A stretch of DNA of 38,309 nt from Candidatus Woesearchaeota archaeon (GCA_964600865.1 CAZRJP010000004.1:1-38309); one strand, 5' to 3'; counted from the first letter of the stretch, positions 1 through 38,309 are shown. The notes: generated by a model not told the origin, from the sequence alone. A program made the numbers and translations.

Positions 1-3000
1 ACAAATATTAGTGAAGTTAATACATCTACAAGAGAACAGTTGTCTGGAGATTTAACATATGTTATTTTAAACTCAACCCTAGGAAATAATTATACAGATG
101 AGAATCTTACTGTTTACACGGACCAGGATGATAATGAGTCGTTAAAATTAATTAGAAATTGGTATAAGAATGATAGTTCAATTATGGCATTGAATATGCC
201 TTTTGAAGGTGGAAGTAACACTACTTGGACAAAGGATTACTCTGAAAATGGATATAATGGAACTGTTTATAATGCAACTTGGAATGCTACTGACGGGTTT
301 GATGGATTTGGAGCATATGATTTTGATGGTGATGGAGATTATATTGATATAGGTGACAAGGCTAATCTTAAAAACATTAATGAGTTGACATTAGAAACAT
401 GGTTTTATCCTAGAAAATTCCAGGAAGAGCATACAGGAATTATTACTAAGGGAGATATTACATTAAGTTCAGGAGCTTATGGGCTTAAATTAAGAGGGGA
501 TTCAGAAGGAACAGGAGAATGTAGTAATACTTTTACTGATGCCGATATAAGATTTCATATACGTACTTCTGCATCTACAGATATTTTATGCTTTGGTAAT
601 TTAAGTAACCTTTTGAATGAATGGCACCATCTTGTTGGAACTTATAATGGATCTGATATGAGGGTTTATTTAGATGGTGTGGAACAGGATTCTTTGTCTG
701 CTTCAGGAAGTATTGTGGATATTTCTGATCCAGTAAGAATTGCTTATAAGGGTGATTCCTCTGGTGCTTATTTTAATGGGAGTGTTGATGAAGTAAGAAT
801 ATACAATCGTTCTTTGTCAGAAGAGCAGGTAAAGGCATTATATAATAATGAGACAGATAAGATTGTTTCTCAAGAAACTTCTGTTGGAGATATATGGAAA
901 GCATGTATAACCCCTAATAATGGAACTGAAGATGGTGCGGAAAATTGTTCTAATAATTTGACGGTTCTTAGCAGTCCTTATCCATCAATGCAACAAGTAT
1001 TTGCAAATTCTTCTTCAGGAGATAATTTAACTTCAGAGAATTTAATTTGTTGGGCAAATGCAACAGATACAGATGGAGATAATTTAAGTTATAATGGAAC
1101 ATGGTATAAGAATGGAGTAGCAGATTTGAATTTTAATACAAGTCCTACAAACTATACTCAAGGAGTTTTGGTAAATGTTTCAACATTAGATTCAGGAAAT
1201 ACTTCTATGGAAGATGATTGGTCTTGTAGTGTTCAGGCTTATGATGGAGTATATTATAGTGGAGTTAGTTTTAGTGAGAATATTACGGTTCGTGGAACTT
1301 GTACTTGTATTAATTGTTCTGATTGTGAAGATAAACTAAATGATAACACTTGTGCAAAAGTTGAATTGATTAATGATATCAATATTTCTAGTGGGAATTG
1401 TATTGAAAGTGATGTTAATTTTACTGGAAAGACATTTGATTGTCAGGGATATTTAATAAATAATACAGGAACTTCAGATAAAGCAATTTATTTAGATGGA
1501 GAAGATGATAATACTATTATTAATTGTAAGATTCATAATTTTGATGATGGGATTTATACAGATAGTATATCAAATAACAATAATTTTACAAATAATACTC
1601 TTTATAATATAGGAGAACCAATAAGAATTGACGGAGATTATAATGTAATTGATGGAAATAATGTTTCTTGGGGTGGACAACAGAGTATTTATTCTTATCA
1701 GGGGGATTATAATAATATTACTAATAATAATATAGAATATGGGTCTTATGATGGAATTAGATTATATCAATCTGATTTTAATAGGTTAATTAATAATACT
1801 GCAAATAATCAAAGGAATGATTATCAAGGCACAGGAATTAGGATTTATGATGATTGCGATTATAATGTAATAGAAAACAATACTGCAGAGAACAATGGAG
1901 AATATGGATTTTATATTGTAGGAGGTGTTGGAACTACATTTAGTAATGGAAATCATTACAATAATTTTACAAATAATAATGCACATAATAATTCAATAGG
2001 TTTTAATTTAATGAGAAGTCCTTCCTCAGGCCACCATGATGAGGGTTTTAATCAATATAATAATTTTACAAATAATAATGCAACGAATAATACAGAAGAA
2101 TCTTTTAGTCTTCCTTATGGAAGTCACGCATTATATGCAGATGATTGCAGTAATGAATTTGACACAAGCAATATTGCTGGAGAAGGAAAACCATTGCTTT
2201 ATTTGAATAATGAAGATGGATTAGTTATGAGTGATTTAGATAATTACTCTCAAATAATGCTTTGTGGTGTGGACAATTCTGTTTTTGATAATATTACTCT
2301 TGAAAATGATGAAATAGGATATTCTGATTATTTGGTTACATATCTTAGTGAAAATATAACTATTAAAAATAGCAACATTCACGATACTTTTATGGGAATT
2401 TCTATGTATGGAAATGTTGATTCTAATTTAAGCAATAATAATGTTTCTGAAACTTATGATAAGGGAATAGTAGAGTCTAGTGGAACCAATAACAATATTG
2501 AGAATAATATCATAGAATATAGTGGTGCCTCATTAGATATCAATGGTGCTTTGCACTTAGGAAGAACTGATGAGGATAATATAACTAACAATAAAATAAT
2601 TAATTCTTATGATGGGCATGGAATTTATATTTATTATAGTGATTATAATTTATTTGAGGGAAATAATGTATCTAATAATGAGGAAAGAGGCATTTATTCA
2701 GATATTACATCTGATTATAATGTTTTTGATAATAATACTATTGAGTTTAATGATGAAGAAGGAATTTATATTATAAATTCTCCTGCAAATATTACAAATA
2801 ATAGGGTAAACCATAATGGTGCTGAAGTTGATGCCTCTGGTGTTTTTACAGATGATAGTGAAGTCCATTTATTTGTCAATAATACCTTGATTAATAACTC
2901 TGGGGAGGGTGCCCATTTAGATTATTATATTTATCAAATAGGAAACATTACAGGAAATGAAATCCATAATAATAGTGAAAATGGACTGTTTACTTTTGGT

Positions 3001-6000
3001 GGTCAAAATTTAATTATAGATTCCAATAATATCACTGGAAATGGAATAGGGAAATCATTATCTGATAGAAATGGAATTTATTTATGGGGGTATGAAAGGG
3101 ACAATGATTATTTCCAGGTAACAAACAATAATCTTGAAGATAATCATAATGGACTTTATATTTATGATATTACTAAGACAAACATTACAAATAATACTTT
3201 TATTAATAATTCCTATGCTTCTGGTAGCTCAGGAATTTTTCTTGAAGCAGATGTAAGTTATAATGCATTTAATTCTAATATCTTCAAAGAGAATACAATA
3301 GGATTACAAAGTGATAGCTCAGGAAGTAATCATTATAATAATTTCTCTGCTAATACTATTTATAATAATGAATATGGTATTGAAATTGAAAGTTTTGCTG
3401 GAGGTAATAATATTTTTTATCTCAATAATTTATCATCGAATAGAATTATTGGATTGCGGATTGATTCTGATAATAATAATGTAACAAAGAATTTTATTGT
3501 AGATAATCCTTCTGGAGTTAATTTATCCTCTGGTGCAGATAATAATAGGGTTTTTGATAATTATTTTAATAATACTAATGATGCAGATGATGAGGGAAGT
3601 TTAGGAGATAATTTTTGGAATACAACATACAATTGTGATGGGGAAGAAAACATCATTGGAGGAGATTGTATTGGAGGTAATTTTTGGGCAAGTTATTATG
3701 ATAGAAGAAATGCAACAGATAGAGATGGAGATGGAATAGGTGATGATGTTATACCCTGGAGTTCTTCAGAAAGTTTAGATATATATGGGAATGTTCAAGA
3801 TTATTTACCTTTGACTATAATAAGGTGTGGGGATGAGTTAGTAGATGATACTAATTTAACTAGTTATAATAATCTTACAAATTGTTCTAGTAATGGATTA
3901 AATATCATTTCAAATGAGGTAAGTTTAGATTGTGATTTACAGATTATTAATTCTACGGGAAATAATTATGGAATTCATGTAGATAGTGTTAAAAATATTA
4001 GTGTAGAAAATTGTAATATAAAGAATTTTTCAACAGGTATTTATGTTAATGGCTCAAATTATTCTACTCTTAAACACAATCTTTTAAGATATAATGTTTT
4101 GGGGATAAATGTAAGTGAGAATTCTAATGATAGTTTAATTTATTATAATTATTTTAATAATACTAATGATAATAATGCTTATGATTTAGGAACAGATACT
4201 GATTGGAATAATTCTGTTTTAGGTAATTTTTGGAGTGATTATTATGAAGAGAATTATACAGATAGTCCTAGGGATGATTATAATTTATCTGTTTATGGAG
4301 GTATTGCAATAGATGGGACAACTATTGATGGCAATATTGATTATGAGCCACACACATTAGACCAGTATTATGACTCAATTTTTGAATGTGGAGCAGTAAT
4401 TACTGCAGAATATAATAATAAGGAGATAAATCTAATAAATGATTTAGAGTGTGAAGGAGATGGGATTATAATTGACTTTTATTCTGAAGGTAGTGTAGAC
4501 AATATAACAATAGACTGTGATGGAGATTCTTTAACAGGTGATGGAACTGGATCTGGAATTAAAGCAATAGGTCAAGGAGAGAGGGATAGGGAATTTAAAA
4601 ATTCTGAGATAAAAAATTGCGAGATACATGATTTTGATAGGGCTATAGAATTTAAATCTCATGCTTATGCAGAATCAGGATGTTTAGTTGGAGGATGTCC
4701 TGCTAGGGAATGGAAAAAACAAGTAATTCATGATATTTCTATAGATAATAATAAACTTAATAGTTCTGTTTATGGAATTGATATTTCATCTGATGAGGAT
4801 ATTTATGAAGTTGCAGGAAGTTGTGTTTGGCCTTGTAATGATGCATGTGAAACTGCAGATGTTTATAATTTAAATATAACTAATAATGATATTACTGAAA
4901 ATTTCTATGGGGTGTATTTAACAAATGATCCTTCGGATGATTCTTCTGATTGTAGTGATAGTGAAGAGGATGCAAATGTTAGAAATTTTAATGTTAGTTC
5001 TAATATTATTAGTGGGAATACTTATGGAATTAAATTAACAAGAGAGGCCTCTAGAGATGAATTTCCTAAATTAAATACTTTTTATAATAATTTCTTTAAT
5101 AATACTAATGAAGAGAATATGTCTTCTGGTTCACAAGAGAATTATTGGAATATTTCTTATAGTTCAGGATTAAATATTGTTGGGGGGTATCAAATGGGAG
5201 GAAATTATTGGACTAATTATACTGGAAGTGATGATGGTTCAGGATCAAGTCATCCATGGAATATTTCTGGAGATTATATTGGGGATACTTTAATTCCTTT
5301 TAATGGGACGACAAATGAAAGTGTAGTAAATGGAGGGGATTGGTTACCTTTAATATTCTATAATATACTTTCTGAGATGGAGGAGGTTTTTGTAAATTCA
5401 TCAACTGGAAATAATTATTCTGCAGATGACTTAATATGTTATGCTCAAGCAAGTGATGAAGATGGAGATAATTTAAGTTATAATGGAACATGGTATAAAA
5501 ATGGGGCAGTAAATTTTAGTTTTGATACAAGCCCTACAAACTATACTCAAGGAGTTTTGGTAAATGTTTCAACATTAGATTCAGGAAATACTTCTATAGG
5601 AGAGAATTGGTCTTGCAGTGTTCAAAGTTATGATAGTAAGAATTATTCTGGTGTTTTATTTTCTAGTAATTTAACAATTGAGGATTCAACTCCTCCAAAT
5701 GTAACAATAAATACTCCACTTAATCAAACTTATGTAACTGATGAAATTAATTTTAATGTAACTGCAACAGATAATTATATTGGAGTAGATTCTTGCTGGT
5801 TTACTTTAAATTCAGGGGTTACAAATTACACTTTACAAAATACAACATATGTAGATGATTATAATTATACTAATTCATCAATGGCTCAAAGTAGTCACAT
5901 TGCTGAGTTTTATTGTAATGATTCAAATAATAATATTAATAATTCAGAAAATGTGGGTTTTTTCATAGATTCAATTAATCCTTTAATTGACATAGAAACA

Positions 6001-8805
6001 CCTGCAAATAATACAAATTCATCAAATACTGAATTAGATGTGAATTACACTTACACTGAAATTAATCCTGATACTTGCTGGTATAGTAATGATAGTATGA
6101 GTGAGAATACAACCTTGACAAATTGTGGTGATAATATTACTTCTGTTATATGGACTGAGGGAGAACATAATGTTACTGTATGGATAAATGATACTGCAAA
6201 TAATGTAAATAGTTCTAGTGTTGTATTTACTATTGATATATCAAGTCCTGTATTTAGTAGTGAAGTAAACACCTCAAATGAATTTAAAAGATATGAAAAC
6301 TTTACTGCAAATATTACAATAGATGATGCTCATTTAGATACTTACATATTTTCAACAAATGCTTCAGGTTCATGGGCAAATACAAGTGTGAGTATTTTAG
6401 GAAATACAACTTATAATGCATCTCATCAAGATAATATAACTCTTTCACAAGGTAATAGTATTTGTTGGTATTATTATGCAAATGATACTTTAGGAAATGA
6501 TGATTACTCTTTAGAGTATTGTTTTACTGTTAATAATACTGCTTCAGTAATACAAGAAGTATTTGCAAATTCATCAACTGGAAATAATTTAACTTCAGAT
6601 AATTTAACTTGTTGGGCTAATGCAACTGACTTAGATAATAATACTTTAAATTATACTGGTTATTGGTATAAAAATGGAACAAAACAAACAAATTTAAGTA
6701 TAAATGCCTCTGATGATTATACTCAAGGAGAATTGATTAATGTTTCTTTACTTGATTCAGGAAATACTTCTGTTGGAGATAATTGGACATGTAATGTTTC
6801 TGCTTTTGATGGAGATGATTATTCTGATTATAGTTCAAGTGAAAATCTTACTATAGTTGATATAATAAATCCTCAGGTGAATATTACATTGCCAACTGCA
6901 ACAACTTATTCTTCAGGAGATGTGGATATTGAAATTAATCTTAATGAAGCAGGTTATTGTGAATATAGTATGAATGAGGGTGTAAGCAATTCAACTTTAA
7001 CAAACTCAACTAATTTAACAAAGTATACTGGAAGTTTGTCTTTAAGTAATGGAGATTATATTTTGAATGCTTATTGTAATGATAGTTATGGAAATAATAA
7101 TTATACAGAGAATGTGAGTTTTAGTGTTTCTATACCTTCAGATGATGATGGGGACGATGGTGGTGGGGGTGGAGGAAGTTGTACTCCAGATTGTACTGAT
7201 AAGGAATGTGGTGATGATGGTTGTGGGGGTAGTTGTGGAACTTGTGATGATGGATTTACTTGTGAGAGTGGCCAGTGTATTTCAGATTGTACTGAAGATT
7301 GGGAATGTACTGAATGGGGTGGGTGTGATGATGGAATTAGAACAAGAACATGTACTGATTTAAATGAATGTGGAACTGAATTAAATAAACCTGATGAAAC
7401 AGAAGAGTGCGATGAAGATTGTACTGAAGATTGGGAGTGTTCATATACAACTTGTGAAGAAGGAGATGATTATAGTTATCCTTATGATTGTGTGGATTTA
7501 AATGCATGTGGAACGGAATTTGATAAACCTACTGACCCTATTGAATGTGATAGTGTTGATGAAGAGAGTGTTATAGAGGGAGATAGGGGAGATATAAGCA
7601 CTGATGGCAGACATTGTGAGACAGAGTGGAATTGTATGGAGTGGGGAGAGTGTAGGTCTGCATATGACATGAAGGATTTATTAAAGGATAGAGTTTCACT
7701 TTCTGGAATCCAAAAAAGAGAGTGTATTGATGAAAATGATTGTTATCCAGATAAAATAGAAAAAAGACCATGTAAAATAGAATCAAAAGTAAATGCAGAT
7801 AGGGTTCAATGGTGTGAACAAACATATATAGAAATTTATGATAAAGATACAGATAATCTTGTAGGTAGAATTGAGGAACAACAGGGAGCAAGTTTAACTG
7901 GTTTAGCAACATTAGATATAGAGTTTATAACAAGTAAATTTAAGGGTTATTGTAGTTATTGTTATGATGGTATTAAGAATTATGATGAAACAGGAATAGA
8001 TTGTGGTGGGCCTTCTTGTCCAAGGTGTATAGAGGAGATAGAATTCTTTAATTGGATGCCTTTTGCAATCATCTTATTATGGGCATTGGTTTTTGGAGGT
8101 TCAGGAACAATAGTTTGGATTGAAAGAAGTGACTTACTTAATTATTATAGGGAATTACAAAGGCAAGAGTTAGATAAGGCTACTTTATCAAAGACTTCTA
8201 AGAAGACTGAAAAGAGAGTAACTAAGGGAATCAAAAAGATAAGTAAAAGTTCAGAATTAGCAGATATTAAATCTGGAGAAGAAGTTTTTAAGAAGATGTT
8301 GAAAGGAATTAAACCAAAGAAAGGACATAAGGGGAGTAGAAAGACTCATCTCGGGATATTAGATACTAAACCTGAATTAAGAGAGAATAGTAAAGTAGGA
8401 AAAAGCCCGTCTCAGAAACAAAAAGATAAGAAAAAATATAGTATAGCTAAAAAATTGTCTAAATTAATGTCTTTTAAATCTAAAGCCAAAAAGCCAAAAA
8501 AACAGGTTAAGAAGACTAAAAAAATAAAAAAGAAGAGCGAACTTTCTTCTGGGGCTAAAAATGCTATTGGAAGTACTAAAGAGCATTTAAGGAAAGGAAG
8601 TAGAGGAATAAAGCATACTACTAAAAAGAAACCTAAACAAACTAAAAAGAGTTCTAAAGGGTTTAAGAAAAAATTAAAATCTTTATTTAAAAAAGAAATA
8701 AAAACTCAGGAGAAAAAGAAATCTAAGGATGAATCTGTTTCAGATAGGGTTAAAGGTGTAATTAATAAGACTAAATCAGATTTAAAAGATAAGGATTTTA
8801 ATTAA
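1..8805 (+). CDS. Giant membrane-anchored cell-surface protein, 5'-partial (>2,930 aa): LamG/ConA-like lectin domain, very long parallel beta-helix (PbH1/NosD-like) region, repeated ~100-aa modules, Ig-like modules, Cys-rich modules, C-terminal TM helix, Lys-rich cytoplasmic tail
   Basis: Frame 1 is open from nt 1 (TNISEVNTSTREQ...), so the TTG at 40 in the ORF track is probably internal. LTLETWFYP...WHHLVGTYNGSDMRVYLDG...VRIYNRSLSEEQVKALY is a LamG-type signature. Dozens of Asn-rich ~22-aa repeats (NNFTNN, GIYI, NNxI) are typical of right-handed beta-helices. TM FFNWMPFAIILLWALVFGGSGTIVWI lies at 8044-8120. Stop TAA at 8803-8805. Confidence 0.85.
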   Translation, partial: TNISEVNTSTREQLSGDLTYVILNSTLGNNYTDENLTVYTDQDDNESLKLIRNWYKNDSSIMALNMPFEGGSNTTWTKDYSENGYNGTVYNATWNATDGFDGFGAYDFDGDGDYIDIGDKANLKNINELTLETWFYPRKFQEEHTGIITKGDITLSSGAYGLKLRGDSEGTGECSNTFTDADIRFHIRTSASTDILCFGNLSNLLNEWHHLVGTYNGSDMRVYLDGVEQDSLSASGSIVDISDPVRIAYKGDSSGAYFNGSVDEVRIYNRSLSEEQVKALYNNETDKIVSQETSVGDIWKACITPNNGTEDGAENCSNNLTVLSSPYPSMQQVFANSSSGDNLTSENLICWANATDTDGDNLSYNGTWYKNGVADLNFNTSPTNYTQGVLVNVSTLDSGNTSMEDDWSCSVQAYDGVYYSGVSFSENITVRGTCTCINCSDCEDKLNDNTCAKVELINDINISSGNCIESDVNFTGKTFDCQGYLINNTGTSDKAIYLDGEDDNTIINCKIHNFDDGIYTDSISNNNNFTNNTLYNIGEPIRIDGDYNVIDGNNVSWGGQQSIYSYQGDYNNITNNNIEYGSYDGIRLYQSDFNRLINNTANNQRNDYQGTGIRIYDDCDYNVIENNTAENNGEYGFYIVGGVGTTFSNGNHYNNFTNNNAHNNSIGFNLMRSPSSGHHDEGFNQYNNFTNNNATNNTEESFSLPYGSHALYADDCSNEFDTSNIAGEGKPLLYLNNEDGLVMSDLDNYSQIMLCGVDNSVFDNITLENDEIGYSDYLVTYLSENITIKNSNIHDTFMGISMYGNVDSNLSNNNVSETYDKGIVESSGTNNNIENNIIEYSGASLDINGALHLGRTDEDNITNNKIINSYDGHGIYIYYSDYNLFEGNNVSNNEERGIYSDITSDYNVFDNNTIEFNDEEGIYIINSPANITNNRVNHNGAEVDASGVFTDDSEVHLFVNNTLINNSGEGAHLDYYIYQIGNITGNEIHNNSENGLFTFGGQNLIIDSNNITGNGIGKSLSDRNGIYLWGYERDNDYFQVTNNNLEDNHNGLYIYDITKTNITNNTFINNSYASGSSGIFLEADVSYNAFNSNIFKENTIGLQSDSSGSNHYNNFSANTIYNNEYGIEIESFAGGNNIFYLNNLSSNRIIGLRIDSDNNNVTKNFIVDNPSGVNLSSGADNNRVFDNYFNNTNDADDEGSLGDNFWNTTYNCDGEENIIGGDCIGGNFWASYYDRRNATDRDGDGIGDDVIPWSSSESLDIYGNVQDYLPLTIIRCGDELVDDTNLTSYNNLTNCSSNGLNIISNEVSLDCDLQIINSTGNNYGIHVDSVKNISVENCNIKNFSTGIYVNGSNYSTLKHNLLRYNVLGINVSENSNDSLIYYNYFNNTNDNNAYDLGTDTDWNNSVLGNFWSDYYEENYTDSPRDDYNLSVYGGIAIDGTTIDGNIDYEPHTLDQYYDSIFECGAVITAEYNNKEINLINDLECEGDGIIIDFYSEGSVDNITIDCDGDSLTGDGTGSGIKAIGQGERDREFKNSEIKNCEIHDFDRAIEFKSHAYAESGCLVGGCPAREWKKQVIHDISIDNNKLNSSVYGIDISSDEDIYEVAGSCVWPCNDACETADVYNLNITNNDITENFYGVYLTNDPSDDSSDCSDSEEDANVRNFNVSSNIISGNTYGIKLTREASRDEFPKLNTFYNNFFNNTNEENMSSGSQENYWNISYSSGLNIVGGYQMGGNYWTNYTGSDDGSGSSHPWNISGDYIGDTLIPFNGTTNESVVNGGDWLPLIFYNILSEMEEVFVNSSTGNNYSADDLICYAQASDEDGDNLSYNGTWYKNGAVNFSFDTSPTNYTQGVLVNVSTLDSGNTSIGENWSCSVQSYDSKNYSGVLFSSNLTIEDSTPPNVTINTPLNQTYVTDEINFNVTATDNYIGVDSCWFTLNSGVTNYTLQNTTYVDDYNYTNSSMAQSSHIAEFYCNDSNNNINNSENVGFFIDSINPLIDIETPANNTNSSNTELDVNYTYTEINPDTCWYSNDSMSENTTLTNCGDNITSVIWTEGEHNVTVWINDTANNVNSSSVVFTIDISSPVFSSEVNTSNEFKRYENFTANITIDDAHLDTYIFSTNASGSWANTSVSILGNTTYNASHQDNITLSQGNSICWYYYANDTLGNDDYSLEYCFTVNNTASVIQEVFANSSTGNNLTSDNLTCWANATDLDNNTLNYTGYWYKNGTKQTNLSINASDDYTQGELINVSLLDSGNTSVGDNWTCNVSAFDGDDYSDYSSSENLTIVDIINPQVNITLPTATTYSSGDVDIEINLNEAGYCEYSMNEGVSNSTLTNSTNLTKYTGSLSLSNGDYILNAYCNDSYGNNNYTENVSFSVSIPSDDDGDDGGGGGGSCTPDCTDKECGDDGCGGSCGTCDDGFTCESGQCISDCTEDWECTEWGGCDDGIRTRTCTDLNECGTELNKPDETEECDEDCTEDWECSYTTCEEGDDYSYPYDCVDLNACGTEFDKPTDPIECDSVDEESVIEGDRGDISTDGRHCETEWNCMEWGECRSAYDMKDLLKDRVSLSGIQKRECIDENDCYPDKIEKRPCKIESKVNADRVQWCEQTYIEIYDKDTDNLVGRIEEQQGASLTGLATLDIEFITSKFKGYCSYCYDGIKNYDETGIDCGGPSCPRCIEEIEFFNWMPFAIILLWALVFGGSGTIVWIERSDLLNYYRELQRQELDKATLSKTSKKTEKRVTKGIKKISKSSELADIKSGEEVFKKMLKGIKPKKGHKGSRKTHLGILDTKPELRENSKVGKSPSQKQKDKKKYSIAKKLSKLMSFKSKAKKPKKQVKKTKKIKKKSELSSGAKNAIGSTKEHLRKGSRGIKHTTKKKPKQTKKSSKGFKKKLKSLFKKEIKTQEKKKSKDESVSDRVKGVINKTKSDLKDKDFN
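991..1290 (+). repeat. Intragenic ~100-aa module, copy 1 of 3
   Basis: QQVFANSSSGDNLTSENLICWANATDTDGDNLSYNGTWYKNG...DDWSCSVQAYDG. Nt 1144-1208 are identical to 5533-5597 (65 nt). Confidence 0.85.
5380..5685 (+). repeat. Intragenic ~100-aa module, copy 2 of 3
   Basis: EEVFVNSSTGNNYSADDLICYAQASDEDGDNLSYNGTWYKNG...ENWSCSVQSYDS. Shares the identical 65-mer with copy 1. Confidence 0.85.
6550..6861 (+). repeat. Intragenic ~100-aa module, copy 3 of 3 (more diverged)
   Basis: IQEVFANSSTGNNLTSDNLTCWANATDLDNNTLNYTGYWYKNG...DNWTCNVSAFDG. Confidence 0.8.
7177..7773 (+). other. Cys-rich module region of the giant protein (three C-x-E-x-W-x-C ... C-x-D-x-N-x-C units plus flanking CxxC clusters)
   Basis: CTEDWECTEWGGCDDGIRTRTCTDLNECG..., CTEDWECSYTTCEEGDDYSYPYDCVDLNACG..., CETEWNCMEWGECRS...RECIDENDCYP... 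Confidence 0.7.
8044..8802 (+). other. TM anchor (8044-8120) plus Lys-rich cytoplasmic tail of the giant protein
   Basis: A hydrophobic 26-aa segment is followed by a tail with 69 Lys in about 227 aa (hand count), e.g. KAKKPKKQVKKTKKIKKK. Confidence 0.75.
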
Positions 8806-9253
8806 TTGTTACTAGAAATGTTTCTTCGTAATAAGCCCCGTCTTCATTTGTTGCCCTAACAGTATAAGTAAATTCTCCATCACTATCTGAATCCACTACA
8901 TTAGACCAATAAATATCTCCTCTAATTTCATCTAATATTCTCATTTCTGAAGGCCCATCAACTAAAGTATGAAGAATATCTCCATCACCGCTTGAATCAA
9001 TATCTGCAAAATATGCCTCCCCCTCTATTGCAGTATAAGCATTTGTATCTGGATAGATTCCTTCAATATTATCAAAATAAGGTCCATCTTTTTCTGCTTC
9101 TTGTTGCACATCTCCACTAATCATATCCGCATTACATCCTCCGATTAAAGGAGTAAAAATCAATGCTCCTCCAAGTACATAGGGAGCAATATCCTTACTT
9201 TTTTCTTTTAGGTATTCTTTTGTATTATTAACATAATCTTTTAATGATTTCAT
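8798..9253 (-). CDS. Small secreted or lipobox-like protein with an acidic cadherin-like domain
   Basis: N-terminal hydrophobic segment APYVLGGALIFTPLIGGC (Cys after a small-residue lipobox-like motif). C-terminal DSDSDGEFTYTVRATNEDG...FLVTIN. The stop overlaps the giant gene's stop by 8 nt (convergent). Confidence 0.6.
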   Translation of the reverse strand: MKSLKDYVNNTKEYLKEKSKDIAPYVLGGALIFTPLIGGCNADMISGDVQQEAEKDGPYFDNIEGIYPDTNAYTAIEGEAYFADIDSSGDGDILHTLVDGPSEMRILDEIRGDIYWSNVVDSDSDGEFTYTVRATNEDGAYYEETFLVTIN

Positions 9254-9343
9254 AGTTATTTTTAAGTGTTCTTTATATAAAAGGTTTCTGATTTTGATGT
9301 TTTTTGTAATTAAGTTTAAATACTTTTATCTTTAAAGATAATT

Positions 9344-9991
9344 ATGGGTAAAAAAAGAAGTAATATAGAGTGGATTGCTATAATTTTAATTGTTATTTTA
9401 TTAATTGTATATCTAATTATAGAACAAGGCATTTTAACAGGTAAGGCTCATAGTGAAGTAGAAAATAATACTAATATAGATTGGACCTTAACCAAAATTA
9501 TATCTAATGTTCAGTTTAAATCAGGATATACGGATAATTTTAAAGAGATGCAAAGAGCAAGGTTTGAGATTAATGAAACGAAGTATTATATTGGATTAAT
9601 TTCTTTAGAAAAGGATAGTGCTACAATTAGTGTTACTTCTCCTCATAGAAGAACATTGATTGAATTAGGTGAATCAAGAGCATTTGATTTTACTCATGAT
9701 AATATTGAAGATGCTAATCTCACGCTTAATTCAATTAACAATAATACTGCAGAATTTATTATAAAATCATTAGATGATAATGAATTAGGAACAAGTAATA
9801 TAGATAGGTATTCTGAGGAGAATCCGAATAAAGAATTATTTTGGACAAGTATAGGCATTTTATTTCTTATTTTATTTGGTTTTGTTTATTTAATTTATAG
9901 AAGAATAAGAATAATGCACCAGTATAAATTTAAAAAATCTCAATCTCAAAAAGATTTAAACATTAAAACCTCAGAACATAAGAATCTTTAA
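9344..9991 (+). CDS. Bitopic membrane protein, unknown function
   Basis: N-terminal TM WIAIILIVILLIVYLII and C-terminal TM WTSIGILFLILFGFVYLIY, followed by a basic tail. Confidence 0.6.
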   Translation: MGKKRSNIEWIAIILIVILLIVYLIIEQGILTGKAHSEVENNTNIDWTLTKIISNVQFKSGYTDNFKEMQRARFEINETKYYIGLISLEKDSATISVTSPHRRTLIELGESRAFDFTHDNIEDANLTLNSINNNTAEFIIKSLDDNELGTSNIDRYSEENPNKELFWTSIGILFLILFGFVYLIYRRIRIMHQYKFKKSQSQKDLNIKTSEHKNL

Positions 9992-10758
9992 AATCTTTTT
10001 CTTGGGATTATTTGGTTTTTATCATTAGGATTAATCTTGTTTGGCATTGGCCCTGAATTAGGATTTTGTTGAGACATATTTTGTTTTTTAGGAGGGAAGT
10101 ATCTTTGTCTCATTGGTCTTGGAGGTGTAGGGTTTCTTATTTTTTTTATTATAAACTTACTCCCAACTACTTTTGAAATGATTGCAGAAAGAACTAACTT
10201 TCCAACAGCAACTCTAAAAACACCTTCTTCATTTATAGGAATATTTGCTGATTCTGCAAATTTTTTTATTATGTTATTTATTTCTTCTTTTGTAAGGGAT
10301 AGATTTATCTTTCTTTCTCCTGGATTATTAATTATTAATTTTTCTTCAGGACCATCACACTCAATAGAACGAATAACAGGGTTCCTGATTAGAGGATTTA
10401 ATTTTCCTAAGTCTATCTCTTTTTTTCTAGGAACAGGTCTAATATTTTTTAAGTGTGAAGGAAGTCTAGCAGGAGGTATGTTTACTCTTGATTGTTGATA
10501 GGATGAAGGTCTTGGTAATGGTTTAAATTGTGGTTTAATTCTTTTTGGTTGTTTAGGGATGTTTTTTTGAATTTGAGATGATGCGTATTCTATGGGAGTT
10601 GTTATTGTTTTTTGTTCAGGTTTTTTCAGAATTATTTTTGTATTTTCTTCTATTTTTTCTTTAAGTTTTGGAGAAGAGTTTTTAATTAATTCTTTTGTAA
10701 ATGTTAATAAAAAGAATTTTCTAAAATCTTTTGAGCTATTTTCCAAAATACTGACCAT
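9988..10758 (-). CDS. Pro/Lys-rich protein with a segment resembling the N-terminal domain of FlaI/VirB11-type secretion ATPases (no ATPase domain present)
   Basis: IECDGPEEKLIINNPGERKINLSLTKEEINNIIKKFAESANIPINEEGVFRVAVGKLVLSAIISKVVGSKFIIKKI matches the pattern before Walker A in FlaI-like ATPases. No Walker A or B motif. Pro-rich flanks. Confidence 0.55.
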   Translation of the reverse strand: MVSILENSSKDFRKFFLLTFTKELIKNSSPKLKEKIEENTKIILKKPEQKTITTPIEYASSQIQKNIPKQPKRIKPQFKPLPRPSSYQQSRVNIPPARLPSHLKNIRPVPRKKEIDLGKLNPLIRNPVIRSIECDGPEEKLIINNPGERKINLSLTKEEINNIIKKFAESANIPINEEGVFRVAVGKLVLSAIISKVVGSKFIIKKIRNPTPPRPMRQRYFPPKKQNMSQQNPNSGPMPNKINPNDKNQIIPRKRF

Positions 10759-11307
10759 TTACTTTTTCTTAGGTTTTTTAGAACTAGATGATGATTTGGT
10801 TTTTTGTGATTTTATATTATTTATTGAAGGAGGTGGTCCTTTTGGAGATTTTTTAGGGGTTTTATTAGTATTTGATTCTGGCATTGGGGTTGGGCTTGAT
10901 TTTGGTGCAGAAGAGGATGATTCTTGTTTTTGAGGTGTTTGAGGAGGAGTTGGATTAGGGGGTGACATTGGTTGTGGACTAGGCATTGGGGAAGGAACAG
11001 GTTTTTTTTGCTCAGGTTTTTTTTCTGCTAGTGTTTTTGCAGTATCTTCAAATAATTTTAATAAGTTAGATGTTTGATTAGCTAGTTTGTCTATTTTTTC
11101 TGAAAGAGTAACCATTACTTTTTGGATTTTAACAAAATTTTCTGTTACTTTTGGTTGCATCTTTATTTCCATTGTTTTTGTAGGCTTATTTTTACTCTTC
11201 TTCTTTTTAGATTTTTTACTTTTTTTAGCTTTCTTTTTTGATTTTTTCTTACTTTTCTTCTTAGAAGTTCTCTTCTTTTTCTTATGTTTTTTCTTTTTTT
11301 TAGCCAT
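10759..11307 (-). CDS. Low-complexity protein: poly-Lys N-terminus, central coiled coil, Pro-rich C-terminus
   Basis: MAKKKKKHKKKKRTSKKKSKKK... then KIDKLANQTSNLLKLFEDTAKTLAEKK, then PVPSPMPSPQPMSPPNPTPPQTP. Its stop abuts the ATG of the next ORF (TAAATG). Confidence 0.5.
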   Translation of the reverse strand: MAKKKKKHKKKKRTSKKKSKKKSKKKAKKSKKSKKKKSKNKPTKTMEIKMQPKVTENFVKIQKVMVTLSEKIDKLANQTSNLLKLFEDTAKTLAEKKPEQKKPVPSPMPSPQPMSPPNPTPPQTPQKQESSSSAPKSSPTPMPESNTNKTPKKSPKGPPPSINNIKSQKTKSSSSSKKPKKK

Positions 11308-11464
11308 TATCTATATTTTATTATTTTAATTAAGTTGAATATTAATGAACCTATAATCCCTAATAAAGGCAAGGTAAGGAAGTTAAATGATATTTGGTTT
11401 ATCCTAAAGGAGATTACTAACAGATATATCCATACACCAAAATTTAGTATATGTCCTGCTAAAT

Positions 11465-11584
11465 CTATCCTTGAAGGAGTGTCCATATGATCCCTCCGAT
11501 TATGAGAGCTAAAGTAATCCAAAACACAATCCACTCAATGGGAAATCCCTTAGATTTCTTTTTTGACCTCTTTTTCTTTGCCAT
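11465..11584 (-). CDS. Possible 39-aa single-TM peptide (not in the ORF track); conflicts with the GTG-started ORF 11307..11534
   Basis: ATG at 11584-11582: MAKKKRSKKKSKGFPIEWIVFWITLALIIGGIIWTLLQG*. The downstream hydrophobic ORF in another frame could be the same gene after a frameshift. Confidence 0.3.
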   Translation of the reverse strand: MAKKKRSKKKSKGFPIEWIVFWITLALIIGGIIWTLLQG

Positions 11585-11667
11585 TTTAACACCCTTATGA
11601 TATTAAAAAGCATTTTATTATTTAAAAACTCTTCGGAGAGGATTATAAATTAATTTATTAGAAATAA

Positions 11668-14600
11668 TTAGAAAATATCTAAAATATCATCTTTATTGTC
11701 TTCTTGTTTGTTCCCATCTTTTTTGTTATCTGAATCAACAAGGTTCTCTTTTATCTTTTTAATATTTGGAGGTATATTTTCAGATAATTTTTTTAATGGA
11801 TTTTTTATGTTTTCTTTTTTATTTTGTTGGTTATCCTTTTGGTTATCATTATTCTCATTATTTTCTCCTTCTAGTTCTTTTATTGCGTTTTTAACTTTTT
11901 CAGTATCTGGTTGATATTGTTTCATACCTGGATTAAATTTCATTGGAATAGGCATGTCTTTGTTAGAATTATTCTCTTGCTTTTGATTCTCTTCTTGTTT
12001 TTCTTTATGATTGTTTTCCCTTGTCTGAGTTTTACTCTCTTGTTCATAATCTTGCTTCTCCTTTTCAATATCCTTCACTGCTTCATTTACATCTTTTACA
12101 ATGTCTTTGTCTTTTTGTGCTTGCTTTTCAGCTTCTTTTTTAAAGTCATTTTTAAAATCATTTTTTATTTTATCATTCCCTTGTTTCTTATTATCCTCAT
12201 TAGAAGTATTCTCTTGCTTTTGATTCTCTTCTTGTTTTTCTTTATGATTGTTTTCCCTTGTCTGAGTTTTACTCCCTTGTTCATACTCTTGCTTCTCCTT
12301 TTCAATATCCTTCACTGCTTCATCCACATTTTTCACAATGTTCTGATCATTAGAATCCTCATCATCATCATCATTATTATTATTCTCTTCTAAAGATTGT
12401 TTGTTATTTTTATTTTGAGGGACATCCCATTGTTTGTTATTATCCTCATCATTATTATTCTCTTGCTTTTGATTCTCTTCTTGATTTTCTTTATGATTGT
12501 TTTCCCTTGTCTGAGTTTTACTCCCTTGTTCATACTCTTGCTTCTCCTTTTCAATATCCTTCACTGCTTCATCCACATTTTTCACAATGTTCTGATCATT
12601 AGAATCCTCATCATTATTATTCTCTTGCTTTTGATTCTTTTCTTGATTTTCTTTTTCTTTTACTTTTTCATAGTGTCTTGGTTCTTTATCTGTATTTTCA
12701 ACAATGCTTTGTTCTATCTTTTTAACATATTCAGATATTTCTTGAGCAACATCTGCATTAACACTTATACTATCTATGCCTTTTTCTACTAAGAATTTTA
12801 CCATTTCTTTTTTACTTCCTGCTTGTCCACAGATGCTTGTTTCTACTCCTGCCCTTTTACAGACTCTTATAACAAACCCTAATTGATATAAAATTGCAGG
12901 ATGCATTTCATTATATAAATTTTGAACTCTTTCATTTCCTCTATCTACAGCTAATATATATTGGGTTAGGTCATTTGTTCCAAAAGAGATAAAGTCAATA
13001 CCTTCTTGCACTAAATCTTTTATTATTTGGACAGATGCAGGTGTTTCAATCATAATACCTAGTTTAGCATCTTCAAATCCTATTTCCTTAAGACGTTTTT
13101 TTGTTTCTTGCACTTCTTTTACTGAAATGACTTGTGGGAGTAATATTCCTATTGTTTTCCCATTATTTGATATTCTTTTTAGTGCATTTAATTCTGCTTC
13201 AAATATTTTTGGATTATTTAGACTATATCTTATTCCATGAAATCCTAACATTGGATTTGCTTCATTGGTTTTAGGAGCTCCTTCAAGATTTTTAAATTCA
13301 TCACTTCGAACATCTGAAGTTCTCACCCATAATTCTTCAAAATGTTCTGCAATATCATTTACTCCCTTATAAATTATATTCTCATAGTCTTTTGTCTTGT
13401 CTTTTTTTAAGAAGTATTGTGGATGTTTCTCTGATTCTGCTATTATCCCTTCTATTCTTGTTAAACCAACTTTTTTAATACCACTTTTTGCAGCTCTTTC
13501 AGCAAAACTAGGAAGATCTACAATAACCTTGATTTTTGTTTTAGTATCTGTTTTAACTGATTCTACTTGTTTCTTCTTTGTCTCAGCAGTTTTTCCCTTG
13601 AATATATTACCTGTATTTCCATCAACAGTGATAACCTCATTTTCTTTTAGTTTTGTGGTTGCATTTCCTGTTCCTACAATACATGGGATACCCATTTCTC
13701 TAGATACAATTGCTGCATGTGCTGTAAGACCCCCTTCATCAGTAACTATTGCTGAAGATTTTTGCATTGTAACTACCATGTCTGGATTTGTCATTTTTGT
13801 AACTAAAACGTCTCCTTTAGATATTTTGCTTAAATCCTCTAAATTATCTACTATCTTTATTTTCCCAGATGCAACTCCTGGAGAAGCAGCTAATCCATTT
13901 AAAACAACATCTCCTTTAATCTCTTTTTGACCTCCCTCACTTATTCTATTTTCCATTGTAGTTATAGGTCTTGTTTGAACTATGGAAATCTCATTGTTTT
14001 CAATTGCAAATTCAATGTCTTGTGGTTTTTCATAGTGCTCTTCTAATTTTTTCCCGATTTCTGCAAGTCTTTTGATTTCATGGTTTTTCAATACCTTTTG
14101 TTTAGCTTTATTTTCACTTAGTTTAACAATTGATCTTTTTCCTGAAGAATCTCTTGTTATTGCTGACTTTTTATTTGCTATTTTTTCGTCAGTTATTTCC
14201 ATTTCTTTTGATATAACATATTTATCTGGAGTAACTCTACCTGAAACAATACCTTCACCTAATCCCCATACTGCCTCTATTATGGTATTATCATTTTTAT
14301 ATGAAGGGTCTTTAGAGAAGATAACTCCTGATTTTTTTGCATCAATCATTTTTTGGACAATTACTGCCACGTGTGATTCTATATGCTTAAATCCTTTTTT
14401 TTCTCTATAATATGTTGCTCTAGAAGTAAACAAAGATGCAAAACATTTTTTGATTGAATCTATTAAGTCCTTTTTCCCTTTAATATTTAGGAAGGTTTCT
14501 TGTTGTCCTGCAAAACTAGCATTAGCAAGGTCCTCTGTTGTTGCAGATGAACGAACAGCAACGAAATTAGGTTCTGAAGCATTATTTAATATATCTAATG

Positions 14601-14976
14601 CAGCACCTCTTTGAATGTCAAAGTCACCTATATCCAAGTTTTCATATGCCTCCTCTATTTCTTTTATCATTTCTTTAGGCATTTTAGAGTCTTTTATTAA
14701 AGCACGGATATTTTTTGTTATTTTATTTAATTTAGAAGTATCTTCATAATTTATATTTTCTAGTAATTCTTCTATTTTTTCTTTTATTCCTGCTTTTTCA
14801 ATGAAATAATCATATGCTTGCGCAGTAACCACAAATCCAGGTGGAACAGGGATTCCTAAATTGTATATTTCTGCAAGATTCGCTCCTTTTCCTCCAGCTA
14901 CATTACCTGAATCTTTATCTAAATCATTAAACCATCTAATGAATTTTTCTGCATGTTTTTCCTCTTTTTGTATCAT
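11668..14976 (-). CDS. ppsA: Phosphoenolpyruvate synthase (pyruvate, water dikinase) with a ~340-aa low-complexity repetitive C-terminal extension
   Basis: GGKGANLAE ATP-grasp N-terminus. Swivel-domain phosphohistidine motif TDEGGLTAHAAIVSREMGIPCIVG. PEP-utiliser TIM-barrel motifs GFHGIRY, ISFGTNDLTQY and SICGQA. The catalytic part ends near nt 12700. Confidence 0.9.
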   Translation of the reverse strand: MIQKEEKHAEKFIRWFNDLDKDSGNVAGGKGANLAEIYNLGIPVPPGFVVTAQAYDYFIEKAGIKEKIEELLENINYEDTSKLNKITKNIRALIKDSKMPKEMIKEIEEAYENLDIGDFDIQRGAALDILNNASEPNFVAVRSSATTEDLANASFAGQQETFLNIKGKKDLIDSIKKCFASLFTSRATYYREKKGFKHIESHVAVIVQKMIDAKKSGVIFSKDPSYKNDNTIIEAVWGLGEGIVSGRVTPDKYVISKEMEITDEKIANKKSAITRDSSGKRSIVKLSENKAKQKVLKNHEIKRLAEIGKKLEEHYEKPQDIEFAIENNEISIVQTRPITTMENRISEGGQKEIKGDVVLNGLAASPGVASGKIKIVDNLEDLSKISKGDVLVTKMTNPDMVVTMQKSSAIVTDEGGLTAHAAIVSREMGIPCIVGTGNATTKLKENEVITVDGNTGNIFKGKTAETKKKQVESVKTDTKTKIKVIVDLPSFAERAAKSGIKKVGLTRIEGIIAESEKHPQYFLKKDKTKDYENIIYKGVNDIAEHFEELWVRTSDVRSDEFKNLEGAPKTNEANPMLGFHGIRYSLNNPKIFEAELNALKRISNNGKTIGILLPQVISVKEVQETKKRLKEIGFEDAKLGIMIETPASVQIIKDLVQEGIDFISFGTNDLTQYILAVDRGNERVQNLYNEMHPAILYQLGFVIRVCKRAGVETSICGQAGSKKEMVKFLVEKGIDSISVNADVAQEISEYVKKIEQSIVENTDKEPRHYEKVKEKENQEKNQKQENNNDEDSNDQNIVKNVDEAVKDIEKEKQEYEQGSKTQTRENNHKENQEENQKQENNNDEDNNKQWDVPQNKNNKQSLEENNNNDDDDEDSNDQNIVKNVDEAVKDIEKEKQEYEQGSKTQTRENNHKEKQEENQKQENTSNEDNKKQGNDKIKNDFKNDFKKEAEKQAQKDKDIVKDVNEAVKDIEKEKQDYEQESKTQTRENNHKEKQEENQKQENNSNKDMPIPMKFNPGMKQYQPDTEKVKNAIKELEGENNENNDNQKDNQQNKKENIKNPLKKLSENIPPNIKKIKENLVDSDNKKDGNKQEDNKDDILDIF
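11971..12650 (-). repeat. Three large tandem DNA repeats (plus a partial fourth) inside the ppsA 3' extension
   Basis: Units at 12457-12610 and 12208-12360 differ by about one base over ~153 nt (period 249). A shorter, more diverged unit lies at 11971-12086. The units encode NVDEAVKDIEKEKQEYEQGSKTQTRENNHKE.QEENQKQEN. Confidence 0.9.
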
Positions 14977-15010
14977 TGTATTAAAAAACCTTGAACATTA
15001 ATAAATATTT

Positions 15011-15181
15011 TTATTCACTGATAGCATCAACAGGACAGGCCTTTATTGATTCTTGAATACACTTCTTATTGCCAGAAGATTCTTTTACCTGAGATTTACA
15101 ATTTTTTAATTCAAATACCTCAGGGCATATAGCAATGCATTGTCCACATCCTATACATTTTTCTTTATTCACTTTAACCAT
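15011..15181 (-). CDS. Small single-cluster ferredoxin (56 aa), absent from the ORF track
   Basis: MVKVNKEKCIGCGQCIAICPEVFELKNCKSQVKESSGNKKCIQESIKACPVDAISE*. It has a CxxCxxC...CP cluster motif and a layout like Pyrococcus-type Fd. It lies 34 nt upstream of ppsA on the same strand. Confidence 0.8.
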   Translation of the reverse strand: MVKVNKEKCIGCGQCIAICPEVFELKNCKSQVKESSGNKKCIQESIKACPVDAISE

Positions 15182-15269
15182 AAAACAATTAATAATATAT
15201 TGTTTATAAAACTATTTGGAATATTTTTAATTTAGATAGTTTTTAAAATACTATTTCCTTTTATTATAT

Positions 15270-16079
15270 ATGGGTTTGATAAGAAGTATCTCAGTGAGTA
15301 TATTAAGTATAGCACTTTTTTTAACACTATTTTCTGCTAATTCTTTTTTAACAGTTTCAATGTCTTTAGATTATAAGGTTTTAGAACCTGAATTAACAAG
15401 TGTAGTAGGAGATATTTTACAAGAACAAGTTGATTTAGATGAAACAATGCCCTTAATACAAAAAGTTTGCCAGAATAAAACTAACTATGTTTTTTCTACA
15501 GATGATTTTGTTTTTACTCTTCCCTGTGATATTGCTAACCAAGGACAGGAATCAATTATAGATTATTTTGTTAAAGAAAAAGTAGATGAAGTTTATTATA
15601 AGGAGTATGATTGTGAGTTTTTAGATTGCTCTTCTGAGACAGATATGCCCACTTATTTATTTTCCTTAAAGGCTAAAAGATATTGGAGAGGATGGTTTTA
15701 TTCTAGTTTATTAGTTTCTTTACTTTTATTAGTTGGGCTTTTCTTTTTATTTGAGAAAAGAAATAATATTCCATTTTTAATTGGGGGATTATTTATTCTT
15801 GCATCATTACCTTTTTTGGGGGTTGGATGGCTATTAAGTTTGGTAACTGGTTGGGAGTATGTTAAGATATTTAGTATATTTTTTACACAGGCATATATAA
15901 CATTTTTAATTGGTTTTATTTCAGGTATTTTATTGATTGGAATAGGATTTGTATTAAAATTTATTAATGCAGGGAAATTTTTATCAGGTATTTTTAATTT
16001 CGGTAAAACTGAAAAAAAGAAGGAAAAGCCTAGTGAGCCTAAGAAAGATTCTGATAAGAAGAAAGGAATGGATTTATAA
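15270..16079 (+). CDS. Polytopic membrane protein, unknown function
   Basis: N-terminal TM, a Cys-containing extracytoplasmic segment, then 3-4 C-terminal TMs and a KKKEKPSEPKKDSDKKK tail. Confidence 0.65.
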   Translation: MGLIRSISVSILSIALFLTLFSANSFLTVSMSLDYKVLEPELTSVVGDILQEQVDLDETMPLIQKVCQNKTNYVFSTDDFVFTLPCDIANQGQESIIDYFVKEKVDEVYYKEYDCEFLDCSSETDMPTYLFSLKAKRYWRGWFYSSLLVSLLLLVGLFFLFEKRNNIPFLIGGLFILASLPFLGVGWLLSLVTGWEYVKIFSIFFTQAYITFLIGFISGILLIGIGFVLKFINAGKFLSGIFNFGKTEKKKEKPSEPKKDSDKKKGMDL

Positions 16080-16101
16080 AAATAATAATTAGTTCTTTTT
16101 T

Positions 16102-16980
16102 ATGAATAATAAAAATAAGAAAGTGGCAGTTTTATTTTCAGGAGGATTAGATAGTAGATTAGCCATAAAATTACTTCAAGAAGAAGATTTTGATGTTATT
16201 GCATTGCATTTTAAAATGCCTTTTAGTAAAGATGTGGAATTAGATATAAGGAAATTTTGCAATAGTCAGAATGTAAAATTAAAAGTGTTTGATTATTCTA
16301 AAAGAAAGATGTTTAAAGAGTATTTAGAGTTACTAAAAAATCCAAAACATGGGAGAGGGGCAGGAGTAAATCCTTGTGTTGATTGTAGATTATTTATGAT
16401 TAAAAAGGCAAAGGAATTTATAGATAAAAATAACATAGAATTTCTTGCTACTGGTGAAGTTATAGGGCAGAGACCAATGTCTCAAAGAGGTAATTCAATT
16501 AAATTAATTGAAGAAAAATCTGGATTAAAAGGAAGAATTTTAAGACCATTAATGGAAAGAGGTATTAAAGGAAGAAGTAGGTCAAAGCAAATAAAACTTG
16601 CTGAAAGTTTTGATATTAATTATCCAAATCCTGCAGGAGGGTGTTTGCTTTGTGAAAAAGCACTAGTTAATAGGTTTAGTCACTTTTTTAAGAGAGGATT
16701 AAAACCCAAAGAAGCAGATTTAATTAATAGAGGAAGACATTTTTTGATTGATAATAATTGGGTTGTTTTAGGAAGGAATGAAGAGGAGAATAATCTTATT
16801 GAAGATATAGGAGAGGAATCTCAACTTGTTTTTTCTGAAAAGAGTGTTATGGGACCTACAGCAATTATATTAGATGAAATAAACCCTGATTTAAGGGATA
16901 AAGTAAGAAATATTGTTATGGCTTATTCAAAAGAAGGAAGTTTAGAGGATAGGAAGAAATTTAAAAAATATAAATTATAG
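16102..16980 (+). CDS. PP-loop ATP pyrophosphatase, ThiI/MnmA-like tRNA sulfurtransferase core (no THUMP domain)
   Basis: PP-loop SGGLDS (VAVLFSGGLDSRLAIKLL). NPCVDCRLFM CxxC. ATGEVIGQRPMSQ resembles the ThiI TGEsLGQvaSQ motif. Second CxxC in GGCLLCEK. Confidence 0.7.
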   Translation: MNNKNKKVAVLFSGGLDSRLAIKLLQEEDFDVIALHFKMPFSKDVELDIRKFCNSQNVKLKVFDYSKRKMFKEYLELLKNPKHGRGAGVNPCVDCRLFMIKKAKEFIDKNNIEFLATGEVIGQRPMSQRGNSIKLIEEKSGLKGRILRPLMERGIKGRSRSKQIKLAESFDINYPNPAGGCLLCEKALVNRFSHFFKRGLKPKEADLINRGRHFLIDNNWVVLGRNEEENNLIEDIGEESQLVFSEKSVMGPTAIILDEINPDLRDKVRNIVMAYSKEGSLEDRKKFKKYKL

Positions 16981-16990
16981 TATATTTATA

Positions 16991-17545
16991 ATGTCTAAGA
17001 AGAAAAATATAAAATATGTGTATGAATTTACAAACAAGAGAAAATTAACTAAATCTGAGTTTTTAAAATGGTTTCAAAAAAAATTTCTTTATACTGTTAG
17101 AAAATTTAGTATGATTAAAAAAGGAGATGTTATAGGATATAGAGATAAAAAGGATTTTAGGAGTGTTGTTCTAAAGGATTTGCTTAAGATGTTTGTTAAA
17201 AAGGCACCAGTTGAAATAGTTAATATTTCTAGGTCTAAAAAAGATATAACTAAGAGAGCTGTAACATCTACGAGCGATACTGAAACAAGAAAGATAATTA
17301 GAGAGTTAATTAATGGAAGTGCAAAAATAAAGAAAGCAGGCCCGGTTATAGACAATAAGATTAAACCATTGTATTTATTTTTAGATAAAGAAGTAAAACT
17401 TTATGCTAGACTTAAAAGATTAAAATGTGGAAAACAAAATTTGAAAAAGGATAAATTATATGGTTTTATTGAAGATTTAGAAAAAAAGCATCCAGAGTTA
17501 AAACATTCTGTTGTACAGAGTTACTTAAAATTATTTAGAAATTAA
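16991..17545 (+). CDS. Degenerate PP-loop family paralogue (TtcA/NcsA/TilS-like fold, PP-loop motif lost)
   Basis: VRKFSMIKKGDVIGYRDKKDFRSVVLKDLL occupies the position of ...kgdkvlvavSGGkDS..ll.lL. C-terminal IKPLYLFLDKEVKLYARLKRL matches the RPLl..e.Ei..ya motif. No SGGxDS and no Zn-finger Cys pairs. Confidence 0.55.
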   Translation: MSKKKNIKYVYEFTNKRKLTKSEFLKWFQKKFLYTVRKFSMIKKGDVIGYRDKKDFRSVVLKDLLKMFVKKAPVEIVNISRSKKDITKRAVTSTSDTETRKIIRELINGSAKIKKAGPVIDNKIKPLYLFLDKEVKLYARLKRLKCGKQNLKKDKLYGFIEDLEKKHPELKHSVVQSYLKLFRN

Positions 17546-17548
17546 TAA

Positions 17549-19591
17549 TTATTTTTTAGAGTTTTCTTGTTTAGCTTGGTCTTTTTTTAATTTTTTAACA
17601 AAATTATTTATGAATTTTTTATTTTCCTTACTTCTATATCTTACTTTTTTTATTGAATACATTGTTGTTTTTCCTACTTCATGTTTTTTTCCTGTTATAT
17701 GTGTTCTAACTTTTTCATATATATTTTTGCCAAGTAATACTTTTCCTTTAGAATGTTGAGCTATTTTTTTAGCAGTAGTAATTAATGTTCCCATGCTCAT
17801 AAATTGAAGTATGTTCTTCTTGTGTTTTGCAACTATTGTCCCGTAATTTACTGAGATTCCAAAATGGATTTTTAATTTTGCTAGTTTATTATATTTCTCT
17901 AATAGTTCAGATATTTCTTGAGCAGTTGTAATGGCTTTTTTCTGATTTTTGAATGTTTTTGTCTTTGCTGGAGCAAATATTAAGAACATATTTTCTTTGT
18001 TTTCATAAATAGATGCCTTTTCATTTTCTGCTATCTCTTCTACTTTTTGTAAGACTTCTTTTGTTATTTTTATATTCTTTTTATTTTTAATTAGTTTTTT
18101 ATGGTTTTTTAATCTTAGACATACAACACTTGCATTTTGTTTATGTCCTTTTATTGATAATGAAAGTAATGCTCTGTGTGGAGTAGTTATTAGAGAACTT
18201 GAAGGTATGGCTTTTTTATCTGATATAGATTTTCTTTTGTTTTTTCTATGAATCATTCTTCCAAAGAAGGTTTTTTTGTAACCTTTTCTATAAATAGTAA
18301 ATGCAACAAAACCTAAAATTATTACTACAAATAACCAAACAATTGAGCTTTGTATGTTGAATAATGAGCTTTCTTTTACTGATATTGCTCTTCCAGTTAA
18401 TACTACTTTCTTTTTTATTGCATTATTATCTCCTGAAATTATCTCTACTTGGTATTCTCCATCTGGAGCAGTTAAAGAGTATTTTTGTTTTTTTCCTATT
18501 GGAATTAATGCATCAAGAGGTATAGACTCATTTCCTAATTTTATTAAAACAGTATCATTGTAAGGGACATTTCCAGTATTAGTTAAAATAACTGTCCCAT
18601 TAATTAATTCAATTGAAACATTTTCATTTTCAAGAATCTTAAAATTAGCTTCATTTTCAATATCATTTGATTTTGCAACAATGTTCCATTCTGCTGCAGG
18701 TTCTTTATAATCAATTGGATATTCTAAGAATTTGTCTGTAGATATTTCTTTTTGCTCAAGAAGTTCTTCTTTTTCATTGTAGATTTTTACTATTGAGGTT
18801 GAATCTATTTTTTCTCCTGTTTGGTCATGAAGGATTGTTTTTACTTTTAATGTTTCTCCTGAAAGGATTTCTTTTTTATCAAAGTTAATTTCTAAATTAG
18901 TTGGAACTTGGCCTATTTTTATATTAAAGTCTGAATAACCTTTATTTGTCCTATTATCTGTTCTATCTTTCTCATAAACATCTATTCCCACAAGATACTG
19001 TCCTGATTTTGTATCTTTAGGTAAAGAAAAATTTAGGAAAAAATAACCATTATTAACAGTATCAGTTATTTTCATAACTTCTGATAAATTCCCTTTGTAT
19101 ACAGTAATATCTACATAACCTTCAGAGTTTTCTCCATTTTCTTTTACTGCTGTTCCTTCTATTGTTATACTCTGTTCAGGAAGATACTCTTTTTTTTCAA
19201 TTTCTGGTTCAACAATAATTTTATCTGATATTTTAAATTCTTTTGTAAGTTTATATTCGTCATTTAGAATGGATTTTATTACACATTTTCCTGTAGTTCT
19301 TCCAATAAAACTTGTTTTAAGAGGAATAGTTGTTGTTATGTCTTGTTCTTCTCCAGGAAGTAAATAGATATATTGTTTGTGGATTTCATTTTCATTTCCA
19401 TTACATATTAATTGAACAGTAAAAAAATCATTTATTTCATCTGCTGCAGTTATTTTTATTGGGGTTTTTATTACTTCTCCTAAATTATATAATTTTTCTG
19501 GCTGTTGATTGATAATTATACTTGAAGAAACTATAGGAATCAAGATTATAGAAAGACATAGAATAGATAGGTATAAACTTGCTCTTTTCAT
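17549..19591 (-). CDS. Single-pass membrane protein: extracellular Ig-like or beta-sandwich region, TM, cytoplasmic degenerate class-III cyclase-like domain
   Basis: The preferred start is MKRASLYLSILCLSIILIPIVSS (signal-like) at 19591, not 19705. TM is SIVWLFVVIILGFVAFTIY. C-terminal ASVVCLRL...MFLIFAPA...KIHFGISVNYGTIVAK...FMSMGTLITTAKKIAQHSKGKVLLGKNIYEKV follows the cyclase-homology-domain pattern but lacks the metal-binding Asp residues. Confidence 0.65.
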   Translation of the reverse strand: MKRASLYLSILCLSIILIPIVSSSIIINQQPEKLYNLGEVIKTPIKITAADEINDFFTVQLICNGNENEIHKQYIYLLPGEEQDITTTIPLKTSFIGRTTGKCVIKSILNDEYKLTKEFKISDKIIVEPEIEKKEYLPEQSITIEGTAVKENGENSEGYVDITVYKGNLSEVMKITDTVNNGYFFLNFSLPKDTKSGQYLVGIDVYEKDRTDNRTNKGYSDFNIKIGQVPTNLEINFDKKEILSGETLKVKTILHDQTGEKIDSTSIVKIYNEKEELLEQKEISTDKFLEYPIDYKEPAAEWNIVAKSNDIENEANFKILENENVSIELINGTVILTNTGNVPYNDTVLIKLGNESIPLDALIPIGKKQKYSLTAPDGEYQVEIISGDNNAIKKKVVLTGRAISVKESSLFNIQSSIVWLFVVIILGFVAFTIYRKGYKKTFFGRMIHRKNKRKSISDKKAIPSSSLITTPHRALLSLSIKGHKQNASVVCLRLKNHKKLIKNKKNIKITKEVLQKVEEIAENEKASIYENKENMFLIFAPAKTKTFKNQKKAITTAQEISELLEKYNKLAKLKIHFGISVNYGTIVAKHKKNILQFMSMGTLITTAKKIAQHSKGKVLLGKNIYEKVRTHITGKKHEVGKTTMYSIKKVRYRSKENKKFINNFVKKLKKDQAKQENSKK

Positions 19592-19714
19592 AGTATATTT
19601 TAGGATTTTATATTTATAAATATTTGGTGGATTGTTAATAGTTGTAAAAATGGCATTTAATGGCTTTTTTGTTGAGATTGTAAGGTTTAAAAATATAGTT
19701 TTCATTTATTATTT
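19592..19714. promoter_or_regulatory. Divergent promoter region (receptor gene / trpS)
   Basis: TTTATAAATAT lies about 25 nt upstream of the minus-strand ATG. TTTAAAAATATA lies about 20-25 nt upstream of the trpS ATG. This is the archaeal TATA-box and short-leader pattern. Confidence 0.4.
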
Positions 19715-20839
19715 ATGGTTGGAAAGAAAAAAAAGTTTAATCCATGGGATGTTGAAGGAGATATTGATTACAATAGACTTGTTAAGGAATTTGGAATAAA
19801 ACCCATAAAAGAACTTCCAAAGGTTTTTAGAGAAAATGTTTTATTTAGAAGAAAGATAATTTTTGCACATAGAGATATTCAAAGAATTTTACTTGCTGTT
19901 AAAAATAAAAAACCATTTGTTTTAATGACTGGTTTAATGCCTACTGGGAAATTTCATATTGGGCATATGATTTTAGCACAGCAGTTTATTTTCTGGCAGA
20001 ATCTTGGAGCTAAGATTTATATTGCTGTTGCAGATATTGAAGCATATCATGCTCGTGGCCAAAGTTTAGAAGAGAGTAGAAAAATAGCCATGAATCAGTA
20101 TATTACTAATTATATTGCCTTAGGTTTGAAACCCAAAAATATTGAGATTTATTTTCAGAGTGATAGGAGTGATAATGCAAAAAAATCTAATGCGTATTAT
20201 AGATTACAGGATTTATTTGCTAAATGTTCCACTTTTAATGAATTTAAGGGTGTTTATGGGGAAATAACTCCAGGAAAAATGATTTCTGCTTTATTACAGG
20301 CATCAGATATGTATCATCCTCAGATTCCAGAATTTGAAGGAAAGAAAATACCTACTTTTATTCCAGTAGGAATAGACCAAGATCCACATATAAGAATAGC
20401 AAGAGATATGGCTAAAAGGTTAAGGGACTTTGATTTTATGCCTATTTCATCAACATATCATTTATTTGCTCCTGGGCTTAATGGAGGAAAAATGTCTGCT
20501 TCAAAACCAAATTCTTATATTGCCTTGACTGACACCCCAAAACAAGTTGAAAAAAAGATTAAGAAGTATGCTTTTTCAGGAGGACAGGATACTATTGAGG
20601 AACATAGAAAAAAAGGTGGTAACCCAGATATTGATATTAGTTTTCAGTATTTGAAAATGTTTTTTGAGCCAGATGATGACAAATTAAAGCAAATTAAAGA
20701 AGATTACAAAAGTGGTAAATTGCTTACAAGTGAATTAAAAGATTATTTGATTGAGAAAGTGAATGCTTTTTTGAAAGAACATCAGAAAAAAAGAGAAAAA
20801 GCTAAGAAGAATGTTGATAAATTTGTGCATAAAAATTAA
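19715..20839 (+). CDS. trpS: Tryptophanyl-tRNA synthetase, archaeal/eukaryotic type
   Basis: HIGH-type motif GKFHIGHM, KMSAS loop (KMSASKP), and AFSGGQDTIEEHRKKGGNPDIDISFQYLKMFF, which is characteristic of archaeal TrpRS. Confidence 0.9.
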   Translation: MVGKKKKFNPWDVEGDIDYNRLVKEFGIKPIKELPKVFRENVLFRRKIIFAHRDIQRILLAVKNKKPFVLMTGLMPTGKFHIGHMILAQQFIFWQNLGAKIYIAVADIEAYHARGQSLEESRKIAMNQYITNYIALGLKPKNIEIYFQSDRSDNAKKSNAYYRLQDLFAKCSTFNEFKGVYGEITPGKMISALLQASDMYHPQIPEFEGKKIPTFIPVGIDQDPHIRIARDMAKRLRDFDFMPISSTYHLFAPGLNGGKMSASKPNSYIALTDTPKQVEKKIKKYAFSGGQDTIEEHRKKGGNPDIDISFQYLKMFFEPDDDKLKQIKEDYKSGKLLTSELKDYLIEKVNAFLKEHQKKREKAKKNVDKFVHKN

Positions 20840-20898
20840 TTCATTCTTGTTGTAGAATTATGGTATTTTAGGCATAGAATTCTTTAAAGATTTTTTAA

Positions 20899-21279
20899 TT
20901 AAATTATTTTTGCTTCTTTGAGGTTTTTGAAATGGTTGTCGCAAGTTAGAATTTTTGCAGAAATGGATTTTGCAGAAGCCATAATGAATGTATCTGCTAA
21001 ACTTATTGATTTTATTTTTTCTTTTAATTGTGCGTGTAATAATCCTGCTTCCTTTGCTATTTCAGGAGTTATTTCAAGGATATTTACATTTGAAGTAAGA
21101 ATATTATAAGCTATTTTTACATTTTTATTTCTTCTTTTTACTTTACTGATGACTTCTCCAATATTTACAGAAAGAGTGTATATTTTATTATTGCTTTTTA
21201 ATAATTTATTGACTTTTTCACCTGTTTCACTTCCTTCAAGATATTCTATCCAAGCAGAAGAATCAATTAGATATTTCAT
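20899..21279 (-). CDS. vapC: PIN-domain ribonuclease toxin VapC
   Basis: MKYLIDSSAWIEYL (first acidic residue), ...SLADTFIMASA..., ...ILTCDNHF. 126 aa. It starts 1 nt after the upstream antitoxin stop. Confidence 0.85.
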   Translation of the reverse strand: MKYLIDSSAWIEYLEGSETGEKVNKLLKSNNKIYTLSVNIGEVISKVKRRNKNVKIAYNILTSNVNILEITPEIAKEAGLLHAQLKEKIKSISLADTFIMASAKSISAKILTCDNHFKNLKEAKII

Positions 21280-21280
21280 T

Positions 21281-21481
21281 TTAGTTTCTATCTCTCATTC
21301 TATCTTTTTTAGTGAATTTGCCTACACCTTTTAGAATCCCAAATCCTTCTATCTTTTTTTTCTTTACTTGTATTTCAACAATTTCTTCTTCTCTAAGTTG
21401 CTCTAATTCAACAATTTCTTTTGGAATAGTCACTACTAAAGAACCCCCTACTTTCCTGGTTGTCGCAAGTGTTTGTGTCAT
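21281..21481 (-). CDS. vapB: AbrB/SpoVT-type antitoxin VapB
   Basis: RKVGGSLVVTIPKEIVELEQLREEEIVEIQV is a swapped-hairpin AbrB signature. 66 aa. Tightly coupled to vapC. Confidence 0.8.
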   Translation of the reverse strand: MTQTLATTRKVGGSLVVTIPKEIVELEQLREEEIVEIQVKKKKIEGFGILKGVGKFTKKDRMRDRN

Positions 21482-21601
21482 TATATTATTATATATTTAG
21501 TTATACTTTATCATATTTAGTATTATATATAAATATTTTGGTTTTATTGAATTACTTCTTCAACTAACAATATTTTTAAATGAGGTTATTTTATATGTTT
21601 T

Positions 21602-23317
21602 ATGAAGATTTTAACATTACATACAGATTACATTAAGTTTAAACCATTGAAAAAGGCATTAAAGAAAATAAAGGAACTTTCAAAAAAAGATAAGAAAGAG
21701 CAACATGTAAAAGATGCTTTAGTAGTTATGACTGCTGTTGAAAAGATTGATGAAGATGTTAAGAAAGTTGTTTCTAAATTGATTTCTGAGGTTAAAGATA
21801 TTGCTTCTCAAGTAAAAACAAAGAATATTGTTTTATATCCTTATGCTCATTTGTCAAGTAATTTAGCTAAACCTAATATTGCAGAAAAAGTTTTGAAAAA
21901 AGCAGAAGAAGGATTGAAAAAAACATTTAATGTTGCAAGAGCACCTTTTGGATATTATAAGGAATTTGAATTAAAGGTTAAAGGACATCCTTTATCTGAA
22001 TTAAGTAGAGAGATTGTTTTAAAGGGAGATGGTAAAAGCATTAAAGAGGGAGAAGAGTATGATTCTAAACAATTATTAAATGAAATCTCTAAATCTAAGT
22101 TAGATACATCTAAGTTAAAAGGTAATGACCATAGAATTATTGGAAAGCAAATGGATTTGTTTAGTTTTAATGATGTTGCTCCAGGAATGGTTTTTTGGCA
22201 TAATAATGGCCTTGTATTATATAATGAATTAGTTAAATTTATGAGAGAACTTTTACAAAAAAATGATTATGAAGAGATTAAAACCCCACAGATATTAGAT
22301 AAAAGACTTTGGCAAATTTCAGGTCATTGGGAAAAGTATAATGAGAATATTTTTTTAACAAAATATGATGAAAGAGATTTTGCAGTTAAACCAATGAATT
22401 GTCCTGGAGGAATGTTGGTTTATAAGAATGGTTCTAAGAGTTATAGAGATTTGCCTTTGAGAACAGGAGAATTTGGTGTTGTTCATAGGCAGGAATTATC
22501 TGGAGTTTTGGGAGGATTGTTTAGAGTAATACAATTTACACAGGATGATGCACATGTATTTTGTACTGAAAAACAAGTAGAACAAGAGATTGAAAAAATA
22601 ATGGATTTAATGTCTTATGTTTATGATAAACTTGGATTGAAATTAGATCATGTTGAACTTTCTACAAGGCCTAAGAAAAGAATAGGAGATGATAAAATAT
22701 GGGATTTATCTGAGAATACTTTAAAGAAAGTTTTAGAGAAAAAGAAAATTAAGTTTAAGATTAATAAAGGAGATGGAGCTTTTTATGGTCCTAAGATTGA
22801 TTATCATCTTAAAGACTCATTAAAGAGGACATGGCAATTAGGGACTATACAACTTGATTTTGCAATGCCTGAGAGATTTGATTTAGAATATACCACTAAA
22901 GATAATAAAAAGAAAAGACCAATTATGTTACATAGAGTTATTTATGGTTCTTTAGAGAGGTTTATTGGAATATTAATTGAACATACTAATGGAAGATTTC
23001 CTACATGGTTATCTCCAATCCAAGTAAGGGTTTTGAATTTTACTGATAGAAATACTAAGACAGCTAAAGATGTTTTAGAGAAGATTAAAAAAGAGATGCC
23101 TAATGTAAGGATTGATTCTGATTTTTCAAGTAGTACTATGGGTGCAAAAGTAAAGTCAGCAGAAATTATGAGGGTACCATATATTTTAACAATAGGAGAT
23201 AAAGAGGAAAAAGCAGGAACAATTGCTGTTAGAGAAAAAGGAAGCAGTAAAATTAGTTCAATGAGTGTTGATGATTTTATTTCTAAGTTAAAAACAGAGA
23301 TTGAAGAGAAAAAATAG
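21602..23317 (+). CDS. thrS: Threonyl-tRNA synthetase with archaeal N-terminal editing domain
   Basis: N-terminal ~140 aa archaeal editing domain (MKILTLHTDYIKFKP...). Class II core motifs DHRIIGKQMDLF, VKPMNCPGGMLVY, FRVIQFTQDDAHVFC and GAFYGPKID. C-terminal anticodon-binding domain. Confidence 0.92.
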   Translation: MKILTLHTDYIKFKPLKKALKKIKELSKKDKKEQHVKDALVVMTAVEKIDEDVKKVVSKLISEVKDIASQVKTKNIVLYPYAHLSSNLAKPNIAEKVLKKAEEGLKKTFNVARAPFGYYKEFELKVKGHPLSELSREIVLKGDGKSIKEGEEYDSKQLLNEISKSKLDTSKLKGNDHRIIGKQMDLFSFNDVAPGMVFWHNNGLVLYNELVKFMRELLQKNDYEEIKTPQILDKRLWQISGHWEKYNENIFLTKYDERDFAVKPMNCPGGMLVYKNGSKSYRDLPLRTGEFGVVHRQELSGVLGGLFRVIQFTQDDAHVFCTEKQVEQEIEKIMDLMSYVYDKLGLKLDHVELSTRPKKRIGDDKIWDLSENTLKKVLEKKKIKFKINKGDGAFYGPKIDYHLKDSLKRTWQLGTIQLDFAMPERFDLEYTTKDNKKKRPIMLHRVIYGSLERFIGILIEHTNGRFPTWLSPIQVRVLNFTDRNTKTAKDVLEKIKKEMPNVRIDSDFSSSTMGAKVKSAEIMRVPYILTIGDKEEKAGTIAVREKGSSKISSMSVDDFISKLKTEIEEKK

Positions 23318-23365
23318 AATTTTATAAATAATAATTCTTATAAAGTCCTTTAATGTATTTTTGAT

Positions 23366-23887
23366 ATGAACTTTAAATTTTATGTAGAAAAGCTTAATGA
23401 TTCAGAAGAATACAAAAAATTCCTTAAAGAAAATAAAGGGGCTTTTCCAGTATCTGCTTTTTTTATAATAGATAAAAAGAGTGGTGACAATAAGCAACAT
23501 TTTGATTATTTTATTCCTTCTCAAGAAAAAATGTTTAGTTTTAAGTTAGAAGACGAGTGTAAAAAGGTTCCAGTTGAGGTTGCAGATAAATCAAAATTAA
23601 AAAAAGAGAACGAAATTTCCTTGGATAGATTTGATTTTGATTTTGGTAAAATAGAAAAGATGATTGAAGCAGAGATGTTTGATAAAAAAATTAAAAAAGA
23701 TATTCATAAATTGTTATTATCTATACAGAATAAGGATGAAAAACAATTTATTTTGGCAACAGTGTTTATTTCCAATATGGGGCTTTTGAAAGTAACAATA
23801 GATTTAGAGAATATGAAGATACTAGATTTTGAGAAAAAGAGTTTATTAGATATGTTTAAGATTAAGAAAAATAAAAAAAGTAAGTAA
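23366..23887 (+). CDS. Hypothetical protein
   Basis: Clean 173-aa ORF with no motif I recognise. Confidence 0.55.
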   Translation: MNFKFYVEKLNDSEEYKKFLKENKGAFPVSAFFIIDKKSGDNKQHFDYFIPSQEKMFSFKLEDECKKVPVEVADKSKLKKENEISLDRFDFDFGKIEKMIEAEMFDKKIKKDIHKLLLSIQNKDEKQFILATVFISNMGLLKVTIDLENMKILDFEKKSLLDMFKIKKNKKSK

Positions 23888-23899
23888 TTTTAGTTTTTG
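23887..23899 (+). repeat. Cassette-boundary core, copy 0 (ATTTTAGTTTTTG)
   Basis: Begins at the last base of the stop codon of 23366..23887 (TAA 23885-23887). Identical 13-mer at 24487-24499. Confidence 0.75.
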
Positions 23900-23961
23900 A
23901 AGATAGGAGTATTTATATAGCTAATTATATATCAGTATATAACTAATATATAATAAATAAA

Positions 23962-24189
23962 ATGGCAAAAGAATCAACAATTTTGATAAAAAAAGAATTA
24001 ATTGAAAAATTAAAAAGTGCAAAAGATTATCCTAGAGAGACATATAATGATGTTCTTGAAAAGATGATAAAACTATATCTTTCTACAAAAAAGAAAAATC
24101 AATATGACGAATTTTTGCATAAAGTTCAACAGCCAAAAATGAAAGAGTTATGGGATAATAAAGAAGATGAGGCGTGGGAAAATGCATGA
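23962..24189 (+). CDS. Antitoxin of the archaeal small VapB-like/RHH-like family (L..LK...ETYNDV motif)
   Basis: ILIKKELIEKLKSAKDYPRETYNDVLEKMIKLY. Paralogous N-terminal modules occur in 24793..25050 and 31201..31431. Overlaps the downstream toxin (ATGCATGA). Confidence 0.7.
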   Translation: MAKESTILIKKELIEKLKSAKDYPRETYNDVLEKMIKLYLSTKKKNQYDEFLHKVQQPKMKELWDNKEDEAWENA

Positions 24190-24484
24190 TTTTGGAGATG
24201 TAATCTTGGCTGAAGTTCAATTTACAGATACTTTTGAAATAAAAACCAGACCGGCTCTTGTTTTATTTGAGGAGCAAGGAAATGTGGTTGTTGTTGGAAT
24301 AACAAGTAATCTTAATATGAAAGGAGTGCAATTAACTAAAAAAGAAGGGGCAGTAAAAGAGAGTGTAATAAAACTTAATTATATTTTTACTATTTCTGAT
24401 AAAATGATCAAGAAAAATTTGTTTAAACTTTCTAAAAAGAAAAAGAAAATTGTTAAAAAAGAGTTATTGGATAAGATTAAATAA
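24182..24484 (+). CDS. PemK/MazF-like toxin (divergent)
   Basis: FGDVILAEVQFTDTFEIKTRPALVLFEEQGNVVVVGITSN fits the PemK pattern (gdi..v.f......k.RPalVl........v..iTs). ATG at 24182 is preferred; the ORF track starts at 24167. Confidence 0.7.
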   Translation: MHDFGDVILAEVQFTDTFEIKTRPALVLFEEQGNVVVVGITSNLNMKGVQLTKKEGAVKESVIKLNYIFTISDKMIKKNLFKLSKKKKKIVKKELLDKIK

Positions 24485-24486
24485 TT

Positions 24487-24540
24487 ATTTTAGTTTTTGG
24501 ACAATAAAATTAATCATTAATTTTGAGTTGTGTTTTTGAG
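24487..24540 (+). repeat. Cassette-boundary core copy 1 plus a pseudo-copy of the methyltransferase 3' end
   Basis: ATTTTAGTTTTTGG followed by ACAATAAAATTAATCATTAATTTTGAGTTGTGTTTTTGAG. Compare 25073-25132, TATTTAAGTTTTTGG TTTCTTAATAATAAAATTAATCATTAATTCTGAGTTGTGTTTTGA. Confidence 0.8.
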
Positions 24541-24541
24541 G

Positions 24542-24796
24542 TTATTTATAGATATTTCTTCTAGGTCCTATATCTAATATTTGGATGATTAATTTAGATT
24601 GAATTATATTATATAGTACTCTATATTTTCCAATTCTTAATTTCCATAATCCTTTTAAGTTTCCTATAAGTGGGCATCCTAATTTAGGGTTGTTTTTTAG
24701 TTTAGTTATTTTTTTTAAAATTCTTTTTTGTTTTTGTTTGTCTAATTTTTTTAGAAATCTTTTAGCTGGTTTTTTAAAAATAATTTCATATTTCAT
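24542..24796 (-). CDS. relE: RelE/ParE-family toxin
   Basis: ...KKITKLKNNPKLGCPLIGNLKGLWKLRIGKYRVLYNIIQSKLIIQILDIGPRRNIYK is a classic RelE/StbE pattern. 4-nt overlap with the upstream antitoxin. Confidence 0.85.
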   Translation of the reverse strand: MKYEIIFKKPAKRFLKKLDKQKQKRILKKITKLKNNPKLGCPLIGNLKGLWKLRIGKYRVLYNIIQSKLIIQILDIGPRRNIYK

Positions 24797-25050
24797 AGAT
24801 TTAACTCTTTTTTCACTTCTTCAAGGCTTGTTCCTCCTTTTTCTTGAAGTGATTGTTTTAAATCCCTCATTGATTTAGGATCAGATAGAACTTCTATTGT
24901 TGCAATTAAACTTTCTCTATTTGCATTTTGAGGAGAAATATCAGATATCAATCTTTTTATTATATCATTGTACGTTTCCCTATGATGTATTTTTAATGAA
25001 TCTAATTTTGCTTTTGTTTTATTGTCTAATTGAATTGTTGTTATAGCCAT
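24793..25050 (-). CDS. Antitoxin for RelE (same N-terminal module family as 23962..24189)
   Basis: TTIQLDNKTKAKLDSLKIHHRETYNDIIKRLISD plus the RelB-like tail ...LSDPKSMRDLKQSLQEKGGTSLEEVKKEL. Confidence 0.75.
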   Translation of the reverse strand: MAITTIQLDNKTKAKLDSLKIHHRETYNDIIKRLISDISPQNANRESLIATIEVLSDPKSMRDLKQSLQEKGGTSLEEVKKELNL

Positions 25051-25072
25051 AGTTAACTATAGAATGCCATAG

Positions 25073-25132
25073 TATTTAAGTTTTTGGTTTCTTAATAATA
25101 AAATTAATCATTAATTCTGAGTTGTGTTTTGA
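25073..25132 (+). repeat. Cassette-boundary core copy 2 plus the genuine methyltransferase 3' end
   Basis: TATTTAAGTTTTTGG overlaps the stop codon (25076-25078) of the methyltransferase gene. Confidence 0.8.
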
Positions 25133-25690
25133 TGCAATTTTAAAACCTGTATCTTTGAATAATTTATGTATTTCTTTTTCAGTAAAGAGATAATAGTATC
25201 TTTTTCCTTTGTCTGTCCATCCAATATATCTTTCTTGAGATTCATATTTTTTGAATCTTTTTGAGTCTTTGTTCCATACACCAATAAGTGCCTTTGCTCC
25301 TGGTTTTAAAACTCTATAAAATTCCTCTATTATTTTTTTATGTTCTCTTGGTGGAGTACAATGTATTGAAGATATTGAAATTCCTGCATCAAAAAAATTA
25401 TCTTTAAAGGGTAAATTAGAAATTCTTCCAACATAAAATTCTGCATCAATATTTTTTTCTTTAGCTTTTTTCTTTGCCAGTTTTAACATTTTTTTACTAA
25501 AATCAATAAGATATATTTTTCCATCTTTTATCTTGGTTAAATGTCTACCACTACCAGACCCTAAATCAATAACATCCCCTTTTTGATTTTTTAAGAATTT
25601 TTTTGAGAGTTTTGAAGGTATTTTTTTATATTCGTGCCATTCAGGGGCTATTTTATCCCATACTTCTTGTTGTGATTGTATTCTTTCCAT
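25076..25690 (-). CDS. Class I SAM-dependent methyltransferase, Trm9/ALKBH8-methyltransferase-like
   Basis: Motif I VIDLGSGSGRH. GISISSIHCTPPREHKKIIEEFYRVLKPGAKALIGVWNKDSK parallels the Trm9/ALKBH8 block ISIAVIHH....RR......E..R.L.PGGKALIYVWA. Confidence 0.7.
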   Translation of the reverse strand: MERIQSQQEVWDKIAPEWHEYKKIPSKLSKKFLKNQKGDVIDLGSGSGRHLTKIKDGKIYLIDFSKKMLKLAKKKAKEKNIDAEFYVGRISNLPFKDNFFDAGISISSIHCTPPREHKKIIEEFYRVLKPGAKALIGVWNKDSKRFKKYESQERYIGWTDKGKRYYYLFTEKEIHKLFKDTGFKIASKHNSELMINFIIKKPKT

Positions 25691-25752
25691 TTTTTCCCTA
25701 CATATTAATAAAAGTTTGTTAAACTTAAAAAGCCTGGGATTATAGATAATAC

Positions 25753-27153
25753 ATGAAAAAACCTAAGAAAGGAGAAGTTAGAAAACCAACTAAAACAATA
25801 TCAGGAATTACTCCAGTAGCAGTTATGCTTCCTCCTAGAAAGTGTGAACATGGTTGTTGTGTTTATTGTCCTAATTTAGATGTTCCTCAATCTTATACTC
25901 CAAAAAGTCCGGTGGTATTAAGAGCTTCAAAAGTTGGTTTTGATAGTTTTAAACAAGTTAAAGGTAGAATAAATGCATTTAAGGCGATGAATCATCCCAC
26001 AGAAAAAATAGAGTTAATTATTATGGGAGGAACATTTTTAGAGTATTCTAAGGAGTTTCAATATAAATTTGTTAAGGGTTGCTATGATGCTATGAATGGT
26101 AAAAAATCTAAGAATTTAGAAGAAGCAAAAAAGTTTAATGAAAGTGCAAAACATAGATGTGTTGCCTTATGTATTGAAACAAGGCCAGATAAATGTATGC
26201 AGTTTATTGATAGAATGAGGGAATTTGGATGTACTAGGGTTGAATTAGGTGTTCAGATTATTGATGATGAGATTTATAAAAAGGTTAAGAGAGGTCATAC
26301 TGTAAAAGATGTTATAAATACTACTAGAGAATTGAAAAATGCTGGATTTAAAGTAGGATATCATATTATGCCTGGATTGCCAGGAAGTAATTTTAAGAAA
26401 GATTTGAAATTATTTAAGAAGATTTTTTCTGATGAGAGATTTAAACCAGACCAACTTAAATTATATCCTTGTCAGGTTATGCCTAATAGTGAATTAGAAG
26501 AGTGGTATTTTAATGGAAAGTATAAACCATATCCTAAAGAAAAAATTCAAAAATTATTACTTAAAATGCTTAAGAATGTTCCAAGATATTGTAGAGTTAT
26601 GAGGGTTATGAGAGAAATACCTCCTGAGTTTATGACCGCTGGAACTAAGAGAATTGATTTAAGAAATGAAATTGAAAAGGAATTAAGAGAAAAAAATGCT
26701 AATCTTAAAGAGATTAGATATAGAGAAATAGGATTCGCTTTAAGGCATAAGAAAAAAGAAGATATTAATCAGGATTTAAGGTTAAAAATTACAAAGTATG
26801 ATTCTTCTAATGGAAGAGAGTATTTTTTAGAAATTGTTAATAAAAATAATATTTTATTTGGTTTGTTGAGATTAAGAATTTTTGGAGAAGGAGATGATAG
26901 GAGTGCTATTATTCGTGAAGTGCATGTTTATGGAAAGGTATTAAATATAGGAAAAAAATCTGAAAAAGAGATAATTGCACAGCATAAAGGTTTAGGAAAG
27001 CAGTTAATTGGTAAGGCAGAGAGTATTATGAAGGAAGAAAAAATAGGTAAATTAAAAGTAATTTCTGGTGTTGGAGTTAGAGAGTATTATAAGAAACTTG
27101 GATATAAGCTTGAAAGTGAAGAAAAAGGAGAGTATATGGTTAAAAGCATATAA
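25753..27153 (+). CDS. elp3: Elp3-type radical SAM + GNAT tRNA U34 modification enzyme
   Basis: RKPTKTISGITPVAVMLPPRKCEHGCCVYCP (radical-SAM cluster Cys). ALCIETRPD, VELGVQ. C-terminal GNAT region ...REVHVYGKV...QHKGLGKQLI... Confidence 0.88.
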   Translation: MKKPKKGEVRKPTKTISGITPVAVMLPPRKCEHGCCVYCPNLDVPQSYTPKSPVVLRASKVGFDSFKQVKGRINAFKAMNHPTEKIELIIMGGTFLEYSKEFQYKFVKGCYDAMNGKKSKNLEEAKKFNESAKHRCVALCIETRPDKCMQFIDRMREFGCTRVELGVQIIDDEIYKKVKRGHTVKDVINTTRELKNAGFKVGYHIMPGLPGSNFKKDLKLFKKIFSDERFKPDQLKLYPCQVMPNSELEEWYFNGKYKPYPKEKIQKLLLKMLKNVPRYCRVMRVMREIPPEFMTAGTKRIDLRNEIEKELREKNANLKEIRYREIGFALRHKKKEDINQDLRLKITKYDSSNGREYFLEIVNKNNILFGLLRLRIFGEGDDRSAIIREVHVYGKVLNIGKKSEKEIIAQHKGLGKQLIGKAESIMKEEKIGKLKVISGVGVREYYKKLGYKLESEEKGEYMVKSI

Positions 27154-27190
27154 TTGAATATATATTTTTAATTATAATTAAAAAGTAAGA

Positions 27191-27211
27191 GTTTCTATTG
27201 AGAATAGAAAC
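27191..27211 (+). terminator. Perfect 9-bp-stem hairpin downstream of elp3
   Basis: GTTTCTATT-GAG-AATAGAAAC, 38 nt after the elp3 stop. Its function (terminator or recombination site) is not established. Confidence 0.35.
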
Positions 27212-27244
27212 TTCTTCCATTAGTAATAGAAAGATTTGTATGTT

Positions 27245-27406
27245 TTATTTTATATGTAGTCTATTGTGGGACAAATAGGAGGATGTTTCGTTTCCCTTTA
27301 AATTACTTATCATTTCTCTTGTTGTTGCTGTTTTTAATTTATAATTATTATAGAGGTTGAATATATTTGTTAGGATGTGCCCTATTTCAGTCAGGGCACT
27401 TACCAT
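27245..27406 (-). CDS. Boundary module A: short (53 aa) HTH-like ORF
   Basis: MVSALTEIGHILTNIFNLYNNYKLKTATTREMISNLKGNETSSYLSHNRLHIK. Nt 27257-27349 are ~98% identical to 29591-29684 (one substitution, one 1-nt indel). A 7-bp-stem hairpin GTGCCCT-N9-AGGGCAC lies at 27377-27399. Confidence 0.45.
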   Translation of the reverse strand: MVSALTEIGHILTNIFNLYNNYKLKTATTREMISNLKGNETSSYLSHNRLHIK

Positions 27407-27464
27407 TCTAGCGAGAATTGAGTAAGACCAATAATTTTTTAATCTTGCTTTTCTTTTAACTAAT

Positions 27465-27674
27465 ATGAAAATAGTGTTTACCAAACATGCTGAAAATAGA
27501 CTAGAGAAAAGAAAAATTACAAAAAGAGAAGTTAGAGATTCAATTAAGCAGGCTGATAAGACCGAGAAGAAAGATAATAAATATTATATTAGAAAGAATA
27601 TTGGAAGAGGTAAAATAGAGATTGTTTACGAAAAGGATAAATATATAAAAGTTATTACAGTTTATTGGATATAG
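27465..27674 (+). CDS. DUF4258-like small toxin
   Basis: KIVFTKHAENRLEKRKITKREVRDSIKQ...GRGKIEIVYEKDKYIKVITVYW. Paired with a DUF2283 gene. Confidence 0.7.
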   Translation: MKIVFTKHAENRLEKRKITKREVRDSIKQADKTEKKDNKYYIRKNIGRGKIEIVYEKDKYIKVITVYWI

Positions 27675-27732
27675 ATAACGTAAACTAAATTTTCAATAAT
27701 TAAAATTATAAAAAATATAAAGTCCAGGTAAA

Positions 27733-27942
27733 ATGAAAATAGAATTTGATAAAGAAGCTGATGCACTGTATATAGAATTTTCTAGTAAAGAATTTGCTAA
27801 AAATAAAAAGATAGATGACTCGACAATTATTGACTTGGATAAAGAAGGAAACATAATTGGCATTGAGCTATTAAATGTGAGTGAAAAACTGCCTAAAGAA
27901 GCTCTTTCTGATATTAATGTTAAAAACCTGATGACTGCTTGA
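27733..27942 (+). CDS. DUF2283-family protein (putative antitoxin partner)
   Basis: MKIEFDKEADALYIEF...STIIDLDKEGNIIGIELLNVSE is the canonical DUF2283 pattern. Confidence 0.78.
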   Translation: MKIEFDKEADALYIEFSSKEFAKNKKIDDSTIIDLDKEGNIIGIELLNVSEKLPKEALSDINVKNLMTA

Positions 27943-28137
27943 GTAAAGTATATTGCAACAAAACAACAAGTGCGCTCTTTTCATACAGACAGAAAGTACT
28001 CAGTTTAGAAAAATCTTTGATTAATCTATATCTAAAACTCTCTCATAATTATTATAACTCTGATTAGCGACTTCTTCTCTTTCTCTATCTTTAAACCTTC
28101 GCTATCTTAATGCCATTTTCTTGTTTTTTATGCTATT

Positions 28138-28302
28138 TTAAATCAGCCCTCTTATTATTTCCTCAGTTCCAGAAACCAATAAATGTTTGACTTTATCTTT
28201 TTTTTCAAACTTTTTTGTGTTTAATTTATTCAGCATTTCAACTATTGTTTTTCCTTTTAATTTATAATTATATTTAGTATGTGGGTTAGTAATTGTGATA
28301 AT
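28138..28302 (-). pseudogene. Boundary module B: diverged paralogue of modules A, C and D without a start codon
   Basis: Open frame IITITNPHTKYNYKLKGKTIVEMLNKLNTKKFEKKDKVKHLLVSGTEEIIRGLI*. An upstream in-frame TAA lies at 28303-28305. There is no ATG, GTG or TTG before EML. Confidence 0.4.
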
Positions 28303-28315
28303 TTATATTGCTATT

Positions 28316-28427
28316 TGTTATGATATATAACATAAATGTTATTATTTAGGTTTTTTGTTATACTATAAAAACCATTATATATGTTATAAAACATAACAGA
28401 AAACCTTAAAAACTATGTTTTTGTTAT
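28316..28427. promoter_or_regulatory. TGTTAT/ATAACA hexamer array upstream of the HEPN gene
   Basis: TGTTAT at 28316, 28337, 28356, 28382 and 28422. ATAACA at 28327 and 28393. Includes the palindromes GTTATGATATATAAC and TGTTATAAAACATAACA. Confidence 0.4.
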
Positions 28428-28455
28428 TTAATATGGATAGAGAAGAGTATAAAAA

Positions 28456-28824
28456 ATGACAGAAGAGAATAAAGATAAAAATCAGGAAATGAAAGAGATT
28501 TTAAGAGAGAATGTTAATGAATATTACAGAAACGGTAGTAATGCCCACAAGAGAGGAGAATACAATAGTTCTGTTACATTATTTTTCAAAGCTATATCTG
28601 GCTTGTGTGACTTATTCTTGTTAGATAAAGAGGGTAAAATTCCTAGTAGCCATTTAGAAAGGTTTAGAATATTAGAATCTAGTTATCCGAAGATATATAG
28701 GATCATAGATAAGGACTTTCCTTTTTACCAAAGTAGTTACTATTCAAAATTAAATAAAGAAACTTCCGAGTTGTTGAAAGAAGATGCCCAAAGACTATCT
28801 AAAATTATTGGAATCGAAATGTAA
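28456..28824 (+). CDS. HEPN-domain protein
   Basis: NAHKRGEYNSSVTLFFKAISGLCDLFLLDKEGKIPSSHLERFRIL fits the HEPN helix pattern (A...g.y..a...ay.A.e.alKa.l...g......H). Adjacent to a nucleotidyltransferase gene. Confidence 0.55.
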   Translation: MTEENKDKNQEMKEILRENVNEYYRNGSNAHKRGEYNSSVTLFFKAISGLCDLFLLDKEGKIPSSHLERFRILESSYPKIYRIIDKDFPFYQSSYYSKLNKETSELLKEDAQRLSKIIGIEM

Positions 28825-29362
28825 GAAATTTGCAGAACAAAATAACTTGTTTGATGTTGTTTTATACGGCTCATCAGTTAAAGGAAAAGAAAAACCTAGA
28901 GATATCGACCTTCTATTGATATTTGAAAATGAAAAACTAAAAAAGAGGGCAGAGAAAGGTCAGGAATTGAAAGAAGGATTGAAGAATAAAAAAATATCTA
29001 AAATTGATGTCAAGACAATAAACTTGAAGGAGATATTTGAAAAAGAGTTTTTAGCAAGGCAGGGTGTTTTGAGTGAAGGATATAGTTTGATTGATGATGA
29101 TTATTTCTCAAGGAAAATAGGATTTAAGGGAAATATGTTATTTAGTTATCGACTTAGTAAATTAAATCATAATGAAAAGACTAAGTTTACCTATGCTTTA
29201 AGTGGAAGGAATAGTGAAGGCATGTTAAATAAGGTAGGGGGAGAATCAGTAGGAAGAGGGGCAGTATTAATCCCTATAAAAAATAGCATTAAATTTAAGA
29301 ATTTCCTAGATAAATGGAATGTTGATTACGAACAAAAAACTTTACTAGTTTCCATAATATGA
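28784..29362 (+). CDS. Minimal nucleotidyltransferase (MNT-like) with a ~90-aa C-terminal extension
   Basis: FDVVLYGSSVKGKEKPRDIDLLLIF contains GS-x9-DxD. Overlaps the HEPN gene by 41 nt. Confidence 0.75.
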   Translation: MPKDYLKLLESKCKKFAEQNNLFDVVLYGSSVKGKEKPRDIDLLLIFENEKLKKRAEKGQELKEGLKNKKISKIDVKTINLKEIFEKEFLARQGVLSEGYSLIDDDYFSRKIGFKGNMLFSYRLSKLNHNEKTKFTYALSGRNSEGMLNKVGGESVGRGAVLIPIKNSIKFKNFLDKWNVDYEQKTLLVSII

Positions 29363-29544
29363 TATCTAAAAAAAGAATAAAGGAAGAAGCTGGAAAGAAG
29401 GGTAAAAAGATTGGAAAGAAATCCATAAAAGAGATTGAAAATATATTAAGACAGGAGCTTGGAGATATTATAAGAATGGCTAGCGATAGAGCAGATTTTT
29501 CAGGAAGAAAAACTATTAAGAAAGAAGATATAGATTATGATTAA
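29359..29544 (+). CDS. Short archaeal histone-fold protein (HMf-like, 61 aa)
   Basis: RIKEEAGKKGKKIGKKSIKEIENILRQELGDIIRMASDRADFSGRKTIKKEDIDY. Compare HMfB ...RIIKDAGAERVSDDA...[30 protein letters not shown]. ATGA overlap with the MNT gene. Confidence 0.65.
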   Translation: MISKKRIKEEAGKKGKKIGKKSIKEIENILRQELGDIIRMASDRADFSGRKTIKKEDIDYD

Positions 29545-29563
29545 TTTCATACTCCTCTCAATG

Positions 29564-29712
29564 CTAAAATAGTAAGCACCCTGACCGAGCTAGTCTATTG
29601 TGGGACAAATAGGAGGATGTTTCGTTTTCCCTTTAAATTACTTATCATTTCTCTTTTTGTTGCTGTTTTTAATTTATAATTATTGTCGAGGTTTAGCATA
29701 TGGGTTAGGTGA
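29564..29712 (-). pseudogene. Boundary module C: frameshifted copy of module A
   Basis: GHLTHMLNLDNNYKLKTATKREMISNLKG, then an extra T (CGTTTTCCC versus CGTTTCCC in A) shifts the frame. In the repaired frame it would end ...SHNRLARSGCLLF* at 29564. Confidence 0.5.
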
Positions 29713-29748
29713 CCACAAAATAAAAAGATATTTAAATCGTGGTCACCT
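29707..29748. promoter_or_regulatory. Perfect 10-bp-stem hairpin AGGTGACCAC-N22-GTGGTCACCT upstream of the Fic gene
   Basis: Arms at 29707-29716 and 29739-29748. Each arm contains a GGTSACC palindrome. Confidence 0.6.
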
Positions 29749-29760
29749 ATTATTTTTAGT

Positions 29761-30685
29761 ATGTTTATAGAAAAAAGAAAAACCAAGACAGGAATAAAAT
29801 ACTATCTGACCCATTCTTATAGAAAGAAAGGCAAGGTAAAGAAAATTAGGAAGTATTTAGGCAAAGACCTCTCTAAAAAAGAATTAAAAAAAGAGAGGGA
29901 GGAAGCCAAAAAAGAATTAAAAAAAGAGATCAAGCAGATTAGAATAGAGATATTTAATTTTACTCTTAAATCTGAAGAGGTAGATAAACTAAATAATCTT
30001 TCTGAAGTCGAAATCAAACATTTGGATAAATCAGACTGGAAAAAGTTTGAAGAGGATTTTGTTTATAATACAAATGCTATTGAAGGCTCGACAGTTAGAT
30101 TAGATGAAGTTAAAACTATTCTCCAGAAAAAACCAAAAACTACAGACCCAGAAGAAAAAGAAACTATTAATGTTTTAGAAGCCATAGAATTTATTAAAAA
30201 TAATCAAGACAGAGATTTGTCCTTAGGATTAATAAAAAAACTTCATCAAATTTGCTTTAAAGGGTCTAAGTCTTTCGCAGGTCGACTAAGAGATAAAGAA
30301 GTTGTTATCAGAAATGCAAAAGGAGAAATAATCCACAGAGGAGTTCCTTCAGAGGAAGTTAAAGATTATTTGAAAGAAATGATTGAGTGGTATAAAGAAA
30401 ATAAAGATAAGTTTAAGCTAATTGTTTTAGCTGCTTTAATCCATAACCAATTTGAACATATCCATCCTTTTGAAGATGGTAATGGTAGAGTTGGGAGGCT
30501 ATTATTAAATTTTGTATTGTTGAAGAATGATTATCCCCCGATTAATATATCTTGAAGATAGGAAAGAATATTATGACTGTTTAAAACAGTATTCTGATAA
30601 ACACAAGGTAGAACCAACTGTAAGATTTTTGGTTAAGCAGTATAAAAAGACATTAAAAAAGGAGACCACAGATTCAGGAAAATAG
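29761..30685 (+). pseudogene. Fic-domain protein (class with N-terminal inhibitory TxxxEG motif), interrupted by a frameshift at ~30548-30555
   Basis: Fic motif HIHPFEDGNGRVGRLL (30457-30498). Inhibitory-helix-like TNAIEG. The ORF stops at TGA 30553-30555, but the +1 frame continues YLEDRKEYYDCLKQYSDKHKVEPTVRFLVKQYKKTLKKETTDSGK* to 30685, which is the expected Fic C-terminus. Confidence 0.75.
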
Positions 30686-30700
30686 ATTTTTGTGGTCACC
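30661..30700. promoter_or_regulatory. Second GGWGACCACA-N20-TGTGGTCACC hairpin at the 3' end of the Fic gene
   Basis: 9 of 10 positions pair. GTGGTCACCTATT (30692-30704) repeats 29739-29751 exactly. Confidence 0.6.
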
Positions 30701-30852
30701 TATTCAGCGCCCTGATTGATTAACCTATCTTTATGGGTCAAATCAGGAGATGTTTCCTTGCCTTTTAATTTCTTTAGCATCTCTCTTGTTGTGGCTCTTT
30801 TTAATTTATAAATATTGTCAGAGTTAGTGGATATGGTATAAAATTTTTTCAA
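30700..30852 (-). CDS. Boundary module D: HTH-like ORF (50 aa, TTG start) immediately downstream of mazF
   Basis: LKKFYTISTNSDNIYKLKRATTREMLKKLKGKETSPDLTHKDRLINQGAE*. It differs from module A largely by synonymous or conservative changes (GCA/GCC, GAA/GAG, GGA/GGC, TCC/TCT, CAC/CAT). Confidence 0.4.
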   Translation of the reverse strand: MKKFYTISTNSDNIYKLKRATTREMLKKLKGKETSPDLTHKDRLINQGAE

Positions 30853-30859
30853 TAAAATG

Positions 30860-31213
30860 TTATCCTAAATCTAAACTAATTTTAATAGCCAAATCTATTT
30901 CTTTCATAATCTCATTATCTAGGGGAGAAATTTTTTTAATAATTCTTTTCTTATCTATGACCTTTATTTGATTAAGTAAAACTGTTGAATCTTTATCAAG
31001 TTTTGAATCTTTTTTGTCAAGAAACACATTTGTTGGGTATTCTTTACTAAATTTTTTTGAAGTAATTGGGGCAATTATGGTGGTTGGGCTATATTTATTT
31101 CCTAAATCATTTTGTATAATAACTGAAGGTCTTACTCCTCCTTGTTCACTACCTTTTATAGGTTCTAGATTTACAAGTACAATATCCCCTCTTTTTATTT
31201 TTACCATTTCCAA
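30860..31213 (-). CDS. mazF: MazF/PemK-family endoribonuclease toxin
   Basis: IKRGDIVLVNLEPIKGSEQGGVRPSVIIQNDLGNKYSPTTIIAPITS is the canonical MazF signature. Confidence 0.88.
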   Translation of the reverse strand: MEMVKIKRGDIVLVNLEPIKGSEQGGVRPSVIIQNDLGNKYSPTTIIAPITSKKFSKEYPTNVFLDKKDSKLDKDSTVLLNQIKVIDKKRIIKKISPLDNEIMKEIDLAIKISLDLG

Positions 31214-31431
31214 TCAAAATCCTCTTCTATAGCTTCGAACTCTTTGGTAATTTTAATGCTTTTTTCTGCCATTTTTTTATAGCCTTCTATTATTAACTCT
31301 TTTTTTTGCCTTCTTTGCTTCTCTAATTGGTCCATCATTTTAACTATTGTTTCTTCATATGTTTCTTTTTTAGATTTTAATCTGTCTAAGGCATTCTTTA
31401 CATTTTTGTTAAGTTGAATTGTGGTAACCAT
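31201..31431 (-). CDS. Antitoxin for MazF (same N-terminal module family as 23962..24189 and 24793..25050)
   Basis: TTIQLNKNVKNALDRLKSKKETYEETIVKMMDQL. 13-nt overlap with mazF. Confidence 0.72.
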   Translation of the reverse strand: MVTTIQLNKNVKNALDRLKSKKETYEETIVKMMDQLEKQRRQKKELIIEGYKKMAEKSIKITKEFEAIEEDFDWKW

Positions 31432-31505
31432 CTTGTCACTATAGATAAACTATAGTTTATAAATATTTTGATTTTAATTTTCAACTATATCATGAAAAAT
31501 TAGAA

Positions 31506-31578
31506 CGCCCCCGCCGAGATTCGAACTCGGGTCACTGCCTTGAAAGGGCAGCATACTTGGCCTCTGTACTACGGGGGC
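31506..31578 (-). tRNA. tRNA-Glu (anticodon UUC), 73 nt, no encoded CCA
   Basis: Minus strand: GCCCCCG-TA-GTAC-AGAGGCCAA-GTAT-G-CTGCC-CTTTCAA-GGCAG-TGAC-CCGAG-TTCGAAT-CTCGG-CGGGGGC-G. All stems pair and the T-loop is TTCGAAT. Confidence 0.9.
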
Positions 31579-31647
31579 ATATAGAAAATAAATGTCCAAT
31601 TAGTTTTTAAACCTAATGTTTATAAAATATAATCTCCCATTTTAGGT

Positions 31648-31800
31648 ATGCCAAAGAAATTTGATAGATGTGTTGAGAAGGTTAGTAAGAAGATAAAAAA
31701 AGGTGAGGTTAAAAAGACCTATAAGGACAAGAAAACAGGTAAGAGAAAGAAGTCAAATGCATATGCAATATGCAGAGCTAAATCTAAAAATAAAAAATAA
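31648..31800 (+). CDS. Small basic protein (50 aa), absent from the ORF track
   Basis: MPKKFDRCVEKVSKKIKKGEVKKTYKDKKTGKRKKSNAYAICRAKSKNKK*. The ...NAYAICRA... motif recalls small basic proteins seen in phage and archaeal genomes; the family is not verified. Confidence 0.5.
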   Translation: MPKKFDRCVEKVSKKIKKGEVKKTYKDKKTGKRKKSNAYAICRAKSKNKK

Positions 31801-31812
31801 AAAAAGAAAGAA

Positions 31813-32250
31813 TTATTTTTTACCCCAAGCAACAAAACCTATTACTATCAAGTAAAGTATTCCTCCAATTTCTGGTATTATCATAGATAGTGAAAACCAT
31901 CCAGGATATTTCCTTTTTTCAAATGCTTTCCATGTAGCTATTATAAAGAGGATAAAGAGTGCAATCCATCCTATGATTGGAATAAGACCCAAAAATATCC
32001 ATGCCCAATGAAAACCACCTAATTGAAATACCATTGCTATGTTTGCCATTGGAATCCATGCAAGCCATGAATATTTATATTTTAACTTTTTCCCAATAGT
32101 CATCCATGATAATGCAACATAAATGTATACAGCAAGTGACACAAGAATTATAGCTGCTATCCCTAATGATAAAATACTATTCCCTATGAATCCACTTGCA
32201 ATTCCTTGTATCATTCTGTCATTAATAAAATTTGTAATTTCTAAAGCCAT
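31813..32250 (-). CDS. Small polytopic membrane protein (4 TM)
   Basis: 145 aa, mostly hydrophobic. Strong GGAGGT 7 nt upstream of the ATG. Confidence 0.7.
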   Translation of the reverse strand: MALEITNFINDRMIQGIASGFIGNSILSLGIAAIILVSLAVYIYVALSWMTIGKKLKYKYSWLAWIPMANIAMVFQLGGFHWAWIFLGLIPIIGWIALFILFIIATWKAFEKRKYPGWFSLSMIIPEIGGILYLIVIGFVAWGKK

Positions 32251-32287
32251 TTTTTACCTCCTTTCATTTTTTAAACTTTTTTTTTGA

Positions 32288-32416
32288 GTTAAGTTCTGGT
32301 TTGTAGTGTATCTTTTTGAAAGATACGTTTATGTTAAGTTCTGGTTTGTAGTGTATCTTTTTGAAAGATACGTTTATGTTAAGTTCTGGTTTGTAGTGTA
32401 TCTTTTTGAAAGATAC
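32288..32416. repeat. Tandem direct repeat, 45-bp unit x 2.9, each unit carrying an 8-bp-stem palindrome
   Basis: The unit is GTTAAGTTCTGGTTTGTAGTGTATCTTTTTGAAAGATACGTTTAT, at 32288-32332, 32333-32377 and 32378-32416 (truncated). The copies are identical. The palindrome is GTATCTTT-TTG-AAAGATAC. Confidence 0.95.
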
Positions 32417-32518
32417 ATGAGCCTGCCTTACTCAAGCTTGCATTCGTAATTGATTTTAATTTGCCTTATGCAAACTTTCGGAATTTGAATTTAAACTTTT
32501 CCTGAGTTTAGCAAACCC

Positions 32519-32543
32519 ATGCTATTTCATTTTTCAATAGCAT
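32519..32543 (-). terminator. Inverted repeat immediately downstream of tRNA-Ile
   Basis: ATGCTATT-N9-AATAGCAT, 3 nt beyond the tRNA 3' end. Function not established. Confidence 0.3.
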
Positions 32544-32546
32544 ATA

Positions 32547-32675
32547 TGAGCCTGCACGGATTTGAACCGTGGGCCCCTGCCTCTCTTAGAGCTAGTTAGT
32601 TCCAAAGAGGATTAATCCTTATTCGGATTAAACTCATATAAGAGCAGTGCTCTGACCAGGCTGAGCTACAGGCTC
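32547..32675 (-). tRNA. tRNA-Ile (anticodon UAU) with a 54-nt intron at the canonical 37/38 position
   Basis: Minus strand: GAGCCTG-TA-GCTC-AGCCTGGTCA-GAGC-A-CTGCT-CTTATA[54-nt intron]A-GGCAG-GGGCC-CACGG-TTCAAAT-CCGTG-CAGGCTC-A. Loop nts CTTA pair with intron TAAG (4-bp helix), flanked by the 3-nt bulges TA|T and AG|A, then inner helix GAG/CTC. This is a canonical bulge-helix-bulge. Confidence 0.8.
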
Positions 32676-32813
32676 ATTATATTTGAAGAACTAAAGAGAT
32701 ATTTAAAGGTTTTTAATTGCTTATTTTATTAATAGTTTTATTGATTATTATGGATTGTATTTCACATTGAGGATAAGAAATAGTTTTAAATAAGTTAATT
32801 ATTAATTTTACTT

Positions 32814-34010
32814 ATGTTAATCGGTTTAGTAGGAAAGCCATCAGTAGGAAAAAGCACCTTTTTTAAGGCTGCTACAATGGCAGAAGTAGATATTGCTAGT
32901 TATCCCTTCACAACAATAAAGGCAAATCATGGTGTTGGATATGTTAAAGTGGATTGTATAGATAAGGAGTTTGATGTTGAATGTAATCCAAAGCATGGAT
33001 TTTGTATTAATCATAATAGGTTTGCTCCAATTGATTTAATGGATGTTGCTGGTTTGGTTCCAGGTGCAAGTGAAGGAAAAGGATTAGGGAATCAGTTTTT
33101 AGATGATTTAAGAGAGGCAGATGTTTTCATTCATATTGTTGATTCTACTGGAAAAACAAATGCCGAAGGAAAGCTATTGGATGAGGGAGAGACATATAAT
33201 CCTTGTGATGATATAAGATTCTTAGAAAAGGAATTAAATAAGTGGTTTTATAATATCCTTGTAAGAGCATGGAGGAGTTTTGCAAAAAAAACAGAAGCAG
33301 AAGATGTTAATATTTCTAAGGCAGTGGCGAAACAGTTTTCTGGGTTAAAGGTCACTGAGGAACAAATAAAAAAAGTTCTTAGAGAGACTGATTTACCTGA
33401 AAAACCTTCTACTTGGGATGATAACCAGTTAATGGAATTTGCTTCAGGACTTAGAGCTGAAAGTAAGCCAATGATTATTGCTGCAAATAAGTGTGACCAC
33501 CCTAGTGCTAAGGAAAATATAGAGAAGATGCAGGATGAATTTCCAGAATTAATGATATATCCCTGTAGTGCAGATAGTGAATTAGCATTAAGAAAAGCAG
33601 CTAAAGAAGATTTAATTGAGTATATTCCTGGAGAGAAAGATTTTAAGATATTAGATGAGGAGAAGATTAATGATAAGCAAAAAGCAGGATTAGAAAAAAT
33701 AAAAGAAAAGGTTTTAGATGTTTATGACGGAACAGGAGTTCAAGAAATTTTGAACTTGGCTGTTTTTGATTTATTAAAATATATTGCAATATTTCCTGCA
33801 GGTGCAAAAAAGCTTGCAGATAGTGAGGGGAATATCCTTCCTGATTGTTTTTTATTGCCTCCTAATAGTACTGCATTGGATTTTGCATACTTTTTACATA
33901 GTGATTTTGGAGACAATTTTATTAAGGCAATTGATGCGAGAACTAAGCAGGCAAAAGGTAAGGATTATAAATTAAAGCATAGAGATGCTTTAGAAATTGT
34001 TTGTAGGTAA
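32814..34010 (+). CDS. Obg-family GTPase (YchF/DRG-related) with a C-terminal TGS-like domain
   Basis: G1 GLVGKPSVGKST, G3 DVAGLV, G4 NKCD. 398 aa. C-terminal ...KGKDYKLKHRDALEIV. Confidence 0.8.
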   Translation: MLIGLVGKPSVGKSTFFKAATMAEVDIASYPFTTIKANHGVGYVKVDCIDKEFDVECNPKHGFCINHNRFAPIDLMDVAGLVPGASEGKGLGNQFLDDLREADVFIHIVDSTGKTNAEGKLLDEGETYNPCDDIRFLEKELNKWFYNILVRAWRSFAKKTEAEDVNISKAVAKQFSGLKVTEEQIKKVLRETDLPEKPSTWDDNQLMEFASGLRAESKPMIIAANKCDHPSAKENIEKMQDEFPELMIYPCSADSELALRKAAKEDLIEYIPGEKDFKILDEEKINDKQKAGLEKIKEKVLDVYDGTGVQEILNLAVFDLLKYIAIFPAGAKKLADSEGNILPDCFLLPPNSTALDFAYFLHSDFGDNFIKAIDARTKQAKGKDYKLKHRDALEIVCR

Positions 34011-34114
34011 TTTAGATATTATGAAATCTAAGCTGTACCTATGCACAGAGAATTGTATAAGATTTTGAAGGCCTTAGAAATTGTAGGAAAATTTATTATT
34101 TTTCTTTTAATGTT

Positions 34115-34615
34115 TTATTCTTCTATTTCTGATTCAAGAAGCTTTTTTTGAAATTCTGGATCAACTTTTACTTCTTCATTTTCATCCTTAGAATTATCTT
34201 GTTCTTTATTGTATGTTTCTGAATCATCTGAATCATTTGATTCATATTCAAATCCATGCTCTTTTAATTTCTTTCTTTGTTCTTGGATTGATTTCATTTG
34301 GTTTTCTATTGTTTGATTCATTTCTTCTAGGTAATCTAATTTTGATTCTTGCAATTTTAATCTTTGGTTTTTAAGTTCAATCAGTTTTTTAACTAATTCA
34401 CTTTCTTCAGGTTCTTTATAATTTTCAAATGCTTTTTCAATACCTGAAATATATTCTCTTTCTATTTCATCTAAACTTTTTACTGGAATAGATTTTTCTG
34501 ATTTTTTTGGGGTAGTGTTACATGCTGTTAAAAGAGTTCCAACTGCTAAACCATATGTTATTGGTTTCTTTGCATATTCTACTGCTTTTGTAAGATAGTT
34601 TTTTATATTTTTCAT
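34115..34615 (-). CDS. Lipobox-type secreted coiled-coil protein
   Basis: KKPITYGLAVGTLLTACNTTPKK (hydrophobic segment ending LTAC), then heptad-like E/K-rich sequence. The signal region is paralogous to that of 34617..35765. Confidence 0.65.
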   Translation of the reverse strand: MKNIKNYLTKAVEYAKKPITYGLAVGTLLTACNTTPKKSEKSIPVKSLDEIEREYISGIEKAFENYKEPEESELVKKLIELKNQRLKLQESKLDYLEEMNQTIENQMKSIQEQRKKLKEHGFEYESNDSDDSETYNKEQDNSKDENEEVKVDPEFQKKLLESEIEE

Positions 34616-34616
34616 T

Positions 34617-35765
34617 TTAAAATTTACCTTTTATTCCAATAGCACCATTGAATGTTGCTTCTGTATTTTGGTCGTCTCTACTAATAAGTCTTGTATATTG
34701 ATATCCTAGTGTTGTTGAGAGAGATAGTGCTTCATTAATTTTCCAAGACATTTCTGCATCTGCTTCTATTCCAAGGAAATTTCCTGAGTCATTAATATTG
34801 TATTCTGCTCCACTATCTAAAAATGTAATGTCTCCATCAATATTTTCTTTTGTACTAGTTAAATATCCTTTAGCTGTTAGGTCAAATACATCACCATCAT
34901 ATATTTTGTAAAATGGACCTATTCCAACACTTGACATGTTTGAAGTTATATCATATTTATAATTTGAACCTGAATCAGTTTGACCTCTTTCACTGTATGC
35001 ATTTTCAGGGAATATTCTTGCAAATGCTCCAATTCCAGCTCTTTTACTTAATCCTTTTTCTAAATCTATTTGTAAATAAGTAGCAGGGCTTGCATCTTTT
35101 TTGTGTAGAGATTTGTTTTCTTCTCCAATTATGTTTAATAACCTATCAGGATCAAAATATCCTCCAGAATGGTCTTGGAATAATCTTCCTATACTAAAGT
35201 TTAATCCCCATTCATTTTTGTTATTTTCTTTTAGGTCTTTTTGTTTAGTTGAATATTCATTTGTAAGTTCATATACAGATGTTTTTTTCATTTGGTCATT
35301 AACATCATTTATATATCCTTCAAATTCATCTGAAAGATTTTCTGAGTTATCTTTTATAGTATTTTCTGTATTTTCAATATTTTTATCTGTTTCTGCAACT
35401 AAATCTTCAATATCTTTAACTTTTTTAGCAGAATCACTAAGACCTTTAACTTTTTTACTAGTGTTTCTATCTATTTCTCCATATGTTTTAGTAGTATTTG
35501 CTCTTATGTCTGCTTTTAACTTTTCTCCTTCTTGATATACTTGTGAATCATATATATTATCTACTAGTTGATGTGTCTCTCTTTTTGGAGTAGTGTTACA
35601 TGCTGTGAAAAGAGTTCCAGCTGCTAAACCATATGCTATAGGTTTTTTCACATCTACGTCTGTAGTAAGATAGTCTCCTATCTTAGTTCCAGAAAGGAAT
35701 TTTTCTCCTAATGCATTTCCTTTTTCTTTCACATAATTATTGAATTTTTCTCTTATATTTTTCAT
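34617..35765 (-). CDS. Lipobox-type protein: coiled-coil N-terminal half, beta-barrel-like C-terminal half ending in Phe
   Basis: The preferred start is MKNIREK at 35765, 1 nt after the upstream stop. KKPIAYGLAAGTLFTACNTTPKR. The C-terminal ~200 aa form about 10 amphipathic alternating strands (WGLNFSIGRLF, AGIGAFARIF, VGIGPFYKIY, VFDLTAKGYL, FLGIEADAEMSWKI, LSLSTTLGYQYTRLI, ATFNGAIGIKGKF*). Confidence 0.65.
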   Translation of the reverse strand: MKNIREKFNNYVKEKGNALGEKFLSGTKIGDYLTTDVDVKKPIAYGLAAGTLFTACNTTPKRETHQLVDNIYDSQVYQEGEKLKADIRANTTKTYGEIDRNTSKKVKGLSDSAKKVKDIEDLVAETDKNIENTENTIKDNSENLSDEFEGYINDVNDQMKKTSVYELTNEYSTKQKDLKENNKNEWGLNFSIGRLFQDHSGGYFDPDRLLNIIGEENKSLHKKDASPATYLQIDLEKGLSKRAGIGAFARIFPENAYSERGQTDSGSNYKYDITSNMSSVGIGPFYKIYDGDVFDLTAKGYLTSTKENIDGDITFLDSGAEYNINDSGNFLGIEADAEMSWKINEALSLSTTLGYQYTRLISRDDQNTEATFNGAIGIKGKF

Positions 35766-35766
35766 T

Positions 35767-36924
35767 TTAGTCACACACCTCTTCACATTTATAAAATGCA
35801 CAAATCTCTACGCAGTCATCATATAATTGATTTACATTTAATTGAAATTGAGCTGGTTCATTATTAACTTCTATGGTAATATCTGCTGTTCCATATGCAT
35901 TAGCTTCTAAACTATCTAAAACTAAGTCATTTCCATTCATTGATATAGCTAAGTTAAATTCTGGAGAATAAACACTAATTAATGTCACAGTAATTCCATC
36001 AGGGTCTGAAACTTCGCTTAATATATTACTATAAACGATTGTTTCATTTGGAGAATCTTCATCAATTTCTTGATTGCTTAAAGAGTTCCATACTGTTGGG
36101 TCATCCACACTATTTACTTGAACATTTATTGTTTGAGATGCAGTGTTTAAATCTGGATCTATAACTGTAAATGCAATGTATTCACTTCCATACCAATTTG
36201 CATTTGGTGTAAAAGTAACTTCATTTTCTGAATTAATATTTACATTGATATTAGTATTTCCAGATACTGTGTAAGTTAATTCATCAATTGTATTGTCTGG
36301 GTCTGAAACATAATTATCTAAGTCAAATGCAGTAATTGAAGTGTCTTCATCCATTGTTATATCTGGAAGACCACTAATAATAGGGCTATTTGGGCTTGAA
36401 CCTGCAATTATTTCAACTGTAACTGAATCTGTATCTGTGTTTCCATCAGTATCTTCTACTTCTATAGTAAGAGTTTCTGTTTCTCCTGGGTTTCCTTCAG
36501 CATCTAAAGTAACTTCTCTTGTTGCACTATTATAAGTAACTGCAATAATATCATCATTTGTAGGTGAAAGAATAGTATAAGTTAATTCTGAGTGTGAATC
36601 TTCTGAATCTGAAGCATAAAAATCCATATTTAATACTTCATTTGTATTTTCTTGTATATAAATAGTAGAACCTAAACTTATTTCTGGGTTGTCAGTATCA
36701 TCCTCATCATCATCTGAATCTGAACTTCCTGAATTAATATTTATAATAGTTTCTCCTGGCTCATAATCACTAGTTTGACCAGTATTTAAAGGATTAACTA
36801 TATTTTCTACAGAGGCTTGCCCTGAAGTATTTAATCCTGTTATTGAGATTGTTAAGATCATTCCTAGTAATGCAACTAATGCTGTGATTATTGCGATAAT
36901 AGCTATGGTTCTTTTATTTTTCAT
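35767..36924 (-). CDS. Membrane-anchored surface protein with acidic cadherin/Ig-like repeats and a Cys-rich C-terminus
   Basis: N-terminal TM IAIIAIITALVALLGMILTISI. Repeats such as ISGLPDITMDEDTSITAFDLDNYVSDPDNTIDELTYTV...VQVNSVDDP. C-terminal CVEICAFYKCEEVCD. Confidence 0.7.
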   Translation of the reverse strand: MKNKRTIAIIAIITALVALLGMILTISITGLNTSGQASVENIVNPLNTGQTSDYEPGETIININSGSSDSDDDEDDTDNPEISLGSTIYIQENTNEVLNMDFYASDSEDSHSELTYTILSPTNDDIIAVTYNSATREVTLDAEGNPGETETLTIEVEDTDGNTDTDSVTVEIIAGSSPNSPIISGLPDITMDEDTSITAFDLDNYVSDPDNTIDELTYTVSGNTNINVNINSENEVTFTPNANWYGSEYIAFTVIDPDLNTASQTINVQVNSVDDPTVWNSLSNQEIDEDSPNETIVYSNILSEVSDPDGITVTLISVYSPEFNLAISMNGNDLVLDSLEANAYGTADITIEVNNEPAQFQLNVNQLYDDCVEICAFYKCEEVCD

Positions 36925-37064
36925 ATATTTTAGAAAAAGAGATAGTATTTAAATGTTTCTATTTTGTAACTACTCTGGAGTTAATATTAATAATATTCTT
37001 TGTTTTTTTAAGCAATTTTATAGTGAATGGGAATTATTATAAATGTTTCCTTCTTTATGTATAT

Positions 37065-37826
37065 ATGAAATATAGGGGACATATTGAGAAATATAAAAAA
37101 TTGAAAAAAAGTCTTTCTGATTCCTTATATGATTGGTGGTTAGATTTAATTTTAAAAGAAAGACATCCACAAGAAGATATTTCTAATTTAGATAAAGAGA
37201 TAAAGAAAGAATATGTAGGTAAGTTAAAACCACCTATTTCAGATAAATTAGATTCGTATAATACTGTTGCAAAGGATGATTTTGGTAAGGTATGGTTGAG
37301 ATATGGGAAGATACATCATATATTTGACTTTGATTTCGCAAAACCTATTGATATAAGAGATTTGAAAGAATCAATTTATTTTGAAGATTCTTTAGCACTT
37401 GTAGAACAACACATTAAATTCAAACCAAAGGAGAGGATTAATCCAGAAGTTAGAAAAAGAGGAGAGGTAATACAAAACTTTTCTGATTTATATGCTGAAT
37501 TAGAGGATAGAGTGTCTCATAATTTTAGATATATTAAGTATTTTACACAACCATTTAGAGTTTTTGAAAGAACAAAAATATTTGATAATAAAGAGTATCC
37601 AGTAATTTCTGTTTTAATTCGTACACATGATAATATAACTAAGGAAGGAGATTTTTCCAATGAATTTTTAGAACAATATCAAAGAAGTGTTTTTAGTTCT
37701 ATGAATAAGTTCTTTTTTGAACAAAACGAAGAAACAATATGGACTTTTGAGGATATTTATGGTAAGGAATATAAAAAGAATTTTAAAAAGAAGTATTATG
37801 GTGAAGAACATAATATTAAAAATTAA
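37065..37826 (+). CDS. Hypothetical protein
   Basis: Clean ORF. ATG at 37065 is preferred over the GTG at 37023. No motif recognised. Confidence 0.55.
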   Translation: MKYRGHIEKYKKLKKSLSDSLYDWWLDLILKERHPQEDISNLDKEIKKEYVGKLKPPISDKLDSYNTVAKDDFGKVWLRYGKIHHIFDFDFAKPIDIRDLKESIYFEDSLALVEQHIKFKPKERINPEVRKRGEVIQNFSDLYAELEDRVSHNFRYIKYFTQPFRVFERTKIFDNKEYPVISVLIRTHDNITKEGDFSNEFLEQYQRSVFSSMNKFFFEQNEETIWTFEDIYGKEYKKNFKKKYYGEEHNIKN

Positions 37827-37945
37827 TTTTTCTAATTTATAGAGAATATTCTGTAGTGTAATAGATTAATTTTTTATAAAAATGTTTATAAACGTTGTTT
37901 TCCCTTGATATATAGGGAAATTGCAAAGAGGAATTACACTACTTA

Positions 37946-38309
37946 ATGGTTTATAAGAGGTATATTAAAAGAGGAGGCAAAGTTTATGGGCCTTATCTAT
38001 ATGAAACTCATAGGAATAATGATGGAAAGGTAGTTTCTACTTTTATTGGAAAAGGAAAAAAGAATTCTAAAGATGATAATACTCTTTCAAAGAGAAATTT
38101 ATGTAGTGTAATAAGAAAAAAGGAGAGGAACAATTTCCCTACAAAGGCAGTTTTATTACTTGCTTTAATTCCTCTTCTTCTTTTTCTTTTCTTTTTTCTT
38201 GAGGGAGGATTTCCAGGTATTGGGTTTACAGGACAGAGTATTTCTTCAGATGGGTTAACAGTTGTAGAGAATAATCTTTCTGGTAACTTAGAGTTTTCAT
38301 TACAACAAT
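37946..38309 (+). CDS. 3'-partial membrane/surface protein (runs off the window)
   Basis: MVYKRYIKRGGKVYGPYLYETHRNNDGKVVSTFIGKG..., then TM AVLLLALIPLLLFLFFFL, then an extracytoplasmic start. Open to nt 38309. Not in the ORF track because it has no stop. Confidence 0.55.
   Translation, partial: MVYKRYIKRGGKVYGPYLYETHRNNDGKVVSTFIGKGKKNSKDDNTLSKRNLCSVIRKKERNNFPTKAVLLLALIPLLLFLFFFLEGGFPGIGFTGQSISSDGLTVVENNLSGNLEFSLQQ

Follow-up and report, generated by a model that had tools for sequence, protein, structure and literature searches.

The described systems closest to the locus reported here are integrative elements that target the 3' ends of genes, integron cassettes, integrase-less elements that borrow a host recombinase, and recombination anchored in short homology. 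Elements of the first kind use a tyrosine recombinase and include the pNOB8-type and SSV-type elements of archaea as well as bacterial genomic islands. Homology-facilitated illegitimate recombination and Campbell-type integration have been described for naturally transformable bacteria; we know of no demonstration of homology-facilitated illegitimate recombination in DPANN archaea. The genomes of these archaea are tiny and tightly packed, with almost no intergenic DNA, and their acquisition of accessory genes is little understood; diversity-generating retroelements (DGRs) are common in them. Archaeal integrons have been reported in the Nanoarchaeota (DPANN) (Ghaly et al., 2022, PMC9668308).

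The locus lies in a Candidatus Woesearchaeota archaeon (GCA_964600865.1 CAZRJP010000004.1:1-38309), and the window hereafter means this whole stretch of 38,309 nt. The host is a tiny, Pacearchaeota-like DPANN archaeon, and its genome is very AT-rich (27% GC). Related loci or lineages used for comparison are designated by L-numbers. The conserved neighborhood is a syntenic block, ThrRS-p173 >< MT-ELP3. Threonyl-tRNA synthetase (ThrRS; 21602..23317, plus strand) was assigned by tblastn synteny across ∼60 related loci and by the Pfam domains of the L100 orthologue, and it forms one conserved flank. The p173 gene (23366..23887, plus strand) encodes a conserved protein of 173 amino acid residues without a Pfam match, whose orthologues (38-68% identity) adjoin MT in most loci compared. 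MT, the target and a housekeeping gene, encodes a class I SAM-dependent methyltransferase (25076..25690, minus strand; Pfam Methyltransf_25/11/31), and its ORF is intact; of 897 homologues detected, the best 120 share 60-80% identity with the query. The other conserved flank, supported by synteny, is an ELP3-like radical-SAM protein (25753..27153, plus strand), whose Radical_SAM and Radical_SAM_C domains were read on an identical Logan contig.

Two toxin-antitoxin (TA) operons, TA1 and TA2, lie between p173 and MT in convergent, i.e. opposite, orientations. TA1 (plus strand) consists of the antitoxin AT1 (23962..24189; 75 aa), with a weak DUF7557/VapB-antitoxin-like N-terminus (Pfam DUF7557, E=2.8e-5), and a PemK/MazF-like toxin (24167..24484; PemK_toxin, E=8e-9). 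The toxin gene is preceded by the overlapping antitoxin gene, as in type II TA operons of the PemK/MazF family. TA2 (minus strand) has the arrangement of a type II operon of the RelE/ParE family: the antitoxin AT2 (24793..25050; DUF7557, E=5.5e-11) is located upstream and overlaps by 4 nt the start of a RelE/ParE-family toxin (24542..24796; ParE_toxin, E=1e-13). At E<=1e-8, 91 homologues of AT2 were found (51-73% identical to the query); to our knowledge, the DUF7557 antitoxin family is uncharacterised. RelE orthologues were located downstream of MT in L038, L069, L071, L100 and L109. The region 25051..25087 (minus strand) probably acts as the TA2 promoter/operator, given a BRE/TATA-like CCAAAAACTTAAATA that overlaps the MT stop codon and CTATGG-N5-CTATAG repeats before the ATG. 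This junction (CAAAAAnTTTAAATACTATAG...) recurs in L038, L071, L100 and L109, and a variant form was found at non-MT sites.

The 3' end of MT is present twice, as direct repeats that enclose TA2. The left-hand repeat, A1 (25073..25134, minus strand), is the functional MT end (terminating in KHNSELMINFIIKKPKT and the stop codon). The right-hand repeat, A2 (24486..24540, minus strand), is a displaced, non-functional copy, and the insert between them (24541-25072) measures 0.53 kb. An ungapped alignment of 24488-24536 with 25082-25130 gave 88% identity across 49 nt; with a 7-nt gap, 24486-24540 aligned to 25073-25134 with a score of 68, which none of the shuffles reached (0/2000), and A2 scored 27 bits with a position weight matrix (PWM). 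A2 differs from A1 by a 7-nt deletion and three substitutions. On the minus strand, the displaced copy translates as PQKHNSKLMINFIVQKLK followed by a stop, and the end of the real MT as SKHNSELMINFIIKKPKT followed by a stop; the pseudo-stop of A2 (24485-24487) immediately adjoins the PemK stop codon (24482-24484). About 15 nt of A2 (CCAAAAACTaAAATA) correspond to the first, BRE/TATA-like part of the promoter of the RelE operon, so A2 is not purely MT coding sequence. An earlier reading of the window, made from the sequence only, had placed the relE/antitoxin module between direct repeats of the target 3' end; the alignment and the intact MT bear this out, and the positions given there for all three core/repeat sequences were confirmed.

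Short repeats are common at this base composition, and the similarity might be put down to chance or to faulty assembly or binning. This explanation is effectively refuted by the shuffling result, by an independent assembly (Logan contig SRR7048220) that is identical to window positions 22396-27286 with 0 mismatches, and by the same architecture in independent metagenomes and lineages; only the isolated 13-mer described below is marginal. A near-identical copy of a 3' coding end just downstream of its gene also recalls a DGR, in which the two copies would be the variable and the template repeat and the MT C-terminus the target. However, no reverse transcriptase was found in the window, the repeat is only ∼55 nt and spans a stop codon and promoter sequence, and the mismatches (G/A, A/G, T/A and the 7-nt indel) are not adenine-specific, with the A/G change in the wrong direction. 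Moreover, few parts of the MT protein are as well conserved as its C-terminus. The DGR reading is already contradicted, and we give it practically no credence. At the DNA level, only one other 30-nt segment of MT surpasses the A1 stretch in conservation (88 lineages), and A1 is the conserved stretch closest to the islet.

The sequence-only reading had also proposed a 13-15-nt core shared by both cassettes. The 13-mer ATTTTAGTTTTTG occurs exactly at 23887..23899 (plus strand), directly after the p173 stop codon, and at 24487-24499, with a one-mismatch copy at 25074-25086. It is not enriched in the window (16 matches with <=2 mismatches vs 13.2 +/- 4.0 expected), and the exact pair that brackets the PemK module had p ∼0.045 in local shuffles (91/2000). 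In L111, the spacer orthologous to 23887-23899 matches at 8 of 13 positions, and no flanking repeat was detected around the orthologous PemK module (716/2000 shuffles). The shared core found little support: its copy at 23887, marginal (p ∼0.05) and absent from the L111 orthologue, is probably a chance match or a T-rich sequence of the terminator type. No flanking repeats were found around the VapBC module at 20899-21481 (994/1000 shuffles), and a 4-copy repeat at 27257-30841, considered as a displaced gene end, had no homologue in any related locus and no Pfam match. For the MT gene of the window, a sliding-window comparison gave no clear switch of nearest relative that would mark a recombination breakpoint.

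The junction between MT and p173 is polymorphic among relatives. In L111, the block reads ELP3-MT-><-PemK-AT1-p173 and contains no TA2, so that the MT stop codon abuts that of PemK. Its proteins are, in this order, 78, 73, 78, 89 and 68% identical to those of the window, with AT1 (89%) and PemK (78%) in the same position, and TA2 is the only difference between the two blocks. L108, which has the closest MT (80%), likewise lacks TA2. By this comparison, the junction has long been occupied by the PemK module (TA1), and the TA2-less loci support a gain or loss of TA2 there. At 61 loci, p173 is located downstream of MT and convergent on it, at a distance of 2 nt to 3.4 kb. The junction is empty (<=40 nt; stop codons 2-40 nt apart) at 12 of these, and ∼50 unrelated small-ORF families, with no integrase, were found as cargo at the others. 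Both kinds of allele that the sequence-only reading had suggested looking for in relatives, empty sites and alternative cargo, are present.

Displaced MT ends also recur: 17 copies were found in ∼12 lineages, all on the MT strand and 57-594 nt downstream. A PWM scan of 1.17 M positions gave nothing above 14 bits beyond MT ends and displaced copies just downstream of them. A generic motif of terminators or intergenic DNA, which the earlier reading had raised as the case against itself, is contradicted by this distribution. The displaced ends flank four kinds of cargo, namely TA2, a 27-nt segment and two non-coding elements, X1 and X2. X1 is a structured element of ∼96 nt, and a covariance-model search of 0.6 Mb located it only directly after the MT stop codon, at four loci; X1 as a dispersed MITE was ruled out by this result. 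Tandem arrays (A-X1-A-X1) are present in L054 and L057. In X1 lineages, the MT end and a subsequent TCATCAT form an inverted repeat (ATGATGA/TCATCAT, ∼21 nt apart). The left boundary of the displaced copies lies within ∼3 nt of ATGATGAT for the 27-nt segment, X1, X2 and the short TA2 form. In L094, L026, L043 and L003, the displaced copy is consensus-like and the in-gene MT end is atypical, as would follow if the DNA that arrived had carried a gene end with it.

Several of these observations would be expected if the last ∼30 nt of MT were the attB of a recombinase (an integrase or Xer-like enzyme) encoded elsewhere, with integrase-less attP cassettes moved in trans into arrays of the form A-cargo-A. 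Direct repeats of a target 3' end beside an intact gene are the classic attL/attR anatomy, and the different cargo types, the boundary clustering at ATGATGAT, the tandem arrays, the inverted repeat in X1 lineages, the empty and alternative-cargo alleles and the foreign-looking in-gene ends beside ancestral-looking displaced ends all point the same way. In its widest form, this would be an undescribed cassette system of Pacearchaeota-like archaea, in which the almost invariant last ∼30 nt of MT (ATGATGATnAAyTTyATnG..stop) might serve as a reusable attachment site; we regard such a site as improbable. It is similarly doubtful that TA operons, the ∼96-nt X1 and the 27-nt mini-insert are units that are inserted, tandemly amplified and exchanged in trans.

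A trans-acting recombinase itself is an unlikely explanation in view of the following results. In a search that covered the 38-kb window of the host genome and the related loci, no integrase or transposase was detected in the tested window ORFs, and no integrase in ∼110 related loci or in any cargo; for the window, this agrees with the earlier reading. No integrase-family Pfam match that could represent an integron integrase (IntI), which in integrons has attI beside it, was obtained among the window ORFs tested. None of the viral contigs carried the MT-end motif or the AT2 antitoxin, and a viral or plasmid origin of an attP was dropped on this ground. Around the TA2-type operons that reside at four other genomic sites, no flanking repeat was detected (p = 0.2-0.9), which suggests that the cassette does not bring an att site with it; the repeat appears to belong to the site and not to the TA2 cassette, and the earlier view of the TA cassette as a site-specific mobile unit finds no support here. 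X1 was found nowhere else in the 0.6 Mb, as noted above. The repeats in the window have no significant secondary structure (they fold no better than shuffles), the copy in the window contains a 9+1+9 AT palindrome as its only inverted element, and they do not match a dif-like architecture (two ∼11-bp arms with a 6-8-bp spacer). The repeats are also variable in length and boundaries, measuring 23, 31, 43, 50 or 55 nt across loci, and they end just past the stop codon, where orthologous homology ends.

The footprint is not confined to MT. Among 793 genes, 15 downstream copies of a gene's own 3' end were found on the same strand, compared with 0 on the opposite strand. An APRT-like gene in L074 has a 43-nt copy of its 3' end beyond 848 nt of cargo, and in L015 p173 itself has a 50-nt copy beyond 392 nt of cargo. 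That unrelated genes with unrelated sequences bear the same footprint speaks more for a process driven by homology than for a dedicated recombinase that uses a single att site.

Other known machinery left no trace. No inverted-repeat pair of the transposon or casposon type was found at the ends of the 24541-25072 insert, and the duplications vary from 23 to 55 nt across loci, unlike a target-site duplication of fixed length. In Rfam searches, the window yielded tRNAs and nothing else; six related loci yielded tRNAs and three C/D-box snoRNA matches below threshold. A C/D-box sRNA, suggested by the ATGATGA motif, was rejected: its sole support was a sub-threshold snoRNA match (E=0.76), and D and C' boxes were lacking. 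A bulge-helix-bulge intron was rejected by inspection, the junctions being identical and not complementary.

It could also be that the repeat never moved. TA2 would then already have been resident when a local event (unequal crossover, tandem duplication plus deletion, or templated break repair) placed a second 55-nt MT-end/promoter junction beyond RelE. Both TA2 promoter sequence and the lineage-specific CC-AAAAAC junction are contained in A2, which on this reading dates the copying to a time when TA2 was already there. In the window and in L100, L005, L054 and L057, the A1 of the same locus is the nearest match to A2, and L054 and L057 contain clear recent tandem duplications of the MT end with its downstream sequence. 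The divergence of AT2 and RelE parallels that of MT (63-66% vs 63%; 90% vs 86%), so that much of the TA2 distribution could reflect vertical inheritance with many losses and not repeated insertion. Such a copy might persist as a putative terminator, in which the T-rich A2 separates the convergent PemK and RelE transcripts; T4-T5 runs are present on both of its strands just after the PemK and RelE stop codons, although the repeats are unstructured. However, two steps (duplication and deletion) or an undocumented repair pathway would be required, the atypical in-gene ends with consensus-like displaced ends are left unexplained, and so are the TA2-less L111 and L108, although these may be deletions. 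We consider a purely local copy rather improbable.

The reading that we prefer, and hold tentatively at a little below an even chance, is that the duplicated end was left by recombination anchored in homology, at a very conserved gene end on the border of a flexible islet. The anatomy, polymorphism and recurrence are observed; RadA-type homologous recombination or microhomology joining would be the enzymology. The convergent MT/p173 junction is a hot spot of the flexible islet in these compact Pacearchaeota-like genomes, and the 55-nt repeats around TA2 would result from recombination anchored in the last 30-55 nt of MT, which are extremely conserved. Two routes are conceivable. In the first, a DNA molecule that is circularised or longer than unit length, and that carries a gene end of its own, would be integrated by a single crossover (Campbell-type). 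In the second, homology-facilitated illegitimate recombination, an incoming complete MT end with cargo would be joined to the resident end by microhomology and the resident MT end would be pushed downstream. Neither a cassette-borne att site nor a dedicated integrase would be needed. The conserved MT end provides the anchor, and microhomology at the other joint was found in L038, L071, L100 and L109, in which RelE and the repeat meet at TATGA/TTAAT, inside the RelE stop codon. With two copies present, recombination between them could delete or exchange cargo, and TA operons would tend to persist between the repeats since addiction penalises cargo loss. The TA operons may thereby have a stabilising, addictive role in the islet.

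Some features sit less easily with homology-anchored recombination. One-step Campbell integration into an L111-like site fails to reproduce the right junction of the window, given the 15 nt of TA2 promoter sequence in the displaced copy, and the single-step model was not adopted. The window repeat would require one step more, for which a concatemeric donor, a scar from an earlier event or a duplication in situ could be considered. The right joint of the window (TAACCTC/AAAAACAC) shows no clear microhomology. Boundary clustering at ATGATGAT is unexpected from purely random microhomology joining; it may point to a preferred position of cleavage or crossover, or else to one ancient duplication that was reused for cassette exchange. 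In addition, homologous stretches of 23-55 nt are short for RadA-type recombination.

The locus offers a concrete route by which a DPANN genome may acquire genes: cargo is placed at the extreme 3' end of a conserved gene, the duplicated end saves that gene, and the two copies may allow later loss or exchange of the cargo. If the process is homology-driven, hypervariable TA or defence-like islets could persist between housekeeping genes without mobile-element machinery, and it would be explained why addictive TA operons remain. Should a trans-acting recombinase prove responsible, this would be a new archaeal cassette system, comparable in function to integrons but resting on a coding gene end in place of attC hairpins. 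In either case, a duplicated gene end would be a cheap signature for mapping recent insertions in thousands of metagenome-assembled genomes of DPANN archaea and the candidate phyla radiation (CPR).

Compared with known systems, the locus resembles the 3'-end-targeting integrative elements in its cargo between direct repeats of an intact host gene end, in the empty sites of relatives, in the imported-looking in-gene ends of several lineages and in tandem accumulation. It differs from them in having no integrase in or near the insert, a single TA operon of 0.53 kb, repeats of 23-55 nt, a TA family that is repeat-free elsewhere and unrelated genes with the same footprint. Small cassettes without a local integrase, TA cargo and arrays at one locus are shared with integron cassettes and CALINs (clusters of attC sites lacking an integrase), whose attC sites are imperfect inverted repeats of 55-141 nt at the 3' end of each cassette. 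However, the integron-like behaviour proposed from the sequence is not borne out: a regular-expression scan (not a covariance model) for RYYYAAC..GTTRRRY on both strands of the whole window gave 0 attC candidates, direct copies of a host coding end take the place of attC sites or folded hairpins, and the cassettes probably have their own promoters and lie in opposite orientations, whereas integron cassettes are mostly promoterless, lie in one orientation and use Pc. IMEX (CTX-phi, TLC and the gonococcal island) are likewise integrase-less, rely on a host recombinase in trans and form tandem arrays flanked by site copies; here, by contrast, the site is inside a coding 3' end and not at a chromosomal dif, and the window has no Xer gene. 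As with the TA modules that stabilise superintegrons and genomic islands, overlapping RelE/ParE and PemK/MazF operons occupy a hypervariable islet, in which their loss through recombination of the repeats would carry a penalty. Homology-facilitated illegitimate recombination, in its classical form, usually deletes and does not duplicate recipient sequence, and it does not predict the clustering at ATGATGAT. With this process and with Campbell-type integration, the locus nevertheless shares a short conserved anchor, the microhomology joint of four lineages, a duplication that stops with orthologous homology, variable repeat lengths and the use of any conserved gene end.

The window had a GC content of 27%, and its closest protein matches were found in Pacearchaeota, Woesearchaeota and Nanoarchaeota MAGs, which places it in a DPANN archaeon. 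The genes encoding ThrRS (21602-23317), a conserved protein of 173 amino acid residues without a Pfam match (p173, 23366-23887) and the first toxin–antitoxin module, TA1, with a DUF7557-like antitoxin (23962-24189) and a PemK/MazF toxin (24167-24484), are located on the plus strand. They are followed on the minus strand by the second module, TA2, with a RelE/ParE toxin (24542-24796) and a DUF7557 antitoxin (24793-25050), and by the gene of a class I SAM methyltransferase, MT (25076-25690); ELP3 (25753-27153) is again on the plus strand. The segment 22396-27286 was identical to a contig of an independent Logan assembly (SRR7048220), and the layout of the locus is therefore not a binning artefact. 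The N-terminal DUF7557 motif (..HRETYN../..KKETYE..) was present in all three antitoxins of the window that are paired with PemK/MazF or RelE/ParE toxins (23962-24189, 24793-25050 and 31201-31431), so that one antitoxin DNA-binding domain appears to have been joined to different toxin families.

The functional MT 3′ end (A1) was compared with its displaced copy beside the PemK stop codon (A2). The two were 88% identical over 49 ungapped nt (24488-24536 vs 25082-25130) and, when a 7-nt gap was allowed, homologous over 24486-24540 and 25073-25134. Since this alignment score was reached in 0 of 2000 shuffles, the duplication is real and non-random, and the attL/attR-like anatomy proposed from the sequence alone, with an MT-end copy on either side of TA2, was confirmed. 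Read on the minus strand, A2 gives KHNSKLMINFIVQKLK and A1, the real gene end, gives KHNSELMINFIIKKPKT, each followed by a stop codon; the predicted folding of A1 and A2 was no better than that of shuffled sequence. The further proposal that one core bounds both cassettes was not upheld. The 13-mer ATTTTAGTTTTTG occurs exactly at 23887, after p173, and at 24487, with a one-mismatch copy at 25074, and its matches with up to two mismatches were not enriched in the window (16 against 13.2 expected). The exact pair around TA1 was equalled in 91 of 2000 shuffles, and TA1 of the related locus L111 had no flanking repeat (716 of 2000 shuffles). Given this repeat-less TA1, whose spacer agrees with the window 13-mer at 8 of 13 positions, TA1 was concluded from sequence comparison to be a long-standing resident of the MT/p173 junction, and the "core" that bounds it is likely to match by chance or as a T-rich sequence of terminator type.

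In L111 (ELP3–MT→←PemK–antitoxin–p173), the MT stop codon immediately abuts the PemK stop codon, just as A2 does in the window. Identities to the window were 73% for MT, 78% for PemK, 89% for the TA1 antitoxin, 78% for ELP3 and 68% for p173, the last two of which fit one vertically inherited block; as this block is the same and TA2 is absent, L111 represents the window layout minus TA2. TA2 was also absent from L108, the locus with the closest MT (80%), which carries a MazF/DUF7557 module (1411-1985) directly downstream of MT. This module is homologous (68 and 63% amino acid identity) to the third TA module of the window (30860-31431), which lies at a different site, beside a tRNA, and TA modules thus fill different hot spots in close relatives. 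Beside ThrRS, a VapC/AbrB-type module without flanking repeats (20899-21481) showed 80-85% protein identity to one in the same position in L088 (6633-7212), while the neighbouring ThrRS and MT were just 69 and 62% identical, which suggests that this module was swapped between lineages at a fixed site.

When species-representative genomes and metagenomes were scanned with the MT protein as the query, about 95 informative loci were obtained, among which the order ELP3 ← MT → ← p173 ← ThrRS was widely conserved. The distance between the MT and p173 ends ranged from 2 nt to 3.4 kb in the 61 loci with p173 convergent on MT, and 12 of these were empty sites (≤40 nt). The non-empty junctions held about 50 unrelated small-ORF families, and no integrase was found among the larger cargo ORFs tested from related loci. 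With variable length and unrelated cargo between conserved convergent genes, the junction is a hypervariable islet, and the empty-site and alternative-cargo alleles anticipated by the sequence-only reading do exist in relatives.

A position weight matrix built from 72 distinct real MT ends was then applied to 1.17 million positions on both strands. Above 14 bits, only the real MT ends and 17 extra copies were recovered, all 17 on the MT strand and at distances of 57-594 nt past the real end; the repeat is thus no general-purpose terminator occurring behind many genes. Four kinds of cargo were flanked by these copies: the TA2 operon (the window, L038, L069/L071, L100 and, in decayed form, L109), a 27-nt segment (L003, L026, L043), a non-coding element of about 96 nt, X1 (L005, L054, L057, L094; tandem in L054 and L057), and a second non-coding element, X2 (L003, L068). 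The lineages concerned were scattered on the MT tree (single gene, neighbour-joining). At the DNA level, across 88 lineages, only one other 30-nt segment of MT is more conserved than the duplicated stretch, which lies nearest to the islet. In L094, L026, L043 and L003 the in-gene MT end was atypical and the displaced copy consensus-like, the pattern expected if incoming DNA had supplied a new gene end.

X1 (L005 6610-6705; L054 5688-5786 and 5815-5910; L057 5604-5702; L094 2654-2751) begins directly after the MT stop codon and always precedes the displaced copy. The element opens with TCATCATTT, which pairs with GAAATGATGA in the end of the MT coding sequence; another two hairpins contain compensatory changes, and RNA folding gave z = -4 to -5. 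X1 had no Rfam match and no occurrence elsewhere in 0.6 Mb.

The footprint was not confined to MT. When the 2 kb downstream of each of 793 genes in the retrieved loci were searched for a second copy of that gene's 3′ end, all 15 copies detected lay on the strand of the gene and none on the other. They include a 43-nt repeat with the stop codon of an APRT-like fusion protein gene around two ORFs (L074 930-1870; 848 nt) and a 50-nt repeat with the stop codon of p173 itself around a 96-aa ORF (L015 4500-5010); ends duplicated in this way were unrelated in sequence to the MT end. The cargo ORFs in these two repeats are small. The duplicated gene ends varied from 23 to 55 nt and stopped just past the stop codon, which is the limit of orthologous homology. 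Homologues of the DUF7557 antitoxin numbered 91 proteins (E ≤ 1e-8), and the antitoxin with RelE was found at four other genomic sites (after a thymidylate kinase gene, next to GatB, after a GTPase gene and near an arginase gene), none with significant flanking repeats; TA2 is therefore probably a cassette that brings no att site with it.

The best-supported reading, still a tentative one, is that recombination left its footprint at a conserved gene end next to a flexible islet. Incoming DNA with its own MT-end copy and cargo would recombine via the short conserved anchor, by a single crossover or homology-facilitated illegitimate joining, leaving the cargo between two gene-end copies; these would then permit cargo deletion or exchange, and TA addiction would bias which cargo survives. 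A site-specific recombinase acting in trans on the MT gene end as att, as the sequence-only reading had it, is favoured by the way the boundaries of the displaced copies cluster at ATGATGAT and by the tandem A-X1-A arrays, but it is unlikely, given that no recombinase was found, repeat lengths vary, TA2 copies at other sites are repeat-less and unrelated genes bear the same footprint.

The left junction is common to all MT-site TA2 operons: a BRE/TATA-like CAAAAAnTTTAAATA lies at the MT stop codon or overlaps it, and CTATAG repeats come next. At the right junction, TATGA is joined to TTAAT in L038, L071, L100 and L109, where fusion to the displaced ATGATTAAT copy creates the RelE stop codon; this is a microhomology joint and implies a single event common to the four. 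The window differs: its RelE ends in NIYK, and the start of A2 lies some 20 nt farther upstream in the MT sequence. A2 also includes the first 15 nt of the predicted TA2 promoter, with a window-specific junction, and was therefore copied from an MT-TA2 junction and not from a naive target. It is this promoter sequence within A2 that specifically suggests a purely local duplication with TA2 already resident, an explanation rated as unlikely overall. A one-step Campbell integration at a site like that of L111 failed to reproduce the right junction of the window, which calls for a further step, for instance a donor longer than unit length, a scar left earlier or duplication in situ. Since the divergence of the TA2 antitoxin and RelE tracks that of MT, part of the TA2 distribution may reflect vertical inheritance with repeated loss. 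Between L069 (2242-2493) and L071 (5897-6148), RelE was only 88% identical, with differences mostly in the C-terminal third, while MT and the antitoxin were 100% identical, which indicates a likely recombination breakpoint within the toxin gene.

Other repeats were observed in the window. A repeat of about 120-150 nt occurs in four copies that are 61-93% identical (27257-27374, 28214-28297, 29591-29709 and 30724-30841, within 27245-30852) and reads NNYKLKTATTREMISNLKG on the minus strand; neither a Pfam match nor a homologue in related loci was found for it, and its first copy is where the Logan contig breaks. It separates three small cassettes (DUF4258/DUF2283; a 122-aa ORF without a Pfam match, a nucleotidyltransferase and a histone-fold-like 61-aa ORF; Fic/DOC), is followed by the MazF/DUF7557 module beside the tRNA, and looks like a second, candidate repeat-bounded cassette array. 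At 32268-32416, between the gene of a DUF5684 membrane protein and a tRNA with an intron (32547-32675), a 45-nt unit (GTTAAGTTCTGGTTTGTAGTGTATCTTTTTGAAAGATAC) is present in three tandem copies. Giant surface proteins are typical of DPANN archaea, and two ORFs resemble them, one of 2921 aa rich in internal repeats (40-8805) and one of 1102 aa (11668-14976) with tandem repeats of about 240 nt (11937-12620).

As the sequence-only reading had stated, no integrase or transposase was detected by Pfam among the window ORFs tested, nor was a reverse transcriptase. Rfam matches were limited to tRNAs in the window and to tRNAs and three sub-threshold snoRNA matches in six related loci, and neither the MT-end motif nor the antitoxin was found on any viral contig. 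The kind of insertion is already known, but its variant here, which regenerates the gene end without a visible integrase at a hot spot recurrently used in DPANN archaea, is new. Archaeal integrons have been described, Nanoarchaeota included, mostly as integrase-less clusters of attC sites with many TA cassettes (PMC9668308). The suggested integron-like mechanism with an integrase in trans is hypothetical, and more parsimonious explanations exist. Archaeal integrons are defined by their attC sites, and no canonical attC pair was found in the window.

Follow-up and report, generated by a model that had tools for sequence, protein, structure and literature searches.

An uncultured DPANN-type archaeon carries, at one locus, a toxin-antitoxin (TA) array in which four short minus-strand modules separate and flank three blocks of cargo, an n+1 pattern. 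The modules are copies of one short orphan minus-strand coding sequence of about 40 to 58 codons. On the basis of the repeats, breakpoints, in-frame reconstructions, and coding constraint observed in the array, we tentatively propose that they are docking or homology sites for the accretion of TA cassettes by a process like insertion with long target duplication; to this reading we give somewhat less than an even chance. All coordinates refer to the 38,309-nt stretch of DNA that was analyzed (the window).

The modules and their cargo

The original prediction described four minus-strand copies of the module between the cargo units, and a repeat search together with MAFFT recovered all of them. 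Modules A (27245-27422), C (29557-29720), and D (30688-30852) are unmistakable paralogues on the minus strand, with B (28138-28302, minus strand) a marginal fourth. Module A contains a 53-amino-acid (aa) ORF with an ATG start (27245-27406) and can be divided into a shared block, T (27257-27349), a diverged head (27350-27386), and an inverted-repeat arm (27387-27422). Module C consists of a tail with an inverted-repeat arm (29557-29590), its copy of T (29591-29684), and a head (29685-29720) containing a second inverted-repeat arm (29706-29720). Module D, also present in a Logan contig (L012), has an intact 50-aa ORF with a TTG start (30700-30852) that begins 7 nt past the mazF stop codon, and its own stop codon and 3' flank form an inverted-repeat arm (30688-30702).

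Module B is strongly diverged, with a 32-aa ORF (28138-28236) from an internal ATG, and retains YKLK..T..EM and the ..SG.. tail. An nhmmer profile built with A, C, and D alone, leaving B out, found B at 28220-28291 with an E value of 0.002, while the next match in the window had an E value of 2.8, and B is therefore a genuine but weak member of the family. A degenerate core pattern matched at exactly these four sites against 0.02 matches expected by chance, and no copies beyond the four were found within the window. A C-terminal tail is common to B, C, and D and absent from A. As had been noted before, C carries a 1-nt insertion (one T added to the run at 29624-29627) that causes a frameshift, and B has no start codon upstream of its internal ATG; breakage of two of the four copies is expected if the modules are scars.

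The proposal that the ancestral module was coding holds up well. A and D differ at 34 of 114 nt, distributed over the three codon positions as 9/7/18, and are stop-free in the sense frame only, with both the third-position excess and the amino acid identity significant by randomization (each P = 0.004). Such divergence, confined to a single minus-strand frame and shaped by purifying selection (P about 0.004), indicates that the ancestor was coding and that the copies evolved as coding sequence, not by in-place decay of one local duplication. The suggested helix-turn-helix or winged-helix identity of the peptide fared less well: there was no Pfam, NCBIfam, PADLOC, or PDB match (best PDB E value, 0.16), and AlphaFold2 modeled two helices with a pLDDT of 64. 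An hhalign comparison with the local ribbon-helix-helix antitoxins gave an E value of 0.34 and no profile match, and the single weak profile signal was to PHROG 16862, of unknown function (E = 0.05 to 0.09). A search for other copies across genome and metagenome collections found none outside this locus, whether with a strict DNA pattern in IMG/VR, one genome per GTDB species, JGI metagenomes, plasmids, and phages or as a module protein among 5.8 billion protein clusters or among 1.84 billion representatives, although short ORFs are rarely called. A MITE was also considered and rejected on account of the missing target duplication, the presence of only four copies at one locus, and the coding constraint.

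The cargo blocks all lie in the same orientation (plus strand) with a module on the 3' side of each, and every cargo operon has a TATA-like box ∼25 to 30 nt from its start codon. Cargo 1 comprises DUF4258 (27465-27674) and DUF2283 (27733-27942) genes, identified by Pfam; cargo 2 (28456-29544) comprises a 122-aa ORF (28456-28824), a minimal nucleotidyltransferase (MNT; 28784-29362), and a histone-fold/DUF1931 protein (29359-29544); and cargo 3 is a Fic-domain gene (29761-30685). Pfam confirmed the cargo order given in the original prediction, with the corrections that the 122-aa ORF, there called HEPN, has no detectable domain and that a frameshift near 30527-30555 splits the Fic gene. Upstream of module D and co-directional with it are mazF (30860-31213) and a DUF7557 ribbon-helix-helix antitoxin gene (31201-31431), both on the minus strand, and a tRNA-Glu(UUC) gene (31505-31579, minus strand) forms the right edge of the island. 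According to Pfam, the domains encoded by the inserts are all of TA type apart from a histone fold and Fic, with no transposase or integrase among them. At 90% identity every cargo protein is a singleton, and recent spread is thus not indicated.

We looked for a recombinase of the integron or other tyrosine type, as had been suggested, and found none in the window: the scanned ORFs of at least 70 aa contain no Phage_integrase domain, and neither the 38 kb as a whole nor any unit and its surroundings encode a recombinase. The tRNA-Glu gene was rejected as an attachment site, with no fragment of it duplicated in the window and its 3' half occurring once even with 3 mismatches allowed, and an integrative element with a site-specific recombinase at this tRNA was rejected for want of both a recombinase and a duplicated tRNA segment.

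Repeats around cargo at the array and at a second site

The near-identity of A and C that had been reported was recovered in full: 27257-27349 and 29591-29684, 2,334 bp apart, are 98% identical over 93 nt, the differences being a single substitution and a single 1-nt indel. Both breaks of this block are sharp: beyond it, identity is 72% toward the head (Fisher P = 6e-5) and no higher than background toward the tail. Joining the A head, T, and the C tail yields an intact 58-aa ORF with its junctions in register, and the C head, T, and the A 3' end likewise yield an intact ORF of about 39 aa. The 2.3-kb A-C cargo is also enclosed by an inverted repeat, in which the C tail (29557-29588) matches 27387-27422, upstream of the A head, at 27 of 32 positions with one gap (random-window P = 0.0025). 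This is the geometry expected from a crossover within a module having matching ends, and the incoming module as reconstructed has 27/32 terminal inverted repeats. The same 93-nt block of identity could also be produced by gene conversion between two old paralogues, and the inverted repeats could equally be arms of inter-module hairpins, with cargo inserted in the loops without a module.

The hairpins originally reported beside A and C are real (27377-27399 and 29706-29749), with arms 9 and 22 nt apart. The one between C and Fic (29706-29751; GGTGACCAC-N22-GTGGTCACC) holds a TATA-like TTTAAAT in its loop. Fic is flanked by a perfect 13-bp direct repeat, GTGGTCACCTATT (left copy, 29739-29751; right copy, 30692-30704; P about 0.001), and also by a perfect 15-bp inverted repeat with arms at 29706-29720 and 30688-30702 (P < 0.001); the duplication at this insertion is 13 bp only, with no module duplicated. 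Bracketing repeats are absent from the control flanks (mazEF, B, and the island edges), leaving mazEF without a flanking repeat.

Cassettes have accreted with target duplication at a second site (23887-25130). Here two TA cassettes, a mazEF-like pair (23962-24484, plus strand) and a ParE/RHH pair (24542-25050, minus strand), each adjoin a copy of a methyltransferase gene's 3' end (23887-23899, 24487-24536, and 25081-25130, the last being the live gene end), and the repeat is 50 nt long and 88% identical. In the closest relative (L005), whose Elp3 is 77% identical, mazEF abuts the methyltransferase gene and the ParE/RHH cassette, the one nearest the gene, is absent. In the Pacearchaeota genome GCA_016181895.1, likewise, a mazEF lies between copies of a 41-nt repeat (90% identity) derived from the 3' end of an Ogg gene. 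Relatives carry other genes after Elp3, indicating that the island is specific to this lineage; none was found to share the module-array locus, and the nearest is too distant for a comparison of empty sites or alternative cargo.

Proposed docking sites and alternative explanations

The A/C mosaic, the repeats bracketing cargo, and the accretion at the second site with a cassette missing in a relative argue that the modules lie at the junctions of recombined-in cargo. To this extent the recombination-site interpretation of the original prediction stands, whereas the attC-like form that it gave to the sites does not. We hypothesize that the module is the docking sequence, by homology or attachment, of a hotspot that collects selfish TA blocks. 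Incoming DNA would probably be a small circle with a TA operon and its own module copy, which would recombine in register with a resident module in a Campbell-type event and leave one hybrid module on either side of the cargo. The 2.33-kb block (DUF4258/DUF2283, B, and the 122-aa ORF/MNT/histone operon) may have come in through the 93-nt shared block, such that A would combine the incoming head, the shared block, and the resident 3' end, and C the resident head, the shared block, and the incoming tail. Module B, already inside the incoming block, would then be the scar of an earlier fusion, and Fic may have arrived separately, at the hairpin between C and the D stop codon, with its 13-bp duplication. 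From the arrangement of the sequence we infer the circular intermediate, the direction that events took, and the enzyme, for which host homologous recombination and a trans-acting recombinase are both candidates.

It is possible, if rather unlikely, that the modules mark the junctions without mediating them. D, C, and A (and B) would descend from a small host gene as old tandem copies with hairpins between them, and the TA cassettes would have landed later by unrelated insertions, for example into hairpin loops, with the 93-nt A/C identity a gene-conversion tract. Excising Fic at the 13-bp repeat does give back a direct D-hairpin-C adjacency, and a conversion tract would end at A's homology boundary. 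The duplications at insertion sites also vary in length (13, 41, 50, and 93 nt), which is better matched by non-specific insertion with long target duplication than by one att core. Such passive paralogy would, however, require three or four independent insertions into the gaps of one tandem family, and it leaves unexplained why a module head and tail lie at opposite ends of 2.33 kb of DNA, in frame with T; moreover, no cargo-free tandem array of the module ORF occurs in the collections searched.

A cassette-specific small regulator or third component, with one divergent small protein per TA operon and repeats that reflect common gene ancestry only, appears improbable. The spacing is compatible with it, in that 58 nt separate the ATG of A from the DUF4258 start and 61 nt separate that of C from the Fic start, both divergently, with AT-rich TATA-like sequences and a hairpin within these gaps, and the coding constraint favors a translated product. 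Yet a single family would have to serve four unrelated TA types, and B and C are broken although their neighboring operons look intact (Fic excepted). In addition, D faces the 3' end of mazF rather than a promoter, no such ORF stands beside mazEF relatives in other genomes, and no DNA-binding fold or family was detected.

We assign a very low probability to a plus-strand or non-coding function, whether as type I toxin-like hydrophobic peptides, a shared promoter, or an RNA. Hydrophobic plus-strand ORFs of 20 to 26 aa are present in 4/4 modules, but antisense hydrophobic ORFs are an expected by-product of NNA codons, substitutions hit the second codon position of these ORFs, and their amino acid identity is 21/37 with stops compared to 23/38 without stops in the sense frame. 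The block conserved most strongly, TTTTAATTTATAA, looks like an archaeal TATA box, but every cargo operon has a TATA-like box of its own, and Rfam gives no match to the modules.

The idea that the modules are attC sites of an integron-type cluster without integrase is close to refuted. Such clusters and archaeal integrons do occur, Nanoarchaeota included, and TA cassettes are common in them (PMC9668308); the co-oriented cargo blocks, each with a module on its 3' side, recall this arrangement. Nevertheless, no R'' (RYYYAAC) and R' (GTTRRRY) pair 50 to 160 nt apart exists on either strand of 23300-31700, none of the four modules folds as a single strand (DNA folds of both strands, z-scores of -2.2 to +0.7), and stable structure is confined to the local hairpins next to A and C, outside the shared sequence. 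Conservation follows the codon pattern in sequence rather than structure, and an integrase is absent from the window.

Logan contigs of SRR7048220, an independent assembly, match the window at 100% over 22396-27286, 27264-29620, and 30451-31381 and confirm the junctions Elp3|A, A|DUF4258, histone|C, and Fic|D|mazF. That these contigs end exactly at the A/C repeat might suggest an assembly artifact, with the repeats as chimeric joins of strain variants, but this is scarcely credible, such breaks being the normal effect of a 93-nt repeat on k-mer assembly, all retrieved junctions being 100% identical to the window, and D and B being too diverged for collapsed or chimeric copies.

Comparison with known systems

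On Acinetobacter plasmids, dif modules are short, often carry TA pairs, and depend for their movement on a host recombinase whose gene lies elsewhere (PMC6449649, PMC13141974). They resemble the units described here in being short TA-carrying modules bounded by recombination sites. The sites of dif modules are 28-bp Xer sites (11-6-11) in alternating orientation. No such shared site is seen at the junctions here, the hairpin arms are 9 and 22 nt apart, and, the modules aside, no short site common to all boundaries is apparent in the array. Integron arrays and integrase-less attC clusters (PMC9668308) also consist of ∼1-kb promoter-bearing TA cassettes in one orientation with a repeated site between them, but the site here is a conserved coding sequence without attC core sites or a single-strand fold.

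The tandem accretion of integrative elements, as in tyrosine-recombinase islands at tRNA or gene 3' ends, is alike in pairing n cassettes with n+1 targets, in restoring the target gene through the incoming copy (as at the methyltransferase site), and in producing a block of identity with diverged flanks. The units here, however, are only 0.55 to 1.5 kb, with no integrase in or near any of them, and the target that is duplicated is not the adjoining tRNA-Glu gene.

Insertion with long target duplication is known from cassettes of restriction-modification genes (Nobusato et al. 2000; Furuta, Abe and Kobayashi 2010, PMC2853133). The units are small addiction-type blocks without a mobility gene, bordered by direct repeats that are tens to hundreds of base pairs long and often overlap the 3' end of a neighboring gene, and in a related genome the repeat is single and the insert missing; some units instead carry imperfect inverted repeats and a short duplication, and the 2010 survey did not find an archaeal case (PMC2853133). 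In their cargo and flanking repeats, the A/C pair, the methyltransferase-site cassettes, and the mazEF of GCA_016181895.1 all fit this description, with direct repeats of more than 30 bp flanking the inserts (93 nt at 98%, 50 nt at 88%, and 41 nt at 90% identity, respectively), and the ParE/RHH cassette fits it also in being absent from L005. They differ in host, a DPANN-type archaeon, in cargo, type II TA pairs in place of restriction-modification genes, and in the serial stacking of cassettes at one target. At the module array, the DNA that came in also seems to have carried a diverged target copy of its own, joined in frame.

Module copies and their coding ancestry

Four short paralogous modules lie on the minus strand between the toxin-antitoxin (TA) cargo blocks: A (27245-27422), B (28138-28302), C (29557-29720), and D (30688-30852). 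The core pattern matches exactly these four sites, which bears out the four copies of the original prediction. A, C, and D are module copies beyond doubt, and B was recovered by an nhmmer profile built without it (E = 0.002, ~1,000-fold better than the next match). A and C had been described as nearly identical, and over their common 93-nt block (here T; 27257-27349 in A, 29591-29684 in C) one substitution and a single 1-nt indel are indeed their only differences. The defects ascribed to individual copies are likewise present, with C frameshifted and B lacking a usable start codon. A tail of the form ..(R/H)L..(S/Q)G.. is common to B, C, and D and absent from A.

The proposal that the ancestral module was coding is upheld by the comparison of A and D, in which 18 of 34 differences are third-position changes in one minus-strand frame, the only frame free of stops. 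When the positions of these substitutions were randomized, the third-position excess and the amino acid identity alike gave P = 0.004; the comparison of A with B is saturated. Every module also contains a plus-strand ORF for a very hydrophobic peptide of 20 to 26 aa (27283-27360, 28187-28267, 29613-29675, and 30750-30827). The A/D changes land on the second codon position of these mini-ORFs, which marks them as a by-product and argues against selection on them.

Cargo and junctions of the module array

The modules separate a DUF4258/DUF2283 unit (cargo 1), a unit comprising a 122-aa ORF, a minimal nucleotidyltransferase (MNT), and a histone fold (cargo 2), and a Fic gene (cargo 3), which are followed by mazEF and tRNA-Glu. 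Pfam confirmed DUF4258, DUF2283, the minimal nucleotidyltransferase, the histone fold, Fic, MazF, and a DUF7557 antitoxin, while the cargo ORF that had been labeled HEPN contains no domain that could be detected. When strain variants were sought by exact-protein look-up, each cargo protein proved to be a singleton. The 122-aa ORF/MNT operon is preceded by a long AT-rich imperfect palindrome with 51-nt arms and repeated TGTTAT/ATAACA motifs (28298-28416) that looks like a putative operator array.

The same DNA is present in an independent (Logan) assembly of SRR7048220, with 100% identity over five junctions. A frameshift at 30527-30555, just after the HPFxDGNGR motif region, splits the Fic gene, and the identical sequence of the Logan contig that runs from within Fic through D and mazF means that this is not one assembler's error. 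That contig stops at 30451 (inside Fic) and 31381 (inside mazE); no repeat was seen at these ends, and low coverage or strain variation could be the cause.

The 98% identity of A and C stops sharply on both sides of T, dropping to 72% toward the heads (P = 6e-5) and to background toward the tails. Swapping the flanks yields two intact ORFs: the head of A with T and the tail of C gives one of 58 aa (the "incoming" module), and the head of C with T and the 3' end of A gives one of ~39 aa (the "resident" module). In-register joints on both sides of T are the expected product of reciprocal recombination between two homologous modules, an event in which the incoming DNA would have brought its own module. 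The tail of C (29557-29588) also forms an inverted repeat with the sequence just upstream of the head of A (27387-27422; 27/32 matches, P = 0.0025), and the two arms now enclose the 2.3-kb cargo. A direct repeat of 13 bp and an inverted repeat of 15 bp, both perfect, flank Fic, and removal of this insert restores the order D, hairpin, C.

Control flanks around mazEF, around B, and at the outer edges of the island gave no significant repeats. An inverted repeat of 18 nt immediately around cargo 2 (28437-28454 versus 29545-29562) is marginal (P of about 0.05) and was not used. The tRNA-Glu gene was considered as an attachment site and rejected, as no duplicated fragment of it was found.

Genomic setting and stacked cassettes at a methyltransferase gene

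The window is AT-rich (25 to 35% GC) and encodes archaeal housekeeping proteins, namely, a ThrRS with the archaea-specific editing domain, a class I Trp/Tyr-type tRNA synthetase, PEP synthase, Elp3, and an Obg-like GTPase. Pacearchaeota, Woesearchaeota, and Nanoarchaeota bins are the source of the closest Elp3 sequences (77% identical at most) and of the mazF relatives.

The 3' end of a methyltransferase gene carries a stack of two further TA cassettes, a mazEF-like pair and a ParE/ribbon-helix-helix (RHH) pair, with a copy of the gene end beside each (23887-23899, 13 nt; 24487-24536 and 25081-25130, 50 nt each). In the closest relative (L005, 1046-2171), mazF abuts the methyltransferase gene precisely at the position of the middle copy, and mazEF is present without the ParE/RHH cassette, which therefore came with a replacement gene end. 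A comparable arrangement occurs in Pacearchaeota assembly GCA_016181895.1, where mazEF lies between 41-nt direct repeats (5638-5678 and 6340-6380 of L009) that are 90% identical and derive from the 3' end of an Ogg gene; the right copy covers part of two features, the stop codon of mazF and the 3' end of the Ogg gene, which is convergent.

The window holds three dated-looking insertion events with intact junctions, the 2.33-kb A-C block, the Fic insert, and the ParE/RHH cassette, the last being the only one with an empty site in a relative. The junctions show that recombination brings TA blocks in here, with 13 to 93 nt of the target duplicated, and that the blocks can stack at one site. DPANN archaea are rich in TA pairs, and to our knowledge the spread of such pairs between genomes without a mobility gene of their own is still poorly explained; entry with target duplication is known mainly from bacterial restriction-modification genes.

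Other repeats were noted in the window. A vapBC pair (PIN toxin and AbrB-type antitoxin; 20899-21481) lies between the two tRNA synthetase genes, a position taken by a different gene in the relative L006, and an exact 14-nt direct repeat, TGGTTGTCGCAAGT, occurs at 20933 and 21457 within both vapBC coding sequences. A perfect 45-nt tandem repeat (32288-32416; 2.9 copies, 100% matches), each unit with the hairpin GTATCTTT-TTG-AAAGATAC, lies between the gene for a DUF5684 membrane protein and a tRNA that contains an intron. This 129-nt tRNA (32547-32675, minus strand) was identified by Rfam (54 bits) and missed by ARAGORN, presumably because of the intron, and its 3'-terminal ATGAGCCTGC is found again at 32418-32427, beside the tandem repeat.

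Identity and role of the modules

The helix-turn-helix identity suggested for the module peptide is unsupported, since Pfam, NCBIfam, PADLOC, and PDB returned no match, profile comparison revealed no similarity to the local RHH antitoxins, and the AlphaFold2 model, two helices, is of low confidence (pLDDT 64). An RHH identity, prompted by a likeness to ...LKxKKETY... in the local DUF7557 antitoxins, was dropped (hhalign E = 0.34). PHROG 16862, of unknown function, is a weak match (E = 0.05 to 0.09). The Fic antitoxin motif (S/T)xxxE(G/N) is absent from the module peptides on inspection, and the sole Rfam match is the tRNA.

A wider search for module copies found no homologue in any protein or nucleotide collection covered. 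Among proteins, 5.8 billion clusters were searched with a word index and 1.84 billion representatives with a full HMMER profile; the only matches were ORF B itself and two spurious proteins of repetitive sequence, namely, helicase-associated-domain repeats and the translation of a CRISPR array. Such databases are a weak test, as gene callers skipped A and D even in the window. Pattern scans of IMG/VR, GTDB genomes, and JGI metagenomes with peptide patterns and a strict DNA pattern gave only two chance matches (L002 and L003), and tblastn against plasmids and phages gave none. Membership of the module in the mazEF cassette was rejected, as mazF relatives (78 to 79% identity) found in three other genomes lack an ORF of this kind downstream. 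No repeated boundary module was found in another DPANN island (L008; Logan SRR22388314, 4570-10830), where mazEF is followed by some twelve small ORFs lacking annotation, a DUF2283 gene, a ParE/MazE pair, and a tyrosine recombinase.

The locus is real and neatly structured, but a single locus with no homologues does not demonstrate a new system. The reading with the best support, which we put forward tentatively, makes the modules the docking sequence at a hotspot of cassette accretion. Their proposed role in recombination is partly borne out, by the internal evidence of the junctions and by the parallel case with an empty site; the attC-like form suggested for it fails. The main rival, which we consider unlikely, takes the modules as passive tandem paralogues, with the A/C identity a gene-conversion tract and the cargo inserted into hairpin loops between modules. 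An undescribed DPANN cassette system is improbable; its ~1-kb mobile units would each comprise a TA operon and, as recombination site, a ~180-nt module holding an ORF and bounded by inverted repeats, and recombination from module to module, through a host or trans-acting enzyme, would let these units fuse, stack, and excise. That each module is a cassette-specific regulator, compatible with either docking or passive paralogues, appears improbable. Should the modules truly be docking sequences, they would offer a concrete, testable substrate for tracing the responsible enzyme; if they are not, the locus is a TA island of the ordinary sort in which an orphan gene family is decaying.

Integrons do exist in archaea (PMC9668308), but the module array has no inverse core pairs, its modules do not fold as single strands, and the window contains no integrase; a cassette system of the kind outlined would resemble integrons in logic and differ from them in its parts. 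No recombinase is visible in the window. Docking as proposed would work like tandem att-site accretion and like the insertion with long target duplication described for bacterial restriction-modification genes (PMC2853133).
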